Source: an uncultured Christensenellaceae bacterium (GTDB taxonomy: Bacteria > Bacillota > Clostridia > Christensenellales > UMGS416). Taken from it: a DNA stretch of 64,000 bases. How positions within the stretch are numbered: the first letter of the stretch is position 1; each line of letters opens with the position of its first letter. Position numbers and translations under genes: made by a program. The DNA is taken from NCBI GenBank assembly GCA_944376795.1, contig CALWDW010000006.1, forward strand, positions 2,632 through 66,631, given 5' to 3'. The notes beneath the pieces are model-generated. The model was not told where the DNA came from and ran no database searches. It was given only the letters and a program-made list of their open reading frames with translations. Shown piece by piece: positions 1 to 64,000 of the stretch.

Positions 1-2
1 GC

Positions 3-1751
3 GTGGAAGATAAGGGCTGCCGCTGCGCCCTGCTTCTGATGGGGTATGACGAAAGCCTCTATACCCGCCTTAGCCAGGAGTACGGTCTATCGGACACAGG
101 CTCGGTATACTTCCTTCCTGGCCGTCACGGATTACGCGGTCAGGTGGAGGAAGCTCCGGATTGGGAACATTTTGAAGCCATCGTCTCCCAACTGCCGGAG
201 GAAATTGAAACCATCGGCATCTGTGAATACGGGGGCATCCATAATCCAGCCTTCGAACAGGAAGCCATGGCAAGGACCGCACGCCTGACCCAACGCCCGA
301 TCGCTGCCGCCCATGAGCTTTCCCGGCAGATCAACTCCCTCAAGCGTGCGGCAACAACCTGCCTTAACGCGCGCCTCATTCCTCTCATCCGCCGTCTGCT
401 GCAGGCTGTGCGGGACTCTCTTACCCGCTCCGGCATCCACGCACCGCTTATGATCGTGCGCGGCGATGGCAGCCTTATGACTGAGGCCTTTGCCCAAGAA
501 CATCCCATTGAAACCCTTCTTTCCGGTCCTGCCGCCAGCGTGATCGGCGGTATGGCCCTGACCGGAGTGCAGGACTGCGTTATTCTGGATATGGGCGGAA
601 CAACCACGGATATCGCGCTGGTGGAGGGGGGACGCACCCTCGTCGCGGAAAACGGCGTACAGGTTGGGTCCTGGCGAACGGGAACCTATGCCATCGCCAT
701 CGGTACCATCGGCCTAGGCGGAGACAGCCTCATCACCCGGGATCAGGAAGAGCTGCGAATCGGTCCCCGCCGTGCCGTGCCCTTGGCCCGCTTGGCCTAT
801 GATCATCCCCGGGTCTTGGATAAGCTCCGCTCCATGCTGGCTGAGGAACGCGTCTTCACCTTCTGCCGGGGGGAATTCTTCATTGCCCTGCGCAGCCAGT
901 CTCCCGACCTGTCTTCCGAGGAGCAGGCCGTCCTGGCCGCCCTCCAGGCAGGCCCTCTCAGCGTAGAGGAACTGGCCGAAGCTGTGGGAAAGCGTCCCTA
1001 TTTCCTACGAACCGAGACCTTGGAGTCCCTGGGCTATATCATCCGCAGTGGCCTAACTCCCACCGATCTCATGCACATTGCGGGAGAGTTCACGCCCTGG
1101 TGTACAGAGGCTGCGCAAATCGGCCTACGGCTGATTGCCGACGTTATGGACAGGCGGCCGGAATCGCTGCACCAGGAGCTCCGTGAACGCATCTGCCGGA
1201 GGCTTTATGCATTGATCGTGGATTTTCTCATGGAGCGGCAGCTGCCCAGAGAGGGCCGCGTGCCGGCCGAGCTTATGGAACTGGGGTGGGCCGGTGCTCC
1301 CGCGCCCATCATGTGTCGCTTTGCCTGCCCCTACCCACTGGTGTCCATTGGCGCGCCTACGCACATCTTCCTGGGTGAAACCGCACGCCACTTGGACACC
1401 CAGGCTCTCCATCCCCAGTATGCCGAGGTCGCCAATGCGGTAGGCGCCATCACAGGACAGATCCTCGCCGAGGAACAGGTTTGGATCAAGCCCCGGTTTG
1501 AAGTAGGCGGTGTCGAGGGATATTCCTGCCATAGCAGCCAATCCTTTGCGGAATTCGAACTCTTGGAGGACGCGATGGACTGGGCGCGCCAACAGGCCTC
1601 AGCCATCGCCGCGGAAAAGGCTACCGCCATGGGTGCGCAAAATGTCCAGGTGGAACTGCGAACCAACGAAAAGCAGTTTACCCGACGCGGAAGCGGCGGA
1701 CACATGCTAGAAACCCTGGTCTGGGCCGTGGCCACCGACCGCTTAGGGTAG
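3..1751 (+). CDS. hydantoinase/oxoprolinase (HyuA-like) family protein, probably 5'-truncated by the window edge
   Basis: 582-aa ORF open from the window edge. It has an internal DMGGTTTDIALV ASKHA-type phosphate motif typical of hydantoinase A/oxoprolinase. The first N-terminal ASKHA motif is not seen, so the true start is probably upstream of the window. Confidence 0.7.
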   Translation: MEDKGCRCALLLMGYDESLYTRLSQEYGLSDTGSVYFLPGRHGLRGQVEEAPDWEHFEAIVSQLPEEIETIGICEYGGIHNPAFEQEAMARTARLTQRPIAAAHELSRQINSLKRAATTCLNARLIPLIRRLLQAVRDSLTRSGIHAPLMIVRGDGSLMTEAFAQEHPIETLLSGPAASVIGGMALTGVQDCVILDMGGTTTDIALVEGGRTLVAENGVQVGSWRTGTYAIAIGTIGLGGDSLITRDQEELRIGPRRAVPLARLAYDHPRVLDKLRSMLAEERVFTFCRGEFFIALRSQSPDLSSEEQAVLAALQAGPLSVEELAEAVGKRPYFLRTETLESLGYIIRSGLTPTDLMHIAGEFTPWCTEAAQIGLRLIADVMDRRPESLHQELRERICRRLYALIVDFLMERQLPREGRVPAELMELGWAGAPAPIMCRFACPYPLVSIGAPTHIFLGETARHLDTQALHPQYAEVANAVGAITGQILAEEQVWIKPRFEVGGVEGYSCHSSQSFAEFELLEDAMDWARQQASAIAAEKATAMGAQNVQVELRTNEKQFTRRGSGGHMLETLVWAVATDRLG

Positions 1752-1838
1752 AACTCCGCAAGAAAATCTCCTCTTTGCGAAAATTCTTCTTGCCTTATTC
1801 CCCCTACCTGTGCTATACTACGTTTGTTGCCAAGCCGT

Positions 1839-1914
1839 GGGGCATTAGCACAGTTGGTAGCGCGCAACGTTCGCATCGTTGAGGTCAGGGGTTCGAATCC
1901 CCTATGCTCCACCA
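1839..1914 (+). tRNA. tRNA-Ala (anticodon CGC)
   Basis: 76-nt cloverleaf read by hand. Acceptor GGGGCAT/ATGCTCC includes the G3:U70 Ala identity pair. Anticodon stem is CAACG/CGTTG with loop TTCGCAT. T-loop is GGTTCGAATCC and the CCA end is encoded. Confidence 0.93.
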
Positions 1915-1917
1915 CGT

Positions 1918-1952
1918 CGGAGCAAGCTTTGTATCGCTTGCTCCGATTTTTT
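1918..1952 (+). terminator. rho-independent terminator after tRNA-Ala
   Basis: Stem cggagcaagc / gcttgctccg followed by attttttat. Confidence 0.8.
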
Positions 1953-2140
1953 ATAAAAATCAGAGCGCGCTCACGCCGCTGCTCCTCCTTTTCGCAAAAA
2001 GTCACGCTCGGCTCACCTGCTCGGTTGTAAACGCCCTCGCGACGGTTCGCTGTCGCTACCAACTTTTTGCGAGTACGAGAGTTCAACTCCCACCGCCGAA
2101 ATGCCGAAAATATCTTTTTTATGTGACTCTCACAGTTTTT

Positions 2141-2172
2141 GAGCAGGCATTTGGATGCCTGCTCATTCTTTT
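2141..2172 (+). terminator. terminator-like hairpin in the tRNA-Ala to ADH intergenic region
   Basis: Perfect 10-bp stem gagcaggcat / atgcctgctc with loop ttgg, followed by attctttt. No convincing upstream ORF is seen. Confidence 0.35.
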
Positions 2173-2431
2173 ACCTTGTTCCAAAAAGGCGGCATCAAGC
2201 CTAGTATGATGGTATGCCGCAGTCTGTTGGTTCCTTTTCTAAATCCATCCGGAGCCATGTCCCACGTATGGATGGGGCTCTTATTCGATTGTACCCGCGA
2301 AGGTCCACCGAAAAACCGGTGCTGGACGCAGGCCTTTTACGAAACGATGTCATAAAAGTATTCTCCGTACCAACTGAGATATATAAGAAGGATTCCCCCG
2401 GAAATGAATATTGTTTTCCGCCTCTATTGTC

Positions 2432-3557
2432 ATGCAGTCCCCATTGTTTCCCCGCTTGCCGTTCCATTTTACCCTATCACAATTTGCCAGTCTATGACAG
2501 TGTATCCGAGATAGCCCCTCGCTGAGCAGGCGTAATATCAAGGTAGCGCTGCTGATCACCAGTGCGTCTTTGGGGAGCTCTGGCGCCGCGAAACCCTTAG
2601 AAGCGCTCCTCGCTGCGTGGTTTATGACCAAACCCGGCCCAACCCGACCGTGCAAAACGCAGAAGGCGCCCATTAGGTCTACCTTTAGGAGGGCTGTCAG
2701 CGCCCAATTACCTTTGGCGGCGGGTACTGCATGGACTACGAAAAGGCTGTAGGCGCCCGCATTGCCTACCCTAAACGCTCCCGAAACAGTTAAAAAGGCT
2801 GCTGCACGTTCCTTCGCAGAATACCCTATCTCATGCCATTCCCACCACCACAAGCCCAGGCAGCAATGCCGCTCTTTCCGCCGTGGTCAACGATCCTGCG
2901 CAAAAGCATAAGAGCACCATGAATAACTTCATCTTCATTCTACTCTGTACGTGCTGAATCCTCAGGTCACCTGCTCCCTGCCGCCTCTGCTCTGACGGCA
3001 ACAGCCGACATGGATGCGCTGCCCCACGCCGTGGAAGCTTATATTGGCCACTGTACTAACCAAGAGACCCGCACGCTGGCGCGGGACGCGGTGAAGCTCA
3101 TTTGGGATAATATTGAAAAAGCCTATCGGAACGGGGCCGACCGGTCCGCCCGCGCCAATATGCTTACGGCTTCTCACAAGGCGGGGCGTGTTTTCTCCAA
3201 GTCGTACGTCGGCTATATTTATGCGGTGCCCCACTCCCTGGGCGGGCAATATAACATCCCCCACGGTTCGGCAAATGCCGTGCTGCTGCCCATTGTATTA
3301 GAGGCACACGGCTCCATCATACACAAAAGCTGTACGAGCTGGCTGTCTTTGCCGGCGTGCCTCGGCTGCCGATTCTTACCGCGAGGGCGCCGAAAAACTC
3401 ATCCAGGTGTTTGCTATCTGAACCAGCAGATGCAGATCCCTGCATTTCTTTCCGGCATCCAGAAGGCGGATACTCCGCGCATGGCCTCCTCGCCGCCAAA
3501 GAAGCCAACCCGCTTTACCTAGTGCCCATTCTGATGGATGTCCGCCAATTGGAGTAG
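2432..3557 (+). pseudogene. iron-containing alcohol dehydrogenase pseudogene (multiple frameshifts and in-frame stops)
   Basis: Fe-ADH hallmarks are present in the right order but spread over three frames. They are KVALLITSASL, VVYDQTRPNPT, FGGGYCMDYEKA (GGGS-type loop), AIPTTTSPGSNAALSAVVNDP, MDALPHAVEAY, HSLGG..IPHGSANAVLLP and a C-terminal LAAKEANPLYLVPILMDVRQLE. In-frame TAG codons lie at 2674-2676 and 2686-2688. Total length of about 1.1 kb fits a 375-385 aa Fe-ADH. Confidence 0.8.
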
Positions 3558-3591
3558 TTCTATTATAACATTGCAGATTGGAGTCATAGTT

Positions 3592-4965
3592 ATGGATCTG
3601 GACAAACTTCTACAGAGCCAGCGTAAGTTTTTTCAAAGCGGCGCCACGCTCCCGGTGGATTTTCGTATTGCCATGCTGGCAAAGCTCTACCAGGCTGTAG
3701 AGCGCTATGAGCCGCAAATTGCATCCGCGCTTCATGACGATTTGGGCAAGAGCGACTTCGAGGGATACATGTGCGAAACCGGCCTCGTAAAAGGGGAACT
3801 GCGGTATATGATGCGCCACGTCCGCCGGTTTTCGGCGAAACACCGTGTACGGACACCGCTGACCCAGTACGCGGCCGTCAGCTACCAAAAACCTTCTCCC
3901 TATGGCAATACGCTGATTATGAGCCCGTGGAATTATCCTCTTTTGCTGACCCTAGGCCCCTTGGCAGACGCCATCGCCGCAGGCAATACCGCCGTGGTAA
4001 AGCCCAGCGCCTATTCGCCCGCTACCAGCGCCGTCATCGCCCAGATCGCGGCCGATTGCTTCGATCCGGCGTACGTTGCCGTCATTACCGGCGGCCGCAA
4101 GGAAAATGCCGCCCTGCTGGAAAAGAAATTTGACCTTGTGTTTTTCACTGGAAGTCAAGGTGTGGGCCGGGAGGTTCTGCGCCATACCGCAGAGCATCTT
4201 ACACCGGCTGTGCTGGAGCTGGGCGGGAAAAGCCCTTGCATCGTCGACAGCACCGCTAAGCTCGAATTAGCCGCCCGCCGGATCGTCTTTGGGAAGTTCC
4301 TCAATTGCGGGCAAACCTGCGTGGCGCCGGACTATATCCTCTGCCAGCGCAGCGTGCAGGATGCCCTAGTGCAAAATATCTGCGAACAAATTCAACGCCA
4401 GTTCGGGAAGAACCCGCTGGACAATCCCGACTACGGCCGCATCGTAAACCAGAAGCATTTTGACCGTCTGCGCGGCCTGATCGATCCTTCCAAGGTTGTC
4501 TGGGGCGGCGCCAGCAGGCCCGAAACTCTGCAAATTGCACCGACAGTCATGAACGGCGTTGTATGGGAAGACGCCGTAATGCAGGAAGAGATCTTCGGTC
4601 CGATCCTGCCGGTACTGTCCTTTAACCACTTGGAGGATATCTATACTCTTCTATCCGCCATGCCCAAGCCCTTGGCGCTCTACCTGTTCACCGAAGATAA
4701 GCGCCAGTCGCGCGAGGTAACCGAGCGGTGCTCCTTTGGCGGCGGCTGTATCAATGACACCATCATCCATCTTGCCACCAGCGAGATGGGCTTTGGCGGC
4801 GTAGGAGAGAGCGGTATGGGCGCCTATCATGGCCGGGTGGGATTTGATGCCTTTTCCCATACCAAGAGCATTGTAGACAAAAAGACCTTCTTGGATCTTC
4901 CCATGCGCTATCAGCCCTATCAGCGCAAGCTCTATGGGAAGTTGCTGCGGAAATTCCTTCGCTGA
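3592..4965 (+). CDS. NAD(P)+-dependent aldehyde dehydrogenase (ALDH3/YwdH-like family)
   Basis: ORF 3538-4965. The start is placed at MDLDKLLQSQRKFF after a GGAG-like RBS. Motifs include ELGGKSPCIVD, the catalytic Cys context FLNCGQTCVAPDY and EEIFGPILPV. Confidence 0.88.
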   Translation: MDLDKLLQSQRKFFQSGATLPVDFRIAMLAKLYQAVERYEPQIASALHDDLGKSDFEGYMCETGLVKGELRYMMRHVRRFSAKHRVRTPLTQYAAVSYQKPSPYGNTLIMSPWNYPLLLTLGPLADAIAAGNTAVVKPSAYSPATSAVIAQIAADCFDPAYVAVITGGRKENAALLEKKFDLVFFTGSQGVGREVLRHTAEHLTPAVLELGGKSPCIVDSTAKLELAARRIVFGKFLNCGQTCVAPDYILCQRSVQDALVQNICEQIQRQFGKNPLDNPDYGRIVNQKHFDRLRGLIDPSKVVWGGASRPETLQIAPTVMNGVVWEDAVMQEEIFGPILPVLSFNHLEDIYTLLSAMPKPLALYLFTEDKRQSREVTERCSFGGGCINDTIIHLATSEMGFGGVGESGMGAYHGRVGFDAFSHTKSIVDKKTFLDLPMRYQPYQRKLYGKLLRKFLR

Positions 4966-5007
4966 GATTTGCCGGTTCTCATGCCACACCGCCATTCCAT
5001 GATCCAA

Positions 5008-5036
5008 AAGGCGCTCGCAATGGAGCGTCTTTTTTG
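5008..5036 (+). terminator. rho-independent terminator after the aldehyde dehydrogenase
   Basis: Stem aggcgctc / gagcgtct (one G:U pair) followed by tttttg. Confidence 0.65.
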
Positions 5037-5412
5037 TAGAGAGCACGGCTGTACCGGGTACGAGGAAGGCCCCCGAAGATGCGTCCCCCGGAGATCATCG
5101 GATTCCGCAGAACAAACAATATAGACTTTTTCAAGCTCCGGCACACCGGATCGCAAAAGGAATACCAACTTTCCCTGGGCTCATTCTGATACATCCCGAA
5201 TTGATTTTTCTTTCCCACGATGATATATTTCCCCTAGGAGGTGTTGCTGGAATGATCCGATTTCTGATGCAGGTTTTCGCAGCCCAAGTTTTGGCTCCGC
5301 ACACAGTCTGATCGGGACGGTATGTGTGCGGAGCGGCACTCCCCCCTTGGGGCTCTACCGTCCGGTCGGGCTTTGTGCGACTTACATACAATCCATTGTA
5401 AGGAGCAAAGCC

Positions 5413-6732
5413 ATGCATATAAAAGAAAAACATTCCTTCCAAAGTCTGCGTCGGTTTTTGGCCCTATGGGCATCACAGAGTGTGTCCGCCATGGGCACCG
5501 CCATGACAAACTATGCGTTAGCGGTTTGGGCCTATGGGCAAACCGGGACGGCGTCCAGCATGACGCTTTTGACCCTCTGTTCCTTCCTGCCGACAATCCT
5601 ATTGCGCTTTCTTGCGGGAGCCATTGCAGACCAATGGGACAAAAAACGCATGATGCTACTGTCCGATTCTGTAGCCGCTTTGGGGTCTGTCGTCATTTTG
5701 GTGCTGTACACAGCATCCGCTCTTCGCATTACCCATCTGTATGCGGTCAATTTCCTCCTGAGCTGCATGAATGCGTTTCAGGTGCCTGCAGCCCAGGTGG
5801 CTACAAGCTTGCTTGTACCCAAAGAACAGTATGCACGTGCTGGCGGCCTGCAGGCCGTTTCGGGTGCGGTTGTCTCGATCCTCTCCCCTGTGCTGGGAAG
5901 CGTTGTGCTTGCATGGAGCGGTATACCCGCCGTTTTGGCCATCGACCTCATCAGCTTTGCTGTTGCGTTTCTGACCTTACTGCGGATCCGCTTTCCCAAG
6001 ACGGCATATTCCGTGCAGGAAAAAAGGGAGTCCTTCTGGAAAAACTGCCTATCGGGGCTTCGTTATCTGCAAAAGCATTCCCATCTGCTGTACCTTATTC
6101 TCTTCTTTACGGTCATGAACTTCCTTGCAAAACTTGGCGGCGACGGCCTGCTGTCCGTCTTCATCCTGGCTAAAACTAACCAGAATCAGGTGATACTTGG
6201 CGCGGTACAGTCATCCGTTGCACTGGGAATCCTGGCGGGCGGATCGATCATGACCATTATAAAGCCATCTCGGGACAAGGTAAAAGCCATTTTCCTCCTA
6301 TGGGGCCTTATCTTTCTGTTCAATACGGTCATGAGTGTCTGTCAATCCGCCATAGGTTGGTGCTTAGCCGCATTCTTTTCCTACTTGTTGGCAGCCGTCA
6401 TGAATGTGCACTGGGATGTCATGATGCGGTCCCATGTCCCCCTGGAACTGCAGGGACGTGTATTTTCCACCAAAGATACCCTGCAGAATGGGGCGATTCC
6501 CCTGGGCTTATATTGCGGCGGTGTCCTGGCGGATCGAGTGTTTGAACCCTTGATGGCAAAGGAAACGGCCATGCAGGAAATGCTTTCCTCTGTGCTGGGC
6601 ACCGGAAACGGAAGCGGCATAGGGGCCATGTTCTTCCTCGTGGGTCTGACGGGCTTCCTTCTCAGTTTCGTCTGCATGAACCGGCAGTTATTCCGAGAAC
6701 AAAATAGCCTGCCTCCCAAGAATCAATCCTAA
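5413..6732 (+). CDS. MFS transporter (EntS/macrolide-efflux-like MFS_3 type)
   Basis: ATG at 5413 is preceded by AGGAG at 5401-5405. The protein is polytopic and hydrophobic, with an N-terminal FLALWASQSVSAMGTAMTNYAL pattern typical of this MFS subfamily. Confidence 0.8.
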   Translation: MHIKEKHSFQSLRRFLALWASQSVSAMGTAMTNYALAVWAYGQTGTASSMTLLTLCSFLPTILLRFLAGAIADQWDKKRMMLLSDSVAALGSVVILVLYTASALRITHLYAVNFLLSCMNAFQVPAAQVATSLLVPKEQYARAGGLQAVSGAVVSILSPVLGSVVLAWSGIPAVLAIDLISFAVAFLTLLRIRFPKTAYSVQEKRESFWKNCLSGLRYLQKHSHLLYLILFFTVMNFLAKLGGDGLLSVFILAKTNQNQVILGAVQSSVALGILAGGSIMTIIKPSRDKVKAIFLLWGLIFLFNTVMSVCQSAIGWCLAAFFSYLLAAVMNVHWDVMMRSHVPLELQGRVFSTKDTLQNGAIPLGLYCGGVLADRVFEPLMAKETAMQEMLSSVLGTGNGSGIGAMFFLVGLTGFLLSFVCMNRQLFREQNSLPPKNQS

Positions 6733-6830
6733 GACAGACTCAGCCTAAAATCAAAGCGCTTGCCAGGCAATTCCTTCGCCGCAGAGCAAGCGCTTTGTTC
6801 TTTAGCGCCATAAAGCGGAGGCCGCAGATA

Positions 6831-6864
6831 CAAAAATGCCCGCCTTGCCATGCAAGGCGGGCAT
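6831..6864 (-). terminator. rho-independent terminator after tRNA-Pro (minus strand); may also stop the convergent MFS gene
   Basis: 13-bp perfect stem atgcccgccttgc / gcaaggcgggcat. The T-run follows the stem on the minus strand. Confidence 0.8.
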
Positions 6865-6870
6865 TTATAA

Positions 6871-6947
6871 TGGTCTGGGTGAGAAGATTTGAACTTCCGG
6901 CCTCTTGAACCCCATTCAAGCGCGCTACCAAGCTGCGCCACACCCAG
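6871..6947 (-). tRNA. tRNA-Pro (anticodon GGG)
   Basis: 77-nt cloverleaf on the minus strand. Acceptor CTGGGTG/CACCCAG has the C1:G72 pair. Anticodon stem is CTTGA/TCAAG with loop ATGGGGT. T-arm is GGAAG-TTCAAAT-CTTCT and the CCA end is encoded. Confidence 0.9.
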
Positions 6948-7167
6948 ATAGAACGGCAGCGGATCACCGCTGACTGTTATATTATAATAGATCTCCTTCA
7001 AAAATGCAAGTGTTTTTTGCGAGACCGGCAAGATGGTCCAGGCGCCGTCTGCCTGCGCCCCTTTCCCTTTATGATATCGGTCAGTTCCGTCCATAGGAAA
7101 TCGGCAGCAAACGGGGAATCCCATTGGCGCGGTAAAGCCGCAATCTATTCTTGATGCGAGGTTTCCC

Positions 7168-8367
7168 ATGAAGATCGTATCCATTGAAACAATGAAAGTT
7201 CCCCCCAGCTGGGTCTGGGTCAAGGTAACCACCGACGAAGGACTGGTGGGCTTGGGTGAACCCTATCTGGAGTGCCACGGTGATGCCGTCATCGCCGAGG
7301 TCGAGCGTATGAAACCTTTCCTTCTTGGCGAAGATCCCACCGCTGTAGAGCATATGTGGCAGGTCATGTACAACAGCGGCGTCGCCTACGTAGGCGGCCC
7401 CATCAAAATGAGCGCCATCTCCGGTTTGGATATGGCCTTCTGGGACATCAAGGGAAAGGCCCTGGGTCAGCCGATTTACAAGCTCCTGGGAGGCCCCACC
7501 CGCACACGCATTCCCTTTTACCACGCTACCGGCGCCGGCATACCCCACCATGTGGAGCCCGGGGATCCCTATTGGAAGAGCCGCCCCGGGGACGCTCCCC
7601 ACAAGCCGCCCAAGGACCGGGATGAGATGGCCCAGCGGGCCGTGGACGGCGCCAAGGAGCTGGTATCCTGGGGATATCGTACGCTGAAATTCCACGTGGG
7701 GATGTCCTACGACTTCACCCGGCAGGACCGCATCGAAGAGATTGTCGCCATGGTTGCCGCCGTACGCAAGGCTGTAGGCGATACCATAGAGCTGGGAATC
7801 GACGTCCACAATCCGCAGCCCCAGATGGCCGTGAAGCTGGCCCGCAGACTGGAGCCCTATAACATGCTCTTTATGGAGGAGCCTGTATCCATCGAGCGAA
7901 TCCAAGATCTGCGCATCGTGGCCCAGGGAACCACCGTTCCCATCGCCGCCGGAGAGCGTTGGATGGGTAAATGGGCCTTCCACCAGGCGCTGGATGCCGG
8001 AGCGCGAGTTCTTCAGCCCGATCTGGCCCACGCCGGCGGCATCACGGAACTCAAGAAGATTGCCGCCATGGCGGAGTGCTACGGCGCCTACATGGCGCCC
8101 CACTGCCCGCTGAGCGCCCTGGCCATCGTCGCCAGCATGCAGCTGGGCGGCGGCATTCCCAACTACCTGGTGCAGGAGCACAATGAGGTCAATGACTCCC
8201 TGGTGGATGGAAAAACCGTCATTGGCGCGGGCTACTTCAAGAAACCCTTGGTGCTGGAAGATGACGGCTGTATTGCCCTGCCGGAGGGCCCCGGACTGGG
8301 CATCGAGCTGGATGAAGCGGGGATGGAAGCCATCATGGCCAAGCCCTGGACGGTACGCCGGGGATAA
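7168..8367 (+). CDS. enolase-superfamily acid-sugar dehydratase (galactonate/mannonate dehydratase-like, MR/MLE family)
   Basis: The N-terminus MKIVSIETMKVPP..VWVKVTTDEGLVGLGE and SGLDMAFWDIKGKALGQPIYKLLGG are typical of the DgoD/ManD subgroup. The long antisense ORF 7081-8418 is judged spurious. Confidence 0.8.
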   Translation: MKIVSIETMKVPPSWVWVKVTTDEGLVGLGEPYLECHGDAVIAEVERMKPFLLGEDPTAVEHMWQVMYNSGVAYVGGPIKMSAISGLDMAFWDIKGKALGQPIYKLLGGPTRTRIPFYHATGAGIPHHVEPGDPYWKSRPGDAPHKPPKDRDEMAQRAVDGAKELVSWGYRTLKFHVGMSYDFTRQDRIEEIVAMVAAVRKAVGDTIELGIDVHNPQPQMAVKLARRLEPYNMLFMEEPVSIERIQDLRIVAQGTTVPIAAGERWMGKWAFHQALDAGARVLQPDLAHAGGITELKKIAAMAECYGAYMAPHCPLSALAIVASMQLGGGIPNYLVQEHNEVNDSLVDGKTVIGAGYFKKPLVLEDDGCIALPEGPGLGIELDEAGMEAIMAKPWTVRRG

Positions 8368-8465
8368 CGGCCCGCTTTTTCCCACTTCCCATGAACAACA
8401 AAGCTCCGGGGGACCCAAGTCGGTCTCCCGGAGCTTTTTATATCGTTACTTTGCTGCCTCAGAGC

Positions 8466-9641
8466 TTAGAAATGCTCCTGGCAGAGGACCTTCTTTTGGG
8501 GGAAGAGACGGGCCAGCTGCTTCTCCTTGCTGTCGATCTGCACATCCATGCGGGATGCAACGACTTCCAGGGGATAGAGGCCTGTCACCATTTGGCTGAG
8601 CGCCTGCACCGAAACCGTCATATCCGGGGTTTGGCTGCTTTCGTCCACGCGGCTTTCCCCCGCTTCCCAGGCAACGCGGAAGGTTTTATCGTTCCATCCG
8701 CAGAATTCGTCCTGGACGCGGAGAATGACCTCCCCGGGATGGGCGGGCTTTTTCATCAGTTCCAGGGCCCGCTGTGCGTCCACCACCCGGTTCATCCCCT
8801 GCCGGTTCCAGGTTGTCTTCACCGGATGCGGCTCGCTCCAGATGACCTCGGCCACCAGCTCCGGCGAACTGTGGAAGGTCACGGTATTATAATTCCCCGC
8901 AAACCGCCCCCAGAATCCCAGCATGGCCCACAGACCCTGGCGGTCGGTCCACTCCATCTCCCGGATATTCATGACATGATCCCCCGCAGTGAATTGGAAC
9001 CACGCCACCGGCTTATCCTCGGCATTGTAGAGGACATAAGTGCGGATCTTGGTCGTCAGCGGATCATGCTCCAGCACCCGCTTCCAGCGCTCCAGCGGCC
9101 GATCAGCCATCATATTGTGCCGGGGGGCAAAGGCCTTATCCACCTGCATAAAGGGTTCCAGATCCATTCCAAGCTGGTACTGCACCGCCCGGCCGGGCTG
9201 CGCGTAGCGGGCCAATTGGTCGGTGGGAGCCTCCACATGCATCTGCATGCTGCCAACCTCGTATCCAAACTTCCGATAGAAGATATGGGAAAAGGGATAG
9301 AGGAAGGAGAAAACCATCCCACGTTCCCGCATCTCGTCCATCACGCAGCGGAAAATACCGCGGATATGGCCGCCGCGGCGGTACTCCGGCAGGGTGGAGA
9401 CGCCGCCGATTCCTCCCATTCCCACGATATGGCCGTCAAACCACACCTTATACGGATTGAGAATCATGCCGGCCAGCACCCGGCCCTCCTCGTCCACCGC
9501 GCCGCGCACGTCCACATGCCGTGTCGAGCCCTCCTCCAGATACTTATCCAAATCCTCCCGGCTCATCGAAAAGTCAAAGGCCTGCGCCGCAATGAACGCA
9601 GCCTGCTGCGCTTCCGCAGGGGTCAGCTTCCGATATTCCAT
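8466..9641 (-). CDS. GNAT family N-acetyltransferase, Eis-like (with C-terminal SCP2-like region)
   Basis: Start is placed at MEYRKLTPAEAQQAAFI (ATG 9641, GGAG upstream). The acetyl-CoA motif region is LPEYRRGGHIRGIF, and a length of about 390 aa is typical of Eis-type enzymes. Confidence 0.7.
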   Translation of the reverse strand: MEYRKLTPAEAQQAAFIAAQAFDFSMSREDLDKYLEEGSTRHVDVRGAVDEEGRVLAGMILNPYKVWFDGHIVGMGGIGGVSTLPEYRRGGHIRGIFRCVMDEMRERGMVFSFLYPFSHIFYRKFGYEVGSMQMHVEAPTDQLARYAQPGRAVQYQLGMDLEPFMQVDKAFAPRHNMMADRPLERWKRVLEHDPLTTKIRTYVLYNAEDKPVAWFQFTAGDHVMNIREMEWTDRQGLWAMLGFWGRFAGNYNTVTFHSSPELVAEVIWSEPHPVKTTWNRQGMNRVVDAQRALELMKKPAHPGEVILRVQDEFCGWNDKTFRVAWEAGESRVDESSQTPDMTVSVQALSQMVTGLYPLEVVASRMDVQIDSKEKQLARLFPQKKVLCQEHF

Positions 9642-9775
9642 AGCCTGTATCTCCTTGCAAAAAAGAATCGTGACGGTAGGATTCGCCCTTTTCCTGTAAA
9701 CTCCTGCCGGCCTGGACAAAACAAGGAAAACTTGTATAATAGAGAAGGCAATCCCCGTAATAGAAGGAGCGGCGC

Positions 9776-10591
9776 ATGAAGAAAGATATGAAATACGTCT
9801 TGGGATGCATCCGGCGGGCAGACGAAGATTTCCGGCTTATCGAGCCAGGCGACCGGATCCTGATCGGTGTCTCCGGCGGGAAAGACAGTCTGCTCCTCCT
9901 GCGGGCCATGCAGCTCTACCGCATGTTTACCCACCAACGCTTCGAAATGGTGGCCGCCACCCTGGAAATGGGCCTGGAGCCCAGTCTGGATACCCGGGGC
10001 ATCCAAAGCCTCTGTGACCAGATCGGCGTCTCGTACCTGGTGCGCCCCACAAATATTGGCCCCTTGCTCTTTCAGGAACGAAAAGAAAAAAATCCTTGCT
10101 CCCTGTGCGCCAAGATGCGGCGCGGCATGCTCACCAGCCTGGCTAAGGAGCTAGGCTGCAACAAAGTCGCCCTGGGCCACCATCGGGAAGACGCACTGGA
10201 GACCCTCTTCCTCAGCCTTCTCTATGAGGGGCGGCTGCACACATTCTCCCCCCTCACCTACCTGGATCGCAGCGATATTACGCAGATCCGGCCCATGGTC
10301 TATGTCCCGGAAAAGCGCATTATCTCCTTGGCGGCACAGCTCATGCTTCCCGTCACCAAGTCACCATGCCCGGCGGCCGGCAACACCAAACGCCAGGAAA
10401 TGAAGGAGCTAATCGCCCATATGGAGTCCCTCCGGCCAGGCGCCACAGCGCAAATGCTCCGCGCCCTCCAGGATACCCAGGGCTATGGACTGTGGGACAA
10501 GGTCAAGCGCCGCCCCGTTACCGGGCGTCGTGGGGCAACTTTGGGAGAACCCATGGACGAAATCCCCCCCTGTGAATCCCCTAACGCCTAG
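9776..10591 (+). CDS. ttcA: PP-loop ATPase, tRNA 2-thiocytidine synthase TtcA-like
   Basis: SGGKDS PP-loop (GVSGGKDSLLL), the CSLCAKMRRG cysteine motif and LGHHREDALETLFL. Confidence 0.75.
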   Translation: MKKDMKYVLGCIRRADEDFRLIEPGDRILIGVSGGKDSLLLLRAMQLYRMFTHQRFEMVAATLEMGLEPSLDTRGIQSLCDQIGVSYLVRPTNIGPLLFQERKEKNPCSLCAKMRRGMLTSLAKELGCNKVALGHHREDALETLFLSLLYEGRLHTFSPLTYLDRSDITQIRPMVYVPEKRIISLAAQLMLPVTKSPCPAAGNTKRQEMKELIAHMESLRPGATAQMLRALQDTQGYGLWDKVKRRPVTGRRGATLGEPMDEIPPCESPNA

Positions 10592-10601
10592 CTTTGGGCA
10601 T

Positions 10602-10648
10602 AAAAAAAGGCTGCCGTACTCTCCGCGAAGGTGGACGGCAGCCTTTTC
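10602..10648. terminator. bidirectional terminator between the convergent ttcA-like and tatD genes
   Basis: Stem ggctgccgt / acggcagcc, flanked by an A-run on the left and a T-run on the right. Confidence 0.7.
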
Positions 10649-10676
10649 CTGTATCTGTATGTGCCATTCTGCAGCG

Positions 10677-11459
10677 TTATCCCTGCGCATCCTCACAGAA
10701 AAAGCGCTGGGCATTGTCCCATGTGCATTGGGCCATCTCCTCCAGGGAGACCTGCCGCACATCGGCCAGGCACTGGGCCACCAGGCCGACCCGCAGGGGG
10801 CTGTTTCTCTTTCCCCGGAAGGGCACCGGAGAAAGATAGGGAGAATCGGTCTCAATGAGCAGCCGGTCCGCCGGGACATAGGCCGCCACCTCCCGGAGAT
10901 TGTGGGCGTTCTTGAAGGTTACCGAGCCGGAAAAGGAAATCATCATGCCCATATCCAGGCAGCGCCGAGCCGACTCTACGCTGCCCGTCCAGCAATGCAT
11001 ATTGGCCCGGTGGGGACGTGTCTCCCTCACCACGTCAAAGAAATCCCCCCACGCATCCCGGACATGGAAAATCACCGGTTTGCCGCACTGGTTCGCCAGG
11101 CTGATCTGCCGGGCCATGGCCTCCCGCTGGAGTGGGCGAGGCGCGTGGTCATAATAGTAATCCAGGCCGATCTCTCCCAGTGCCACGACACCGGGCTGCT
11201 CCAGTGCCTGGGCCAGTTCACGAAGTGCCGCATCATCCAAGGATGCGGCCTCATGGGGATGCACGCCCACCGCCGCAACCAGTTCCAATCCCGGGACATC
11301 CCGCAGGCGAAGCTCCAGCACCCGACGGGAACTCTCCATATCCGCTCCGCACAGCAGGACCTTGTGGACGTTCTGCCGGGGCATCTCGGCAAGCAACGCC
11401 TCCCGCTCTTCGTCAAAGACGGGATCATCCAAATGGGCGTGGGTATCAAAGAGCCGCAT
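10677..11459 (-). CDS. tatD: TatD family metal-dependent hydrolase (DNase)
   Basis: MRLFDTHAHLDD N-terminus with conserved His/Asp ladder. It lies immediately downstream of metG, and its start overlaps the metG stop (TGATG). This is the conserved metG-tatD/yabD arrangement. Confidence 0.88.
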   Translation of the reverse strand: MRLFDTHAHLDDPVFDEEREALLAEMPRQNVHKVLLCGADMESSRRVLELRLRDVPGLELVAAVGVHPHEAASLDDAALRELAQALEQPGVVALGEIGLDYYYDHAPRPLQREAMARQISLANQCGKPVIFHVRDAWGDFFDVVRETRPHRANMHCWTGSVESARRCLDMGMMISFSGSVTFKNAHNLREVAAYVPADRLLIETDSPYLSPVPFRGKRNSPLRVGLVAQCLADVRQVSLEEMAQCTWDNAQRFFCEDAQG

Positions 11460-13408
11460 CAGCTGATCTGCACCCCATCGGGGAGCCCTTCCTCGGCAGT
11501 CACCAGCCGGAGGTTATGCTCCGCGTCGGCGGCGCATAGGATCATGCCCTCGCTCATGATGCCCCGGAGCTTGGCGGGCTTGAGATTGTACACCAGCACC
11601 ACCATCTTTCCCACCATCTCCGCAGCCGTATAGGAGCCACGGATGCCGCTGACCACCGTGCGGGTCTCCTCTCCCACCTTCAAGGTCAGTTTGATGAGCT
11701 TGTCCGACTTTTTCACGTCCTCGGCCTCCAGCACCTTGGCCAGGCGGAGATCCAGTTTGGCAAAGTCATCATAGGTGATCTCCGGCTTGGCAGGGACGGC
11801 TTCGTCCGCAGGCGCCTGGGCTTCCGCCGAGGTCTCGGGAACCGGCCCGGTCATGGCCGCCAGTTCTTCGGCCAGATCCAGCCGCGGGAACAGGGCGGCA
11901 GAGGGGATGATCTTGACGCCTGCTTCCAGGGCGCCAAAGCGCAGCACGCTTTCCCAGGTGCGCTGCGCCTCCCCTGCCTGGAGCTGATCAAAGATCTTGC
12001 CGGGAGTCGTGGTCATAAAGGGCTGCAGCAGCACAGCGCAGATACGGATCGCCTCGGCCAGATGGTACATCACCGTGCCCAGCCGGTCCCGCTTTGCCGG
12101 ATCCTTAGCCAGCACCCAGGGCGCCGTCAGATCAATGTAGCGGTTGCATTCGGAGACAAAGGCCCACAGGCTGGTCAACGCATTGGAGAAATGCATCGCG
12201 TCCATATCCGCGGCATATTTCTCCGGCAGCTGGGCGGCCATGGAGAGCAGGGCATCATCCACAGGCTCCACCGCCGCAGCAGCAGGAAGGACCCCATCGA
12301 AATATTTGGCAATCATGGCCATGGTGCGGTGAACAAGATTTCCCAGATCGTTGGCCAGATCTGCATTGATCCGGTTGACCAGCGCCTCGTTAGAGAAGAC
12401 ACCGTCCGCGCCAAAGGGCATCTCCCGAAGCAGATAATAGCGGATGGCGTCCACACCATACCGGTCACACAGGCGGACCGGATCCACACAGTTGGAGCGG
12501 GACTTGCTGATCTTGTCTCCCGCCACGCCCAGAAGCCAGCCGTGGCCAAAGATCTGCTTCGGCAGGGGAAGCCCCAAAATGTGCAGAATAATCGGCCAGA
12601 TGATGGAGTGGAAGCGGACGATCTCTTTGCCCACCAGGTGGATATCCGCCGGCCAATACTTCTGATAGAGGGAATCGTCTTCACTGCCCCATCCCAGGGC
12701 GGTAATGTAGTTGGTCAGGGCGTCCACCCAAACGTATACCACATGCCCGGGATCAAAGTCCACAGGAATCCCCCAAGAGAAGGACGTGCGCGATACGCAC
12801 AGATCCTCCAATCCCGGCTTGATGAAGTTATTGATCATCTCGTTGGCACGGCTGACCGGCTGGATGAAGTCGGGGTGGGTCTGAATATAGTCCAAGAGCC
12901 AGTCCTGGTATTTGCTGAGACGGAGGAAGTAGGCCTCTTCCCGGGTGCGCTCGACCGGGCGCCCGCAGTCAGGGCACATTCCATCCTTGAGCTGGGTCTC
13001 GGTGAAAAAGCTTTCGCAGGGGGTGCAGTACCAGCCCTCATAGTATCCCTTATAAATATCTCCCTGATCATAGAGCTGCTTAAAGATCTTCTGCACCACC
13101 CGGGTATGCCGCGGCTCCGAGGTGCGGATAAAGTCATCGTTGCTGATATCCATCAGCTTCCACAGCTTCTGAATCCCATCCACGATATTGTCCACGAAGG
13201 CCTGGGGAGTAACCCCTGCCTCCTCGGCACGGCGCTGGATCTTCTGCCCATGCTCATCGGTACCCGTCAGGAAGTATACGTCATATCCCCGCAGCCGCTT
13301 GTACCGCGCCATGGCATCGGCAGCCACCGTGCAGTAGGCGTTCCCGATATGCAGATTGCTGCTGGGATAATAGATAGGGGTTGTGATATAAAAAGTGGGC
13401 TTATCCAT
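11459..13408 (-). CDS. metG: methionine--tRNA ligase (with C-terminal tRNA-binding domain)
   Basis: MDKPTFYITTPIYYPSSNLHIGNAY (HIGH-type motif), KISKSRSN (KMSKS-type motif) and a C-terminal EMAP/Trbp111-like domain. The start is chosen at ATG 13408, 9 nt after GGAGGA. Confidence 0.95.
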   Translation of the reverse strand: MDKPTFYITTPIYYPSSNLHIGNAYCTVAADAMARYKRLRGYDVYFLTGTDEHGQKIQRRAEEAGVTPQAFVDNIVDGIQKLWKLMDISNDDFIRTSEPRHTRVVQKIFKQLYDQGDIYKGYYEGWYCTPCESFFTETQLKDGMCPDCGRPVERTREEAYFLRLSKYQDWLLDYIQTHPDFIQPVSRANEMINNFIKPGLEDLCVSRTSFSWGIPVDFDPGHVVYVWVDALTNYITALGWGSEDDSLYQKYWPADIHLVGKEIVRFHSIIWPIILHILGLPLPKQIFGHGWLLGVAGDKISKSRSNCVDPVRLCDRYGVDAIRYYLLREMPFGADGVFSNEALVNRINADLANDLGNLVHRTMAMIAKYFDGVLPAAAAVEPVDDALLSMAAQLPEKYAADMDAMHFSNALTSLWAFVSECNRYIDLTAPWVLAKDPAKRDRLGTVMYHLAEAIRICAVLLQPFMTTTPGKIFDQLQAGEAQRTWESVLRFGALEAGVKIIPSAALFPRLDLAEELAAMTGPVPETSAEAQAPADEAVPAKPEITYDDFAKLDLRLAKVLEAEDVKKSDKLIKLTLKVGEETRTVVSGIRGSYTAAEMVGKMVVLVYNLKPAKLRGIMSEGMILCAADAEHNLRLVTAEEGLPDGVQIS

Positions 13409-13503
13409 GGTATGCATTCCTCCATACGGGCGGTGCAGCCGCCGCGGTTCTTTTGTTAATTTCCCCTCATTTGCCTGAAAAATACAGCCAATCACATCTT
13501 TGT

Positions 13504-13532
13504 ATTATAAAATGGCCACCCAAGGCTGTCAA
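13504..13532 (-). promoter_or_regulatory. sigma-70-type promoter for metG
   Basis: On the minus strand this reads TTGACA (13532-13527), a 17-nt spacer, then TATAAT (13509-13504). Both hexamers are consensus. The element overlaps the 3' end of the upstream comB-like gene. Confidence 0.75.
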
Positions 13533-14242
13533 GGATTTCCAGGCAATTTCACGGCGCCGTCACGGTACTCCGGGACAGTGTCCGTCACGCTGGGCTCCAT
13601 GCAAAATTGGACGTCATCCTCCATACCCAGCGCGATAAGCCGCTGGGTATGCCGGGTATGCCTGAGCAAGGGGATCGGATCCGTTTTGTGCTGTTCCCAG
13701 AGGATCCGCGCCGTCTGCCCCAGATCATCCGCCTCGGCCCCCATGGCCGCCAAAATAGCGCCGGCCGCCAGCACATCTTCCATGGAATAGCGTCCCGCCG
13801 TTCCTGCGCAGAGAAGGGTGACGGGCAGACCCGCCTCCAGCGCCCTCTGCGCCGTCGCCTGCGCATTGCGCATGCAGCCAATTAAAATGCGCGCCGCCCC
13901 AGAGGCTGCCAATATGGCCCGGGTACCATTGGTGGTGGTCATAACCAGCGTGCGCCCGCGCACCGCCTCTTCCGTAAACTCCAGCGGGCTGTTTCCCGCG
14001 TCAAATCCCGAGATACGCACAGCGCCCCGCTCACCGCAGAGAAGAACGGGTTCTTCAGCGGCCGCCCGCAGGGCCAGAGCTTCCTCTACCTCGGCCACTG
14101 GCAGAATTCTCTGCGCACCGTGCGCCAGGGCCGTTGTCATGCATGTCGTAGCCCGCAGGACATCCAACACCACGCAGCAGCGTCCCGCCATGGAATAGTC
14201 AACAGGGATCGCACCCGGGAACGCAAAGGTATCTACCACCAT
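13529..14242 (-). CDS. 2-phosphosulfolactate phosphatase (ComB) family protein
   Basis: VVLDVLRATT, GERGG-like CGERGAVRISGFDAGNSPLEF and TTTNGT motifs are characteristic of the ComB family. Confidence 0.78.
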   Translation of the reverse strand: MVVDTFAFPGAIPVDYSMAGRCCVVLDVLRATTCMTTALAHGAQRILPVAEVEEALALRAAAEEPVLLCGERGAVRISGFDAGNSPLEFTEEAVRGRTLVMTTTNGTRAILAASGAARILIGCMRNAQATAQRALEAGLPVTLLCAGTAGRYSMEDVLAAGAILAAMGAEADDLGQTARILWEQHKTDPIPLLRHTRHTQRLIALGMEDDVQFCMEPSVTDTVPEYRDGAVKLPGNP

Positions 14243-14318
14243 ATTTCATCACCTCTATGGCATGATACCATACCCAGCTCCGGATTTCCACCCGCCGCCA
14301 GGGAAAATGCTTCTATCC

Positions 14319-14840
14319 CTACCCCGGCAGGAGAAGGCGTACCATCCAACCCGCCGCCAGCATACACACCAGCTGCGAAAGCAGCGCCACCGGAATCATG
14401 TATCGCGTCCTGCGGATGCCCACCGTACCGCAATACAGCGCCACGGTATAAAAAATGGTCTCGCTGGAGCCCAAAATAGCGCTGGCTACCAGCCCCGCCC
14501 GGCTGTCCGGGCCATAACTTTCAAAGATTTCAGCCAGCATGCCGGTGGACGCGGAGCCGGAGAAGGGACGCACCACGGCCAGCGGCGCAATCTCCGCAGG
14601 AAGCCCCATGGCCTCCAGTGCCGGCGCCAACAGCCGCTGGAGAATGTCCAGCAAGCCGGAAGCTTTCATAAGCTCTACCATCAGCATGACAGCCATAAGG
14701 CTGGGGAGAATCTTCCAAACCAGCTTTAGGCCCTCTGCTGCGCCGGCTACGAAGGTATCATACACAGGGATTTTTTTACCCGCACCTATGGCCAGCACCA
14801 CCAGGAGAAAGCCGGGAATGATCCAATCGACAGCCGTCAT
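14319..14840 (-). CDS. spmB: spore maturation protein B (nucleoside-recognition domain membrane protein)
   Basis: Starts MTAVDWIIPGFLL. It overlaps the spmA stop by 4 nt (ATGA). The protein is hydrophobic and of SpmB type. Confidence 0.75.
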   Translation of the reverse strand: MTAVDWIIPGFLLVVLAIGAGKKIPVYDTFVAGAAEGLKLVWKILPSLMAVMLMVELMKASGLLDILQRLLAPALEAMGLPAEIAPLAVVRPFSGSASTGMLAEIFESYGPDSRAGLVASAILGSSETIFYTVALYCGTVGIRRTRYMIPVALLSQLVCMLAAGWMVRLLLPG

Positions 14841-15415
14841 GGTGCTCTCCACAGCCGCCGGAATCCCAGGGCCAGCAAGATTCCCGCCAGTGTAGAGCAT
14901 GTCGTAGCTACCAAGGTGGGGAGAAGGATGGCCGCTGGCTGGGCGCTTCCCGCAGCCTGCCGGAGAGAGAGCACGGTAGTCGGCAGCAATTCCAGCGAGG
15001 ATGTATTGATAATCAAGAACATACACATGGCATCGGTTGCCGCATCCCCAGGGGCTTCCTCCCGCAGCAAGCGCATGGCGGTAAGTCCCGCCGGTGTGGC
15101 AGCATTGCCCATTCCTAGCATATTGGCGGCAAAATTGGTAGCGATGGTTTCGCCCAAAGGTCCTTTCGTCCTGCAACCCGGAAAAAGCTTCCGTATGACC
15201 GGTTGCATGAAGTCTGCCGCCTTCCTAAGGATGCCGGCCTCCCGCGCAACCGCCAGCAGCCCCATCCACACGCCATAGGCCGCCGCCAGCTGTACGGCAA
15301 GACGTATGGCGCTTCCGGTTCCCTCCAGCATGGCAGGAAGCACACTCCCGGCCCGTCCGGTACATAGCCCAAAGAGAACCGCCCCGCCAACCATAATGAG
15401 CCAGAATCGATCCAT
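14837..15415 (-). CDS. spmA: spore maturation protein A (nucleoside-recognition domain membrane protein)
   Basis: Start is placed at MDRFWLIMVGGAVLFG (ATG 15415, GGGAGGGG upstream). It forms a pair with spmB. Confidence 0.75.
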   Translation of the reverse strand: MDRFWLIMVGGAVLFGLCTGRAGSVLPAMLEGTGSAIRLAVQLAAAYGVWMGLLAVAREAGILRKAADFMQPVIRKLFPGCRTKGPLGETIATNFAANMLGMGNAATPAGLTAMRLLREEAPGDAATDAMCMFLIINTSSLELLPTTVLSLRQAAGSAQPAAILLPTLVATTCSTLAGILLALGFRRLWRAP

Positions 15416-15576
15416 ACCACCCCTCCCTTCCTGCTTGTACACTATGCCGCAAAGCCATGGGATATACGCATTTTCCCAGAGAGAAACGCGGTTTGCGTCA
15501 TAGCCCTTGCTTTTCCCGCAAAATCGTTGTACGGTAATAATAACCAGGATTCTAGAATTGGAAAGGATGACCATCC

Positions 15577-17076
15577 ATGTCCGAAGCCACCACCAAAAAG
15601 CCCAATATTGTATTCATTACCGTGGATCAAATGCGGGGAGACTGTCTGGGCATCGCAGGAGGAGAGCATGCGGCTGAAACCCCTTTTTTGGACAACATGG
15701 CCGCCCGCGGCATACTCTTTGAGCGGGCCTATTCCTGTGTGCCTAGCTGCATCGCCGCCCGCGCCTCCATTTTCACGGGGCTGTCCGCCGACCATCATGG
15801 CCGGACAGGGTACCAGGACCGTGTGCCTTGGCGCTACGACGTGACGCTGCCCGGCGAGTTTACCAAGGCCGGCTACCAAACCCAGGCGGTTGGAAAGCTC
15901 CATGTATGGCCCGACCGGCACCTTATGGGCTTTCAAAACGTAATTCTCCATGACGGCTACCTGCATACCAATCGTTTCCGGGAAACCACAACCCACAATG
16001 ACAGTTGGTTTGAAACGGACGACTACATTCAGTTCCTACGCAGGGAGGCTGGACATACGGCCGACCTCCAGGACCACGGCGTGGACTGCAACGGCTGGAC
16101 GGTCCACCCTTGGACCCTTCCCGAGCGGCTGCATCCTACCAACTGGGTCGTCAGCGAATCCATTGATTTCCTGCGGCGCCGGGATCCGCAGCGTCCCTTC
16201 TTCCTGTGGATGTCCTTCGTCCGGCCCCACTCTCCCCTGGATCCCCCCCAGTATTACCTGGATATGTACATGGATAAGGTGCAGGATATCCCCGATCTGG
16301 ACGACTGGCAGGATGACCTGGAGGGAGCCAATGCGCCCAGCTATGACCCCACCTGCTCCCGCGGCCGCATCCATAAGGACGCCCTGCGCCGCGCCCGGGC
16401 AGCCTACCTGGGTCTCATTACCCACATTGACCACCAAATCGGGCGGTTCCTGCAGATTCTGGCCGAATACGGGCAGATGCAAAACACCATCTTCCTGTTT
16501 ACCTCCGACCACGGCGATATGCTGGGGGATCACCATCTATTCCGGAAGAGCGTTCCCTACGAGGAGAGCACCCACATTCCCATGCTCCTCTATGATCCCG
16601 GAAACTGCCTGGGAATTGCCCACGGCCAGCGCTGCGGCGAGCTGGTAGAGCTCCGGGACATCCTCCCCACGCTGCTTGACTGCGCAAAGCTGCCCATTCC
16701 CGAAAATCTGGACGGCCGCAGCATGCTGCCCCTCATCACCGATGCCACAGCGGCGCGGTATCCCTATCTCCACGGAGAGCACAGCGGGGACCCGGTGATT
16801 GCCAACCACTTCATTGTCACCAAAACCGACAAGTACATCTGGTACACCCAAAGCGGCATAGAGCAGTATTTCCAGCTGGCCGAAGACCCAGGAGAGCATC
16901 ACAACCGCATCCATGATCCTGCCTGCCAGGAGCGCATCTCCCAGCTGCGCGCTGCCCTTATCCGGGAACTCTCCGGGCGGGAAGAGGGCTTCGTGCAGGA
17001 TGGCCGGCTGATCCCGGGGCGTCCCTATCCTACGGTTCGCAGCTTTGTAGATACCTCGCCTTACACCAAAGCCTAG
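15577..17076 (+). CDS. sulfatase (arylsulfatase family, Cys-type)
   Basis: KPNIVFITVDQMRGD N-terminus. The signature is read as C-I-A-A-R-A-S-I-F-T-G (C-x-A-x-R-x4-TG) within SCVPSCIAARASIFTG. A later TSDHGD motif is also present. Confidence 0.85.
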   Translation: MSEATTKKPNIVFITVDQMRGDCLGIAGGEHAAETPFLDNMAARGILFERAYSCVPSCIAARASIFTGLSADHHGRTGYQDRVPWRYDVTLPGEFTKAGYQTQAVGKLHVWPDRHLMGFQNVILHDGYLHTNRFRETTTHNDSWFETDDYIQFLRREAGHTADLQDHGVDCNGWTVHPWTLPERLHPTNWVVSESIDFLRRRDPQRPFFLWMSFVRPHSPLDPPQYYLDMYMDKVQDIPDLDDWQDDLEGANAPSYDPTCSRGRIHKDALRRARAAYLGLITHIDHQIGRFLQILAEYGQMQNTIFLFTSDHGDMLGDHHLFRKSVPYEESTHIPMLLYDPGNCLGIAHGQRCGELVELRDILPTLLDCAKLPIPENLDGRSMLPLITDATAARYPYLHGEHSGDPVIANHFIVTKTDKYIWYTQSGIEQYFQLAEDPGEHHNRIHDPACQERISQLRAALIRELSGREEGFVQDGRLIPGRPYPTVRSFVDTSPYTKA

Positions 17077-17120
17077 CGCTCCGCTGCATCGGAACCCATA
17101 TTCTATATTCTATAAGCAAA

Positions 17121-17163
17121 AGAGGCATCCGCACGGAGCACAGCTCCGCGGATGCCTCTTTTG
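17121..17163. terminator. bidirectional terminator between the sulfatase and the convergent amidotransferase gene
   Basis: 12-bp stem agaggcatccgc / gcggatgcctct, with aaaa on the left and tttt on the right. Confidence 0.75.
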
Positions 17164-17271
17164 GAATCCGGGGAAAAGTTCGGTGTTCAGCAGGCGTTTC
17201 CCCACGCCGCAAAGTGCGCCATCTTCCCCCAATTGCCGGCAAGCCCATCCCGTGCAGCTTTCGCTGCAGCC

Positions 17272-17961
17272 TTAGCCCTTCAAACAGGCTTCCGAAAGCA
17301 TGGTAAACAACCCGCGCATCCCCGCTTGATCGGTCAGCCGCTCTGGATGCCACTGCACACCCCAAACCGGACTTCCGTCTGCTGCCTCCACCGCCTCAAC
17401 AAGGCGCCCCTGTGCCCCCAACGCACAGGCTCGCAGCCCAGGGGCCGGCACACCAACCGCCTGATGGTGCGTAGAATTGACCAAAAACTGCGTCGGAAAG
17501 AGCGTTGACAGAAAACTCTCCTCTGTCAAACACACTTCATGCCGCCACGCAGGATCACTGGGATGCTCAATCCCTAGCGCCCGGGAAATATCCTGGATCA
17601 GCTCCCCGCCCATGGCGCACTGGATCACCTGCATCCCCCGGCATATGCCCAAGACCGGCTTTCCACGGCGGCGCATGGCGGCAAAGACTGCCAGTTCAAA
17701 GGCGTCCCGTTGCGGATCCGGCGGTTCACTGCCTGCATTGGCGCGTCCATAAAGCCGAGGATCCAGATCCCCGCCTCCTGACAGCAGAAGGCCGTCCATT
17801 ATCTCCGCCAGCGTCTCCGCGTCCTCGGACGCCGCTTGCAAAAAAATGGGCAGGCCGCCACCCAACCGCACAGCATCCCCATAGGTAGAAGGAATCCAAA
17901 GTTCCTCCCGTCCCTGGTCCCCATTGCGGCGGTTGCCGGTGATTCCAATAACCGGGCGCAT
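17272..17961 (-). CDS. gamma-glutamyl-gamma-aminobutyrate hydrolase family protein (peptidase C26, class I glutamine amidotransferase)
   Basis: Start at MRPVIGITGN. The nucleophile context is LGICRGMQV and the C-terminal catalytic region is GVQWHPE. The start is tightly packed against the ridA stop. Confidence 0.8.
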   Translation of the reverse strand: MRPVIGITGNRRNGDQGREELWIPSTYGDAVRLGGGLPIFLQAASEDAETLAEIMDGLLLSGGGDLDPRLYGRANAGSEPPDPQRDAFELAVFAAMRRRGKPVLGICRGMQVIQCAMGGELIQDISRALGIEHPSDPAWRHEVCLTEESFLSTLFPTQFLVNSTHHQAVGVPAPGLRACALGAQGRLVEAVEAADGSPVWGVQWHPERLTDQAGMRGLFTMLSEACLKG

Positions 17962-17962
17962 C

Positions 17963-18343
17963 CTACACCAGCGCAACCAGTTCGATCTCGATCCCCACGT
18001 CCTTGGGAAGACGGGCCACCTGCACCGCCGAACGCGCCGGGAACGCTCCGCTGAAATACTGCGCATACACTTCATTCACCGCGGCAAAGTCTCCCATATC
18101 GGCCAGGAATACCGTTGTCTTCACCACACGGTCAAAGCTCGTCCCCGCCTCCTGCAGCACGGCTGCCAGATTGCGAAAAACCTGATGGGCCTGGGCCTGA
18201 ATTCCGCCCTCTACCAAGGACCCCGTTGCGGGATCGATCGGAATCTGTCCGCTGGTGAACAAAAAGCCGCCCGCCACGATGGCCTGCGAATAGGGGCCGA
18301 TGGCGGCCGGCGCCTTTTCCGTGAAAACAACTTGCTTATTCAT
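17963..18343 (-). CDS. ridA: RidA family reactive-intermediate (enamine/imine) deaminase
   Basis: 126 aa, with [11 protein letters not shown]...FTSGQIP...TTVFL...[15 protein letters not shown], the classical YjgF/RidA pattern. Confidence 0.92.
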
Positions 18344-18421
18344 AAGTCTCCTCCTTATCCAATGGTGCTGTATTCTATGCAGCCGCTCGGTATTTCACAA
18401 CGCCAATGCGCCGGCAAGGGA

Positions 18422-18868
18422 TTACTCCTGCATTTTGGGAAGGATCTCCAGCAGGACCCCCAAGGCGTCGTAGAGCCGCACATTTTCTTCAGGGGTAATC
18501 TGCGTCATGCGCTCCTGGAAGATGCCCTCCAGTTCTTGGGCCTTGCCCCGAAGCTGCTTTCTGGCGAACTGGGTCAGGGCGATCTCCGACACCCGCCGGT
18601 CATCCTCCCGATTATGCCGCTCCACGAGCCCCGCCTGATACATTCGGTCAATCAGCATCGTAAGGTTAGGCTTGGATGAGTGAAGCTTCTTGGCCAGTTC
18701 GCTCATAATCATGGGCCCCTCTTCCAGCAGTATCATCATAACATTAAACTGCACCAAGGAGAAGACGTCCTTGCGCCCATGAAAAGTCTCTGAGGTAATG
18801 GTCTTCCGGATTATAGGCATTAATTGAATAATCCGTTCCGCCGTTTTCCGGCTCTGTTCATCCACCAT
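18422..18868 (-). CDS. MarR family transcriptional regulator
   Basis: 148 aa. A winged-HTH region is present (MSELAKKLHSSKPNLTMLIDRMYQAGLVERHNREDDRRV). A GGAGAGGAG RBS precedes the start. Confidence 0.85.
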   Translation of the reverse strand: MVDEQSRKTAERIIQLMPIIRKTITSETFHGRKDVFSLVQFNVMMILLEEGPMIMSELAKKLHSSKPNLTMLIDRMYQAGLVERHNREDDRRVSEIALTQFARKQLRGKAQELEGIFQERMTQITPEENVRLYDALGVLLEILPKMQE

Positions 18869-19041
18869 ACATATCTCCTCTCCACCTTAGCGGTGCCAAA
18901 GCTTCCACCGTTAATAATTACTGCCACTAATATTATAACAGCATGAAGCTTCAATGGCAAGGATGATACATTTGGACAAAACAGCCAAAAAAGGGACGAC
19001 GTGCGCCCCCTTTACGACCCGGTATCTCGCGGCAATATGCG

Positions 19042-19947
19042 CTAAACCTTTGGTGCCCGGCGGAAAGATACACATACCCGCGTACCCTCACCCGGCGCGG
19101 TCCACACTTCCATGCGGCCACCCATGTCCCGAACTAACCGGCGGCAATTATCCAAGCCCAGACCGGTTCCGGTAGCTTTGGTGGTGAAATACGGGCGAAA
19201 AGCACGACGGAGTGTTTTAGCATCCATCCCCATACCCGAATCGCTGATCCATATGGCAATGTACGCTTGGGATGGATCATCCCGAACACAAATCTCTACC
19301 CGACCGCCCTCCGGCATGGCATCCCTCGCATTGTAGATGATATTGATCAGAACGCCCATCATTCCATGAATATCCCCATATGCTACAGTGGTTTCCGAAA
19401 CCTCGCCCACCTTCAGACAGATGCATGCCGGTAGACTGTGAGCGACCGCCAAGGCCGTCCGCTCGACAAGTTCCCGTATCCATACAGGGCCCGGCACAGA
19501 ACGGGAGACATGTGTACCACCCAATACCTCCGCAGCCCTTTGCAGGCTGCGCTCGGCTGCCAATGCCAGCATGCCCGCAATAGGCCTGCCCTCTTCGTCA
19601 GTGTGTTCCTCAAGATACTTTGCCATAGCGGCCATCGCGCCTAAGTCATTCTTGATATCATGCACAATGCTGGCGGTCATTTGCCCAACATGTGCCAAGC
19701 TTTCCATCCTTCTGAATTTGCAATCCGTTTCCTGTTCATCACCGTCCCATTCCCTCTCTCCTAGCTGCTGGATATCTTCCCAGCTTAGCCGCAACATACC
19801 TTCTCCTCCATTGCGTGCCGCACTATCGTTTGCTGCAGCAACCATCGTCTTCTCCCTTTCCATGGCAGTTTTCTCAGCCTTTTCGCCAATTATGCAGAAT
19901 CCTTCCATTTCCGCGTACAGCTGAGCCATATAGACAATTCGTCCCAA
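19042..19947 (-). CDS. histidine kinase (HisKA H-box plus HATPase_c), no transmembrane segment, start uncertain
   Basis: H-box is SIVHDIKNDLGAM, N-box is IIYNARDAMPEGG, and the G-boxes are DSGMGMD and GTGLGLDNC. The ORF opens with TTG. The upstream 370 nt shows ORF fragments in other frames. No response regulator lies adjacent. Confidence 0.65.
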   Translation of the reverse strand: MGRIVYMAQLYAEMEGFCIIGEKAEKTAMEREKTMVAAANDSAARNGGEGMLRLSWEDIQQLGEREWDGDEQETDCKFRRMESLAHVGQMTASIVHDIKNDLGAMAAMAKYLEEHTDEEGRPIAGMLALAAERSLQRAAEVLGGTHVSRSVPGPVWIRELVERTALAVAHSLPACICLKVGEVSETTVAYGDIHGMMGVLINIIYNARDAMPEGGRVEICVRDDPSQAYIAIWISDSGMGMDAKTLRRAFRPYFTTKATGTGLGLDNCRRLVRDMGGRMEVWTAPGEGTRVCVSFRRAPKV

Positions 19948-20315
19948 TCCTTATATTTCCTGCCTCGATTAGGAAAAATCGATCATAAAATTCCCTTATA
20001 TCTCGCATTTTTTCTTGTATAATCGCCATAATTCGACATATTTCGATATCGCAAGCCGCTGATTCTCTTCTTGATGAATAATGCATTTTGGGTTATGCAC
20101 TCCTGCGCTGCTAAGCGAAAACAAAGCTCACTGCTGTATCCTGTAGAATACCAACGGTTCGACAAAAGATCCCTTCTCTCCCCCAGAGCGCCGTCATGGC
20201 GCATCTCATAATTGGCTCCCTTGCCAGTCACAGGCAGGCAAAGCCCTCAAACCTCAGATTCCTCTCAACAGCAAAACGGGCCGTGCAAACATGCCCGGCC
20301 CGCCTTTCGCGGAAA

Positions 20316-20579
20316 CTATCGTTGGATCTTCTCCATGATTGCCAGAATTTCCTCGATCTTCTCATCCTCCCGTCCTGATTGAAACGCTTCCTTGACACAG
20401 CCTCGCAGATGCGCCCCTAAGACCTCCCGATTAGCCCGGCGAAGGATCGCTTCAGTGGCCATAATCTGGTTGCTGATATCCATACAGTAACGGTCTTCTT
20501 CCAGCATTTTCAAAAGTCCGTCCAGCTGACCCCGCGCCGTCTTAACTAGGCGGAGCACTGTTGCTTTATCCGCTTTCAT
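20316..20579 (-). CDS. csoR: CsoR-family metal-sensing transcriptional repressor
   Basis: Start at MKADKATVLRLVKTARGQLDGLLKMLEEDRYCMDISNQI. The C-H-C metal-ligand pattern is present (YC...H..C). It lies 1 nt downstream of the copA stop. Confidence 0.88.
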   Translation of the reverse strand: MKADKATVLRLVKTARGQLDGLLKMLEEDRYCMDISNQIMATEAILRRANREVLGAHLRGCVKEAFQSGREDEKIEEILAIMEKIQR

Positions 20580-20580
20580 G

Positions 20581-23148
20581 CTACTTACCAAAGAGCCCTT
20601 TCTTCTCTTCCACGGCGCCCGGCGTAAAGCCCGCATCCCGCACCGCTGCGGAAAGTGCCTCGTCAGTTACCTCCTGGGCAAGGGTAACCGTGGCATTCTT
20701 CTTTTTTAGGTCAACCTTAGCGGCCGATACACCCTCCACAGCGCACAGGGCCTTTTCCACGGTTGCCTGGCAGTGGGCACAATGCATACCTTCAACAGCA
20801 ATTACCTTTTTCATCGTCTCATCGTCTCCTTTTTCTATAACGGGAGGCATGCCTCCCGCATCGATGGTGTTTGTTTCCGCCCTATGAAAGCGGGGCCGGA
20901 AAAATCGAAGTCTGAGAGCATTGGACACCACACAGACCGAACTCATGCTCATGGCCGCTGCACCAAACATCGGATTGAGCTGCCATCCCAGAGCGGCATA
21001 GAACACACCTGCAGCCAAGGGAATTCCAATGCAATTGTAGAAGAACGCCCAGAATAGGTTCATTTTAATGTTGGCAATGACAGCGTGGCTGAGCTGAATT
21101 GCCTTCACCACATCCATAAGGTCATTCTTCATGAGGACAATATCAGCGGATTCAATCGCAATATCGGTGCCGGCCCCAATGGCAATGCCCACGTCCGCCC
21201 TGGCCAGCGCCGGCGCGTCATTGATCCCGTCGCCCACCATAGCCACCCGTGCGCCCCCCTCCTGGAGCCGCCGGATCTCCCGCTCTTTATCCTGGGGCAA
21301 TACCTCGGCCACCACGTTTTGGATCCCAAGCTCGCGGCGAATGGCCTCAGCGGTCCGGGCGTTATCCCCCGTCAGCATCACCACGTCAATACCCATCGCT
21401 TCCAGTTCGCCAATGGCGGCTTTGCTGGTGGGCTTGACAACATCGGCCACGGCGATCATGCCCAGGATTGCCTCCTGGTTTGCGAAGTACAGGGGAGTCT
21501 TTCCCTGGTCAGCCAAGCGAAGCCCTGCCTCCTCCCATGCTTGCAAGGGTATCCCTCTCTCCTGCATCATGGCCAGGTTGCCCGCGGCATACGCCTTGCC
21601 TTCCACCGTGCCTAGAATACCCCGCCCAGGAACCGCCTGAAACTCCAGGGCCTCGGCGTCTGCAAGCCCCCGCTCCTTGGCGTAGGCCAGAATAGCCTCA
21701 GCCAATGGGTGCTCCGAAGGTCTCTCCAGCGCAGCCGCTAGAGACACGAGAACATCCTCCGATACACCTGGGGCGCAGAGAACATCCGTCACCACCGGAC
21801 GCCCCTGGGTAATGGTCCCCGTCTTATCCAGGACTACGGTACGGACCTTATGCGCAATCTCCAGCGCCTCCGCAGACTTGACCAGAATTCCCGCCTCGGC
21901 GCCCTTCCCAGTGCCCACCATGATAGCCACCGGCGTGGCCAGGCCCAGCGCACATGGGCAGGAAATGACCAGCACTGCAATACCGATAGAAAGCGCAAAC
22001 TCGAAGGTCTGCCCCACCAACAGCCAAACAACCGTTGCCACGAGGGAAATAGCGATAACCACCGGCACGAAGATACCGCTGATGGTATCTGCCAACTTGG
22101 CAATGGGAGCTTTAGAATTTCCCGCCTCCTCCACCAGTTGAATGATCTGCGCCAAGGTAGTATCATCCCCCACCTTCTGGGCTCGCATGGTGATAAACCC
22201 CGCCTTATTAATGGTAGCGCCAATGACGGCATCTCCCGGCCCCTTTTCCACCGGGATTCCCTCTCCGGTCAGCGCCGATTCATCCACCGAGGTCATGCCC
22301 TCCAGTACGACGCCGTCCACCGGAATGGCGCCGCCTGGACGCACCCGCAGCGCATCCCCGACCTGCACCTGAGCGATGGGGATCTCCATCTCCACACCGT
22401 CCCGCAGAACGGTGGCCGTCTTCGGCGAAAGGTCCATCAGCTTGGCAATGGCCTCAGAGGTCCGGCCTTTGGAGCGCGTCTCCAGATACTTACCTAGGGT
22501 AATCAAAGTCAGAATCATAGCCGCCGACTCAAAGTACAGATCCATGCTGTACCGCTCCACCCGCTCCCAATCGCCGTGGCCCTGTCCATACCCAATCTGA
22601 TAGATGGCAAAGATTCCATACAGTACCGCAGCCGCCGAACCGAGGGCGATCAGCGAATCCATATTGGGCGCCCCCTTGGCCAAGGTAGAAAATCCTGTGA
22701 TATAGTATTTCCGATTCACGTACAAGACTGGCAGCGTCAGCAACAGCTGGGTAAAGGCGAAGAGCAGCGCATTCTCTCGGCCTAGAAAGAAAGATGGAAT
22801 CGGATAGTGGAACATATGATGCATGGAGAGATACATCAACGGAACCAGCATTACCGCCGAAAAAAACAAGCGAAACCGCATTTCTCCCATGGCATCCTGC
22901 ACGGACGGCGTTTGCGTTACCGGAGCCGCGCCTTGCTTTGCGTGCACCTGTGCGCCATAGCCAGCGCCCACCACGGCCTGGATGATCGCCTCATCCCCGG
23001 TGGCGGCGTCATCGTATTCCACCACCATACTGTTGCTTAGTAGGTTGACCTGCACAGCCTCCACGCCCGGCACCTTTTCCACATCCCTCTGAACATGGGC
23101 CGAGCAAGCCGAGCAGGTCATGCCCGTGACATCAAATTTCTGTTTCAT
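20581..23148 (-). CDS. copA: copper-translocating P1B-type ATPase with an N-terminal and an extra C-terminal HMA domain
   Basis: N-terminal [11 protein letters not shown], transmembrane [10 protein letters not shown], the phosphorylation site [15 protein letters not shown], and a C-terminal [23 protein letters not shown] domain. ATG at 23148 follows AGGAG. Confidence 0.95.
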
Positions 23149-23160
23149 CTCACCACTCCT

Positions 23161-23182
23161 ACACCCCACCCCCGTGGGGTGT
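23161..23182 (-). promoter_or_regulatory. CsoR-type operator (GC-rich palindrome)
   Basis: acaccccac-cccc-gtggggtgt is a perfect 9-bp inverted repeat around a C4 centre. It sits between the -10 element and the copA RBS. It resembles published CsoR operators of the CCCACCCCC..GTGGGGTGGG type. Confidence 0.7.
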
Positions 23183-23186
23183 TATC

Positions 23187-23215
23187 AGTATAGCAAAAGC
23201 CACCTCCTTTGTCAA
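23187..23215 (-). promoter_or_regulatory. sigma-70-type promoter of copA-csoR
   Basis: On the minus strand this reads TTGACA (23215-23210), a 17-nt spacer, then TATACT (23192-23187). Confidence 0.72.
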
Positions 23216-23241
23216 CCCCCTTTTCCTGTCTGCCCGAATCT

Positions 23242-24030
23242 CTAGCGCCGCAGATCGATGCTGTCCAGCACCGTCAGTCCAAGCCCGCGGAGATAGTCCC
23301 GGGCCTCCTGCCAGGCGACATCCTGAAGGAGCAGGTCTTCCGGATCGTGTGCATCCACTCCCACAATGGCCTGGCAGCCCTCCTGGGCCGCAATCTCCCA
23401 AAATGCATGGTGCGGGTAGCACTCCTTACCGGACAACTGGTTATAGCGGACACCCAAGAGGTTGTATTCCAGCGGCATTCCCAGCTCCGCAGCCCGACGG
23501 CACACAGTACGGAACGCGGCCTCGCAATGTTCGTCATAGGCCGGGTATCCGCGCATAAATACCTCCGGGTGGGCCATATACGCGAACAACCCACTCTCCA
23601 TGCCTCCCAGCGCGCTCTCCAGGAACTTGGCAAAGCCGTCATTTCTCTGGATAATCTGCCCCATGTACCGTTCGTTGCCCTCGGTTTTGTAGTAATGATT
23701 GCCAAAGATCACATAGTCCAGCGCAGCTTCGTCAATCAGTCGCCGCAGCCAATCCATATACGCCGGGAAATATTCGCATTCCAGCCCGATGCGGATGGAA
23801 ATCTGTCCGGCGTACTTCTCCCGCAGACCGCGCAGTTCTTGAACATAGCGGGGGAAATCCTCCGCCGTCATGCGCATATCCGGCACTCCTAAGGCCTCCT
23901 GCGGCCACGGACAGTGGTCAGAGAATCCCAGCGCATCGTATCCGGCCTGGATGGCCTTTTGCACATACGCTTCGGCGTTTCCCACGGCATGCGGACAGTA
24001 ATCGGTGTGAGTATGATAATTTGCTTTCAT
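23242..24030 (-). CDS. PHP-domain histidinol-phosphatase family protein (HisJ-like)
   Basis: Start at MKANYHTHTDYCPHA (ATG 24030, GGGAGGGG RBS). Motifs are FSDHCPW, GLECEY and GVDAHDP. The 551-aa track ORF is an artefactual 5' extension. Confidence 0.82.
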   Translation of the reverse strand: MKANYHTHTDYCPHAVGNAEAYVQKAIQAGYDALGFSDHCPWPQEALGVPDMRMTAEDFPRYVQELRGLREKYAGQISIRIGLECEYFPAYMDWLRRLIDEAALDYVIFGNHYYKTEGNERYMGQIIQRNDGFAKFLESALGGMESGLFAYMAHPEVFMRGYPAYDEHCEAAFRTVCRRAAELGMPLEYNLLGVRYNQLSGKECYPHHAFWEIAAQEGCQAIVGVDAHDPEDLLLQDVAWQEARDYLRGLGLTVLDSIDLRR

Positions 24031-24261
24031 TGCTTTGCCCCTCCCTCTTCTGCATGATACACCCCCTGTCCGCTCTGTCAACTGGCCAAACCCAACTTTT
24101 TTCCGGCCCCCGCATTCCCTCGGGAAACCCAGCACGCAATATCGGGTAATAGACGGCGATTTTCGGGTAACTGTCATTTGTCCTTGCAAAGCAATCCAAA
24201 GGGTTGTAAAATAAAGCCATGCAAAACAAAGGGAACGGTTCCCAGGAAAGGAAGTTGAACT

Positions 24262-24726
24262 ATGTCGTACTCTACGTCTCTCGCCCGAGCCATTTCTAAG
24301 TATCTGGATTCTCAGGATTGGCACTACGACTTCAATGCGGAGAAAGGGTTCTTCAAGCTGGGGATGAACATCAGCTGTAAGCTGAAGACCTGCCAGGTTT
24401 TCATCACCGTGCGGGATAATGGCTTCAGCTCCATCGCCATCTCTCCCCTCAACGCCGACTCCGACACCCAGGCCGAGGTGACAGAGTTCATCACGCGGCT
24501 GAACTTTTCGCTGCGGGACGGCGCCTTCAAGACCGACTACAGTGACGGAGAGGTCCGTTACGTCAACAGCCTGTACTGCGGCGACAGCATTCCCTCCATG
24601 GATGTCATCGAACGCACCGTAGATCTGCCCTTCATGATGCTGCGCACCTACGGCGATGAGCTGGCATCGGTCATCATGGGATTCTCCACAGGTAAAGCCG
24701 CTGCCGCCAAGGCCTTGGCCGACTAA
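24262..24726 (+). CDS. YbjN-domain protein (putative chaperone/sensory-transduction-regulator-like)
   Basis: 154 aa. The LDSQDWHYDFNAEKGFFKLGMN... pattern is typical of the YbjN/T3SS-chaperone-like fold. The call is by resemblance only. Confidence 0.5.
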   Translation: MSYSTSLARAISKYLDSQDWHYDFNAEKGFFKLGMNISCKLKTCQVFITVRDNGFSSIAISPLNADSDTQAEVTEFITRLNFSLRDGAFKTDYSDGEVRYVNSLYCGDSIPSMDVIERTVDLPFMMLRTYGDELASVIMGFSTGKAAAAKALAD

Positions 24727-24786
24727 CCCTGTCCATCTCGCCGCCAGATGTTCCTCCTGGCGGCGATCTTTTTTAGGAGGCGCTTC

Positions 24787-25737
24787 ATGATCGTAAGTGC
24801 CAGCCGGCGTACCGATATTCCCGCTTTCTATGCGCCTTGGCTCATGGGTCGTTTGCAGGAAGGCTTTGCGTTGGTCAAAAACCCCATGGTTAGCCATCGA
24901 TTCAGCCGTGTGTCCCTTGATCCCCGCTGCGTGGACGCCATCGTATTCTGGACCAAAAACGCATCGCCCATGATGGATGTGCTGGACGACATCACCAGCA
25001 TGGGCTATATGTATTATTTCCAGTACACCCTGACGCCCTACGATACCGACGTAGAACGATACCTCCCTCCCAAGGCGACACTGGTGGATAATTTCCGCGC
25101 ACTAAGCACTAAGCTAGGCCCCCATCGGGTCGTCTGGCGCTACGACCCCATCATAGGTCCCCCATATTTCTCCACAAATTATCACGTTGAAGCCTTCGGC
25201 AAGCTCTGCGAAGCACTGGCCGGTTATACCGATACCTGCGTCATCAGCTTCATGGATGCCTATGCCCGGCTGCGCCGCCAGCCGCGTCTGGCGGCCAGCG
25301 TCCCCGGACCGGATTCCATACGCGCCCTGTGCGCTGCACTGGCTCCCATTGCCGCCGCCTACCAGCTTCCCCTGGCCGCGTGTGCGGAGGCAATGGATCT
25401 CCGGGAATATGGCATTCAGCCCTCCTCCTGCATTGATCCCCTGCGAATCAGCCGTCTTTTGGGCGTTCCGCTGAAAGCCCGCACCGACGCCAACCAGCGC
25501 GGCGCATGCCGCTGCGCGGAAAGTGTGGATATCGGGGCCTACGATACCTGTGCGCACGGCTGCACATACTGCTACGCCACCCGCAGCAGCCGTTCCCCGG
25601 AGGAAAGGCTGGCGTCCCACGATCCGGCCCTGCCCTGTCTGGCCGGTCCCCTGGGGCCGGAGGACGTAGTCACCCTGCGGGAGATGCCTTCCCTGCGGGA
25701 AGAACAGGTCTCCTTTTTCCCTAGCTCTTCAGCTTGA
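24787..25737 (+). CDS. DUF1848 domain protein (Fe-S/radical-SAM-like, SplB-related)
   Basis: Start at MIVSASRRTDIPAFYAPW after AGGAGG. The C-terminal cysteine cluster is CRCAESVDIGAYDTCAHGCTYCYA. Confidence 0.7.
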   Translation: MIVSASRRTDIPAFYAPWLMGRLQEGFALVKNPMVSHRFSRVSLDPRCVDAIVFWTKNASPMMDVLDDITSMGYMYYFQYTLTPYDTDVERYLPPKATLVDNFRALSTKLGPHRVVWRYDPIIGPPYFSTNYHVEAFGKLCEALAGYTDTCVISFMDAYARLRRQPRLAASVPGPDSIRALCAALAPIAAAYQLPLAACAEAMDLREYGIQPSSCIDPLRISRLLGVPLKARTDANQRGACRCAESVDIGAYDTCAHGCTYCYATRSSRSPEERLASHDPALPCLAGPLGPEDVVTLREMPSLREEQVSFFPSSSA

Positions 25738-26152
25738 ATACGATAACCCCGGCAATCATCATCGCCAGCCCCAAGTATTTGCTCCAGTGAAAGGCCGTCC
25801 TCTCCGTGCCAAGCAAGCCCAAGGCATCAATGAGCGCCGCCACAAGCAGCTGCGCAATCAAAATGATGGAAATGGCAACGGTAGGGCTCAGATTCTTGAT
25901 GGAAAGCATCACGGTAAGCGTAATGACAATCCCCAAGAGTCCGCCAAGAAGGTAAAGCTTGTTTACCTCTCCCAGCGCCTTCCAGTTTCCCTTTCCCAGC
26001 GCCAGCATTACCGCCACTGAGAGCAGGAAAGCCGTCCCTTGGACAAATACATTGGATTCGTAGAGCCCGATCTTTTCTCCCAAGCGGGTATTCATGACCC
26101 CTTGGACGCTCATAGCGGCCCCTGCGATCACACTCATGATTACGCCCAGCAT
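25721..26152 (-). CDS. DMT-superfamily small membrane transporter (YdcZ/DUF606-like)
   Basis: About 143 aa with 4-5 hydrophobic helices. It starts MLGVIMSVIAGAAMSVQGVMN, 6 nt after GGAGGTG. Its 3' end overlaps the convergent DUF1848 gene by 17 nt. Confidence 0.6.
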   Translation of the reverse strand: MLGVIMSVIAGAAMSVQGVMNTRLGEKIGLYESNVFVQGTAFLLSVAVMLALGKGNWKALGEVNKLYLLGGLLGIVITLTVMLSIKNLSPTVAISIILIAQLLVAALIDALGLLGTERTAFHWSKYLGLAMMIAGVIVFKLKS

Positions 26153-26261
26153 GCGCATCACCTCCGGGAATAGTATGCCTGGCATTTCATTCCATCATAC
26201 CCTGGCGCCCCGAAAAACCCCGGCCGCCATCCGATTCCAAACGACAGAAAGAGGTATTACC

Positions 26262-26765
26262 ATGCAAGTTATGGAAGCCATTCAATCCCGCCGGAGCATT
26301 CGCAAGTATGCCCCCTCCCCCGTTGAGCCCGAAAAGCTCGCCCGTATCGCAGAAGCTTTTCGTCTGGCTCCCTCCGCGCGAAACCTGCAAAACTGGAAGC
26401 TCCTGATCATCCAGACCCCTGAAATCCGAGAACGGGTGCGGTCCTGCTGCAAGAGTGCCCCCACTTTTCTTCAGGAAGCCCCTGTCATCCTTGTTGCCTG
26501 CGACAGCAGCCAGGCGCTTATGCCCTGCGGCCACCGGGTGGACAGCGTTGACCTCTCCATCGCCATGTCCTTCGCCATGCTGGAGGCTCAGGAGCTGGGC
26601 CTTGGCACCTGCTGGATGGGCTCCTTCCTGGAGGAACCCCTGCGGCAGGCTCTCCAGCTGCCCGAAGGAACCAGCATTGCCGCCATTACGCCGCTGGGAT
26701 ACCCGGCAGAGTCTCCCGATCCGCGCCCCCGCAAGCCTGCGGAGGAAGTCGTCGCCTATCTGTAA
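26262..26765 (+). CDS. nitroreductase family protein
   Basis: Start at MQVMEAIQSRRSIRKY (RRSxRxF/Y FMN-binding signature). APSARNLQNWK is also present. About 167 aa. Confidence 0.85.
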   Translation: MQVMEAIQSRRSIRKYAPSPVEPEKLARIAEAFRLAPSARNLQNWKLLIIQTPEIRERVRSCCKSAPTFLQEAPVILVACDSSQALMPCGHRVDSVDLSIAMSFAMLEAQELGLGTCWMGSFLEEPLRQALQLPEGTSIAAITPLGYPAESPDPRPRKPAEEVVAYL

Positions 26766-26846
26766 ATTCAAGCCGGCCTGGCCGATGAACAATACAGCAC
26801 TTAAAAAGAGGCTGTTTGACTTGCGAAAAACTCTTCTCTGAAGCAA

Positions 26847-26882
26847 AGACGTGGAATCCCTTACGATTCCACGTCTTTTTTT
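26847..26882 (+). terminator. rho-independent terminator after the nitroreductase gene
   Basis: 12-bp stem agacgtggaatc / gattccacgtct followed by ttttttt. Confidence 0.85.
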
Positions 26883-27179
26883 GAAACCCTTTAAATAGGC
26901 AGTGGGAATAAGCCATCTTCGTCCTCCTCAGAGGACGAAATTCCCTATCACGTCCAAAGTACAGGAAAGGCGTCCAACGGCCTCGTGGAACGCTTGTCCC
27001 CTCGACTGAGGATTCTACGATGTGGTTGCACCACGCCGCGGAAAACTGCACATTTGTGCATATTGCCTCTTGCGCCACTGGCCATGCCGCTGAATAGGAT
27101 TTCTCAGGGAGAACACCTTCAAAGTACACCGGCGCCCCAGGAAGCTATATGCTCCCACCGTCGGCTCGTTTTACACCCC

Positions 27180-27725
27180 TCACTCTACCGTTGGCGCACG
27201 CTGAACCCGCGGATCGGTAAAGATATCATATTCATCATAACTCGTGGTGGAAAACTCCGAGATCACGGCGCCCTCCGGTCCGGCCTGGAACCAATGGGGC
27301 GTATTGGGAAGAATGGTATACTGCTCTCCCGGGCGCAGCACCACCTGATGCCATACGGTATACCACGCCTCATCTCCCTCCGGCGGGCGGCAGGCGGGAT
27401 CCTTTTCCGGCTCCCCGGCCACATAAAGGGTACATTGGCCATACCGGCAACGAAAGGTCTCCTCCTTGCCCGTATAGCCACGCGCAGGCAGAGGGGCATG
27501 GCAATGTTCCGGACAGGTCTGCCCCGGCAGCATCGCCATCTCCTTGGCACAGCACCGGCTGGTATTGATGTAGGTAATGAGCATCAGCCCTGTCCGCTCG
27601 AAATCATTCAAGCCAAAGTCCGCCACCTCTACGTTGTCCTTTTCCTCGCTGGTCAGTGCAATGTGGGCCGCCTGGAACAGGGCCAAAGCCCGCTCACGAG
27701 CGCGCAGATATATTTCTTTCTTCAT
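27180..27725 (-). CDS. D-lyxose/D-mannose ketol-isomerase family cupin
   Basis: 181 aa. EVADFGLNDFERTGL, AKEMAMLPGQTCPEHCH and GKEETFRCRYG are characteristic of the YdaE-type D-lyxose isomerase family. Confidence 0.75.
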   Translation of the reverse strand: MKKEIYLRARERALALFQAAHIALTSEEKDNVEVADFGLNDFERTGLMLITYINTSRCCAKEMAMLPGQTCPEHCHAPLPARGYTGKEETFRCRYGQCTLYVAGEPEKDPACRPPEGDEAWYTVWHQVVLRPGEQYTILPNTPHWFQAGPEGAVISEFSTTSYDEYDIFTDPRVQRAPTVE

Positions 27726-27871
27726 CGGCTACCTCTTTCTGCCGGGGGATCGCCCCGCTATGGATGGGATGTAGGATATCATAGTATATTTTGCCGTGTT
27801 TGTAAATCCGATTGCAAAAAACTTTCCTTATACTATAATAAAAGGAAATCTACCCAATCCCACATAAAGCA

Positions 27872-28093
27872 GTGAGGCACAATCAGGCCGAAGAGGGACC
27901 CGGATGGGTGCTGCACCTGGTCAATCCCAGCCCTGCCCCGGTGGTGGCACAGCTGGAATTCTTCCGTCCCCTGCATTCTGCCAGCTTTGTGACCTTCACG
28001 GAAGCCCCTCTGGACGCGCTGCCGGCCGACGGCTGCACCGTATGCGCAAAGCTCCCCCCCTACAGCCTACGCGCTGTGCGCGTGGAGCTATAA
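27872..28093 (+). pseudogene. 3'-terminal remnant of a glycoside hydrolase (GH38 alpha-mannosidase-like C-terminus)
   Basis: Only about 70 codons survive. EEGPGWVLHLVNPSPAPVVAQLEFF...LPPYSLRAVRVEL resembles the extreme C-terminal beta-sandwich of large GH38-type enzymes. No upstream coding sequence is present, and the divergent gene's promoter region begins about 145 nt away. Confidence 0.5.
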
Positions 28094-28445
28094 GACTTTC
28101 TTCCCTCCCGGGTCTCTGCCGCAAACGTGCAGAGGTATGGCTTCTCCCCGACCGGGCAATGCAAGGACGGAAAGCCTTGAAAAACCACACAAACTAAGCG
28201 CCCCGATTTCTCCGGCCAAGAGAGGGATCGGGGGGCCTTTTTCCGATCGGAGCGGGAACACTATCTGGTTTGGCACGCCTCCTGCAGCCGCGGAAGCAAA
28301 ATTCCATCAGTCCGGTTCTGCCGCAACCGACAGTCGATTTACAGTCTGCCATTTTCTTCCGTATGAAATGTATTCCCTAATCGCAATCTCCATCCTTATA
28401 ATAAAACATGGAAAAATCTATCAATTCATGATAGGAGGAATCAAT

Positions 28446-29072
28446 GTGAAGAAAATGTATGGTTACGCAAGGGTATCGGCCAAGGACCAATGTGAAGCCC
28501 GCCAGTTCCATGCGCTGCAGGAATTCGGCGTACCGGAACACACCATCTACCTTGACAAGTGCAGCGGAAAGGACTTCCAGCGTCCCCAGTATCTCCGGCT
28601 GCTCCAAAACCTTCAGCCCGGCGATGTACTGGTGGTCAAGTCCATCGACCGGCTTGGACGGAACTATGCCGAAATCCAAGAACAGTGGCGCATAATCACC
28701 AAAGTCAAAAAGGCCGACATCGTAGTGCTGGATATGCCGCTGCTGGACACCCGGCAAAAGTCCTCCGATCTGACGGGAACATTCATCGCGGACCTGGTGC
28801 TGCAAATTCTGTGCTACGTAGCCCATGTGGAGCGGGAAAACATCAAGCAGCGACAGGCCGAAGGCATTGCTGCGGCCAAGGCGCGTGGTGTGAAATTCGG
28901 CAGAAAAAAGATGCCCATCCCCGATGATTTTTACGCTCTTTGGGAAAAATACCAAAAAAAACAAATAACCGCGCGATCCGCAGCAAAAGAATTGAATATT
29001 GCCCACAGCACTTTCCTCAAATGGGGGAAGTCTACCGACGACTACCACAATATTTTGGGGTTTTCAATGTAG
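28446..29072 (+). CDS. small serine recombinase (resolvase/invertase family, Hin/Gin-like domain order)
   Basis: The N-terminal catalytic motif is MYGYARVSAKDQ (Y-x-R-V-S). VVKSIDRLGRN is present, as is a C-terminal HTH (ITARSAAKELNIAHSTFLKW). The likely start is GTG 28446, 7 nt after AGGAGG; the alternative is ATG 28455. About 208 aa. Confidence 0.88.
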   Translation: MKKMYGYARVSAKDQCEARQFHALQEFGVPEHTIYLDKCSGKDFQRPQYLRLLQNLQPGDVLVVKSIDRLGRNYAEIQEQWRIITKVKKADIVVLDMPLLDTRQKSSDLTGTFIADLVLQILCYVAHVERENIKQRQAEGIAAAKARGVKFGRKKMPIPDDFYALWEKYQKKQITARSAAKELNIAHSTFLKWGKSTDDYHNILGFSM

Positions 29073-29082
29073 ACTTTTGAAA
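29064..29082. repeat. left inverted repeat (IR-L) of the candidate invertible segment
   Basis: Sequence is tcAATGTAGACTTttgaaa. The core AATGTAGACTT occupies 29066-29076 and contains the recombinase stop codon TAG (29070-29072). The site has its own dyad, TTTCAA-N9-TTGAAA. Confidence 0.6.
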
Positions 29083-29098
29083 TCAACTGTGATAGAAT
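29070..29098 (+). promoter_or_regulatory. promoter-like element P1, currently facing the pilus operon
   Basis: TAGACT (29070-29075, inside the IR-L core), a 17-nt spacer, then an extended -10, TGaTAGAAT (29090-29098). Confidence 0.4.
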
Positions 29099-29130
29099 GT
29101 AAATATCATAATGTGTTTATTGTAGGTCCC

Positions 29131-29159
29131 ATTCTAAGCGCACAAAACATAAGGGTCAA
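29131..29159 (-). promoter_or_regulatory. promoter-like element P2 inside the segment, currently facing the recombinase gene
   Basis: On the minus strand this reads TTGACC (29159-29154), a 17-nt spacer, then TAGAAT (29136-29131). Confidence 0.55.
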
Positions 29160-29207
29160 ACGATTAACATTTTCCTATTAGTTGAATCATATGTGTAAGC
29201 AAGATGG

Positions 29208-29226
29208 TTTTAGAAGTCTACATTTA
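29208..29226. repeat. right inverted repeat (IR-R) of the candidate invertible segment
   Basis: Sequence is ttttagAAGTCTACATTta. The core at 29214-29224 is the exact reverse complement of the IR-L core. The extended match is 16 of 19. Confidence 0.6.
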
Positions 29227-29264
29227 ATACCATTTCCAACGTCAGCAAACCGGAGGACGCAGCC

Positions 29265-29756
29265 ATGACCGACCAGGAAATGAGAAAACTGAGCCGCCAA
29301 GATCTGCTGGAGCTGCTCCTGGCCCTGCGGCAGGAGCGCGATGCCCTACAGGAGGAATTGGAACAAACCAAAGCCGCCCTGCAGGACCGCATGCTCAAAA
29401 TTAATGAGGCCGGTTCCATCGCCGAAGCCACTTTGCGGCTGAGTGGCGTCTTTGAGGCGGCACAGTTTGCCGCAGAACAGTACCTTGTCAATATCCGCGC
29501 TCTCAGCGAAAGGCAGCGGGACATCTGCGCCCAAGAGGAGGCCAAAGCCCGCGCCATGATCGAGCAGCAGCTGAAAACTGCCGCCCAGACTGCCCAAAAA
29601 ATGGAAGAAACATCCCGGCAGAAGTGCCAGGCAATGGAGGCCGAGGCTAAGCAGCGCGCCGAAGCCTATTGGCAGGACGCCATCGCCCGCCTGCAGGATT
29701 TTTACAAGCAGTACACAGGGCTGAAGGAGCTCTTTAGCACGGGAGAACCCAAATGA
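29265..29756 (+). CDS. hypothetical coiled-coil protein, first gene of the pilus operon
   Basis: 163 aa. A GGAGG RBS precedes it. The sequence is rich in E/Q/A/L/R in a heptad-like pattern and has no signal peptide. Its stop overlaps the next start (ATGA). Confidence 0.7.
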   Translation: MTDQEMRKLSRQDLLELLLALRQERDALQEELEQTKAALQDRMLKINEAGSIAEATLRLSGVFEAAQFAAEQYLVNIRALSERQRDICAQEEAKARAMIEQQLKTAAQTAQKMEETSRQKCQAMEAEAKQRAEAYWQDAIARLQDFYKQYTGLKELFSTGEPK

Positions 29757-30355
29757 GCGTACGGCGCCCGCTCGATACCGGCACAGCCGACCTGATCCCC
29801 ACCGTAGAGCAGCTGGAAGCGGAGCTGCACCGGGAAATCCAGCGAAAGCGCTACGGCATCGTAACCCGCAGTACCCTTTTCACGCTGATCACGGTGGCAG
29901 CCGCCGCAATCCTCGTTGCCACGCTGTTCCTGCCCGTGCTGCGCATCTACGGCCTGTCCATGACGCCTACCGTCAGCGGGGGAGACATCGTAGTATCTCT
30001 CCGGGAGAGCACCTTCTCCCGCGGCGACATCATTGCCTTCTATTACAATAATAAGATCCTGGTGAAGCGTGTCATAGCCTTTCCCGGGGAATGGGTGGAT
30101 ATTGACACGGCGGGCAATGTAACCGTCGACGGCGATCCCTTGGATGAACCCTATGTGACGACGAAGGCCTTGGGGGACTGTGATATTGCCCTCCCCTACC
30201 AGGTGCCGGACGGAAGGCTCTTCGTCTTAGGTGATAATCGAATCATCTCCTCCGACAGCCGGGTCTCCGCAGTGGGCTGCATCGCGGAGGAGCAGATCGT
30301 GGGGAAGCTTGTCTTCCGCGTCTGGCCCCTGGGCCGTCTTGGCCCGTTGGAATGA
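29753..30355 (+). CDS. signal peptidase I (S26A), pilus-locus associated
   Basis: N-terminal TM anchor. Box B is YGLSMTPT (Ser nucleophile), box D is LVKRVIAFPGE (Lys general base), and box E is VLGDNRIISSDSR. Confidence 0.88.
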   Translation: MSVRRPLDTGTADLIPTVEQLEAELHREIQRKRYGIVTRSTLFTLITVAAAAILVATLFLPVLRIYGLSMTPTVSGGDIVVSLRESTFSRGDIIAFYYNNKILVKRVIAFPGEWVDIDTAGNVTVDGDPLDEPYVTTKALGDCDIALPYQVPDGRLFVLGDNRIISSDSRVSAVGCIAEEQIVGKLVFRVWPLGRLGPLE

Positions 30356-30379
30356 CATTAAGGATGGAGGGAAACGGCC

Positions 30380-33300
30380 ATGAAACGCGAACCGCTCCAA
30401 GATCAAGCCATGAAATCCATACGAGACCGCCAGCGCCATCGGTGGTGGAAGAAGATTGTCGCCGGCATGTCGGCAGTGGTGGTGTTTGTCACCTCCTATC
30501 TGCTCATTCTGCCTGCCATCACCATGGGGCGGCAGAATCCCTCCCTGGAGGCGACCAAGACCCTGGCGCTTCCGGGAGAGACGCTCACCGTAACAGCCTC
30601 CATCTTTCCCGAAGGCAGAGCGGATCAAGTTTACTATATCGCAGCCTACGGTGACAATGCCGGATTAACCGGCGTCTCCTTCCGGAATGATACCGCTTCG
30701 GTGGCTCTGGATGGGGGCGGGACCTTGACGCTGCATCGTGAAGTCATCTCCGGCGGGGTAGGCTATTGGTTTACCCTTCCGACCGGTGCAGGCACGTCCC
30801 AGCTTTCCCTGAACTGGATCAACGGAATCGGCGCGCTGCGAGAGATCGCCGTACCGGCCGAGACACCGGTCCCCTCCGAATCCCCGGTCGTCGAGACACC
30901 GGCCCCCTCCGAATCCCCGGTCATCGACACACCGGCGCCTTCCGAATCCCCGATCGTCGACACACCAGCCCCCTCCGAATCCCCGATCGTCGACACACCG
31001 GCGCCTTCCGAATCCCCGATCGTCGACACACCGGCGCCCTCCGAATCCCCGATCGTCGACACACCAGCCCCCTCCGAATCCCCGGTCGTCGTGACGCCGA
31101 CCCCCTCCGAATCCCCGGCCACAGCAACTCCTGCCATCGCAGAGGCCCCTTCCTTGGAGAGGCCTTCCGGCGGCGAGACAGCTTTCCTGGGCATGACCCT
31201 TTCCAATAGCCAAACCGCTGTTTCCCTCTCCGCGCTATCCGCCGCAGAAGCCTCCATTTCCGCCTCTTCTACCCCCGCAGACGACTCCACGCCTGCAGCG
31301 GCTGCCTCTCCTGCGCCCCTTCCCTCGGAGGAGTCTGACGCCCAGGATGCGGCGGTACAGTACATAGACCAGGCAGGGGATCCTGCCGCCCCGGGCAGTC
31401 TGACCCTCTCCGCCGGCAATGCTGGCACATTGGATGCGGCCAGGGTAGCGGCCACAGCCGGCAGCACGCTTACCCTGCGCTGGGATCCCGAAGCGGAAGC
31501 CCTGCCTACCGAAACCCCTGTTCCCGAGGATAACAAGGCCGAGGATCCTTCCATAGAAAAGGCCCTCACCATCCCGGAGGGGGTAAGCAGCTGGGCAGCC
31601 GCGTATAAGCCCCAGGCAACCCCAGAGCCTCTGGAAACCCAGGGACCCGCCGCCAACGGCGGCGCGCGCTCCGTCATGCTGCTCAGTGCCCGCAGCACGG
31701 GAATCGATCTGCGCAATTACCTCACGACGCTAACCGTTGAGCGAAAGGTAGGCGACCAGTGGCAGGAAGCAACCCAGCTCTATCATAACGATTCCATCCG
31801 GGTGACGCTGGCATACGAGCTGCCTAAGGGAGTCGCCACGGCTGCTAACCGCGTGTTTTTCTATCAGATCACCGGCGGCGTTATGCTCAACACAGTGGAA
31901 AGCGGACCCGTTCTGGATGGGGACGAAGAAGTAGGAACCTATACCATCTCTCAAGAGGGTCTTGTCACCATTACTTTTGATAATGTGTATGTGGAAGATG
32001 GCACAGAAGTCCATGGTTCCTTGCGCTTTGAAGGAATGGTCACGGCCACCGGAGAAGGAGAAGACGTTACAATCGACTTTGGCGGCTCAGGAACCACCAT
32101 TCCTGTGTTGCCCGATCCAAACAGTCAAGGCCTTTCCATCGTCAAATATGGAACCTTTTACCCGAAAGTTGGCAACATAGGCTATAGTATTATCATCTCC
32201 ACAGACGAAGGATCGGACGGCCCCATCACGGTCACCGACCAATTCCAGCACACGCCGGAGTACGGCGCCATTGCATATGACGAGAGAAGCTTCGTCATTC
32301 AGCATGGTACCTGGAAGGAAGAAACAGGGTCGTGGAGTATTGATCACAATCCAGTAACGGGTGGGAATATCCGCATCGAGCCGCAGGACGAAACCACCGC
32401 GGCTTCGTTTACCATCACCGGTCTGCCGGCGTTAGGACCAAACGAAGGTTACTTGATTACCTATACGGCTACGCCCACCCTTTCTGAGAGCGGAGACGCA
32501 TCGGGTTACACGGAGTTTAATAACCTTGCCACCGCGGCCGACACCACAAACAGCGTTACAGCCTCGGCCAAAATCAAAGTTTCCAATGCAAAAATCAGCA
32601 AAACCGGAACATATAACCCGCTGACCGGCACCATCGTATGGACGATCCTGATCAACCAGGACCGGCAGGATATCAGCAGAATGGTACTCAACGATGAGAT
32701 GGTCTATCTTGATGCCGAAGGAACCTCTGTGGATTTGCCTTTGCCAGACCAAGTCACCCTTACGCCCTATGACGCAAGCGGAAATCCGAAGGCCCCGCAG
32801 TCCATCTCCCTTCCCTATTCCTTCCCCGAAGGATCCACGGATGCCTATATGGTAACCTATGAGACCGCACTCCCCACACTCCCCGAGGGGACGCCGGTCA
32901 CCGTCATCAATCAGGCTTTCTTGGGCCGGTTTTTTGCGGAGGCCGAAGTCACAGGTGAAATACCTGGCGAGACCGGTTATGCTATCGTCAAATACCGAAC
33001 CAGCGCATCCATGGGTAGCGATGTATCCCAATTTAACTGGGAATCGGTCATCACCTATCCGAGCGATATTCAGACGGCAGACAGTCTAACCTACGTAGAC
33101 TGGATTGCCAATTTGTTCCCCAATATTGACGGATATCCCCCAATTGCAGGTACGCATCATACCACCAAGAGCCGCCTCCAGTCTACCCTCGCGGTTCTCA
33201 CCGCACAATATGTTCCTATTGATCCCAGCGGTTACTCGGTTTATGTAATCACCGAGGAAAATTTAAACAAGATTCTCCCTGTTGGGGTTCGTGATGACGC

Positions 33301-35476
33301 CACTACCATCGGTTGGTATCTATCCGGCGAATATGATAGTCTCGACTTTAATACTCTTGTGGATCCTCAATACTGGACGCCCATTGAGAGTGTAGCTGAC
33401 AACACCCCTCTCTCTATGTTCAAAATCGTATTCAACGATACGGGATTTGCCCAGCTGAAGGCCGCTGGTAACGGCGTGGTCATCCGCTACAGTACCCAGG
33501 TCGACATGGATGCTTGGAGAGCCGTTGAGGACAGCGAGGTTGTGATGGTGAATTTAGGTCGGTTTCCTTATGATTTTGCTAACACCTGGAACACTCTCAC
33601 TCTAGAGGAAAAGCTTAATAAGCAAACCAGTCCTACCGGCGCGGCTTTCACGGGAGACACCTGGGACGCAAATGGCCAGCTCTATACCTATGACACAACC
33701 TCCTACACCGACGGTGACCTCAGCCTCGCCTATCACGAGACGGACGGCCGGCTGCACTATCGCATTCTTCTGAATGGCATTTATTTAGTGGGAAAGGATG
33801 ATATCCAAATTACCGATCAACTTCCCGATGGCGCCACATTGGATCCGAATTCCATCCAGATCATGCAGCACCTTGCCACCAATCCTCAGATAGGCCGTGA
33901 ATGGGATAATAGTACAAAATGGTACCTAACATGGGACATGGATGAGAAAACAAATACTATAACTTTCACCTTCCAGCCCCGTGGATATGTCAGCGAATAC
34001 GATGACATCGGCATTTACTACGATGTCCTCATCGAGGAGACGCAGGGCGATCATACCTATACGAATAGCGCCGTGTGGGACGGCTCCTCGGACAATACCC
34101 ATACCACCGTCCGAGACGAGGAACCGGTACTGGATAAAACTAGCCAGATTTTAGAGGATTTATCCACCAACGGTCGTACCACGGTTCGGTATTATGTAGT
34201 TGTAAACCCCCGCGGGGAGGATCTGGTTCCTAATAACAACGCCATTACGCTGGAGGATGTTCTCACGGTGCCGGACGGCGTCTCGGCGGCCTTTGACCCC
34301 GTATCCGTCCATGTCTACGCCTATGCCGCCGACAAGCCGGATGATCACTACTGCGGAAGGGAACTGTCCGACTTTTTGACCGCTTACGACCAGGATACGT
34401 ATACCATCACCTTTACCCTGCCCGACAGCCGCGCCATGGTCGTGGTCTACGACTATATCATTGATCAAGGAAGCTACGCGACAGATTTTAATATTCTGAA
34501 CACGGCCAACCTGACAGGCTACACCTATGACGGTGCAGACTTCGAACTGCTTATCCAGTATCAGGACTCCAGCGCCACTGCCAACAAGGCAACGCTGACC
34601 GTCTATAAACACGCTGCCAACAGCATCACCAATCTCTTAGACGGAGCGAGCTTCTGTTTGGAACGATATGAGAAGCCAACCGACGGCAGCAGCAGCTACC
34701 AATGGGCCCGAACTTCTGTCACTGCAAATACTGACGGTCTCTTTACGATTGAGGATGGCTCCATCCCCCTAAGCTTTCTGGAGGAAACTTCCCTCTCCAA
34801 TACGCTGTACCGGCTGACGGAGGTCACACCGCCGACAGGATATGTGCTGGATGAAACACCCCACTACTTCGTGTGGCTGGGTTCTGCTACCGACACGGAG
34901 GATTCTGTCTATCAAACCATGGCTGCTGCAGGCGCAATCCCGGATGGCGTGACACAGGATGACATCCTGTTCATTCCCTTCTCCACTTCCGGAACCATGT
35001 ATATCTCCAATGAGCCTATTGAGCTTGTGGTACGCAAAGCCTGGCAGGACATGGATGACATTCCCATCGATCCGCCAGCCAACGTCTCCGGCGTAACAAT
35101 CCGGCTGTGGCAGTATGACAAAAATGATTCAACCTATAAGCAGCAATACGAAGAAGACGTCACACTTTCGGCCGAGAACAATTGGCGTTACGCCTGGACC
35201 CTGCCTAAAGCAGACGAGGGTGGTACGCGCGCGTATTACTACAAGGTGGAGGAATTGGATGTACCCGGCGGCTACATCGTCTCCTATTCCCCCAGCAACG
35301 AAGCGCAGATAACCAGCGGAGAGATCGCCGTATTCAATCACAAGGTCGACTTTGTCCTCCCAGAGACCGGTGGGTACAACGGTCCGCTGTGGTATACCGT
35401 CGGCGGGCTCAGCCTGGTCATTCTCGCAGGGCTTTTCCGCAAAAGACTGCGCCGCCGGGAAACCCGTACTCCCTAA
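30380..35476 (+). CDS. 1698-aa LPXTG-anchored surface protein, putative pilus tip adhesin with isopeptide/CnaB-type domains
   Basis: N-terminal signal/TM region (WWKKIVAGMSAVVVFVTSYLLILPAITMG). Eight copies of a TPAPSESPIVD repeat. An E-box-like YRLTEVTPPTGYVLD. A C-terminal CnaB-like VVRKAWQD...YYYKVEELDVPGGYIVSY. The sorting signal is LPETGG followed by a hydrophobic stretch and RKRLRRRE. Confidence 0.88.
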   Translation: MKREPLQDQAMKSIRDRQRHRWWKKIVAGMSAVVVFVTSYLLILPAITMGRQNPSLEATKTLALPGETLTVTASIFPEGRADQVYYIAAYGDNAGLTGVSFRNDTASVALDGGGTLTLHREVISGGVGYWFTLPTGAGTSQLSLNWINGIGALREIAVPAETPVPSESPVVETPAPSESPVIDTPAPSESPIVDTPAPSESPIVDTPAPSESPIVDTPAPSESPIVDTPAPSESPVVVTPTPSESPATATPAIAEAPSLERPSGGETAFLGMTLSNSQTAVSLSALSAAEASISASSTPADDSTPAAAASPAPLPSEESDAQDAAVQYIDQAGDPAAPGSLTLSAGNAGTLDAARVAATAGSTLTLRWDPEAEALPTETPVPEDNKAEDPSIEKALTIPEGVSSWAAAYKPQATPEPLETQGPAANGGARSVMLLSARSTGIDLRNYLTTLTVERKVGDQWQEATQLYHNDSIRVTLAYELPKGVATAANRVFFYQITGGVMLNTVESGPVLDGDEEVGTYTISQEGLVTITFDNVYVEDGTEVHGSLRFEGMVTATGEGEDVTIDFGGSGTTIPVLPDPNSQGLSIVKYGTFYPKVGNIGYSIIISTDEGSDGPITVTDQFQHTPEYGAIAYDERSFVIQHGTWKEETGSWSIDHNPVTGGNIRIEPQDETTAASFTITGLPALGPNEGYLITYTATPTLSESGDASGYTEFNNLATAADTTNSVTASAKIKVSNAKISKTGTYNPLTGTIVWTILINQDRQDISRMVLNDEMVYLDAEGTSVDLPLPDQVTLTPYDASGNPKAPQSISLPYSFPEGSTDAYMVTYETALPTLPEGTPVTVINQAFLGRFFAEAEVTGEIPGETGYAIVKYRTSASMGSDVSQFNWESVITYPSDIQTADSLTYVDWIANLFPNIDGYPPIAGTHHTTKSRLQSTLAVLTAQYVPIDPSGYSVYVITEENLNKILPVGVRDDATTIGWYLSGEYDSLDFNTLVDPQYWTPIESVADNTPLSMFKIVFNDTGFAQLKAAGNGVVIRYSTQVDMDAWRAVEDSEVVMVNLGRFPYDFANTWNTLTLEEKLNKQTSPTGAAFTGDTWDANGQLYTYDTTSYTDGDLSLAYHETDGRLHYRILLNGIYLVGKDDIQITDQLPDGATLDPNSIQIMQHLATNPQIGREWDNSTKWYLTWDMDEKTNTITFTFQPRGYVSEYDDIGIYYDVLIEETQGDHTYTNSAVWDGSSDNTHTTVRDEEPVLDKTSQILEDLSTNGRTTVRYYVVVNPRGEDLVPNNNAITLEDVLTVPDGVSAAFDPVSVHVYAYAADKPDDHYCGRELSDFLTAYDQDTYTITFTLPDSRAMVVVYDYIIDQGSYATDFNILNTANLTGYTYDGADFELLIQYQDSSATANKATLTVYKHAANSITNLLDGASFCLERYEKPTDGSSSYQWARTSVTANTDGLFTIEDGSIPLSFLEETSLSNTLYRLTEVTPPTGYVLDETPHYFVWLGSATDTEDSVYQTMAAAGAIPDGVTQDDILFIPFSTSGTMYISNEPIELVVRKAWQDMDDIPIDPPANVSGVTIRLWQYDKNDSTYKQQYEEDVTLSAENNWRYAWTLPKADEGGTRAYYYKVEELDVPGGYIVSYSPSNEAQITSGEIAVFNHKVDFVLPETGGYNGPLWYTVGGLSLVILAGLFRKRLRRRETRTP
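30863..31126 (+). repeat. 33-nt coding tandem repeat, 8 copies (TPAPSESP[IV]VD)
   Basis: Direct reading gives near-identical 33-nt units. The central four are almost perfect and the outer copies diverge. Confidence 0.9.
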
Positions 35477-35554
35477 AGATCCAGGACGGCATCCGTCCTG
35501 CCAAACGATAGACGTCCCTGCAATAAAGAACCGCCAAGAAAGGAGCAACAATCC

Positions 35555-37246
35555 ATGAAGAATCTCACAAAGAGATGCCTCATCGTCCTGCTGGCCGTAA
35601 CCCTGCTGGCCGTGTTCTCCATTCCGGCCCTGGCCGCGGGAGACAACACCATCACCATCCAGAAAACAACCGCAGGCTATACGTACAAGGCCTACCAAGT
35701 ATTCGCCGGCGAGGTAGCAGAAGACGGTGGGAATACAATTCTGACCAACATCGACTGGGGCAGTGGCGTGGACGGTTCAGCGCTTCTTACCGCCCTGCAA
35801 GGTGACGGAACCGTGGGCAGCAGCTTTGCCGACTGCACCACCGCAGCAGACGTAGCCAATGCCCTGGACGACTTCTCTAGCGATAACCTGAAAATCGTCG
35901 CGGAGCTGATCGCAGCGAACCTTACTACGGTTGCCGTCACCAGCACCTACAACACCACCAACTACACCATCAGCGGTCTGGATTCCGGCTATTATTTCAT
36001 CCAGAGCACCCTCGTTCCCGAAACAGGGACCCATACCGAGTACATGCTCAAAGTGGTCAAGTCCATTACTGTGACACCGAAAGACAGCGACATCCCCGGT
36101 GTAGAGAAAAAGGTCCTGGAAGATGACAAATATACCGATAACGGTGGGTATGGCGCCGGTTACAATGATGTGGCCGACTACGACATTGGCGATACCGTGC
36201 CCTTCAAGCTCATCGGAACCATACCGAACATGGCTGCTTACGAGACCTACGCCTATACCTTCCATGATACCATGTCTGCCGGCCTCACGCTGGACGAGAG
36301 CAGTATCCAAGTCTACCTGACGACTGCCAAGGAAGCAACTCTTGACACGCCGCTGACCGCAGACGGCAACTATACCGTGACAACCTCCGGCCTAGATGAT
36401 GGCTGCAGCTTTGAGGTCGCCTTTACGGACTTGAAAACCGTACCCGGCATCGGCGCCAACCGGTATGTCATCGTTACCTTCAACGCGACGCTGAATGAAA
36501 ATGCCGACATTGGTCTGGACGGCAACCCCAATACAGTCTACCTGACCTTCTCGAACAATCCGTACGATGACAGCACGGGGAAAACCCCCGACGACAAGGC
36601 GATCGTCTTCACCTACCAGCTGAACACCACCAAGGTCGACGGCGAAGATCAGACACCGCTGCCCAATGCCCAGTTTGTACTCTTCAACGAGGAAAAGACG
36701 GCTGTCGCTCGGATTGATGCTGCAGGAAAAGTCGATGGTTGGATTCCGCTTACCACAATCCAGGCCGGAGCCACCGCAGCAACCATTACGGCCGAGCAGC
36801 TGCAGGGGTACACTCCCGCAGGGGGAGGATCCATCATTCTCACGTCGGCAGAGACAGAGACCATAGGCCTCTTCACCGTAACAGGCCTGGACGATGATGT
36901 CTACTATCTCCGCGAGATCGCAGCGCCTGCCCTCTATAACCCGCTGGAGGACGACGTGAAAGTCGAAATTAATGCGACCACGAACAACGGACAGACATGG
37001 GTAGATTTCAGCGCCGCCTCGGCTTTGACCGCGCTGGAGGTTAAGGTAAATGACGGCGCAGGAGCAGCCGGAACGCTTAATACCGGCGCTGTGGCCATCA
37101 ACGTGGAAAACAATAAGGGCAATACGCTGCCGGAGACCGGCGGCATAGGTACCACGCTGTTCTATGTCATTGGCGGTACGCTGGCCGTAAGCGCCGGCAT
37201 CCTGCTGGTGATTCGCAAGCGCACACGCTTCGAGCATCATTCGTAA
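35555..37246 (+). CDS. LPXTG-anchored major (backbone) pilin, SpaA/SpaH-type
   Basis: Signal peptide ending IPALA-AGD. N-terminal TITIQKTTAGYTYKAYQVFAG. A pilin-motif-like SITVTPKD (Lys176, nt 36080-36082). E-box YYLREIAAPALYNP. The sorting signal is LPETGG plus a hydrophobic tail and RKRTR. Confidence 0.85.
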   Translation: MKNLTKRCLIVLLAVTLLAVFSIPALAAGDNTITIQKTTAGYTYKAYQVFAGEVAEDGGNTILTNIDWGSGVDGSALLTALQGDGTVGSSFADCTTAADVANALDDFSSDNLKIVAELIAANLTTVAVTSTYNTTNYTISGLDSGYYFIQSTLVPETGTHTEYMLKVVKSITVTPKDSDIPGVEKKVLEDDKYTDNGGYGAGYNDVADYDIGDTVPFKLIGTIPNMAAYETYAYTFHDTMSAGLTLDESSIQVYLTTAKEATLDTPLTADGNYTVTTSGLDDGCSFEVAFTDLKTVPGIGANRYVIVTFNATLNENADIGLDGNPNTVYLTFSNNPYDDSTGKTPDDKAIVFTYQLNTTKVDGEDQTPLPNAQFVLFNEEKTAVARIDAAGKVDGWIPLTTIQAGATAATITAEQLQGYTPAGGGSIILTSAETETIGLFTVTGLDDDVYYLREIAAPALYNPLEDDVKVEINATTNNGQTWVDFSAASALTALEVKVNDGAGAAGTLNTGAVAINVENNKGNTLPETGGIGTTLFYVIGGTLAVSAGILLVIRKRTRFEHHS

Positions 37247-37270
37247 CCGCAACGACGCATTCCTCCACAC

Positions 37271-37302
37271 CCCCGGAGGGAAAAAGGCCCTCCCCTCCGG
37301 GG
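37271..37302 (+). terminator. intercistronic GC-rich hairpin after the major pilin gene (possible partial terminator or RNA stabiliser)
   Basis: 10-bp stem ccccggaggg / ccctccgggg. No T-run follows it. Confidence 0.4.
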
Positions 37303-37327
37303 AAATGTGTGACAAGGAGAGTTCTGT

Positions 37328-38176
37328 ATGAAGAGGAAAAAAGCAACCCTCGCCCTGGTATTGGTATTCCTAACAGGGCTGGCTCTGCTGCTGTATCCCC
37401 TGGTCAACGACTTCTGGAACTCCCTGCATCAGTCCCGTGCCATAGCCAACTATACCCAGGCCGTGGCAGAGATTGATAATGACCACTACCGGCAGCTTTG
37501 GTCAGACGCCCAGACGTACAACGTCGCGCTGGTAGAGAATGACCGCCGCTATACCCCCACCTCGGAAGAGACCGCCCTGTATGAGAGTCTGCTGGACATT
37601 ACGGAAACGGGGATTATGGGGTATATTGAAATTCCCTCCATTCAGGTATCACTTCCCATTTACCACGGCGTCGACGAGGCGGTGCTGCAGACGGCCATAG
37701 GACATATTGAGGGAACGTCTCTCCCCGTGGGCGGAGAGAGTACCCACTGTGTAATCTCGGGACATCGTGGGCTCCCCTCCGCCAAACTATTCACCGACTT
37801 GGATCAACTGGAGGAGGGCGATACCTTCCTGCTGCGGGTGCTGGATGAGACGCTGACCTATGAGGTGGATCAGATTCATATCGTTGAGCCCTATGAGATT
37901 GACCGGCTGGAAATAGAGGAAGGTGAGGACTTATGCACACTGGTAACCTGTACGCCCTACGGCGTCAATTCCCACAGGCTCTTGGTAAGAGGGCATCGGG
38001 TCGCCTCCTCGACTCCGGCACTATCCGTCCGCGTTACAGCAGATGCTCTGCAGATGAATACCCTCCTGGTGGCCACGGCCGTCGCGGCGCCGGTGCTGCT
38101 GATTCTTCTGATTTCCGTACTGCTATGGCCCTCGGGCCGGAAAAAGCGCACGCACAGCGTGCTATCGCGCAAGTGA
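37328..38176 (+). CDS. srtC: class C (pilin-polymerising) sortase
   Basis: N-terminal TM region, the lid region and GHRG. The active site is TLVTCTPYGVNSHRLLVRGHRV. It has the C-terminal hydrophobic anchor typical of class C sortases. Confidence 0.88.
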   Translation: MKRKKATLALVLVFLTGLALLLYPLVNDFWNSLHQSRAIANYTQAVAEIDNDHYRQLWSDAQTYNVALVENDRRYTPTSEETALYESLLDITETGIMGYIEIPSIQVSLPIYHGVDEAVLQTAIGHIEGTSLPVGGESTHCVISGHRGLPSAKLFTDLDQLEEGDTFLLRVLDETLTYEVDQIHIVEPYEIDRLEIEEGEDLCTLVTCTPYGVNSHRLLVRGHRVASSTPALSVRVTADALQMNTLLVATAVAAPVLLILLISVLLWPSGRKKRTHSVLSRK

Positions 38177-38187
38177 GGTGACAAGTT

Positions 38188-39255
38188 ATGGGTGTACGAC
38201 AGTCCTGGAGCAGGTTCACGGCAGTTTTGCTGTCGGTGATCCTCTTGTCGCTCCTGCTGGCGATTCCCGTCCGGGCTGCCGGGCAGATTGATCCTGCCCG
38301 CCAAGGTTCCCTGACCGTGCATTTCGGTCAAGAGGATACGGGCTTCCCGGATGTGACATTCCGGCTGTATTATGTGGCCAGCATCTCTTCCGATGCAGCG
38401 TTGACACTTGCCGGCGACTTCTCCGCATACCCGGTAACCTTCGACGGCCTCAGTACGTCGGAATGGAGAGCTTTGGCCCAGACCTTAGCCGGCTATGCCG
38501 CACGAGACGACCTGCCTCCCCTGCAAACGGCCCAAACCAATGCGGACGGTGACGCCTCCTTCCCGCTGCTGCCCACAGGCCTCTACCTGGTTGTGGGAGA
38601 CACTTACAGCAGCGGCCCGGATACCTATACCCCGGAAGCCTTTCTGGTCAGCCTGCCCAATGCAGATGAGACGACCGGCGATTGGGTCTATGACGTCACG
38701 GCCCACTGCAAATATGATGTCCGTCACGACGAGCCCCAAACCGTTAGCCGGCAGGTCATCAAGCTCTGGGATGATGCCGATGCTGCGGAGCATCGTCCTG
38801 CGCAGATTGTTGTGCAGCTCCTGCGGGACGGGCAAGTGTATGATACCGTAACGCTCGACAAAGGGAATGACTGGCAGTATACCTGGACGGAGCTGGATGC
38901 CGGTTCGCATTGGCAGGTTACCGAATATGATACGCCGGAAGGATACTCCGTCCTGGTCAGCCAAGAGGGCGCCGTCTTTATCATGACCAACCGCTACCAC
39001 GAGGATGTGCCGACTCCGTCGCCTTCCCCCTCCCCAACCCCGTCTGCGCCCACGCCCTCGCCATCCCCTACTTTCTCCACGGCCGCCCCCTCTCCCAGCC
39101 CCACTTCTACCCCCATTCCCACCCCTACGGCTACGGGGAAACCTCCAATCCTTCCGCAAACCGGTATGCTCTGGTGGCCGGTACCTGTTCTGGCGTGCGG
39201 TGGTATGCTGCTTTTCCTCATCGGGTGGATTCAGCGGCGGAAGCATGATGCGTAG
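38188..39255 (+). CDS. LPXTG-anchored minor/basal pilin with a CnaB-type domain
   Basis: Signal peptide. CnaB-like QVIKLWDD...IVVQLLRDGQVYDTVTLDKGNDWQYTWTELD...WQVTEYDTPEGYSV. A P/S/T-rich stalk. The sorting signal is LPQTGM plus a hydrophobic tail and RRKHDA. Confidence 0.82.
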   Translation: MGVRQSWSRFTAVLLSVILLSLLLAIPVRAAGQIDPARQGSLTVHFGQEDTGFPDVTFRLYYVASISSDAALTLAGDFSAYPVTFDGLSTSEWRALAQTLAGYAARDDLPPLQTAQTNADGDASFPLLPTGLYLVVGDTYSSGPDTYTPEAFLVSLPNADETTGDWVYDVTAHCKYDVRHDEPQTVSRQVIKLWDDADAAEHRPAQIVVQLLRDGQVYDTVTLDKGNDWQYTWTELDAGSHWQVTEYDTPEGYSVLVSQEGAVFIMTNRYHEDVPTPSPSPSPTPSAPTPSPSPTFSTAAPSPSPTSTPIPTPTATGKPPILPQTGMLWWPVPVLACGGMLLFLIGWIQRRKHDA

Positions 39256-39976
39256 CGCCGGAAAGAAGCCCGGGGCCTGGCTGATGGCCTGCGGCCTGGC
39301 GCTTTTAGCGGCAGCGCTGCTTTTAACCGGTTACAACCTTTGGGATGAGCGGCGCGCCCAGGAATCCACCGATCACATCCTGGCCGAGCTGCGCAGCCGT
39401 ACCCAGCCGCTGGCCACGCTGCCGTCACCCGTACCGTCTCCTTCGCCAGCACCGTCTCCTCCCCCCTCTTCATCGCCTGCCGCACGTCCCGTTATCTCCG
39501 ACACAGCCACAGCCGCCGTCACGCTTGCGACCACCGCTTCCCCTACGCCGTCCCCTACGCCGACGCCCGCGCAGAAGATGCCCGCCGTGGAGGTCGAGGG
39601 AAACCAGTACATTGGCACACTGGACATTCCCTCGCTGCGGCTTTCCCTGCCGATCATGGAGAGTTGGAGTTATCCAAAGCTTCGCCGGGCTCCCTGCCGT
39701 TATGCCGGATCTGTCTATACGAATGATTTGGTTATTGCGGGGCACAATTACCGGGCGCATTTTGGTACGCTCAAGCAGCTTTCCGCAGGCGCTTCCGTAG
39801 TCTTCACCGATATGGCGGGAAACCAATTCCATTACAACGTCGCAGAGATTCAAGTGCTGGAGCCAACGGCAGTAGAAAACATGCTTGCAGGGGGCTGGCC
39901 ACTCACACTGTTTACCTGCACCTATGGCGGCCAAACGCGGCTGGCTGTGCGGTGCGTATCCGCAGACGGAAACTGA
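39245..39976 (+). CDS. second sortase (TLFTC active site; class not resolvable by eye)
   Basis: Starts MMRSAGKKPGAWLMACGLALLAAALLL (N-terminal anchor), followed by a P/S-rich linker, VIAGHNY and the catalytic TLFTCTYGGQTRLAVR. It overlaps the minor pilin gene by 11 nt and has no C-terminal anchor. Confidence 0.8.
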   Translation: MMRSAGKKPGAWLMACGLALLAAALLLTGYNLWDERRAQESTDHILAELRSRTQPLATLPSPVPSPSPAPSPPPSSSPAARPVISDTATAAVTLATTASPTPSPTPTPAQKMPAVEVEGNQYIGTLDIPSLRLSLPIMESWSYPKLRRAPCRYAGSVYTNDLVIAGHNYRAHFGTLKQLSAGASVVFTDMAGNQFHYNVAEIQVLEPTAVENMLAGGWPLTLFTCTYGGQTRLAVRCVSADGN

Positions 39977-39998
39977 TCTTGGCAAATCCATTCTCCAA

Positions 39999-40045
39999 GG
40001 GCCCCTCGGATCAAACAAAACGGTTTGATCCGAGGGGCCCTTTTC
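39999..40045 (+). terminator. rho-independent terminator ending the pilus operon
   Basis: 18-bp stem gggcccctcggatcaaac / gtttgatccgaggggccc followed by ttttcgg. Confidence 0.85.
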
Positions 40046-40381
40046 GGCATTCTTCCTTTCTCGGAAACGGCGCTCGTCATCCGCAAAAAAACAGCGGCGC
40101 CCGCAATATTGTTTCGGATTCAGGGAAGATGGGCTCTCTCTTCTCTTCCTCCCAGCGGCCCGCCCTTTATCCGGAAGGTTTGGGTTTGAGCATGGGCATG
40201 CCTTGGCGCCGTAGTCAAAAGAAAATCCCCGCTCAGCCGGAAAGACTGAGCGAGGCAATGCAGCATACATAAAACTAAGGCAAGAAATGCGTACAGGGCG
40301 CAAAACGGAATTGCACAGATTCAGCAGCGGCTCTGCATGCCTGTTGTACTTCGCATACAAGAAGCCGGCATTGAGCGAAAC

Positions 40382-40603
40382 TCATTCTGCGGCGCAGTCT
40401 GCTCCGATCACATTTTCTTTCGCCAGGATGCCCATGCCGAATTCTGTAAGGAGTTTGATATCTGCCTGCAAGGTCTTTCGTGTGGATTCGATGCCGTTTT
40501 GCTGTAGGTACTCCCCGATATCCTTTAAGGCAAGCGGGTGTTCCTCATCAGTCTTATCCCACAGATATTGCACGGTGAGAAGGAAACGCCTTTGGCTATT
40601 CAT
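40382..40603 (-). CDS. short HTH protein resembling the N-terminal domain of WYL-type regulators (probably truncated)
   Basis: 73 aa. LLTVQYLWDKTDEEHPLALKDIGEYLQQNGIESTRKTLQADIKLL matches the HTH_11-type N-terminus of WYL regulators, but no WYL domain follows. A GGAGGCAAAA RBS is present. Confidence 0.5.
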   Translation of the reverse strand: MNSQRRFLLTVQYLWDKTDEEHPLALKDIGEYLQQNGIESTRKTLQADIKLLTEFGMGILAKENVIGADCAAE

Positions 40604-40622
40604 TTTTGCCTCCGTCTATGGA

Positions 40623-40889
40623 TCAAACAGGGCGGCAGCAGGCGGGCCCGTCCGTGTGCTGCCGCATGCTCGGCCTGCCGGTTTTTTGCTCCTGCATGCC
40701 GCCAGCAGCAAACATCCGGGCAGCCGTCTCCGTCATCTTCCTGGGCTTTGCGGCGTGTCCACGGTCCATGTCCCTCCAGCCGGAGAACCGCAGCATCAAA
40801 GCCTCCGCCCTTCCCCCCATATGGCCGCAGGCATAACGCCGGCTGAACCGCAATGCCCCAGCCTCGGCCTTCGCATCCTCTATTTTCAC
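40623..40889 (-). CDS. hypothetical protein (weak call)
   Basis: 88-aa ORF whose ATG overlaps the upstream stop (ATGA). The composition is R/A/G-rich and no motif was recognised. It could be a GC-driven artefact. Confidence 0.25.
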   Translation of the reverse strand: MKIEDAKAEAGALRFSRRYACGHMGGRAEALMLRFSGWRDMDRGHAAKPRKMTETAARMFAAGGMQEQKTGRPSMRQHTDGPACCRPV

Positions 40890-41227
40890 ATTGGGACGCT
40901 TTGGGGAAGCTCGATCCGTGCCGATAACTCCAACTTATTTTCCAGCCGCTGCTCCACGGAGTCTGCCAGATAGTCGACGGCACGAAGCTCGCCCTGCTCG
41001 GAAAGCCCCTGGCAGGGGGCGCTCATCTGCACCGTCAGGAGAGTCACCGGCGGCTCTTCGGACACCGACAATACAAATCCGCTCCTATTTCCATAAACGG
41101 TTACCTGGGCGGCGATACATCCATTTCCCGCTTTGTCATATTCGCTTTCTTCCGAATCCAGAATATCATACACCGCATACAGCACAAGCTGCTTGGTATA
41201 CGGCAGAATCCGCTGAACCGATTTCAT
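40886..41227 (-). CDS. hypothetical protein
   Basis: 113 aa. A strong AAAGGAGG RBS lies 8 nt before the ATG. No motif was recognised. Confidence 0.5.
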   Translation of the reverse strand: MKSVQRILPYTKQLVLYAVYDILDSEESEYDKAGNGCIAAQVTVYGNRSGFVLSVSEEPPVTLLTVQMSAPCQGLSEQGELRAVDYLADSVEQRLENKLELSARIELPQSVPM

Positions 41228-41648
41228 GATATCGCCTCCTTTTTAGTTCCTCCCTCGATTCTCTTCGCATGCACGGCTTCAAAGCCGACTGCCTATCTGC
41301 ATCGCCCTTGCCCGGCATGCCCCGCTGCCGGAGACTTCCGTCATTTCGATATAATCCGGTACAATATTGGGTATCGGACTCCACGATCCACTGCAGGCGG
41401 ATCTTCCTGTGCAGCCATGAAAAATAACGGAGCGCCTTCGCCCTTATCGAGGCGCTTGACAGCCCGCGCAAAGCCATAAGGCGCCATCCCTCATGGGGGC
41501 ATCGAGCTTTCCCGATTTTCCGCACTTTTGTAATCTGCTCCGGAACGCAGGAAAATCCGGTCTGTTTTGTAGAGTCCCAAATCCAGCTGCCTATTGCAGT
41601 GCGCCGGACAATAAAAGCAGGCTGCCTTCATGAACGCCCATGGAATCG

Positions 41649-42557
41649 TTACATATTTATTTCAACCCCGGTTACATCGAGCCGCTCAAAAGCAGTGTTA
41701 TCGGAGATCAGGTTCAGCACATCATTCTCCAAAGCAAAGAGCTTCGTGCTCACGGTTCCGTTCTCCATGACAAACGCCAGGCTGTCGTCCCCAATCATAT
41801 TCCAGTCGTCGAAATAATGCTGCACCGTCAGCTGCTTTTCCTCCGGATAATACACGCCGTAGCCGCTTCTCTCCGTCTTTGGGTTCAAAAGCCAAACGCG
41901 CACGCCTGTTGCCTCTGGGTTGCCAGTCATTACCCAGAATCCAAGCAGTTCCTCCGGCTTATTGTCCTCATATGTCGGGAACGGAACGGTTCCCAGCGGC
42001 ACGAAAATCGCCTCCGATCCCGAATCCGGATTACGAGTCATAAACGAAAGGGTCTCTTTATCTATGAAAATCTCATAAAACTGCTCATCGTTGATATACG
42101 GCCAGTTTTGCATCTCGAATTTGAGCATTCCGTCCTCAAGAAACCATGCCATTTCATAAACATGTCTCTCATTGTCAACCGTCAACTCTCCCGTGCCATC
42201 CTCATTTAAAATGTAGATAACCCCGGGGGCATCCTTGTTTTGCCAGCTATGCACACCTGCCAAAAACTCCTCATCCGTATAGCCCGTGTAGTCCACCACA
42301 TCGTCCGGCGTCTCTGCTGGGGCCGTAGGATCCACACTGTCAGTTGGTGCAGCGCTGCTGCCGTCTGTCGCGTCTGCATTGTCCGGCGTCTCCGCCGCGT
42401 ACGTAGGATCCACACTGTCAGTCGGCACAGCATTGTCCGCCGTCTGTGTTGCGTCTACAGAATCCGTATTGTCAGGCGTCACAGCCTGATTGCTGCAGGC
42501 CGCAAAAGCACAAAGCACAAGCCATGCCAGCAGCCATAAGGATATTTTTTTTAGCAT
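41649..42557 (-). CDS. lipoprotein, function unknown
   Basis: Signal peptide with lipobox LCAFAA-C. It has a D/T/P/A-rich linker containing a duplicated PTDSVDPT..AETPD unit. Confidence 0.75.
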   Translation of the reverse strand: MLKKISLWLLAWLVLCAFAACSNQAVTPDNTDSVDATQTADNAVPTDSVDPTYAAETPDNADATDGSSAAPTDSVDPTAPAETPDDVVDYTGYTDEEFLAGVHSWQNKDAPGVIYILNEDGTGELTVDNERHVYEMAWFLEDGMLKFEMQNWPYINDEQFYEIFIDKETLSFMTRNPDSGSEAIFVPLGTVPFPTYEDNKPEELLGFWVMTGNPEATGVRVWLLNPKTERSGYGVYYPEEKQLTVQHYFDDWNMIGDDSLAFVMENGTVSTKLFALENDVLNLISDNTAFERLDVTGVEINM

Positions 42558-42636
42558 CCATCACTCCCCCTTTTTCTGCAGCCGGAAAACGTTTTCTTCC
42601 CGGCCGCCGCATGAGATCCCGAATCCGGCAGGCGTA

Positions 42637-44439
42637 TCAGTCCGCCGCAAAAAAGGTATCCGCCGAGAGGAATCTCGCTTCTATGGCTATTTCCCCGCCT
42701 ATCGTCATGTAACCCCACAATTCGGTATTTGCATCCTGGTAAGCGATCAGACCGCTGCCGCAGGAGTAAAAATTGCTGATTCCCGAATCGTCCACAATCG
42801 CATTCCCCTGGGTATCAATGAGGACCCACCTGTCACCGTCCTTTACCTTGCCGACGCCGTCCCAGAAGGTACAGCTGCCAACGTACGGGTCGGTATTTAT
42901 GGTGGCCACGCTGGCTACGAGATAGGTAGGTTCAATCGCCATTTCTCCCTCCTCGTTGATAAAGCCCCACAGCCCGTCGACCAGTACCGCAGCAAGTCCG
43001 CTGCTGAATTTTTCGGCATCCTCAAACTCGAAGTCGATCATTACGCTTCCGTTTTTGTCGATATAGCCATACCTGCCTTCCTGGTTTTGAACCACATACC
43101 AGCCGTTTTCACAATACTGAAGATACGGATACTCGCAGGGCACGACTACGTTTCCGTTCTCGTCGCACAAGCCGTAGAGATCTGCCCCGTGGAACGGACC
43201 GCCGGGCTTTATCTTTACCATCATGTTGGGATCAAAGCCGTTTGTATCCGCATAATACTCCTTGGGAATCGTAGCCAGGATATTCCCGTTTGTATCTATG
43301 ATAACCGGCGCATCCTCGCTATCCGACCATTCATCTATTTCTTGGTTGACTCTGCGGGCAGCAACCGCTTTGCCATTGGTGAAATTGGACGCAAACCCAA
43401 AGAAGTAGGTGCTGCCATACCCCACGCCGGTAACCTTGGGCAGATGCGTTGCATCGAACAGAACATTGCCGTCTACATCGATATATATCATATCGTAGTC
43501 GCTCTCGGTCTGCAGGTTCACTGCCGCAATGCCCTCTCGAAACTTAACAGAGCTTTTCAGAGGATAGGCGTTTCCGTCAGCATCGCAGACTTCCGAAATG
43601 ACCAGTGCGCCGGTGCGGTCGATATAGGCCCAGCTGTCGTCCTCGAACTGCACCATGGCACGTCCATCGGAGAATCCGAAGGCATTCTGGAACTGCGGTT
43701 CGATGCGCCAAGCACCCGTTTTATCAACGTAGCCAAAAAGGCCCGTATCCGCATCCTGGACGGATGCAAGGGAACCATCGTCGGAGAGATGTACCGCATC
43801 GATTGCATCAGACTGCCCCTGCGGGAGCTCACCGGTATATTCCGGCAGAGGGTTTTTGGGATTCGCATTGTACGCCTCAAGGGCCGTAATGAACTCGATC
43901 GCAGCCTCGTCACCCTCCATTGCCGCAGCCGGATCCATGATCGGAAAGTCTTCTGCCCGGATCGCCGTTTCCAGCACATAATCATAGAAAAGCTTTGCCT
44001 CGGCGTTCTCGGAAGGAGAAAGTATGATGACCGGCAGAGGATCACTCTCGGTTACGTAGCAGCGAAGGAAGATATCTTCAGCCTCGCTTACCATCAGCAC
44101 GGAATACTCCGCGGCAGACGCCATCTCGTTGTAACAGTACAGGGTCCATGTGGAAGGATATTCCATTGTGACCCCGTAACCATCATAGGCGGCCCATTCG
44201 GTGTCGGCAAAGGCCACATTCTGCGCGCTCTCACCGTCAGAAATCTCCGGCTTCTCGCTATCAGAAATCTCCGGCTTCTCGTTGTCAGAAATCTCCTGCT
44301 TCTCGCTGTCAGGTGGCTGCTGCGTATTTGACGGCTCGCTCAATTCGCCTGATGACGGCGTCGACTGCGGCGTCGCTTCTCCACAGCCGGCAAGGAAGAG
44401 AACACAAAATACCAGCAAAGCCGAGAATAATTTTTTCAA
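42637..44439 (-). CDS. WG-repeat (KWG-type) lipoprotein
   Basis: TTG start 7 nt after AAAGGAGG. Lipobox is FLAG-C. It carries repeated GxxGYIDxxGxxxIxPxF and WGFINEEGEMAIEP units typical of WG-containing repeats. Confidence 0.8.
   Translation of the reverse strand: MKKLFSALLVFCVLFLAGCGEATPQSTPSSGELSEPSNTQQPPDSEKQEISDNEKPEISDSEKPEISDGESAQNVAFADTEWAAYDGYGVTMEYPSTWTLYCYNEMASAAEYSVLMVSEAEDIFLRCYVTESDPLPVIILSPSENAEAKLFYDYVLETAIRAEDFPIMDPAAAMEGDEAAIEFITALEAYNANPKNPLPEYTGELPQGQSDAIDAVHLSDDGSLASVQDADTGLFGYVDKTGAWRIEPQFQNAFGFSDGRAMVQFEDDSWAYIDRTGALVISEVCDADGNAYPLKSSVKFREGIAAVNLQTESDYDMIYIDVDGNVLFDATHLPKVTGVGYGSTYFFGFASNFTNGKAVAARRVNQEIDEWSDSEDAPVIIDTNGNILATIPKEYYADTNGFDPNMMVKIKPGGPFHGADLYGLCDENGNVVVPCEYPYLQYCENGWYVVQNQEGRYGYIDKNGSVMIDFEFEDAEKFSSGLAAVLVDGLWGFINEEGEMAIEPTYLVASVATINTDPYVGSCTFWDGVGKVKDGDRWVLIDTQGNAIVDDSGISNFYSCGSGLIAYQDANTELWGYMTIGGEIAIEARFLSADTFFAAD
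44237..44308 (-). repeat. 24-nt coding tandem repeat, 3 copies (EK[PQ]EISD[SN])
   Basis: The unit tcagaaatctccggcttctcgcta is repeated three times with 1-3 substitutions. It lies in the linker of the WG-repeat lipoprotein. Confidence 0.9.
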
Positions 44440-44567
44440 GGCATTTCCTCCTTTTGGATTTGTACGCCAACGATGCTCTCAGACGCATCCATCTGCCAGA
44501 CTTCAGTCCCTGGCCATCGGGGCGCAGCAAAGAAAGTACTAAATCTCACGGCAAAGCCGCCTGTCTG

Positions 44568-45689
44568 TTACGGTTCCTCATCCATATCAGAGTCTCTGAA
44601 GTGCATGGCTTCCGGAGGAATGATCCCCCGCTCCACCGCCTTTATTTCCTCGGCCTTATAGCATTCAGTGAGCCAGCCGCTCTCCATAAGATCGCCCAAA
44701 ATCTCATTGATCGTTTGGCAGAGTTCCTCATTGCCTTTCATGAGAATCATACCCTGACCGTGAAAATCCAAATTTTCCACACTATAGCCGGATATGACAA
44801 TCGTTCCTTCGTAAATGGCCTCCACAATTTGATCTTGAAATTCCTGAATATATGAAGTGAATACACCGGCGTCCACCTGCCCGGTGGCCAGCGCCTCTAG
44901 GACTTCCTCGTTGCTGGCCAGCGGGTACAGTTCGGCCTCGGGATACTGTTTCGCGGTGTGATCCCCCTGTACCGAACCATTGACTATGGCAATGCGGGCA
45001 TGGACAAGCTCCTCCTCGCTTTGGATCATCTCTCTGGGCTCCGGCTCAATGGGGATTTCCTCATCCGGATCTGCATCGCTGTCGGAATCGGCCTCCAACG
45101 CTTCCTCCGGCGGCAGCCACGGCTCCGGATTTGTACTGAAATAGATGACATACCCCTCTTCATTCACGACATCAAATCTGTCAGTCATTTCGTAAAGGGC
45201 GAGTCGTTCCTCGGTAATCACAAAGGTTCCCGAAGCAAGATCCACATCCCCGTCCACCACTGCCTGCAGCAGCGCTTCTAAGTTCTCGTATTCTATGCAT
45301 TCCACTTCCACGCCCAGTTCTTCGGCAATCCTGCGACAAACTGCCAGCACATATCCGTCTCGGGTGCCCGCAAGCTCTCCGTACGTTTCCGGGTCGTCCG
45401 GTATGATATAGCTCGCCGCATTATTGACCGCTCCCCCGACGATCAGCACACCACGTTCCTGGATCTGATCCGTAAAATGGTACGCGGGCTCTGTCTTCGA
45501 AACCGGCGTAGGCACGGGTTCCGGCGTGGGCGTTGGTTCGGGTTCCGGCGTGGGCGTTGGTTCGGCTGCGGAAGCGGAAGGCGAAGGGACAGAACTCGGT
45601 TCCGTCTCTTCCTGCGCTGCGCCGCACCCACACATCGAGACAAGGAGTACCACGACCAGCATCCACAAAATGATCCTTTTCAATTCCAT
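44568..45689 (-). CDS. family-3 solute-binding-protein-like lipoprotein (orphan, paralog 1)
   Basis: Start at MELKRIILW (GAAGGAGAA RBS). Lipobox is SMCG-C. It has a P/T/E linker, an SBP_bac_3-like core (DGYVLAVCRRIAEELGVEVE...VDGDVDL) and an acidic insertion (EADSDSDADPDEE). No permease or ATPase gene lies nearby. Confidence 0.72.
   Translation of the reverse strand: MELKRIILWMLVVVLLVSMCGCGAAQEETEPSSVPSPSASAAEPTPTPEPEPTPTPEPVPTPVSKTEPAYHFTDQIQERGVLIVGGAVNNAASYIIPDDPETYGELAGTRDGYVLAVCRRIAEELGVEVECIEYENLEALLQAVVDGDVDLASGTFVITEERLALYEMTDRFDVVNEEGYVIYFSTNPEPWLPPEEALEADSDSDADPDEEIPIEPEPREMIQSEEELVHARIAIVNGSVQGDHTAKQYPEAELYPLASNEEVLEALATGQVDAGVFTSYIQEFQDQIVEAIYEGTIVISGYSVENLDFHGQGMILMKGNEELCQTINEILGDLMESGWLTECYKAEEIKAVERGIIPPEAMHFRDSDMDEEP
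45517..45564 (-). repeat. perfect 24-nt tandem duplication in the linker-coding region (EPTPTPEP x2)
   Basis: ggttccggcgtgggcgttggttcg occurs twice back to back. Confidence 0.9.
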
Positions 45690-45931
45690 GTTCTCCTTCT
45701 TAAATCGTTTCATAAATTGCCACGCGGCATACCAGCAGCTGCCCTGAAGCAGCGAAGCAAGATTGCCAGCCATTCCCGCAGCACTTCCGTATGCAGCCCT
45801 GCGGTACCGGCGTGGCTTTCCCTGTCATCCCATCTTCCCAACCGTGGCAAGCCGTCTTTGTTCTCGTTCTTACTCCTTTTACTGCACGTACGGATAGAAT
45901 AAAAGGATCTGTCACGCCGGGCGGGTTTCAC

Positions 45932-47026
45932 TTAGATTCCACGTTCATTCGCTTTTGCTGACTCGTTTTCATAGCATTCCAGCATCCAGCCGCTTTCAAT
46001 AAAGTCGGCTAACATCTCATTGATGGATTGACAGAGATCCTCATTGCCCTTCATCAGAATCAGTCCAAAGCCTCGGAAATCCGGAGTTGCCACTCTATAA
46101 TCGCACTGTGCAACCCGTCCGTTAAGGATCTCCTGTGTGATTTGATCTGCAAATGTGTTGTCAATCATGGTGAATACGCAAGCATCCACCTCCCCGGCGG
46201 CCAATGCTTCGAGGATTTTCTCGTTGGTGTCCATCAGGTACAGTTCTGCTTCGGGATACTGGCTCATCACATTCTTTACCTGTATCGAACCACTGACGAC
46301 AGCAATGCGGGCATGGGCAAGCTCCTCTTCGCTTTGTATCATCTCTCTGGGCACCGGCTCAGCGGGTGTTTCCTCATCCGGATCCGCGTCGCTATTGGAG
46401 TCCGCTTCCGGCTCCTCCTCCGATGGCAGCCATGGCTGAGGACTGGTGCTCAAAAAGACCTCGTCCGCATCAATATCCGATACGCAAAAATTGTCGGTCA
46501 TTTCGTAAAGGGCGAGCCGCTCATCAGTGATTGTAAAGTTATCTGCGACAAGATCCACCTCCCCGTCCGCTACCGCCTGCAGCTGCTCTCCTATGGACTT
46601 GTATTCTACGAATTCTGCCTCCACGCCCAGTTCTTCGGCAATCCGGCGGCAAAACGCCGGCACGTATCCGTCCCGGGTGCCCACAAGCTCTCCGTATTTC
46701 TCCGGGTCATCGGGTATAATGTAGCAAGTTCTCGAGTTGCCACTCACCCCGATGGTCAGCACGCCGCGCTCCTGCACTGCTTCGGTGCCATGATATGCAG
46801 GAGCTAACTGCGGAACCGGTGTAGGCGTTGGTTCCGGTGTAGGCTCCGGCGTCGGTGTGGGTTCCTGCGTCGGTGTAGGCTCCGGCGTCGGTTCGGATTC
46901 GACGGTAGCGGCAGGTGAGGTAGGAGCAGAACTCGGTTCCGTCTCTTCCTGCGCTGTGCCGCACCCACACATCGAGACAAGGAGTGCCATGGCCAGTATC
47001 CACAAAGTCAGCTTCTTCAATTTCAT
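45932..47026 (-). CDS. family-3 solute-binding-protein-like lipoprotein (orphan, paralog 2)
   Basis: Start at MKLKKLTLW (GGGGAGGAG RBS). It shares the lipobox SMCG-C. By eye it is about 60% identical to paralog 1, including the acidic insertion EADSNSDADPDEE. Confidence 0.72.
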   Translation of the reverse strand: MKLKKLTLWILAMALLVSMCGCGTAQEETEPSSAPTSPAATVESEPTPEPTPTQEPTPTPEPTPEPTPTPVPQLAPAYHGTEAVQERGVLTIGVSGNSRTCYIIPDDPEKYGELVGTRDGYVPAFCRRIAEELGVEAEFVEYKSIGEQLQAVADGEVDLVADNFTITDERLALYEMTDNFCVSDIDADEVFLSTSPQPWLPSEEEPEADSNSDADPDEETPAEPVPREMIQSEEELAHARIAVVSGSIQVKNVMSQYPEAELYLMDTNEKILEALAAGEVDACVFTMIDNTFADQITQEILNGRVAQCDYRVATPDFRGFGLILMKGNEDLCQSINEMLADFIESGWMLECYENESAKANERGI

Positions 47027-47045
47027 ACTCTCCTCCCCTGATCCT

Positions 47046-48104
47046 TTAATAGATCGTTCCAATGTCCAACATAATCCCAACGATATCATAGTTATAGAAC
47101 TGAATCATCAGGGCGGGATTATCACCCGTCCCGTCAGCGTTGCTGTTATACATCAGCGCCACGCTGATATGCCCTTCGCTGTCGTTCAGTCTTCCGAACC
47201 ACAGGAGAGTGCCGAGCGACTCTATCTCTGCTTCTTTTCGGACACCCGCTCCGATGAGCTGGTCAATATAGGCATTTATCTGGTCCTGTTCGACTGTGTT
47301 CACAAAGAGCGTATAATCGACTCCGTCTTCCAACCCGTATTCGCTTCCCGTGGCCGACATCCCGAAGTCGTCAATGTGTTCCAACGCCGGCACACGGTCG
47401 GAGAAGAAATACCCTTCCGGCCAGGAGCCGTCACATTCCAGTTTTTCGGTTGACGCTTCAGGAACCGTCGTGTAGCGTTCCAACCAAAGCGCCGGATCCT
47501 CTCCTATGGCGCTCGTCATGTTGTAGAGTTTCCTCAGCGCAGGCAAATAGTAGTCCACGTAGTAGAGGAACTCCGGATCCTCATCAAGCGCCATGCATTC
47601 CTCTTCGCTGGCCCCCTCATACCCTTTCAAATACGAGAGCAGATCGTCAAGCTGCTGTTTCCACTCCGCAAACAATCCGTTCAGCGTTGCATCCTCCGAA
47701 AGTCCGGCCTGCTCGACGCTTGCAATGGCTAGGCTAAACTGCGCCTGGCAGATTTCACGCGCGGCAGCAAGTTCTTCATATTGGTTTGTAGGGTTTGTCT
47801 CCGCAATAAGCTCTGTCAGTCTTTTTCCTCCATCGGAAGGTATGGAAATGGCACCTTCTGTTTCTTCCGGCTCACTGGACGGCGCGGCTTCAGAAGGTTC
47901 GGGGATACTTTCTGCTGTCTCCATTGGTTCATCAGCTTCCGGCTCGTTGGTTGGTACGGCTGCAGAAGGTTCAGGGGTGTTTTCTTCTGCGGGAAGGGCA
48001 CTTGGGGCCTCGGCTGTTTCAACAGGCACAATCTCTTTTCCGCACGCTGCAAGACATAAAAGCATTGCCAGCGCCAGAACAATTCCCCATGTTTTTTTGA
48101 ACAT
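47046..48104 (-). CDS. lipoprotein, function unknown
   Basis: Start at MFKKTWGIVLALAMLLCLAA-C (GGAGGAAG RBS). It has an acidic P/E/A-rich linker. No motif was recognised. Confidence 0.72.
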   Translation of the reverse strand: MFKKTWGIVLALAMLLCLAACGKEIVPVETAEAPSALPAEENTPEPSAAVPTNEPEADEPMETAESIPEPSEAAPSSEPEETEGAISIPSDGGKRLTELIAETNPTNQYEELAAAREICQAQFSLAIASVEQAGLSEDATLNGLFAEWKQQLDDLLSYLKGYEGASEEECMALDEDPEFLYYVDYYLPALRKLYNMTSAIGEDPALWLERYTTVPEASTEKLECDGSWPEGYFFSDRVPALEHIDDFGMSATGSEYGLEDGVDYTLFVNTVEQDQINAYIDQLIGAGVRKEAEIESLGTLLWFGRLNDSEGHISVALMYNSNADGTGDNPALMIQFYNYDIVGIMLDIGTIY

Positions 48105-48153
48105 CCGGACTTCCTCCATATTGATTTAGCGTACTATCTAGTATTCAGCATAC

Positions 48154-48226
48154 CTGCAAATGGCGCCATTTTGCAGTTCGCACCTGCGCCATTCTTTCAA
48201 AAATGGGGGTTCGTATGTGCGCCATT
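48154..48226. promoter_or_regulatory. palindrome plus three GCGCCATT repeats, a candidate operator array upstream of the lipoprotein cluster
   Basis: The 14-bp perfect palindrome aaatggcgccattt lies at 48158-48171, inside the longer near-palindrome ctgcaaatggcgccattttgcag. GCGCCATT recurs at 48163, 48186 and 48219. Confidence 0.45.
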
Positions 48227-48238
48227 TCGAAAAACAGG

Positions 48239-48268
48239 CAAAAAAACCGCTTTCCGTAGGGAAAGCGG
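48239..48268 (-). terminator. rho-independent terminator after the LuxR-type regulator gene
   Basis: Stem ccgctttcc / ggaaagcgg. A run of 7 T follows it on the minus strand. Confidence 0.8.
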
Positions 48269-48287
48269 TGCTCTGCTCGATGGAATC

Positions 48288-49691
48288 TCAGCTTACCGTA
48301 AAGTTTATATAGCTTTGGAACAAACCGAGCCGCGTTTTTGTCTCAGTCTTTTCGTAAATGGAGGAAACATACCGCTGCACCATCCTCCGTGAAATATATA
48401 GGCTATCGGCAATCCCCTGCAGGTCATCATCGGTGGTCAAAAGCCTTTCCAATACCTCCGTTTCACGGGGTGTCAGGGCACAGTGCTGTGCATACAGCTG
48501 CAGCCGTTCCTGTGGAGACAGTTCACGCTGCTCGTGGGGTTCCCGGCTCTGCTCCGCGTCGGTAACCGCGCGCCCGATATGCGGCAGCAATACCAGCAGG
48601 ATTCCTATTGAAACCAGACAGCTTCCCACCGCCAACGCCGTACTGCCTAAGGCATCATAGATTTTGATGGACGGAAGGACGGTCGCCGCCACCGTAAGGC
48701 TGCGCACAATACGCCCCATACCGGCCCACAATTCAGGATATTTACTTTTCGGGGCAAAGTCCAGAAACATTACGGCAAAGAAGATCACATAAAAACCACT
48801 GTACAGGTACATCAATGCAGTACCGGCAAAATAGCCGGCCTCTTCAGAGAGAAAGAACATACAGACGGAGGAAAGCAGTATGGTGCACACCGTGGCAAGC
48901 GGAAGATAGTTCCGTTCCTTTATATCCGCAATAACGCCTGCCAAAATCAGTCCCAGCGCATAAAACAGGCGAGCACCGCCGTATACGTCATAGGTCTTCT
49001 CAGCATTAAAGGCGGTCAGCACGCTGTCGATCATTCCTGCGACAAGGCTCATCAGTGCAACGGCGACAATCAGAGTAACTGCCGTCCTACGATCCCTCCG
49101 GCTGTCCGAAGAATACGGAAGCGGATTCTCCAAAATCCAGTCCGTGGGTGCCCGGACAATAAAATACATCACAAATGCTACGCTCAGAAAAATACTGACC
49201 ATAAAAATGACCGACTGCCGCGATAAATTCTGCACGAGGAACTGCAAAAAGATTGCCCCACCCATACCGGTGCCAATCATTCTACCCGTATACCGGCTCC
49301 CGGCAAAATACATCGCCGTATTATAATACACGCAGCCGCCGATATGTCCGAACAGGAGCAGAGCTGCGGTAGAGCTTACCAAAAAAATGGCTGGCCGGTC
49401 TGCGGCCAATAAAACAGCGACTGATGCAAGGCACAGAGCGCCAATAATGAGCAATGCTGCTTTTCTTGATTTCTCTGCTTTGCAGATCTTACCAAGTAGG
49501 AGAAAGGAAAGAAATCCGAGCGCTGTGCAGACAAGTCCAAAAGTATATATGAGATTTACAGATTCGCTTCCAAAAATCTCGGCGCAGCGTTCATTGACGA
49601 AGGCTTCTGTCAGCATAAAGGCAAAAAAGCACAGCGCAAAGTAAAGTGCACAAAGAATCTCCGAGGATGTAATCTTCTGTTTTTTCATCAT
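48288..49691 (-). CDS. polytopic membrane protein with a C-terminal LuxR-type HTH (membrane-integrated one-component regulator)
   Basis: 467 aa. About 10-12 hydrophobic helices are followed by LTPRETEVLERLLTTDDDLQGIADSLYISRRMVQRYVSSIYEKT, a GerE/LuxR_C HTH. Confidence 0.8.
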   Translation of the reverse strand: MMKKQKITSSEILCALYFALCFFAFMLTEAFVNERCAEIFGSESVNLIYTFGLVCTALGFLSFLLLGKICKAEKSRKAALLIIGALCLASVAVLLAADRPAIFLVSSTAALLLFGHIGGCVYYNTAMYFAGSRYTGRMIGTGMGGAIFLQFLVQNLSRQSVIFMVSIFLSVAFVMYFIVRAPTDWILENPLPYSSDSRRDRRTAVTLIVAVALMSLVAGMIDSVLTAFNAEKTYDVYGGARLFYALGLILAGVIADIKERNYLPLATVCTILLSSVCMFFLSEEAGYFAGTALMYLYSGFYVIFFAVMFLDFAPKSKYPELWAGMGRIVRSLTVAATVLPSIKIYDALGSTALAVGSCLVSIGILLVLLPHIGRAVTDAEQSREPHEQRELSPQERLQLYAQHCALTPRETEVLERLLTTDDDLQGIADSLYISRRMVQRYVSSIYEKTETKTRLGLFQSYINFTVS

Positions 49692-49901
49692 TCTCCGTCC
49701 TCCCCTGTGAACTCCACAACATCACCAATTTCACAGCGAAGCGCCCTGCATATGCGTTCCAGTATCGCAAGGCTGACATATTCATCATGGCCAAGCTTTG
49801 CAATTGTGGACGCTGAAATACCCGCCATTGAGGTTAAAGCAGATTTCTTTATTCTCCTGTCGATCGGGCAGCTTCCACAGTTTATTATATTGCACCGCCA
49901 T
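49688..49901 (-). pseudogene. small XRE-family HTH gene with a +1 frameshift (or a 46-aa product from the internal ATG at 49828)
   Basis: The span is 214 nt, which is not a multiple of 3. MAVQYNKLWKL is in one frame and PIDRRIKKSALTSMAGISASTIAKLGHDEYVSLAILERICRALRCEIGDVVEF is in the next. The shift occurs at a CCC run. The stop overlaps the ATG of the LuxR-type gene (ATGA). Confidence 0.6.
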
Positions 49902-50514
49902 CTGGTTCACCTTATCGCTAATTACGCACAGTATAACGTAAATACTCTTTGAATACAATAAATATTACGAAAATTTAGATTTTTTCGTCATGCGCACGGC
50001 TACACATCAGAGCAAACGCACAATCCCCCATTGCTAAATTGTCTGCAGCCCTTATACGTGCCTATAGATTCTTAAGCTTGCATTTCAAATCCAGTGCGGC
50101 GTTACAGCACAGAAACTTCACGGAGAGACTCTCACCCGAATCCTTTGTGTAAAGGGAAAAGCAGCTTCTGTCAAAGATTTTCAGGTCTGCTAATTTGGGA
50201 AATACATGCAGACCATTCATCGGATGGACAGCAAAAACGGCGGGCAAGGTTTTCCAACTTGCCTGCTGCTGCACAGGAACGTATATTCATTGGCAAAACT
50301 TTTGCGTCTGTCTACAAATATGCATTTGAAAACCCGGCGTTCAACCCGCCAGAGGTTCGACCAAATCGTGAACTCCTGCGAAGCACGCCGTTTTCTGTCT
50401 TATGAGCACCAGAAGATAGAACCCTTCGCAGCAGGGCGGCATGCACCTACAAACGATCGGGCCTAGGTTCCTGAATCCCAAAACGCACTTTGGCCGGACA
50501 TAAAGGCCCGCAAC

Positions 50515-50554
50515 CATAAACAAAAAGAAAGACACGCCAAACGTCGTGTCTTTC
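50515..50554 (-). terminator. rho-independent terminator after tRNA-Arg(ACG)
   Basis: Stem gaaagacacg / cgtgtctttc. On the minus strand it is followed by tttttgttt. Confidence 0.8.
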
Positions 50555-50557
50555 TCG

Positions 50558-50634
50558 TGGCGCGCCATGAGGGATTCGAACCCCCGGCCTTTTGGTCCGT
50601 AGCCAAACGCTCTATCCAGCTGAGCTAATGGCGC
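50558..50634 (-). tRNA. tRNA-Arg (anticodon ACG)
   Basis: 77-nt cloverleaf. Acceptor is GCGCCAT/ATGGCGC. Anticodon stem is TTTGG/CCAAA with loop CTACGGA. T-loop is GGTTCGAATCC and the CCA end is encoded. Confidence 0.92.
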
Positions 50635-50883
50635 ATCTGCTCACTTGCACATTATATCTCTGTCAGCCGTTTCTGTCAAGATTTTTTCCGTAAATTTGCA
50701 ATCCTATCAATACAAGACAACCCCAGCAATTTCCTTCTGCTAGATCTGCCGGAAAAGGAATCCGCGGAACCGTACCACGAGCGTACAGCGCTACGGTATA
50801 TGACTCTATCGGTGAAATTACAAAGGCCGCATGCATAAGCACGCGGCCTGTTATGCCATTATTGTGTCAGTCAATAACGCCTA

Positions 50884-52305
50884 CTAGGCAACGAGGAAGA
50901 ACTTCACCAGGAACAGCAGGGAGATGATGTACGTCAGTACAGAAACCTCCTTGGCCTTGCCGGTAAACACCTTCATCACGGTATATACGATCAGGCCCAA
51001 GCCAATGGCATGACCAATCGAACTGGAAATAGGCATGGCAATGAGCATCACAGCCACAGGCACCAGCTGCGTCATATCAGTGAAGTCAATGTTCTTCAGC
51101 CCGCCCAGCATCAAAACGCCAACGTAGATCAGCGCGGAGGACGTAGCAGCCGGGGGAATGATGGCCGCAATGGGAGAAATGAATATGCAGGCCAGGAAAA
51201 GGATACCCGTGGTCAACGCGGTAAGGCCAGTGCGGCCGCCCGCCTCAACACCGGAAGCCGACTCCACAAAGGTGGTAACCGTGGAAGTACCGGTCACAGC
51301 GCCGGCCACCGTACCCACGGCGTCGGCAATAAGGGCCTCCTTCATCTGGGGCATATTGCCATCCTTGTCCACCATTCCGGCGCGGGAAGCGGTGCCCACC
51401 AGCGTACCAATGGTATCAAACATATCAATGATACAGAAGGTGATAATCAGTGTAATGGCAGTGAACCAGCCAATCTGGAAGAAGGTCGCAAAGTCAAACT
51501 TAAAGAACGTGGTCTCCATCATATCCTGGAAAGGCGGCACAAAGGACGCCGTAGCCAGGCTGGCAAAGGGGTTCACCTTCAGGAAAATCGCCGAACCAGC
51601 CCAGTAAAGCACGGAAGCTGCCAGCATGCCGATCAGCACCGCACCCTTGACCTTCTTGTGGGCCAGAATCACGATGACAAACAGTCCCACGAACATGGTC
51701 ACTACAGTCAGCACCATGGTGGAGTATCCAGAACCCATGGTAGACTGGGCCACGCTGGGGGTCAACGCGCCGAAGAAATCATGCATGGCATAGAAGGGGC
51801 CGCCCGTCTCCGAATACACACCTACATTGCTGCCGAAGCCAATGTTCATGAGCATCAAGCCAATGGCAGGCGCAATGCCTAGGCGCACGCCCAGAGGGAT
51901 GGCGTTCACGATCTTTTCCCGTACGTTCAGTATGGAGAGCACCAGGAAGATAATTCCTTCAAAGAGAATGATGCACAGAGCGGCCTGGAAACTCTGGAGA
52001 TACGAGAGCCCCGTCAAGCCGACGATGTTGCCCACCACTGTGGCAAAGAAACTATTCAGTCCCATGCCCGGAGCCATGGCAAAGGGCTTGTTGGCAGCAA
52101 AGGCCATGACAAACGTACCAATGGCCGATGCGATGCAGGTTGCCAGGAAGACGCCATACCAAAGGCTGCTTCCCTTGTCAAAGTTCGTCAGCAGGTTGGG
52201 GTTAAGAGCGATGATGTAAGCCATCGTCATAAACGTGGTCAACCCGGCGACGATCTCGGTGCGAACGGTGGTACCGTTCTGTTTGAGCTTAAAAAGCTTT
52301 TCCAT
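50884..52305 (-). CDS. NCS2-family purine (adenine/guanine/hypoxanthine) permease, AzgA/PbuG-like
   Basis: MEKLFKLKQNGTTVRTEIVAGLTTFMTMAYIIALNP is the typical AzgA-type N-terminus. The protein has 473 aa and about 12-13 TM segments. Confidence 0.88.
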   Translation of the reverse strand: MEKLFKLKQNGTTVRTEIVAGLTTFMTMAYIIALNPNLLTNFDKGSSLWYGVFLATCIASAIGTFVMAFAANKPFAMAPGMGLNSFFATVVGNIVGLTGLSYLQSFQAALCIILFEGIIFLVLSILNVREKIVNAIPLGVRLGIAPAIGLMLMNIGFGSNVGVYSETGGPFYAMHDFFGALTPSVAQSTMGSGYSTMVLTVVTMFVGLFVIVILAHKKVKGAVLIGMLAASVLYWAGSAIFLKVNPFASLATASFVPPFQDMMETTFFKFDFATFFQIGWFTAITLIITFCIIDMFDTIGTLVGTASRAGMVDKDGNMPQMKEALIADAVGTVAGAVTGTSTVTTFVESASGVEAGGRTGLTALTTGILFLACIFISPIAAIIPPAATSSALIYVGVLMLGGLKNIDFTDMTQLVPVAVMLIAMPISSSIGHAIGLGLIVYTVMKVFTGKAKEVSVLTYIISLLFLVKFFLVA

Positions 52306-52484
52306 AAGAATCCCCTTTCCGTATGATTTCCTTCCCTATCGTACCTTAATGAAGACCGTACCCATTATAGGAGATTTCCCGCCATAATTCAACACATTTG
52401 AATGAACAATATTTACATTTTTGTCATAATTGAACGGTTTTGTCAGAACGTCCAAATTGGCATCGCCTTCTAGGCCTATCTGCA

Positions 52485-52517
52485 TACAAAAAAACGCGGC
52501 ACACAGCATGCCGCGTT
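52485..52517 (-). terminator. rho-independent terminator after the PRPP-synthetase-like gene
   Basis: Stem aacgcggca / tgccgcgtt. On the minus strand it is followed by a run of 8 T. Confidence 0.8.
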
Positions 52518-52636
52518 AGCCATTCTCCTTTGGGATATAGGCTAATTTATTCCAGCAGTACGGATCTGCCTACAGAGGAAAACGGAAAACCCGGACGTTC
52601 GCTCCGCATCGGGTGCAGAGTATGCCACGCTTTTCC

Positions 52637-53857
52637 TCACACCAGGGAGATTCCCAGAGCTGCCTGCTCCTCCCGATAATTCTTCAGCAGATTCTGGATC
52701 TTCTGCAGAGGATTCAGGAGACGGGAAATCGAATGATCGTAATTCAAGGAAGCCATCAAGTACGCAATGTACTTGGACATATCCACCTCACAATACCAAG
52801 GAGCCGTGCGAAGCTCAGGCCGACGATATGTCAGGTTGGTCGTAAAGACCTTCGTAATGACGCCTTCCTCGTATGCTTTCTGGAAATTATCCAGACCCTC
52901 GGTAAAGAACCCAAAGGTCGCAAACGCAAAGATACGATTCGCCTTACGATTCTTCAGCTCTCGGGCAATGTCCAGCATGGAATCGCCGGAGGCGATCATA
53001 TCATCTGCAATGATAATATCCATTCCTTCCACCGAATCGCCCAAATACTCATGGGCAATGATAGGATTGCGTCCGTTGACCACTTTGGTATAGTCACGCC
53101 GCTTGTAAAAGAGTCCCAGGTCAATTCCCAGCACGCTGGAGTAGTAGATATTTCGGTCGATAGCGCCTTCATCCGGGCTAATCACCATGGTGTGGCCGCG
53201 ATCCAGCCGCAGATCCTTCACATTACGCAGCAGGGCCTTCAGCATCTGGTAAGTAGGAAGAACGTTGTCAAAACCGATCAAAGGAATGGCATTCTGCACG
53301 CGAGGGTCATGGGCATCAAAAGTAATGATATTCTCCACACCCATCGCCTGGAGCTCCTGCAGAGCCAGGGCACAGTCCATGGACTCCCGGCTTGTGCGCT
53401 TATGCTGGCGCGCCTCGTAGAGGATGGGAAGAAAAACATTGATCCGGCGCGCTTTCCCTCCCACAGCGGAAATCACCCGCTTGATGTCCTGGAAGTGGTC
53501 GTCAGGCGACATGGGGACATCCATACCGTACATTTTATAGGTGCAGCCGTAGTTGCAGACGTCGGAAATAATGTACAGGTCATAGCCGCGAACCGATTCC
53601 TTGATCACCGCCTTTCCCTCGCCATTACTGAAGCGGGGGCAGTCATGATCCACCAGGTAGGTATGCCGTTCATAACCAGGGTAGGTCGTCAATGTATTGG
53701 GGTCGGTAGGATCCATGCCGTCATGCCAGCGCAGCAGATAATCGTTCACTTTGGCGGCCAATTCTTTACTGCTCTCCATCGCGAGGATGCCAAGAGGCGC
53801 TACGGGGATGGAAGTTACGAAATCTTTGCCGGCGGGGGGCTGCTGAATCAGTGTCAT
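52637..53857 (-). CDS. ribose-phosphate pyrophosphokinase family protein (long form)
   Basis: Start at MTLIQQ, 7 nt after AAGGAG. The PRPP-binding loop is DIIIADDMIASGDSM. FDAHDPRVQ and RINVFLPILYEARQH are typical Prs motifs. Confidence 0.8.
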   Translation of the reverse strand: MTLIQQPPAGKDFVTSIPVAPLGILAMESSKELAAKVNDYLLRWHDGMDPTDPNTLTTYPGYERHTYLVDHDCPRFSNGEGKAVIKESVRGYDLYIISDVCNYGCTYKMYGMDVPMSPDDHFQDIKRVISAVGGKARRINVFLPILYEARQHKRTSRESMDCALALQELQAMGVENIITFDAHDPRVQNAIPLIGFDNVLPTYQMLKALLRNVKDLRLDRGHTMVISPDEGAIDRNIYYSSVLGIDLGLFYKRRDYTKVVNGRNPIIAHEYLGDSVEGMDIIIADDMIASGDSMLDIARELKNRKANRIFAFATFGFFTEGLDNFQKAYEEGVITKVFTTNLTYRRPELRTAPWYCEVDMSKYIAYLMASLNYDHSISRLLNPLQKIQNLLKNYREEQAALGISLV

Positions 53858-54110
53858 ATTATTCTCCTTCTTGACCATAGTAGCAACGGATTTCCCAGAG
53901 AAACAACCCATGATCCACCCCTATTATATACCAGTTTTTTGTCTTTGAAAAGGGCGCAAGCTGCTTTTCCGCCCTTCTGGTGAAACAAATTGCCGGATTT
54001 AGGGGATTTTTCAGAAAAACCGGCTTCTCCTCCCTACTCAGGAGAGAAAGCTTTCGGACGCATTTGCCCCATGGTCCCAGCCACAACTCACCAGATTTTT
54101 AAAAAAAGCT

Positions 54111-54139
54111 TTGCAATTCTAACCCGCCTATGCTATAAT
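54111..54139 (+). promoter_or_regulatory. sigma-70-type promoter of tRNA-Arg(CCG)
   Basis: TTGCAA (54111-54116), a 17-nt spacer, then TATAAT (54134-54139). An A/T-rich UP-like tract lies upstream. The tRNA starts 12 nt downstream. Confidence 0.75.
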
Positions 54140-54150
54140 ACGCTGTGGAT

Positions 54151-54226
54151 GCGCCTGTAGCTCAGTGGATAGAGCGTTCGGCTCCGGACCGAAAGGCCAC
54201 AAGTTCGATCCTTGTCAGGCGCGCCA
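54151..54226 (+). tRNA. tRNA-Arg (anticodon CCG)
   Basis: 76-nt cloverleaf. Acceptor is GCGCCTG/CAGGCGC. Anticodon stem is TTCGG/CCGAA with loop CTCCGGA. T-arm is ACAAG-TTCGATC-CTTGT and the CCA end is encoded. Confidence 0.92.
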
Positions 54227-54230
54227 GTTA

Positions 54231-54260
54231 AACCTGCCTCCACAAGGCAGGTTTTTTCTT
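54231..54260 (+). terminator. rho-independent terminator after tRNA-Arg(CCG)
   Basis: Stem aacctgcc / ggcaggtt followed by ttttttc. Confidence 0.8.
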
Positions 54261-54325
54261 TCTCAGCTTTAAAGCAATTCTCTCACACTAAGAAAAAACA
54301 GAAAGCAGAGCCCTGCGGCGAAGCA

Positions 54326-54362
54326 GAAAAAAGGCGCGGCAGCTTCTCTAAACTGCCGCGTC
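54326..54362 (-). terminator. rho-independent terminator downstream of the heparinase-like gene
   Basis: Stem gcgcggcag / ctgccgcg. A T-run follows it on the minus strand. It lies about 110 nt after the stop codon. Confidence 0.6.
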
Positions 54363-54474
54363 TCAACTTTATCAGGGAGCATCTTTTTGGCACGCTCCCT
54401 CAACCAAAAAGACATCCGCCCCACCCTGCTTCGGAGCCACCACACCTCCAGTGGACCAATCTCGCCAGCAACGG

Positions 54475-56343
54475 CTACTGCTCCGTAATCTCATAGGAGA
54501 TGATCTGACGGTCCATCGGCACCTTGGCCTTGAGTACAATACGATAGAGACCGCGGTCTCCCCAGGAGCCCTGCATGCTGGGATCCTGGGTTGTATCCTG
54601 TCCATCCATCGCCGCATCCAGCAGCGCTTCCGGCCAGGTAATCTTTGTACCCCGGAGGCTCGCTGTATTCCCTACAATCGTCGGTTCTCCCCAGGTCAGG
54701 ATATGCAGTTCCACGTCTTGGGTAGCTTCGCCCAGGTCGATATCCTCCGTAATCGTAACCTTATGGGCGCTGCGATCCAGGGACACGGTCCGCAGCCAAC
54801 GACGGATACCCGCCTCCTCCGGATATGCCGGCGCTATGTCGACCGAGATGCTGGAAGTTATCCCATCATCCTGGCTATCAGCCGACCCGGCCCGGTACTG
54901 CGCACCTTCTTTTTGCTCCACGCCGCGAACCTTGGGCAGATTATGCCAGCCCGACTGCATGGTCCAGAGGGTATACCGGGTGGCGGGATTGAACGTCTTC
55001 GCCGAATAGCGTTCCACCCCCGCGTCACAGATGACGGGCTGTCCGTCCCGATACACGATGAAATTTCCTACGTCATTATGGTTATGGGCTTCGTCATTGT
55101 GGCCACCCTTGGCCGCTACAAAGAACCCGTCTGCCGATCCCTCTTTCTCCCGGGCTGTCATCACCTGGATGCCATCCATCCAGCTATAGGCAGGCATAGG
55201 CGGCTCCCCTGTAAGCTTCTCCGCATCTAGGTGCATGGCTAAAAGCGGCAGCATGTGACGCATAGGCCGCACAATGGGCTGGCCCTTGCGGTAGTCCACC
55301 TTATCACGCCGGAAGGCCGCTTCACCCAGCGCCACCATCTTGGGATCATGGATCCTCGCGCCAAAGCGCATGACCATATCACTTCCAATGGCCAACCGCG
55401 CGCTGCAGTCCGCAAAATTCACAAACCATTCGTCCGCAATATGCATTTTGTAAATATACTGCCCCATAGCGCGTACCAACGGCTCATCAAAGAAGTCCAG
55501 CCGCCCATCCGAGACCATGGCCAGCAAATCCAGGCAGTCAAAGAGCGCGCCGCCCGCCTTCCCCCAGTATGAAGGTCCTTCGTCACAGCCTCCGTCGCTA
55601 TGATAGGTTGCCGCAAAGCGATCCATGAGCTTAATGCATTTCCAAATGCCGTGTGCCCGCACATAGGGATCGGTTTCCACAAAGCTTAGGCAGGTCATCA
55701 CATTGGAAGTAATCCAAGGATTCCAGTTAATGGTGAAACCGCCCTCAATAATGCCCATCCAGCGATAATCATCCCGCATCATAAAGGGAGCAATAATGCG
55801 CTTTTGGATCTCCAGAACGATGCGCCGGGGAACCAAAGGAGAAACCTCCGCCAGCCGGTCGCCCATGAGATAATAGATATATGCCAAGTCTCCTGCCGTC
55901 TCCGCCGCGAATAGGTCCACAAAGGGCTCCTCAATATTGGGCAATGGGGACTTCGGCCAGCAGCTCAATTCATTGTGGGCAGGCAGGCACCAGCTGCTCT
56001 CCTCGCATATCAGCCAGATCCCGTCAATAATGCTGTCAATGTAACGGCCCTGGTTTTCAAAGCACTCGGCCAAGACCCGCTGGTTGAGCATGCGCCGGCG
56101 GGCGAAATTACTTGCCTCATACCGGCTGCGGTTCCCATCCCGCTGAAAGTCCATATACCGGGTCGCTGTCAATTGGGGATACGGCTCCTCACGGGCCGCC
56201 TCCGCCGCCTCCAGGATCGGACGGCTTTGGCTTGGATCCACCGCCTCCCACCATTTCCGGTCCTCGATCCTGGGGAAGGGGGTAAAACGGTCTTTCGGGA
56301 TGAGGAGCTGCTTCAGCTCCCCCTGGATTCTTTCCATAAACAT
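54475..56343 (-). CDS. heparinase II/III-like polysaccharide lyase family protein
   Basis: Start at MFMERIQ after GGAGGA. The N-terminal alpha/alpha-toroid-like region is IWLICEESSWCLPAHN. The C-terminal region is NHNDVGNFIVY...W...GWHN, typical of the heparinase II/III C-terminal domain. Confidence 0.75.
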   Translation of the reverse strand: MFMERIQGELKQLLIPKDRFTPFPRIEDRKWWEAVDPSQSRPILEAAEAAREEPYPQLTATRYMDFQRDGNRSRYEASNFARRRMLNQRVLAECFENQGRYIDSIIDGIWLICEESSWCLPAHNELSCWPKSPLPNIEEPFVDLFAAETAGDLAYIYYLMGDRLAEVSPLVPRRIVLEIQKRIIAPFMMRDDYRWMGIIEGGFTINWNPWITSNVMTCLSFVETDPYVRAHGIWKCIKLMDRFAATYHSDGGCDEGPSYWGKAGGALFDCLDLLAMVSDGRLDFFDEPLVRAMGQYIYKMHIADEWFVNFADCSARLAIGSDMVMRFGARIHDPKMVALGEAAFRRDKVDYRKGQPIVRPMRHMLPLLAMHLDAEKLTGEPPMPAYSWMDGIQVMTAREKEGSADGFFVAAKGGHNDEAHNHNDVGNFIVYRDGQPVICDAGVERYSAKTFNPATRYTLWTMQSGWHNLPKVRGVEQKEGAQYRAGSADSQDDGITSSISVDIAPAYPEEAGIRRWLRTVSLDRSAHKVTITEDIDLGEATQDVELHILTWGEPTIVGNTASLRGTKITWPEALLDAAMDGQDTTQDPSMQGSWGDRGLYRIVLKAKVPMDRQIISYEITEQ

Positions 56344-56583
56344 AGCTATTCCTCCCAAAGACGTAAGATACAGCTGTCTAGCTTTGTTCCCATTATAGGG
56401 GATTCAAAAAGGGGTTGCAACGGGGACTTTGCCAAAGATTCCCTGCACATTTGGGAATTCTACCAAATTCTCCGCAACCACAGGCTTACCCCATCTCGTT
56501 GCGCGTCCAAAACACAAGAACCCTGCATCCATGGAAACGAACCGCCGCTCATTCCACAGTGCAGGGCGCAAGCTATATGGCCA

Positions 56584-57228
56584 TTAGACGCCGTCCCTCT
56601 CGGCCAGCATAGATTTAACCTTCATCAGCCGGGTAAGGCTGGAACGTTCATTTTCATCCAGCTTCATAGTAATGTAGCGGATGGTATCTTGGAGATCCGG
56701 GATCATCACGTATTCCAGTGCGTTGACGCGGCGCCGAGTTTTCTCGATCTCGTCCGCCAGCATATTGGCGGTCTTTTCCACCTCCGCCAGCTGCACCAGC
56801 TTCGCCAGCACCCGGTCCAAGGCCGCAATGGCCTCGTCCAGGTCTCCCGAAGTTCCCAACAAGCCGTAAGGATAGCTGGAAGTATCGTCATGATGCTCCT
56901 CCACCATTTCCAGTTCGGGAACATTGACGCTCATCACATTCCGTCGGTGTACCTCGATGCCGATTTGCCGCGTCGGCATCAGGATTGCCGTCTCCAGCGC
57001 CGCCGTGTCCATAGAGGCCCTGGCCATGACAAAGTCCGCCAAAGCGGATTCCAGTTCAGCTTCTACTTCGATACGGAGCTGGCGGTTCTGGCGAACCACC
57101 TCCACAAAGCGGCGCATCATCTCGTCCCGCTTATCCTTGAGCAGCTTGTGTCCCTGGGTCGCTGTCTTGAGCCTTTTCTTGAGACTAGACAGTTCGATCC
57201 GGGTGGGATTGACGCGCATCACCGCCAT
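56584..57228 (-). CDS. ntpD: V-type ATP synthase subunit D
   Basis: MAVMRVNPTRIELSSLKKRLKTATQGHKLLKDKRDE is the canonical V/A-ATPase D N-terminus. Confidence 0.92.
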   Translation of the reverse strand: MAVMRVNPTRIELSSLKKRLKTATQGHKLLKDKRDEMMRRFVEVVRQNRQLRIEVEAELESALADFVMARASMDTAALETAILMPTRQIGIEVHRRNVMSVNVPELEMVEEHHDDTSSYPYGLLGTSGDLDEAIAALDRVLAKLVQLAEVEKTANMLADEIEKTRRRVNALEYVMIPDLQDTIRYITMKLDENERSSLTRLMKVKSMLAERDGV

Positions 57229-57231
57229 GGT

Positions 57232-58617
57232 CTACGCCTCCTCCCCGCTGGTGGGCAGATACCGATCCAGGTACTCGTCCCGGATCCGCTTCAGCTCGCT
57301 GCGCGGCAGGATGCTCAGCAGCTTCCAGCCCAGCTCCAGGGTCTCTTCGATGGTGCGGTTTGTTTGGTATCCCTGGGATACATACTCCGCCTCAAAGGCG
57401 TCAGAGAACTTGGCGTAGAGCTTATCCGTGTCCGAGAGCGCGGCGTCGCCCAGTATAACGGCCAGTTCCTTGGCGCTTTTTCCCCTGGAATATGCGGCAA
57501 AGAGCTGATTCATGGTGTCAGCGTGATCTTCTCGGGTTTTCCCCCGGCCAATACCCTTGTCCTTCAAGCGGGACAGGCTGGGAAGGACATCAATGGGCGG
57601 AGTTATGCCCCGCTGATACAGGGTGCGGGAGAGGATGATCTGGCCCTCGGTAATATAGCCCGTCAGATCGGGAATGGGATGGGTCTTATCGTCCTCGGGC
57701 ATGGAGAGGATGGGGATTTGGGTAATAGAGCCCTCCTTCCCCTTAATCCGTCCAGCGCGCTCGTACATGGTTGCCAGGTCGGTATACAGATATCCCGGAT
57801 AACCGCGGCGTCCCGGTACCTCTTTCCGCGCCGCCGAAACCTCGCGCAGCGCCTCTGCGTAGTTGGTAATATCAGTCATAATTACCAACACGTGCATTCC
57901 TAGCTCATAGGCCAAGTATTCCGCCGCGGTCAATGCCATGCGGGGCGTAGAAATGCGCTCGATGGCCGGGTCATTGGCCAGATTCATAAACATGACCGCC
58001 CGGTCGATGGCTCCGGTCCGGCGGAAGTCGGAGATAAAGAAGTCCGCCTCCTCAAAGGTGATGCCGATGGCGGCAAAAACCACGGCAAACTTGGAATCGG
58101 TTCCCAAAACCTTGGCCTGGCGGGCAATCTGCGCCGCCAGCTGGGCATGCGGCAAACCTGAGCCAGAAAAAACCGGCAGCTTTTGCCCACGCACCAGCGT
58201 GTTAAGCCCGTCAATGGCAGAGATGCCCGTCTGTATAAACTCACTGGGATAGTCGCGGGCAGCGGGATTCAGCGGCGTACCGTTGATATCCATCCACTTC
58301 TCAGGAATGATGGCCGGGCCGTCATCCTTGGGGCGACCCATGCCGTCGAAGACCCTTCCCAGGATATCCGGCGACACCGCTAGCTCAATGGAATGGCCCA
58401 GGAATCGCACCTTGGAGTCGGAAATCTTCAATCCCTGGCTGCTCTCAAAGAGCTGCACCAAGGCCTTGTCCCCATTGATCTCCAGTACCTTTCCGGCGCG
58501 GATCTCGCCATCGGCCTGCTCGATCTCCACCAGCTCATTGTACTTGACGCCCTGTACCTGATCCACCAGCATCAGGGGGCCGACGACCTCCCGGATGGTG
58601 CGGTATTCTTTCATCAT
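57232..58617 (-). CDS. ntpB: V-type ATP synthase subunit B
   Basis: [15 protein letters not shown], a degenerate P-loop region and [14 protein letters not shown]. The start overlaps the subunit A stop (ATGA). Confidence 0.95.
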
Positions 58618-60380
58618 AGCAGGTCACCTCCCTGGGCGATAAGCCCGGATATTTCATCCCGCAGCTGCCGGTCCAGCGCGTCAAAAGCTGTCTGAACCTC
58701 TTCCTCAGGGATGTACTTGCTGCGCCCAATCCCTTCCCGCACGGGGAGGCTCTCCAGCTTGCTGAACTCCACCCCCTGCTCCAGCGCGGACAGAGAGAGC
58801 TTATAGTAATCCATAATCAGCCGGAGCATCCGATACTGTTTGGTCAACGATGCGTAGGTATCCACCTCATGGAAAGCGTTCTGATGCAGATAATCCTCCC
58901 GGATGGAGCGCGCCGCCTCCAGGGTAAGACGGTCGCTGAAGGGCAATGCATCCGAGCCCACCAGCCGCACCACTTCCAGCAAGGAGGACTCCTCCTGCAG
59001 CACCCGCAGGGCGTCGCGGCACAGGGCGTTCCAATCGGGGGCTACGTGCTCGCCATACCAGTCGCCCAGCTGATCCAAGTAGAGCGAGTAACTCTGCAGC
59101 CAGTCAATGGCAGGGAAATGACGCTGATAAGCCAGCTGCGCGGAAAGTCCCCAGAAAACTTTGACGATCCGCAGTGTGCTCTGGGTGACCGGCTCTGAAT
59201 TATCACCGCCCTGAGGGGATACGGCGCTGATGGCGGTAATAGCGCCAATGCGTCCGCTGCCCAAGGTCTCCACGATACCGGAACGCTCATAGTACTCCGC
59301 CAGGCGGCTGGCCAGGTATGCAGGATAGCCCTCTTCGCCGGGCATCTCCTCCAGGCGTCCGCTCATCTCCCGGAGTGCTTCCGCCCAGCGGGACGTGGAA
59401 TCCGCCATGATAGCCACCTTATACCCCATATCACGGAAATACTCGGCAATGGTGATCCCCGTATAAATCGACGCCTCCCGAGCGGCCACAGGCATATCCG
59501 AGGTATTGGCAATGAGAACGGTGCGTTTCATCAGGGGCTGTCCGGAGTGGGGATCCTTCAGCTCCGGGAATTCCATCAGCACGTCGGTCATTTCGTTTCC
59601 GCGTTCCCCACAGCCTACGTAGACAATGATGTCCGCATCCGCCCACTTGGCCAGCTGGTGCTGCACCACGGTCTTGCCCGAACCGAAGGGGCCCGGCACG
59701 GCCGCCGCGCCGCCCTTAGCCACCGGGAAAAAGGTGTCAATCACCCGCTGCCCAGTCACCAACGGCTCGCTGGGAGAGAGCTTGCGTTTATAGGGACGCC
59801 CCCGCCGCACCGGCCACCGCTGCAGCATGGGCAGTTCCACCGTTCCCTTAGCGGTCTTGAGCCGGGCAATGGGCTCCACAATGGTGGCTTCCCCACTGTA
59901 AATCCATTCCAGCGTACCCTCCATGGTAGGCGGCACCATAATGCGGTGCTCCACCACCGGCGTCTCCTGGACGGTCCCCAGCACGCACCCTCCCGTCAGG
60001 TAGTCCCCCACCTTTGCCACGGGCCGGAATTCCCACTTTTTCTCGTGATCCAAGGGATCCACCTCAATGCCGCGGGTAATCCGGTCCCCTACCTTTTCAC
60101 GAACCACGTTTAGTGGGCGCTGAATGCCGTCATAAATATTCTCAATCAGGCCGGGGGCCAATTCCACCGAGAGGGCGGCGCCTGTGCTCTCCACAGGCTC
60201 CCCCGGTCCCAGGCCGCTGGTCTCTTCATAAACCTGGATGGACGCGCGGTCGCCGCGGAGCTCGATGATCTCGCCGATCAGACGCTCCCGGGAGACGCGC
60301 ACCACATCGTATACCTTTACATCGGACATGCCCTCGGCCACAATCAACGGGCCGGACACCTTGACGATGCTTCCAGACAT
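58614..60380 (-). CDS. ntpA: V-type ATP synthase catalytic subunit A
   Basis: [16 protein letters not shown], Walker A GPFGSGKT and [10 protein letters not shown]. The start is chosen at ATG 60380, after GAGGGTGA, rather than at GTG 60392. Confidence 0.95.
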
Positions 60381-60384
60381 CGCG

Positions 60385-60711
60385 CTACTCACCCTCTTCG
60401 TTCACAAAAATATTGACACCGACGGCCTTTTCCACATTTTGGGAGAGGTTTGCCATGGCAAAGCCTCGGCTCCCCTCGTTTCCAGGGATGGGAATGATGG
60501 CCGGAAGCATACTGGACTTATACCGCTCCAGCGTCTCAGGAATCTGCTCCGCCAGAGCCTCGGTCACAAAGATGACCGCCGTTCCCTCCCGGGCCAGCCG
60601 GTGAATGGCAAACCCGGCCTTTTCTGCGTCATAGGCGTACTCCACCGTCAAGCCCAGGGCCTTGAAGCCCATGACCGAATCCTTGTCTCCCACGACCGCC
60701 ATCTTATACAT
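60385..60711 (-). CDS. ntpF: V-type ATP synthase subunit F
   Basis: [20 protein letters not shown] is typical of subunit F. The exact start codon is uncertain; candidates are 60720, 60711 and 60702. Confidence 0.85.
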
Positions 60712-61702
60712 AATTCTCACGCACCCTTTCCCGGAGCTTATCGCCAGGGAGGCGGTTGAGTTTACCCACCATCACCAGCCGTACGGCCCGTGCCTCCCCC
60801 TCCTTGGCCAAGAACCAGCCAATCAGGGGCTGGATGCTGAACAGGTCTCCACGGACCCTCTTCACACGCTGGACAAGCTGGTTGTCCATCCACTTTTCGA
60901 AGGCCCACGTTGTGCCGCTGTGGAGGCACTGCTCTACCGCGGCGGCCATCTCCCGTCCGTAGCCCGCAGTCTGCAGCCGCATGGAAACGGTTTCCGGCGG
61001 CGAAGCGTACAGTTCCAGCAAAAGCTGGCGGGAAATGCGGCCCCCGTCCACCAAGGTGCGCCGGTAAGCCTCCGCCTCTGCACCCATGCCGCGCATCCGC
61101 AGAAGGGCCAGAACGTTGTACAGATCCAGCTGGGTCAGGAAATAATCCTGCACAAAGGCGTTCCTACAGGCCTTCGCTTCCCGACCCACCCAACGCATAT
61201 AGGCACGATCAAGGATTCTATCCACTTGGGCAGGATCCTTTCCCAACACCAAGTAATCCTGCACCTGGCGGATCGCATTGGCCAGATGCTCCGGGATATC
61301 CGTTCCCGCGGCATCCTGGACCGCCGCCGCCAAACGGTCGGCGGGGAGAATGCCCATGGGGCTTATGGCCGCACTCTCCTGTATGCCGCTCAGCTGCATC
61401 TTAAAGAGCGCCTTGGCGTTCTGGTAATCATACCGCATGAGGAACAGATCGGTAATCTCTGGGGCAGGGGTAATAGACTGCACCAATTCCCTGGCATACT
61501 GCAGCTCGGCATCAATCATGGCCTCGTAGTCACGAGGCGACTGGGCGCCGGCCTGGCTCCCGTACCCGGTATCCAGCAGTACCCGGAAGGCTTCCTGGGC
61601 ATCGGATGCCTCCAGCATCCGTTCCAGGCGTTCGTTAGAAATCAGCCTTCCTTCCAGCGCCTTGATGCAGCCTGTCGCAAACAGGGCACTTGCCTGGGGC
61701 AA
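60704..61702 (-). CDS. ntpC: V-type ATP synthase subunit C (V0 d-like)
   Basis: 332 aa. The call rests on position in the operon and on the alpha-helical repeat pattern (LEGRLISNERLERMLEA...). Confidence 0.85.
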   Translation of the reverse strand: MPQASALFATGCIKALEGRLISNERLERMLEASDAQEAFRVLLDTGYGSQAGAQSPRDYEAMIDAELQYARELVQSITPAPEITDLFLMRYDYQNAKALFKMQLSGIQESAAISPMGILPADRLAAAVQDAAGTDIPEHLANAIRQVQDYLVLGKDPAQVDRILDRAYMRWVGREAKACRNAFVQDYFLTQLDLYNVLALLRMRGMGAEAEAYRRTLVDGGRISRQLLLELYASPPETVSMRLQTAGYGREMAAAVEQCLHSGTTWAFEKWMDNQLVQRVKRVRGDLFSIQPLIGWFLAKEGEARAVRLVMVGKLNRLPGDKLRERVRENYV

Positions 61703-61716
61703 ATCAATCCCTCCCC

Positions 61717-62316
61717 TCAGCTTTCAAAGAGTATGGCGGCCGCCTCGCGCTCCAGCTGGGTGCGCTGCTGGCGGATCAGCATCTCAAAGGATGCGTTGGT
61801 GGAGACCCCGGCGTCCACAAGCAGGAAGCCTCCGCGGATATCCGCACGCTCGGAAGCAAGCCGCAGCTCCCCAACCTGCCCGGCGGCTTTCCTCTGGGCA
61901 TTGACGTGGTCAATCACCGCTTGGTCCATGACCTTCTCTTCCCGTCCGATTACGACCTCTTCGCGCCCAGAATCCACGGCCTCCGCCAGCATCCGCGTCA
62001 AGACCTCGGTCATGCGTGGCGCGGGCATGGCGCACATGGCGTCCAAAACCTGGTCAAACACCTGGTCCATCAGTTCCTGCTTCATTGCCAGGTTGGCCCG
62101 GCGACGATCCAGGCCCGCCATCACCAGGCCGCGCCGCGTATTCTCCTCACCCTGGCGCTTTGCAGCATCCAGGATCTGTGCCACCTGCCGGTCGATTTCG
62201 TCTTGGGTTTGGGTTTCGATATCCTTCACCCGGGCCTGGGCAGCCTCCCAGGCATCCTGCGCGTCTTTGCGCGCGCCTTCCAGGATGGTATGGCAAATGC
62301 TTTCAATTCCCTGCAC
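61717..62316 (-). CDS. ntpE: V-type ATP synthase subunit E
   Basis: 199 aa. The N-terminal half is a charged coiled coil (ILEGARKDAQDAWEAAQARVKDIE). The operon position fits. Confidence 0.85.
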   Translation of the reverse strand: MQGIESICHTILEGARKDAQDAWEAAQARVKDIETQTQDEIDRQVAQILDAAKRQGEENTRRGLVMAGLDRRRANLAMKQELMDQVFDQVLDAMCAMPAPRMTEVLTRMLAEAVDSGREEVVIGREEKVMDQAVIDHVNAQRKAAGQVGELRLASERADIRGGFLLVDAGVSTNASFEMLIRQQRTQLEREAAAILFES

Positions 62317-62351
62317 GGTCTACTCCCCTCCCTTTTGGTTGCCGGTTCGCA

Positions 62352-62858
<507 letters not shown>

Positions 62859-64000
62859 TTACTTGACCACGTCGTGGTACTTGGCTTTGTATCCGAAGGG
62901 GCTGAACATGCGTCCGCCGCCCTCAAAGAACTTCCCAAAGAACTCGATGAACTGGAGCCGGCTGGCGTGCACATAGGCGCCCAAGGCATTGACGGCGACA
63001 TTAAAGATATGCATGGCCACAAAGACGATGGCCGCCAACGGCCACATAAACCAGGACCCCATCAGCATCTTGACAATTTCATTGGCCACCATGGCTACCA
63101 CGGCGGTGGCCAGACCCATGGCAAACAGCCGGGCATAGCTCAGGATATCGGACAGATAGCTGGTCACGCCGTACAGGGCGCCCAGTCCGCTTCCCAGACG
63201 CATGATAGGATTGCGCTTGCCGCGTCCGCTCATCAGCACCAGCGTCGCCACACCCGCCAGCACCATCACCAGGGCCACCGTCTGCAGCGCCGATACGCCC
63301 ATCAGCATGCCGATCGCCAGGAAGGGCACGGCCGCCAGGATCAGGATCCACGGCAGAGTATCAAAGACTGCGCTCTGCCAATCCTTCTCCATGAAGCTCA
63401 CCCGCATCTTCATAACGAGGCCCACAAGGATGTGGAGCAGCCCCAGCCCAAAACACAGCGCCAGGGTTTCCAGGGGCTGGTTCAACGGGCTGACCAACAA
63501 CGGCCGAATCCACTCCATGCCGAAGTAGCTTCCATACATGATGCCCCAGAACACAGTGGCCACACCGCCGTAGGCAATGACTTTCACCAAGCCGCCGCTG
63601 CCGCGTGGCTTGGTCCGCCACAGGAAGAAGGCCGCGCCAATAGCCAGCAGTAGGCCGTACATGGCGTCCGAAACCATCATGCCAAAGAAGAGAACGTAAA
63701 AGGGCGCCATCACCGTATTGGGATCAATTCCCTTATACTTGGGAGTGGCGAACATCTCGGTAATCCCTTCAAAGGGCGCCACCATTTTGGGATTCTCCAG
63801 GTGCGTGGGAGGATCATCTCCCTTCACCGGATCCTCTGCAATCAGCTCCAGCGCCTCAAACGAGCCAGTGAGCAGGGTCTGCATTTCCTCCACCTGCAAG
63901 GCAGGCACCCAGCCGCGGATGCAGAAGGTCTCCCGCGTGTGCCCGGCCCGCGCCCCCTGACGGCGGCGCTGGGCCAGTACGGTCAGCACGTCGTACAGGC
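62859..64000 (-). CDS. ntpI: V-type ATP synthase subunit I (a-subunit), 5' end beyond the window
   Basis: The C-terminal polytopic domain ends with SYARLFAMGLA..HIFN..LGAYVHASRLQFIEFF. The reading frame stays open to the window edge. Confidence 0.9.
   Translation of the reverse strand, partial: LYDVLTVLAQRRRQGARAGHTRETFCIRGWVPALQVEEMQTLLTGSFEALELIAEDPVKGDDPPTHLENPKMVAPFEGITEMFATPKYKGIDPNTVMAPFYVLFFGMMVSDAMYGLLLAIGAAFFLWRTKPRGSGGLVKVIAYGGVATVFWGIMYGSYFGMEWIRPLLVSPLNQPLETLALCFGLGLLHILVGLVMKMRVSFMEKDWQSAVFDTLPWILILAAVPFLAIGMLMGVSALQTVALVMVLAGVATLVLMSGRGKRNPIMRLGSGLGALYGVTSYLSDILSYARLFAMGLATAVVAMVANEIVKMLMGSWFMWPLAAIVFVAMHIFNVAVNALGAYVHASRLQFIEFFGKFFEGGGRMFSPFGYKAKYHDVVK

Follow-up and report, generated by a model that had tools for sequence, protein, structure and literature searches.

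Gram-positive bacteria of the gut carry sortase-dependent pili, which are major adhesins as well as targets of immunity, and hardly anything is known about their control in uncultured Clostridia. To our knowledge, the known phase-variable Gram-positive pili depend on slippage or on bistable regulators. The literature searched, Clostridia included, yielded no report of a sortase-pilus operon under the control of an invertible promoter. The closest known system to the locus analysed here, as judged from repeats, gene arrangement and cargo, is the PinR (SZO08550)/SZO08560 switch of Streptococcus equi subsp. zooepidemicus, an invertible promoter reportedly described by Steward et al. in 2015 (Microbiology 161:1105). 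In S. zooepidemicus a 115-bp invertible promoter bordered by GTAGACTTTA and TAAAGTCTAC lies beside the genes of a recombinase and an LPXTG protein (Holden et al. 2009, PMC2654543).

The present locus, contained in a 64-kb stretch of DNA (the window, i.e. the whole stretch that was analysed), is a further example of this established switch type, the inverton. In the reading that we favour, with a probability of roughly 0.85, a 147-bp promoter-bearing segment is flanked by two inverted 26-bp sites, is turned over by the adjacent serine recombinase and has a pilus operon as its target; the window would then probably represent the ON state. The most likely effect of the switch in its host, an uncultured Clostridia bacterium of the gut, is to turn on or tune adhesive pili.

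Recombinase gene, recombination sites and pilus operon

The coordinates of all features are collected in Table 1. The start of the recombinase gene was placed identically by the gene callers in three contigs (L001-L003). The terminator-like hairpin upstream of it probably ends a small upstream open reading frame and would insulate the recombinase gene. The motifs YARVS (with Ser11) and DRLGR as well as the C-terminal helix-turn-helix are intact, and the whole protein can be aligned with Sin/Bin3 (2r0q, 2e-24) and with gamma-delta resolvase, nucleophile serine included. As in a small serine recombinase, the catalytic motifs and the C-terminus match the active site and the helix-turn-helix of the Sin/gamma-delta enzymes; judged by the alignment of Ser11 and DRLGR with Sin and gamma-delta resolvase, the enzyme looks active. 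Its linkage and the architecture of the sites make it the presumed invertase.

In the first-pass annotation the enzyme had been called Hin/Gin-like. Its assignment to the small serine recombinases stands, whereas the ranking by sequence lends no support to the Hin/Gin subfamily, Sin/Bin3 and gamma-delta/Tn3 resolvases being nearer (2e-24 to 7e-20) than Gin (1e-11). The Mpi family (NCBIfam NF009949) was rejected, with 49.8 bits versus a curated cut-off of 272. PADLOC returned no defence-system match for the recombinase or for the 163-aa protein. Relatives of the recombinase in GTDB are at most 63% identical among the best 120 of at least 8000 matches.

The perfect 11-bp inverted repeat first noticed at this locus is present, and in its extended form (29059-29088 versus 29202-29231) 24 out of 30 bases are complementary. 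As had been annotated, the left core holds the recombinase stop codon TAG (29070-29072), and the right core lies upstream of the ATG at 29265 at a distance of 40 nt. The dyad TTTCAA-N9-TTGAAA described earlier in the left repeat turns out to belong to a larger 12-2-12 pseudo-dyad site, in which half-sites of 12 bp each, with the outer ends GGTTTT and AAAACC, flank an asymmetric AG centre. Six orthologous switches give the family consensus GGTTTTAAAAGT-AG-ACTTTTAAAACC (12-2-12) with an invariant AGACTT, and the centre AG is retained in 12/12 sites. Both partner sites of the window thus have dyad-symmetric half-sites and an identical 2-bp centre.

It had been cautioned that repeats of this length are expected by chance, which left context as the sole argument. 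This is correct for the bare 11-mer, of which 8 inverted pairs occur in the window and 10 +/- 3 in shuffles. The extended repeat is a different matter: only one pair in the 64 kb reaches 24/30 matches or more at a distance of 30-500 bp, and none does in 15 shuffles. The site model is specific as well, since a position matrix derived from the sites of the five other species only gives the two window sites 28.5 and 29.5 bits over the 64 kb, the next unrelated match reaching 13.4. With the extended repeat and the site model both significant, the argument for the repeats is statistical too and not contextual alone. No second site pair was found within the 64-kb window, which therefore contains no sign of a multi-locus regulon.

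The operon downstream had been counted as eight genes; seven of these are convincing (29265-39976). A backbone pilin, two Sortase domains, a minor pilin and an LPXTG adhesin identify it as a sortase-dependent pilus operon. For the second sortase the mechanically called reading frame starts at 39005, the likely start being the ATG at 39245, from where MMRSAGKK is followed by a transmembrane segment. The 163-aa protein has no significant match in Pfam, NCBIfam or the PDB.

Table 1. Features of the switch locus and of the adjoining pilus operon (window coordinates; strand "." where none applies).
Feature	Position	Strand	Evidence or remark
Terminator-like hairpin GCGCCCCGATTTCTC / GAGGGATCGGGGGGC, then T run	28198..28241	+	Inverted repeat; sequence read
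Small serine recombinase, 208 aa	28446..29072	+	PF00239, E = 1e-28; GTG start 7 nt after AGGAGG
Third, partial core copy GAAGTCTAC	29027..29035	.	Inside recombinase coding region; without outer half-sites
Left recombination site IRL, 26 bp, 12-2-12: GGTTTTCAATGT-AG-ACTTTTGAAATC	29059..29084	.	Six-switch site model; 28.5 bits with matrix from the five other species
Left core of IRL, perfect 11-bp AATGTAGACTT	29066..29076	.	Presumed 2-bp crossover centre AG, 29071-29072
Predicted promoter P2: -35 TAGACT in crossover core, 17-nt spacer, extended -10 TGaTAGAAT	29070..29098	+	Consensus scan, 9/12 plus TG; -10 at 29093-29098
Invertible segment	29073..29217	.	Between crossover centres, 147 bp centre to centre, ~31% G+C
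Predicted promoter P1: TTGACC-N17-TAGAAT	29131..29159	-	Consensus scan, 10/12; -10 at 29131-29136
Right recombination site IRR, 26 bp; reverse complement GGTATTAAATGT-AG-ACTTCTAAAACC	29206..29231	.	Six-switch site model; 29.5 bits with matrix from the five other species
Right core of IRR, perfect 11-bp AAGTCTACATT	29214..29224	.	Centre CT, 29218-29219
Ribosome-binding site GGAGG and ATG (29265), first operon gene	29252..29267	+	Sequence read
163-aa coiled-coil protein, first operon gene	29265..29756	+	Same place in L148, L166, L160
Type I signal peptidase (S26)	29753..30355	+	PF10502, 4e-31; TIGR02227, 1e-32
1698-aa LPXTG adhesin, presumed pilus tip	30380..35476	+	Cna_B, SpaA-fold and collagen-binding-like domains
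Backbone pilin	35555..37246	+	GramPos_pilinBB, SpaA fold, LPXTG anchor (Gram_pos_anchor)
Sortase, pilin polymerase type	37328..38176	+	PF04203, 2e-26
Minor pilin, LPQTG sorting signal	38188..39255	+	Pilin D1 and Cna_B domains
Second sortase	39245..39976	+	PF04203, 4e-15

Both orientations in public assemblies and in related species

The orientation of the segment was read from public contigs that encode an identical recombinase protein. Fifteen assemblies of the locus with near-identical flanks are available, namely the window and 14 contigs from different samples. Seven are window-like (the window itself, L002, L003, L060, L175, L176 and L177) and eight are flipped (L001, L059, L061, L062, L063, L174, L178 and L179). 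In the flipped state positions 29077-29213 read as the exact reverse complement, and the exchange has taken place within the 11-bp core. This is illustrated by contig L001, whose flanks are 99.9% identical to the window and which carries 29077-29213 as the exact reverse complement: it is reproduced exactly whichever interval between 29066-29224 and 29077-29213 is inverted, which places the exchange within the core. Two strain lineages can be defined by SNPs inside the segment and each of them has both orientations, while contig pairs with 0-2 differences over kilobases have the inversion as their sole other difference.

Since the 147-bp segment exists in both orientations in public gut metagenomes, the locus is a genuine genetic flip-switch. 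The segment between the recombinase gene and the pilus operon is invertible, and its inversion is precise and recurrent in nature. The proposal of an invertible segment beside a serine recombinase that re-orients promoters relative to the pilus operon is thereby supported, by an exact inversion (8 versus 7 assemblies) in two lineages. The polymorphism between samples further suggests switching within populations. The predicted flipped junction, searched for as an exact string, gave 0 matches in the GTDB representative genomes, and a degenerate junction pattern gave 0 matches in JGI metagenomes, a set from which the organism is absent. Two contigs, L167 and L178, break at the switch, which may hint at mixed orientations within one population.

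Members of the recombinase clade at 70-78% identity are always located upstream of signal peptidase, sortase and pilin operons. In the five close relatives examined, which have unrelated genomic neighbourhoods, the gene immediately precedes an operon for S26 peptidase, sortase and pilin in 5/5, and the sites are kept at the recombinase stop codon in 5/5 as well. Across the clade, with six species examined, this link to pilus operons has the look of a general rule and not of a curiosity. Loss of the repeats at orthologous loci had been named beforehand as the finding that would speak against a switch; all five other species retain them at their recombinase-pilus loci, so that this objection falls away. 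Moreover, a second member of the clade is polymorphic: the switch beside recombinase P0081 (76% identical; with entries in 1965 blocks of the collection of public assemblies) occurs in both orientations at a ratio of 3:5, with the inversion exact between the site centres. Four related species were found in one orientation only (21 assemblies), P2 always facing the recombinase, which fits mostly-OFF populations and equally switches that flip rarely or never.

Farther away, a 168-bp segment of a distant relative is flipped between contigs L033 and L087. At 131 more distant loci, repeat pairs centred on GT-NN-AC are found beside the recombinase gene in 19 cases, compared with only 2 such pairs in 591 kb of other flanking sequence. 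The strongest promoter-like element in the segment of the distant relatives points to the recombinase in 10/13 (assembled orientation). Two cultured relatives, Guopingia tenuis NSJ-63 (L018) and 'Clostridiales bacterium SIT11' (L058), have candidate switches of the same type; their repeat pairs are weaker, with 17-18 of 20-24 bases matching, and did not pass the strict GT-NN-AC-centred screen, but both strains might nevertheless be usable as tractable models.

Two explanations would remove ongoing inversion from these observations. An old inversion polymorphism fixed between strains, arisen for instance by rare homologous recombination and without enzyme-driven switching in the present, is highly improbable. 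Each orientation does come from a different sample, which would fit this explanation, but contigs with 0-2 differences over kilobases differ by the inversion alone, and since both states occur in two lineages, in another species and in a distant relative, many independent events would be required. An 11-bp perfect repeat is furthermore a poor substrate for homologous recombination, and the breakpoints are always found at the centre of conserved recombinase-type sites. It is extremely improbable that the flipped contigs are assembly artefacts created by the inverted repeats, given that eight independent assemblies have the same exact junctions. Assemblers can be confused by inverted repeats, and the breaks in L167 and L178 would fit such confusion; the contig names, however, imply MEGAHIT (k87, k141) and SPAdes-style assembly, and since their k-mers would greatly exceed the 11-bp perfect core in length, a flipped path could arise only from real reads across each junction.

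Predicted promoters and polarity of the switch

Consensus scanning of 28100-29500 yielded only two sigma-70-like matches, P1 and P2, both inside the segment, convergent and positioned as initially annotated. In the window P2 faces the pilus operon, with a predicted start near 29105 and a leader of ~160 nt. P1 reads into the 3' end of the recombinase gene and after a flip would read into the operon with a predicted leader of ~98 nt. In the flipped contig L001 P1 is mirrored to the plus strand, and its hexamers are untouched by the lineage-B SNPs. Each orientation therefore aims one of the two predicted promoters at the operon, and with a promoter-like element directed toward the operon in either case this lineage has no obvious clean OFF state.

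Across the six species the two elements are conserved very differently. Each of the six orthologous segments carries the pattern [T/C]AGACT-N17-TAnAAT at one end and at one end only, and the -10 hexamer of P2 is the sole invariant interior block, no other conserved interior block being found in the 147-bp segment among the six species. P1 is seen in this lineage only and is not conserved in the other five species. Conservation thus picks TAGACT-N17-TGaTAGAAT as the predicted family promoter. The first-pass annotation had ranked it as the weaker element, which holds for its hexamers (9 versus 10 of 12) but not for its conservation. With the -35 in the crossover core and the -10 placed 17 nt inside one end, P2 would always fire inward and out of the far end of the segment.

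Consensus scans of both orientations detected no terminator-like site within the segment, and nothing was seen there that would keep transcription of the co-directional recombinase gene from reading through. Between 28000 and 30000 the Rfam models revealed neither a riboswitch nor a leader RNA, the one match being at chance level.

From these features the following course of events is the most likely. Recombinase dimers would bind both sites, which would then synapse; cuts would be made at the central dinucleotides 29071-72 and 29218-19 and be followed by strand exchange. The reversal of the segment would leave both flanks and the recombinase stop codon unchanged. In the window orientation P2 would exit via IRR into the seven-gene operon, which we take to be the ON state, and in the flipped orientation it would exit via IRL, antisense into the recombinase gene. 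The convergent, lineage-specific P1 would face the operon after the flip, so that the two states may represent two expression levels and not a strict ON/OFF pair. The segment is short for looping between the sites. The action of the recombinase as the invertase, the activity of the promoters and the resulting phase variation of the pili are predicted here from sequence.

The same switch could also work with reversed polarity, P1 being the operon promoter, the window OFF or low, the flipped state ON or high, and P2 a minor promoter or mainly an antisense promoter against the recombinase gene. We consider this possible but unlikely. P1 has the better hexamers (10 versus 9 of 12) and the shorter leader (~98 nt), and the distant relatives, with their strongest element toward the recombinase in 10/13, look as mostly-OFF reference states would. 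Holden et al. found reverse-strand transcripts of the recombinase gene originating from the inverted S. zooepidemicus promoter (PMC2654543). Against P1 as the operon promoter it counts that this element is absent from the five orthologous pilus switches, while the -10 of P2 is invariant in all six. The weak -35 of P2 is of less weight, as sigma-A promoters can make up for a poor -35 by an extended -10 (TGn). Very unlikely is an inversion that mainly regulates the recombinase itself, by an antisense promoter and by site occupancy, or some other target, with the pilus operon transcribed independently. The adjacency of switch and pilus genes is kept in six species with differing neighbourhoods, which argues for the operon as the cargo, and neither the 40 nt between IRR and the operon ATG nor the remainder of 28100-29500 contains another promoter-like element. 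Such a role would nevertheless agree with the fact that in either orientation one promoter would fire antisense into the recombinase gene, and with the predicted overlap of the P2 -35 with the recombinase-binding site. P2 as the predicted operon promoter and the window as the probable ON state remain the favoured reading.

Wider occurrence and comparison with known systems

Tentatively, the switch might be one instance of a widespread, portable cassette of gut Firmicutes that consists of a small serine recombinase and a 90-190-bp invertible promoter segment, with 26-bp sites centred on GT-NN-AC and the -35 of one promoter placed in the crossover site. Related cassettes precede restriction-modification methylases, PD-(D/E)XK nucleases, a GGDEF-EAL enzyme, capsule loci and surface proteins, and one cassette clade is dedicated to sortase-pilus operons. 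Small serine recombinases have recently been linked to defence islands, a linkage left unexplained (PMC13552941). If the cassette exists as outlined, it would provide a mechanism for this linkage, the islands carrying phase-variable promoters in place of mobility functions. Recombinase binding would then also be coupled directly to promoter occupancy. The orientation can be scored in any metagenome, which would make the pilus expression state measurable in cohort data, and the conserved 26-bp site together with the compact recombinase module offers potential synthetic-biology parts for Gram-positive anaerobes.

Among the known systems, Bifidobacterium breve is another gut commensal with phase-variable sortase-dependent pili, but it varies them by poly-G replication slippage and not by DNA inversion (PMC9187656). 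The RecV switches of Clostridioides difficile (cwpV, flgB, cmrRST, pdcB) resemble the present locus as short invertible regulatory segments of surface and motility genes in Clostridia. They differ in that one tyrosine recombinase, encoded elsewhere, serves many sites, and in that some of these switches act after transcription initiation. In E. coli, phase variation of the type 1 pilus likewise depends on a short promoter segment, fimS, that is inverted beside recombinase genes; FimB and FimE are, however, tyrosine recombinases acting on 9-bp repeats with IHF and Lrp as cofactors, and the pili are Gram-negative chaperone-usher pili. Mpi of Bacteroides fragilis, also a gut commensal, is a serine recombinase that flips promoter-only segments (~200 bp) upstream of operons for surface structures. 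In contrast to the single adjacent switch described here, with no other site in 64 kb, Mpi acts in trans on many loci, the capsule promoters.

With Hin/hix (Salmonella fljBA) and the Gin/Cin/Pin systems the locus has in common a small serine recombinase and inverted 26-bp sites composed of two 12-bp half-sites and an asymmetric 2-bp centre, and in the Hin system, too, a surface organelle is made phase-variable by an invertible promoter. The hin gene, however, is part of a ~1 kb segment with a Fis-bound enhancer, whereas the recombinase gene lies outside the 147-bp segment here, and we know of no Fis in Firmicutes. Unlike in Hin/Gin sites, GGTTTT is located at the outer end of the half-site and not next to the centre.

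The PinR switch of S. zooepidemicus differs from the window locus in its host, a streptococcus as opposed to an uncultured gut Clostridia bacterium, and in its cargo, which is a single LPXTG protein with Listeria-Bacteroides repeats and not a complete pilus operon of seven genes that encodes sortases and a signal peptidase of its own. In both cases the cargo is anchored by sortase, here in the form of an adhesin, pilins and two sortases, and the recombinase gene adjoins a short invertible segment, 115 bp long with a promoter in S. zooepidemicus and 147 bp long with predicted promoters in the window. The inverted promoter of S. zooepidemicus transcribes the reverse strand of the recombinase gene (PMC2654543), as the predicted promoters would do here. 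Its repeats GTAGACTTTA and TAAAGTCTAC share the core GTAGACTTT with the site family of the window; the window itself has GTAGACTTTT in IRL and GTAGACTTCT in IRR, and the relatives L148 and L058 carry GTAGACTTTA exactly. The window locus thus displays both the PinR-type arrangement of repeats and segment and a sortase-processed cargo.

Recombination sites and recombinase

The window feature is real: it is a PinR-type inverton of the serine-recombinase kind, with a complete sortase-pilus operon as its cargo. The perfect 11-bp inverted repeat reported in the first-pass annotation is present, its arms reading AATGTAGACTT and AAGTCTACATT; the longer match around it (29059-29088 against 29202-29231) has 24 complementary bases out of 30. 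As also described there, the left arm overlaps the recombinase stop codon (TAG, 29070-72) and 40 nt separate the end of the right core from the ATG at 29265. The accompanying caveat that such a repeat may arise by chance holds for the 11-mer alone (8 inverted pairs 30-500 bp apart in the window versus 10 +/- 3 in shuffles) but not for the extended repeat, as pairs matching at 24 or more of 30 positions occur once in the window, at the switch, and in none of 15 shuffles. Seven further perfect 11-bp inverted pairs within 500 bp were found in the window, a number in line with chance expectation.

Alignment of 12 sites, from the window and five close relatives, depicts a 26-bp layout of 12-2-12 with the consensus GGTTTTAAAAGT-AG-ACTTTTAAAACC, a perfect dyad with an asymmetric centre in which AGACTT is invariant. 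Small serine recombinases bind such dyads as dimers and make central cuts staggered by 2 bp, and the observed architecture is as predicted from this. The centres of the left and right sites (IRL and IRR) are 147 bp apart, and because perfect 11-bp identity surrounds the site centre, the stop codon is unchanged by inversion. A matrix built from 10 sites of five other species scores the two switch sites at 28.5 and 29.5 bits, the best unrelated match in the window reaching 13.4. A partial third core copy, GAAGTCTAC, is located at 29027-29035, inside the coding sequence of the recombinase and 31 nt ahead of the IRL core; it is oriented like IRR, lacks the outer GGTTTT/AAAACC half-sites, and a 9-mer match so near is unlikely by chance (rough estimate 0.003). 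A similar additional site-like copy lies 35 nt upstream of the left repeat in the public contig L011.

Features of the switch and the adjoining operon (window coordinates)
Feature	Position	Strand	Description
Recombinase	28446-29072		small serine recombinase, 208 aa; GTG start 7 nt after AGGAGG; PF00239 at 1e-28
Perfect repeat arms	29066-29076; 29214-29224		read from the sequence
IRL	29059-29084		GGTTTTCAATGT-AG-ACTTTTGAAATC
IRR	29206-29231		reverse complement GGTATTAAATGT-AG-ACTTCTAAAACC
P2 (predicted)	29070-29098	plus	TAGACT-N17-TGaTAGAAT; 9/12 plus TG; toward operon in window
P1 (predicted)	29159-29131	minus	TTGACC-N17-TAGAAT; 10/12; toward recombinase gene in window
Operon gene 1	29265-29756		163-aa coiled-coil protein
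Operon gene 2			S26 signal peptidase
Operon gene 3			1698-aa LPXTG adhesin, Cna_B + SpaA domains
Operon gene 4			backbone pilin
Operon gene 5			sortase
Operon gene 6			minor pilin, LPQTG
Operon gene 7	start probably 39245		second sortase
Other 11-bp inverted-repeat pairs	1852-2062, 3664-3902, 9739-10215, 10766-11201, 12425-12552, 13805-14107

The catalytic Ser11 in YARVS, the DRLGR motif and the C-terminal helix-turn-helix of the recombinase align with Sin/Bin3 (2e-24) and with the gamma-delta and Tn3 resolvases, while the match to Gin is weaker (1e-11) and the Mpi family model yields 49.8 bits against a cut-off of 272. By sequence, membership of the Mpi family is thus rejected and that of the Hin/Gin family is not supported, and the earlier Hin/Gin-like label gives way to a placement nearer Sin/Bin3 and the resolvases. 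The enzyme is a small serine recombinase, and from linkage and site architecture we infer that it catalyses this inversion.

Inversion in public assemblies and close relatives

Public contigs were chosen as encoding exactly the window's recombinase or the first operon protein. One of these, L001 (ENA ERZ24773329), matches the window at 99.9% identity in the flanks and has 29077-29213 exactly reverse-complemented, so that the inversion predicted from the window is seen directly. L001 is reproduced by inverting any interval from 29066-29224 down to 29077-29213, and the exchange therefore lies inside the 11-bp core. Among the window and 14 contigs from different samples, seven show the window orientation (window, L002, L003, L060, L175, L176, L177) and eight the flipped one (L001, L059, L061, L062, L063, L174, L178, L179). 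Both orientations occur in each of two strain lineages, which have different genes upstream of 27880 and are told apart by SNPs (29114, 29115, 29127, 29181). Judged by contig names, the assemblies are of the MEGAHIT (k87, k141) and SPAdes-style kinds; the k-mers are far longer than the 11-bp core, so on this reading of the names the flipped paths must reflect real reads. Two contigs, L167 (end, 3640) and L178 (start), break right at or inside the switch, an expected effect of mixed orientations in one sample though not proof of it.

Leftwards, homology of the window with L059-L061 stops at 27880, and the second lineage shares the module of small ORF, terminator, recombinase, switch and operon only from there rightwards; the left edge of the module thus falls at a point of rearrangement or insertion. 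Upstream of it the second lineage harbors a GH38 alpha-mannosidase gene versus a Lyx-isomerase-like gene in the window.

In each of five close relatives (70-78% identity to the recombinase), similar repeats lie at the recombinase stop codon and an operon for S26 peptidase, sortase and pilin/adhesin follows directly downstream; orthologous loci keeping recombinase and operon but not the repeats were not found among them. Their genomic neighbourhoods are unrelated (arginine biosynthesis, glmS, xanthine permease, a prophage lysis module), and the recombinase clade appears, from these loci, to be dedicated to sortase-pilus operons. Both orientations are seen in the group of recombinase P0081 (3 versus 5), with inversion exact between the site centres, whereas a single orientation was seen in the 21 assemblies of four other groups. 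With both orientations in assemblies and the sites kept in five relatives, the proposed invertible promoter switch is supported. At L155:3001-3678 the ORF of recombinase P0039 runs on through the left site and takes in about 47 nt of the invertible segment, so that orientation would alter its last ~15 residues.

Promoters, polarity and the pilus operon

The two promoter-like elements of the first-pass annotation are present as described, both inside the segment, and are the only sigma-70-like matches in 28100-29500. The two converge, their predicted starts lying about 20 nt from each other, and the RNA polymerase footprints would overlap; in L001 both are mirrored. P1 does score higher by hexamers, but P2, called weaker in that annotation, is the conserved element. 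When six orthologous segments were oriented by the -10-bearing end and aligned, the only invariant interior columns were T..TA.AAT, exactly 17 nt past the crossover-core [T/C]AGACT, the remaining interior being unconserved. P2 is therefore the predicted family promoter, with its -35 part of the recombinase site. Among these six segments P1 is found in the window's lineage only, where the lineage SNPs leave its hexamers untouched.

P2 would always fire inward and leave the segment at the far end. With its -10 end beside IRL (window, L140), transcription would enter the operon; with that end beside IRR (L148, L155, L160, L166), it would run antisense into the recombinase gene, and these four groups are those seen in one orientation only. 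The window is somewhat more probably in the ON state, via P2, than not. In its lineage, however, P1 may drive the operon when flipped, so the reverse polarity is also plausible and the switch may be either binary or graded. An Rfam scan of 28000-30000 revealed no riboswitch or known RNA in the operon leader.

The product of operon gene 1 is apparently cytoplasmic, without a match in Pfam, NCBIfam, PADLOC or PDB; its place as the first gene behind the switch recurs in related species (163 aa in L148 and L166, 214 aa in L160). The large adhesin gene contains tandem-like internal repeats at 30859-31120, and BLAST of related contigs gives offset self-matches with ~33-66 nt periodicity. Eight operon genes had been counted; mechanically called ORFs past the second sortase (39952-40973; 106 and 228 aa) have no family match and yield implausible-looking translations, and as ORFs beyond 39976 look non-coding, the operon comprises seven convincing genes. 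Behind the sortase stop, at 40030-40047, lies a hairpin resembling a terminator.

Distant relatives and known systems

Among 131 distant recombinase relatives (33-64% identity), GT-NN-AC-centred repeat pairs adjoin the recombinase gene at 19 loci, with only 2 such pairs in 591 kb of other flank, and one repeat-bounded segment is flipped between L033 and L087. The cargo is diverse, with GGDEF-EAL, Eco57I/MmeI-type methylases, a capsule locus with a NusG-like gene and Wzz, a Listeria-Bacteroides-repeat surface protein, a VWA pilin-like protein, PD-(D/E)XK nucleases, radical-SAM/PqqD, zinc-ribbon proteins, and an isochorismatase with a permease. Short repeat-bounded segments downstream of the recombinase were noted, ahead of varied cargo, in L011, L025, L072, L033, L034, L088, L016, L018, L032 and L058. 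Small serine recombinases have been reported as linked to defence islands (PMC13552941), a linkage that phase-variable promoters might explain. More tentatively, the switch could be a portable cassette with a promoter built into its site, one that defence and restriction-modification genes have acquired as well. At L035:4610-4753, perfect 20-bp repeats (TCAAAAGGTGTACCTTTTGA) enclose TTGACA-17-TATTAT (plus strand) and TTGACA-16-TATAAT (minus strand), back-to-back with one shared symmetric -10, an arrangement resembling a bidirectional promoter within an inverton.

Since gut bacteria commonly carry invertons next to surface genes, a specialist would in principle not be surprised by the switch. 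It is conserved, well documented and usable at once, its orientation being scorable in metagenomes. A literature search, incomplete in coverage and weak as evidence of novelty, turned up no account of a sortase-pilus operon with an invertible promoter. In Bifidobacterium breve, pili are switched by slippage (PMC9187656) instead of inversion. The fimS and C. difficile RecV switches employ tyrosine recombinases, unlike the window's serine enzyme. Hin/hix shares the 26-bp 12-2-12 logic, but its gene placement, segment size, enhancer dependence and sequence subfamily are different, while Mpi has similarly short promoter-only segments but acts globally. In layout and repeat core, the closest precedent is the S. 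zooepidemicus switch at SZO08550, a recombinase reportedly later named PinR. There, a 115-bp invertible promoter bordered by GTAGACTTTA / TAAAGTCTAC sits between SZO08550 and an LPXTG surface protein gene and, once inverted, yields reverse-strand recombinase transcripts (PMC2654543). Its repeat core is the same as that of the window's site family, and two relatives in the present set carry GTAGACTTTA exactly.

Follow-up and report, generated by a model that had tools for sequence, protein, structure and literature searches.

A serine recombinase gene and an invertible promoter segment point to phase variation of a sortase-pilus operon in a clostridial gut genome

The window (the whole stretch of 64,000 nucleotides that was analysed) contains a recombinase gene followed by a seven-gene operon for a sortase-dependent pilus, with all eight genes on the plus strand. 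The small serine recombinase (DNA invertase, 208 aa) is encoded at 28446-29072 and starts with a GTG codon downstream of an AGGAGG motif. The first gene past the switch region (29265-29756) encodes a cytoplasmic coiled-coil protein of 163 aa, and its stop codon overlaps the start codon of a type I signal peptidase gene (S26 family; 29753-30355) in an ATGA at 29753. These are followed by the genes for a putative tip adhesin (1698 aa; 30380-35476), a backbone (major) pilin (563 aa; 35555-37246), a class C, i.e. pilus-polymerising, sortase (282 aa; 37328-38176), a minor pilin (355 aa; 38188-39255), and a second sortase (243 aa; 39245-39976). The last two genes overlap by 11 nt at 39245-39255; both overlaps were read from the sequence. 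An intrinsic terminator lies on the same strand at 39997-40050 and consists of a perfect 20-bp stem (39997-40042) and a U tract (UUUU). With a free energy of -41.2 kcal/mol (z = -9.2), it was matched in stability by 0 of 200 shuffled sequences. The GC content across the window is 49-61%, and the close relatives are all Clostridia metagenome bins. Open reading frame analysis and profile searches reproduced the eight genes, overlapping junctions, motifs and terminator of the original prediction, each in its place.

Profile matches and motifs of the sortases and pilins also bore out the claim that the pilus operon is complete. The signal peptidase matched PF10502 (E = 3.9e-31) and TIGR02227 (113 bits, cut-off 47), and it contains a GDNR box and an intact Ser69/Lys105 dyad; among the cassette homologues, the catalytic Ser is present in 81/82 and the Lys in 79/79. 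The coiled-coil protein matched no Pfam or NCBIfam family. It belongs to a large unannotated family with 4,761 representatives, AlphaFold2 predicted a single helix for residues 11-158 (pLDDT 88), and its gene adjoins an S26 peptidase gene in nearly all related loci. The adhesin has an N-terminal signal/TM segment and a Pro/Ser-rich stalk encoded by 33-nt tandem repeats (30859-31117), then about 1000 residues without any family match, and finally SpaA and CnaB domains and an LPETG motif at residue 1660. Its length differs among strains (1686, 1698, and 1707 aa). The backbone pilin carries GramPos_pilinBB (E = 1e-24) and SpaA domains and an LPXTG anchor, the pilin-like motif VTPK at 173 (pilin-motif Lys = K176), an E-box YYLREIAAP at 450, and LPETG at 525, and scored 78 bits with TIGR04226 (cut-off 30). 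The class C sortase has membrane segments at both termini and a TLVTC motif, and reached 285 bits with NF033745 (cut-off 160). The minor pilin, which is probably the basal pilin, contains pilin D1 and CnaB domains, a Pro/Ser/Thr-rich tail, and LPQTG at 322. The second sortase (PF04203, E = 4e-15; TLFTC at 221) has an N-terminal membrane anchor followed by a Pro-rich linker. It scored below each NCBIfam class cut-off, such that it has no curated sortase class, and its best relative among solved structures had E = 6.5e-4; it is kept at the same position in related cassettes.

The recombinase matched PF00239 Resolvase (E = 3.6e-28) and, over its full length, PHROG 125 'DNA invertase' (E = 1.8e-49). 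Structure matches were Sin/Bin3 (2r0q, E = 2e-24), Gin (E = 1e-11), and gamma-delta. The catalytic Ser11 is invariant in the family alignment, and a helix-turn-helix is located at the C-terminus. A pair of 26-bp hix-like sites, one inverted relative to the other, lies between the recombinase stop (29072) and the first operon gene (29265). The left site, GGTTTTCAATGTA/GACTTTTGAAATC, is at 29059-29084 (centre AG at 29071-29072; full arm 29059-29088) and covers the last codons and the stop codon of the recombinase gene. The right site, GGTTTTAGAAGTC/TACATTTAATACC, is at 29206-29231 (centre CT at 29218-29219; full arm 29202-29231). The arms are 30 nt long and 80% complementary, and the exact core AATGTAGACTT occurs in two places in the whole window, both at the sites. 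From 28 half-sites, the consensus GGTTT[T/C][A/G]AAAGT[A/C] flanking a central AG was obtained; the site pattern recurs at 14 loci linked to a recombinase, which represent seven switch lineages. Of 80 related recombinase loci, about 32 contain a pair of inverted repeats that lies 10-40 nt past the stop codon, with a spacing of 95-145 nt. The genes downstream of related recombinases encode restriction-modification helicases, flagellin, BspA and FctA/SpaA surface proteins, glycosyltransferases, and a second type of pilus operon, a cargo that is typical of phase variation.

For sequence comparison, ten public metagenome contigs were used that belong to the lineage of the window and all encode an identical coiled-coil protein. 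Seven of them, independent of one another, contain the segment in exactly reverse-complemented form with unchanged flanks, and the other three have the orientation of the window. Two of the flipped contigs, L002 and L003, share 99.9% identity with window positions 26505-29076 and 98.6-99.2% with the part downstream; BLAST aligned them on the plus strand to 29076, on the minus strand over 29231-29059, and again on the plus strand from 29202. Sequence comparison and BLAST thus delimited an invertible segment of about 147 bp between the site centres (29072-29218). These results show that the segment in front of the operon inverts. The original prediction had overlooked both the inverted repeat (29059-29088 / 29202-29231) and the inversion of the DNA between its arms. 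Both orientations were found in the lineage of the window only; in the related L011 lineage, 8/8 contigs have one orientation. Because the contigs carry both orientations of the segment between the sites, we infer that the adjoining recombinase is the enzyme that flips it, i.e. the invertase of a promoter switch.

A consensus scan of the segment yielded two promoter candidates. P1 (29070-29098, plus strand) consists of a -35 element TAGACT, which is identical with the crossover core, a spacer of 17 nt, and TGTGA-TAGAAT as -10 region; it matches 9/12 consensus positions plus TG. In the orientation of the window it points into the pilus operon. Its architecture, [C/T]AGACT-17 nt-TA[G/A]A[A/G]T, was found in 7/7 cassette lineages, at a single end only, and also in 6/6 other GTAGAC-type switches (Lachnospiraceae, Coriobacteriia, and others). 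The conservation of this candidate promoter favours the view that the window probably represents the ON state. The flipped orientation would then be OFF, with P1 directed antisense into the recombinase gene.

Taken together, the region is most likely a phase-variable sortase-pilus operon, to which we assign a probability of roughly 0.8. Several other explanations were weighed against this reading. The two orientations might be assembly artefacts or fixed differences between strains instead of products of an active switch, and indeed they came from different samples, and several contigs have a coverage of only 2-5x. However, in all seven flipped contigs, which were produced by various assemblers, the breakpoints lie exactly inside the 11-nt core. 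Assemblers could not have created the flip because the shared exact core of 11 nt is far below assembly k-mers, and the repeat is also far shorter than the reads. In addition, where contigs have the same segment allele and flanks of 99.9% identity, they differ in nothing but orientation. We consider this explanation highly implausible. A more serious competitor leaves the switch itself untouched and concerns the second candidate, P2 (29131-29159, minus strand; TTGACC, 17 nt, TAGAAT). With 10/12 it is the best sigma-70 match within the segment, and in the flipped contigs it faces the operon, with the start codon about 110 nt downstream, whereas in the window it reads in the direction of the recombinase, with the operon behind it. 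If P2 were the real promoter, the assignments would swap: the window would be OFF, and the flipped contigs and the orientation of all other lineages would be ON. Yet P2 is lineage-specific and missing from the six other cassette lineages (L011, L013, L098, L099, L103, and L106), P1 is kept in 13/13 switches examined, and a chance promoter-like match is plausible because the segment is AT-rich. We therefore regard an active P2 as possible but rather unlikely.

Two further explanations concern the operon and its products. The seven genes recur in the same order (coiled-coil protein, signal peptidase, adhesin, backbone pilin, class C sortase, CnaB pilin, second sortase) across many gut and animal metagenome lineages, and the layout is thus that of a conserved, recurring cassette. 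The recombinase is present in a single cassette clade and absent from most cassette lineages, one lineage carries a TetR gene at the position of the recombinase gene, and one related copy resides on a conjugative-element-like backbone. These observations would fit a pilus island that is constitutive or conventionally regulated, next to a recombinase that is either a mobile-element resolvase with no link to the pilus genes or, as in the original view, an accessory without explanation. They show that the cassette proper does not include the recombinase. But the inversion occurs exactly between sites abutting the recombinase stop codon, the design of recombinase plus repeat is repeated before other surface-protein genes, and neither a transposase nor another resolvase target was found near the locus, so that we give this explanation very little credence. 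The LPXTG proteins could also be monomeric wall-anchored adhesins that are not polymerised to a pilus. Polymerisation is predicted here from the gene content, and the backbone pilin scored slightly under the cut-off of the SpaH/EbpB family (89.5 versus 95 bits). Against this, the class C sortase is far over its cut-off, the backbone pilin combines a pilinBB domain with a pilin-motif Lys and an E-box, and the three-pilin architecture is kept across lineages. A monomeric state of the proteins thus appears improbable.

The switch has a published relative in Streptococcus equi subsp. zooepidemicus, where the SZO08560 promoter inverts between GTAGACTTTA and TAAAGTCTAC (Holden et al. 2009, PMC2654543); it adjoins a recombinase gene and precedes the gene for an LPXTG protein. 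A second reference for this PinR/SZO08560 promoter is Steward et al. 2015 (Microbiology 161:1105). The inverted promoter leads to transcription antisense to the recombinase (PMC2654543). In both cases a serine recombinase gene directly adjoins a short invertible promoter (about 115 bp there, about 147 bp here), and a sortase-anchored (LPXTG) surface protein is controlled. The repeat cores are alike, GTAGACTT(TA) in the PinR/SZO08560 switch and AATGTAGACTT in the window, and share the crossover core GTAGACTT. The cargo differs, being a single internalin-like protein in the streptococcus and a seven-gene pilus operon in the Clostridia-type gut genome. The layout had been regarded as unrecognised, and no description of the seven-gene cassette was found in the searchable literature. 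For PinR, inversion of a part of the FimIV pilus locus has been reported as well.

Among the serine invertases of enteric bacteria and phages, the mechanism of Hin is well established. Like Hin/hix, Gin/gix, and Cin/cix, the system in the window pairs a small serine recombinase, which has a helix-turn-helix at its C-terminus, with inverted, dyad-symmetric 26-bp sites with a 2-bp central crossover, and the invertase gene adjoins the switch. Unlike these systems, the segment of about 150 bp contains promoter elements only, the invertase gene is outside the segment, the putative -35 element coincides with the crossover core, and no Fis or enhancer element was identified. A short invertible promoter that turns an adhesive fibre operon ON and OFF is also found in fimS of E. 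coli (type 1 fimbriae), which differs in using the tyrosine recombinases FimB and FimE for chaperone-usher fimbriae of a Gram-negative bacterium. In another gut commensal, Bifidobacterium breve, sortase pili are switched ON and OFF heritably and reversibly (PMC9187656), but by polymerase slippage at an intragenic G-tract and not by DNA inversion (PMC9187656).

The dedicated signal peptidase, originally judged an unusual accessory, has precedents in pilus loci. The homologue SipA/LepA is known from the FCT regions of S. pyogenes (PMC4049620), and the literature also covers pneumococcal PI-2 and the srtF cluster of S. suis as pilus loci with such a homologue. In these streptococcal loci and in the window, an S26-family protein is encoded among the genes for adhesin, backbone pilin, sortase(s), and minor pilin. 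In contrast to SipA (PMC4049620), the peptidase of the window has retained the catalytic Ser and Lys (Ser69, Lys105). Its gene is located upstream of the adhesin gene and coupled to a coiled-coil gene that is absent from the streptococcal loci, and the polymerising sortase differs in being of class C.

In the proposed mechanism, the recombinase would bind the two dyad-symmetric 26-bp sites, exchange strands at the central AG/CT, and flip the segment of about 147 bp. The segment would supply the -10 region TGTGA-TAGAAT (29088-29098), 17 bp from the TAGACT core that would double as -35 element. In the orientation of the window, P1 would read across the segment into the operon (ON), and after inversion it would transcribe antisense into the recombinase gene (OFF). 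Judged from what is known of the protein families, the ON state would yield a single transcript of about 10.8 kb ending at the terminator (39997-40042). The signal peptidase would cleave the signal peptides off the three LPXTG proteins, and the class C sortase would link backbone pilins via Lys176 of VTPK; the 1698-aa adhesin would form the tip, and the LPQTG pilin would terminate the fibre. The coiled-coil protein may be a conserved cytoplasmic partner of the signal peptidase; a role in scaffolding or localisation would be a guess. In summary, individual cells of this gut bacterium probably switch their adhesive pili on and off.

An intergenic gap of 192 nt separates the stop codon of the serine recombinase gene (28446-29072, plus strand, with a GTG start codon six bases 3' of an AGGAGG) from the first gene of the pilus operon. 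This gap contains an inverted repeat of 30 nt (29059-29088 and 29202-29231) with 80% complementarity between its arms. The exact core of the repeat comprises 11 nt, AATGTAGACTT, and within the window it is found only in these two arms. A lone copy with one mismatch, AATATAGACTT, is present at 5118-5128; it has no partner nearby and is probably due to chance. The recombinase had been noted in the original prediction as an adjacent gene in an unfamiliar layout with the pilus genes. The adjacency stands, but the gene is not an unexplained accessory, as its stop codon is abutted by an inverted-repeat switch.

To compare the orientation of the segment between the repeats, public contigs encoding the identical 163-amino-acid coiled-coil protein (L001-L010) were collected and the DNA upstream of that gene was aligned. 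Three contigs (L006, L007, and L008) had the arrangement of the window. In the other seven (L001-L005, L009, and L010), the DNA between the cores was exactly reverse-complemented, and the flanks were unaltered. For L002 and L003, BLAST aligned window positions 26505-29076 at 99.9% identity, 29231-29059 on the opposite strand, and 29202 onward at 98.6-99.2%. The segment allele of these two contigs is the exact reverse complement of that in the window, and thus the orientation varies inside one sub-lineage. Misassembly is not a credible cause of the flip, because an exact repeat of 11 nt is much shorter than the read or k-mer length and the contigs stem from multiple assemblers and samples. Both states of the switch therefore occur in public metagenomes. 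A second lineage with both orientations was sought among eight contigs of the L011 type, which carry a related copy of the locus, and all eight had the same orientation.

Each repeat arm contains a dyad-symmetric site of 26 bp, which reads GGTTTTCAATGTA followed by GACTTTTGAAATC on the left and GGTTTTAGAAGTC followed by TACATTTAATACC on the right. The 28 half-sites of seven lineages with recombinase and cassette (the seven genes from the coiled-coil gene to the second sortase gene) yielded the consensus GGTTT[T/C][A/G]AAAGT[A/C], with invariant G1 and G11 and the central dinucleotide AG. The hix and gix sites of serine invertases have the same layout. The recombinase itself matched the PHROG family 'DNA invertase' over its full length (E = 1.8e-49), and among structures it matched Sin/Bin3 (2e-24), the gamma-delta resolvase (4e-22), and Gin (1e-11). 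Ser11 and a C-terminal helix-turn-helix are conserved across the family. The stop codon lies within the left site, in the shared core, and therefore the protein is unchanged by inversion. The C-terminal tails of the homologues vary (alignment columns 201-234), and some of the called products have 225-234 amino acids, because the gene extends into the left recombination site.

A switch of this kind has been characterized in Streptococcus zooepidemicus, whose recombinase SZO08550 is said to have been named PinR by Steward et al. in 2015. There, the promoter of SZO08560, encoding an LPXTG protein, lies beside the recombinase gene and switches between GTAGACTTTA and TAAAGTCTAC by inversion; in the inverted state it gives rise to transcripts antisense to the recombinase gene (PMC2654543). 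The corresponding cores in the window are AATGTAGACTT and AAGTCTACATT, and the two systems share a GTAGACTT-type core and a location beside a recombinase gene and upstream of an LPXTG gene. By core sequence and arrangement, PinR/SZO08560 is the nearest known system among those compared. We infer that the recombinase drives a PinR-like promoter inversion at the pilus operon.

The segment contains two opposed consensus promoters. In the first, P1 (29070-29098, plus strand), TAGACT of the core would serve as the -35 element, followed at a distance of 17 nt by a TGTGA-TAGAAT -10 element, and in the window it points toward the operon. Seven of seven cassette lineages, in which the segment has otherwise diverged, share this architecture ([C/T]AGACT, 17 nt, and TA[G/A]A[A/G]T) at one end only, and it was also found in all six other switches with a GTAGAC-type core (13 of 13 overall). 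The second promoter, P2 (TTGACC, 17 nt, TAGAAT; 10 of 12 consensus positions; 29131-29159, minus strand), has the opposite direction and is confined to the lineage of the window. P2 has a strong consensus and faces P1 at a distance of about 20 bp, and so one invertible segment carries two convergent candidate promoters. Another motif, TTACAT(A), is conserved in all seven lineages at the inner end of the segment that has no -10 element, where it is separated from the core by 24-29 nt (the inner left end in the flipped form; about 29185-29195 on the minus strand of the window). It is followed by a TATA-rich box after 12-14 nt, a spacing too short for a standard promoter. With P1 taken to be the functional promoter, the window is probably in the ON state, and OFF would be the state of the flipped contigs and of every other lineage. 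If the split-promoter reading is true, binding of the recombinase and use of the promoter would be physically coupled.

The recombinase family is large, with more than 8,000 matches, many of which are 70-78% identical; among the relatives in genome contigs, the identity did not exceed 74%. In about 32 of 80 genome loci with a related recombinase, a pair of inverted repeats spaced 95-145 nt apart lies 10-40 nt past the stop codon. The loci stem from Oscillospiraceae, Lachnospiraceae, Christensenellales, Erysipelotrichales, Coriobacteriia, and others. The repeat cores vary among them and include GTAGACTT, GTGTACTTTT, and GGTATACC. Downstream of the related invertases (L017-L096), genes were found for restriction-modification helicases and methylases, flagellin, BspA-LRR/InlB-repeat proteins, FctA/SpaA/VWA surface proteins, including one VWA protein of 2387 amino acids in which the FctA domain occurs nine times, and glycosyltransferases encoded in operons. 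These genes are typical phase-variable cargo. We also considered whether the recombinase is always tied to pili. This was rejected, as pilus genes lie downstream at only one of the 80 genome loci, L085. The single occurrence and the varied cargo indicate that the invertase is a general switch module, which would have been recruited to pili in the window and in L085. In the latter (10591-19500), from a Lachnospiraceae bin, a recombinase homologue with a GTAGACTT switch precedes a different pilus operon, whose first gene encodes an OmpR-type response regulator in place of the pair of coiled-coil and peptidase genes.

The gene order and plus-strand positions that had been predicted for the operon were confirmed by ORFs, domain matches, and motifs. 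The coiled-coil protein (29265-29756, 163 amino acids) and a type I signal peptidase (29753-30355) are followed by an LPETG adhesin with SpaA and CnaB domains (30380-35476, 1698 amino acids), which would form the tip, and a backbone pilin (35555-37246, 563 amino acids). The last three genes encode a class C sortase (37328-38176), a minor, probably basal pilin (38188-39255, 355 amino acids), and a second sortase (39245-39976). Both overlapping junctions, ATGA at 29753 and 11 nt at 39245-39255, could be read from the sequence, and the strong terminator after the operon was located at 39997-40042 (plus strand; a perfect 20-bp stem followed by a U tract, -41.2 kcal/mol, z = -9.2). No riboswitch or leader RNA was found in the 5' region; the Rfam matches were four tRNAs only.

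The backbone pilin matched GramPos_pilinBB (E = 1e-24) and TIGR04226 (78 bits, cut-off 30), and it contains VTPK at residue 173, the E-box YYLREIAAP at 450, and LPETG at 525. Its score against the full-length SpaH/EbpB model, 89.5 bits, was slightly below the cut-off of 95. The class C sortase scored 284.7 bits with NF033745 (cut-off 160) and has TLVTC at residue 204, and the minor pilin combines pilinD1 and CnaB domains with a proline-rich tail and LPQTG. The second sortase fitted no curated sortase class when compared with the NCBIfam class models and solved relatives. The components that define a heterotrimeric sortase pilus are present, i.e. a class C sortase, a backbone pilin with motif lysine and E-box, and a putative tip adhesin and a basal pilin, each with its own sorting signal. 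Judged from its genes, the cluster is a real and complete sortase-dependent pilus locus, and polymerization of a fiber is predicted.

The adhesin had no sequence match among solved structures, and residues 1-1400 matched no Pfam family, the sole match being Collagen_bind below the threshold. The central 1000 residues are without a family or solved-structure match. Because a homologue search with residues 440-1100 gave no match, the protein was modelled with AlphaFold2 from the single sequence only, and the result (pLDDT 34.6) was unusable. The stalk sequence PAPSESPIVDT is encoded by a 33-nt tandem repeat (30859-31117, 7.8 copies, 90% matches). Its copy number varies between strains, with products of 1686 amino acids in L001, 1698 in the window, and 1707 in L002.

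The label 'coiled-coil' proved fair for the first protein of the operon, because an AlphaFold2 model based on an alignment of 30 sequences consisted of one helix (residues 11-158, pLDDT 88). Neither a signal peptide nor a membrane segment was found. Neither Pfam nor NCBIfam contains a model of the family, and matches to DivIVA and YodN were weak and below the cut-offs. A profile search of the PDB retrieved only the V-ATPase G stalk (E = 0.1), and the match to PHROGs was uninformative. The protein belongs to a family of 4,761 representatives at a threshold of E <= 1e-3, of which 715 remain at E <= 1e-30. Two cysteines are invariant in the family alignment, and an E-T-x3-C-x2-M unit is repeated; this unit is amplified in some members (P0054, P0079, and P0118).

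The signal peptidase matched PF10502 (E = 3.9e-31) and TIGR02227 (113 bits). A dedicated signal peptidase had been listed as part of an unfamiliar pilus-locus layout, but SipA/LepA is already encoded inside streptococcal pilus clusters and is required for polymerization (PMC4049620). The loci FCT, PI-2, and srtF resemble the window in having an S26 homologue within the pilus cluster. However, streptococcal SipA has Asp and Gly at the catalytic Ser/Lys positions (PMC4049620), so that the dyad is lost, as in a non-proteolytic protein of chaperone-like character, whereas Ser69 and Lys105 are retained in the window peptidase together with a GDNR box. In the cassette homologues, the catalytic residues are also kept (Ser in 81 of 82, Lys in 79 of 79). 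The protein is therefore inferred from its residues to be an active peptidase, which would act on the secreted proteins of the operon. The conserved coiled-coil protein and the putatively active signal peptidase are concrete candidates for pilus assembly factors that differ from the inactive streptococcal SipA.

The distribution of the cassette was surveyed at 80 metagenome loci retrieved with the coiled-coil family profile. In almost all loci with downstream sequence, an S26 peptidase gene follows the coiled-coil gene. Where the loci extend far enough, the genes for adhesin, backbone pilin, class C sortase, CnaB pilin, and second sortase follow in the same order, with few exceptions: the cassette is absent at L144, L160, and L161, and the adhesin was unmatched in a few loci. 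Additional genomic contexts were in agreement with this order. The view that the coiled-coil protein is exclusive to pilus loci was rejected, as L144, L160/L161, and P0112 are stand-alone cases. Only the clade nearest to the window (L011-L014, L097-L100, L103, L106, and L107) has the recombinase and the switch ahead of the cassette, and another cassette lineage has a TetR gene at the position of the recombinase.

The window locus is flanked by ordinary chromosomal genes. In L011 and L012 (1-9000), a copy of recombinase, switch, and cassette, with a coiled-coil protein about 60% identical to that of the window, is situated amid genes for ArdA, a topoisomerase, a CD1107-like protein, and NikA/MobC. 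This context looks like a conjugative element, and phase-variable adhesion may thus be transferable. In L001 and L004, from a strain with 96.7% identity to the window, an intact gene for a GH38 alpha-mannosidase reaches the recombinase gene. The window contains only its 3' remnant (27880-28093), with a lyxose-isomerase-like gene region in its place, and therefore the left flank of the locus was rearranged between strains. Genes for a sulfatase and a heparinase II/III-like protein are located at 15577-17076 and 54475-56358, respectively. Together with the GH38 remnant they suggest an organism that forages on host glycans, which would fit a mucosal adhesin.

The sortase pilus, the SipA-like peptidase, and the serine-invertase inverton are each of a known kind. 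In the searchable literature, no account was found of clostridial invertons in combination with sortases, pili, or LPXTG proteins, and the whole combination, including the pair of coiled-coil protein and putatively active peptidase and the candidate split-promoter design, appears not to have been described there. A further-reaching, tentative reading has two parts. The switch would belong to an invertase-switch family widespread in gut Firmicutes and Coriobacteriia, in which the crossover core forms the -35 element of a split promoter with the -10 element on the segment, and which sortase-pilus operons have adopted on at least two occasions. The cassette would be a new pilus biogenesis module that combines an unannotated coiled-coil protein of the cytoplasm and a dedicated signal peptidase with catalytic activity. 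We estimate the probability that both parts hold together at roughly 40%.

Among Gram-positive gut bacteria, the main adhesins and immune targets include the sortase pili. To our knowledge, little is known about the regulation of these pili in the abundant and mostly uncultured Clostridia. The orientation ratio of the switch would provide a simple marker of the pilus state that can be scored in any metagenome, and it could relate pilus expression to host, diet, and inflammation without the need for culture.
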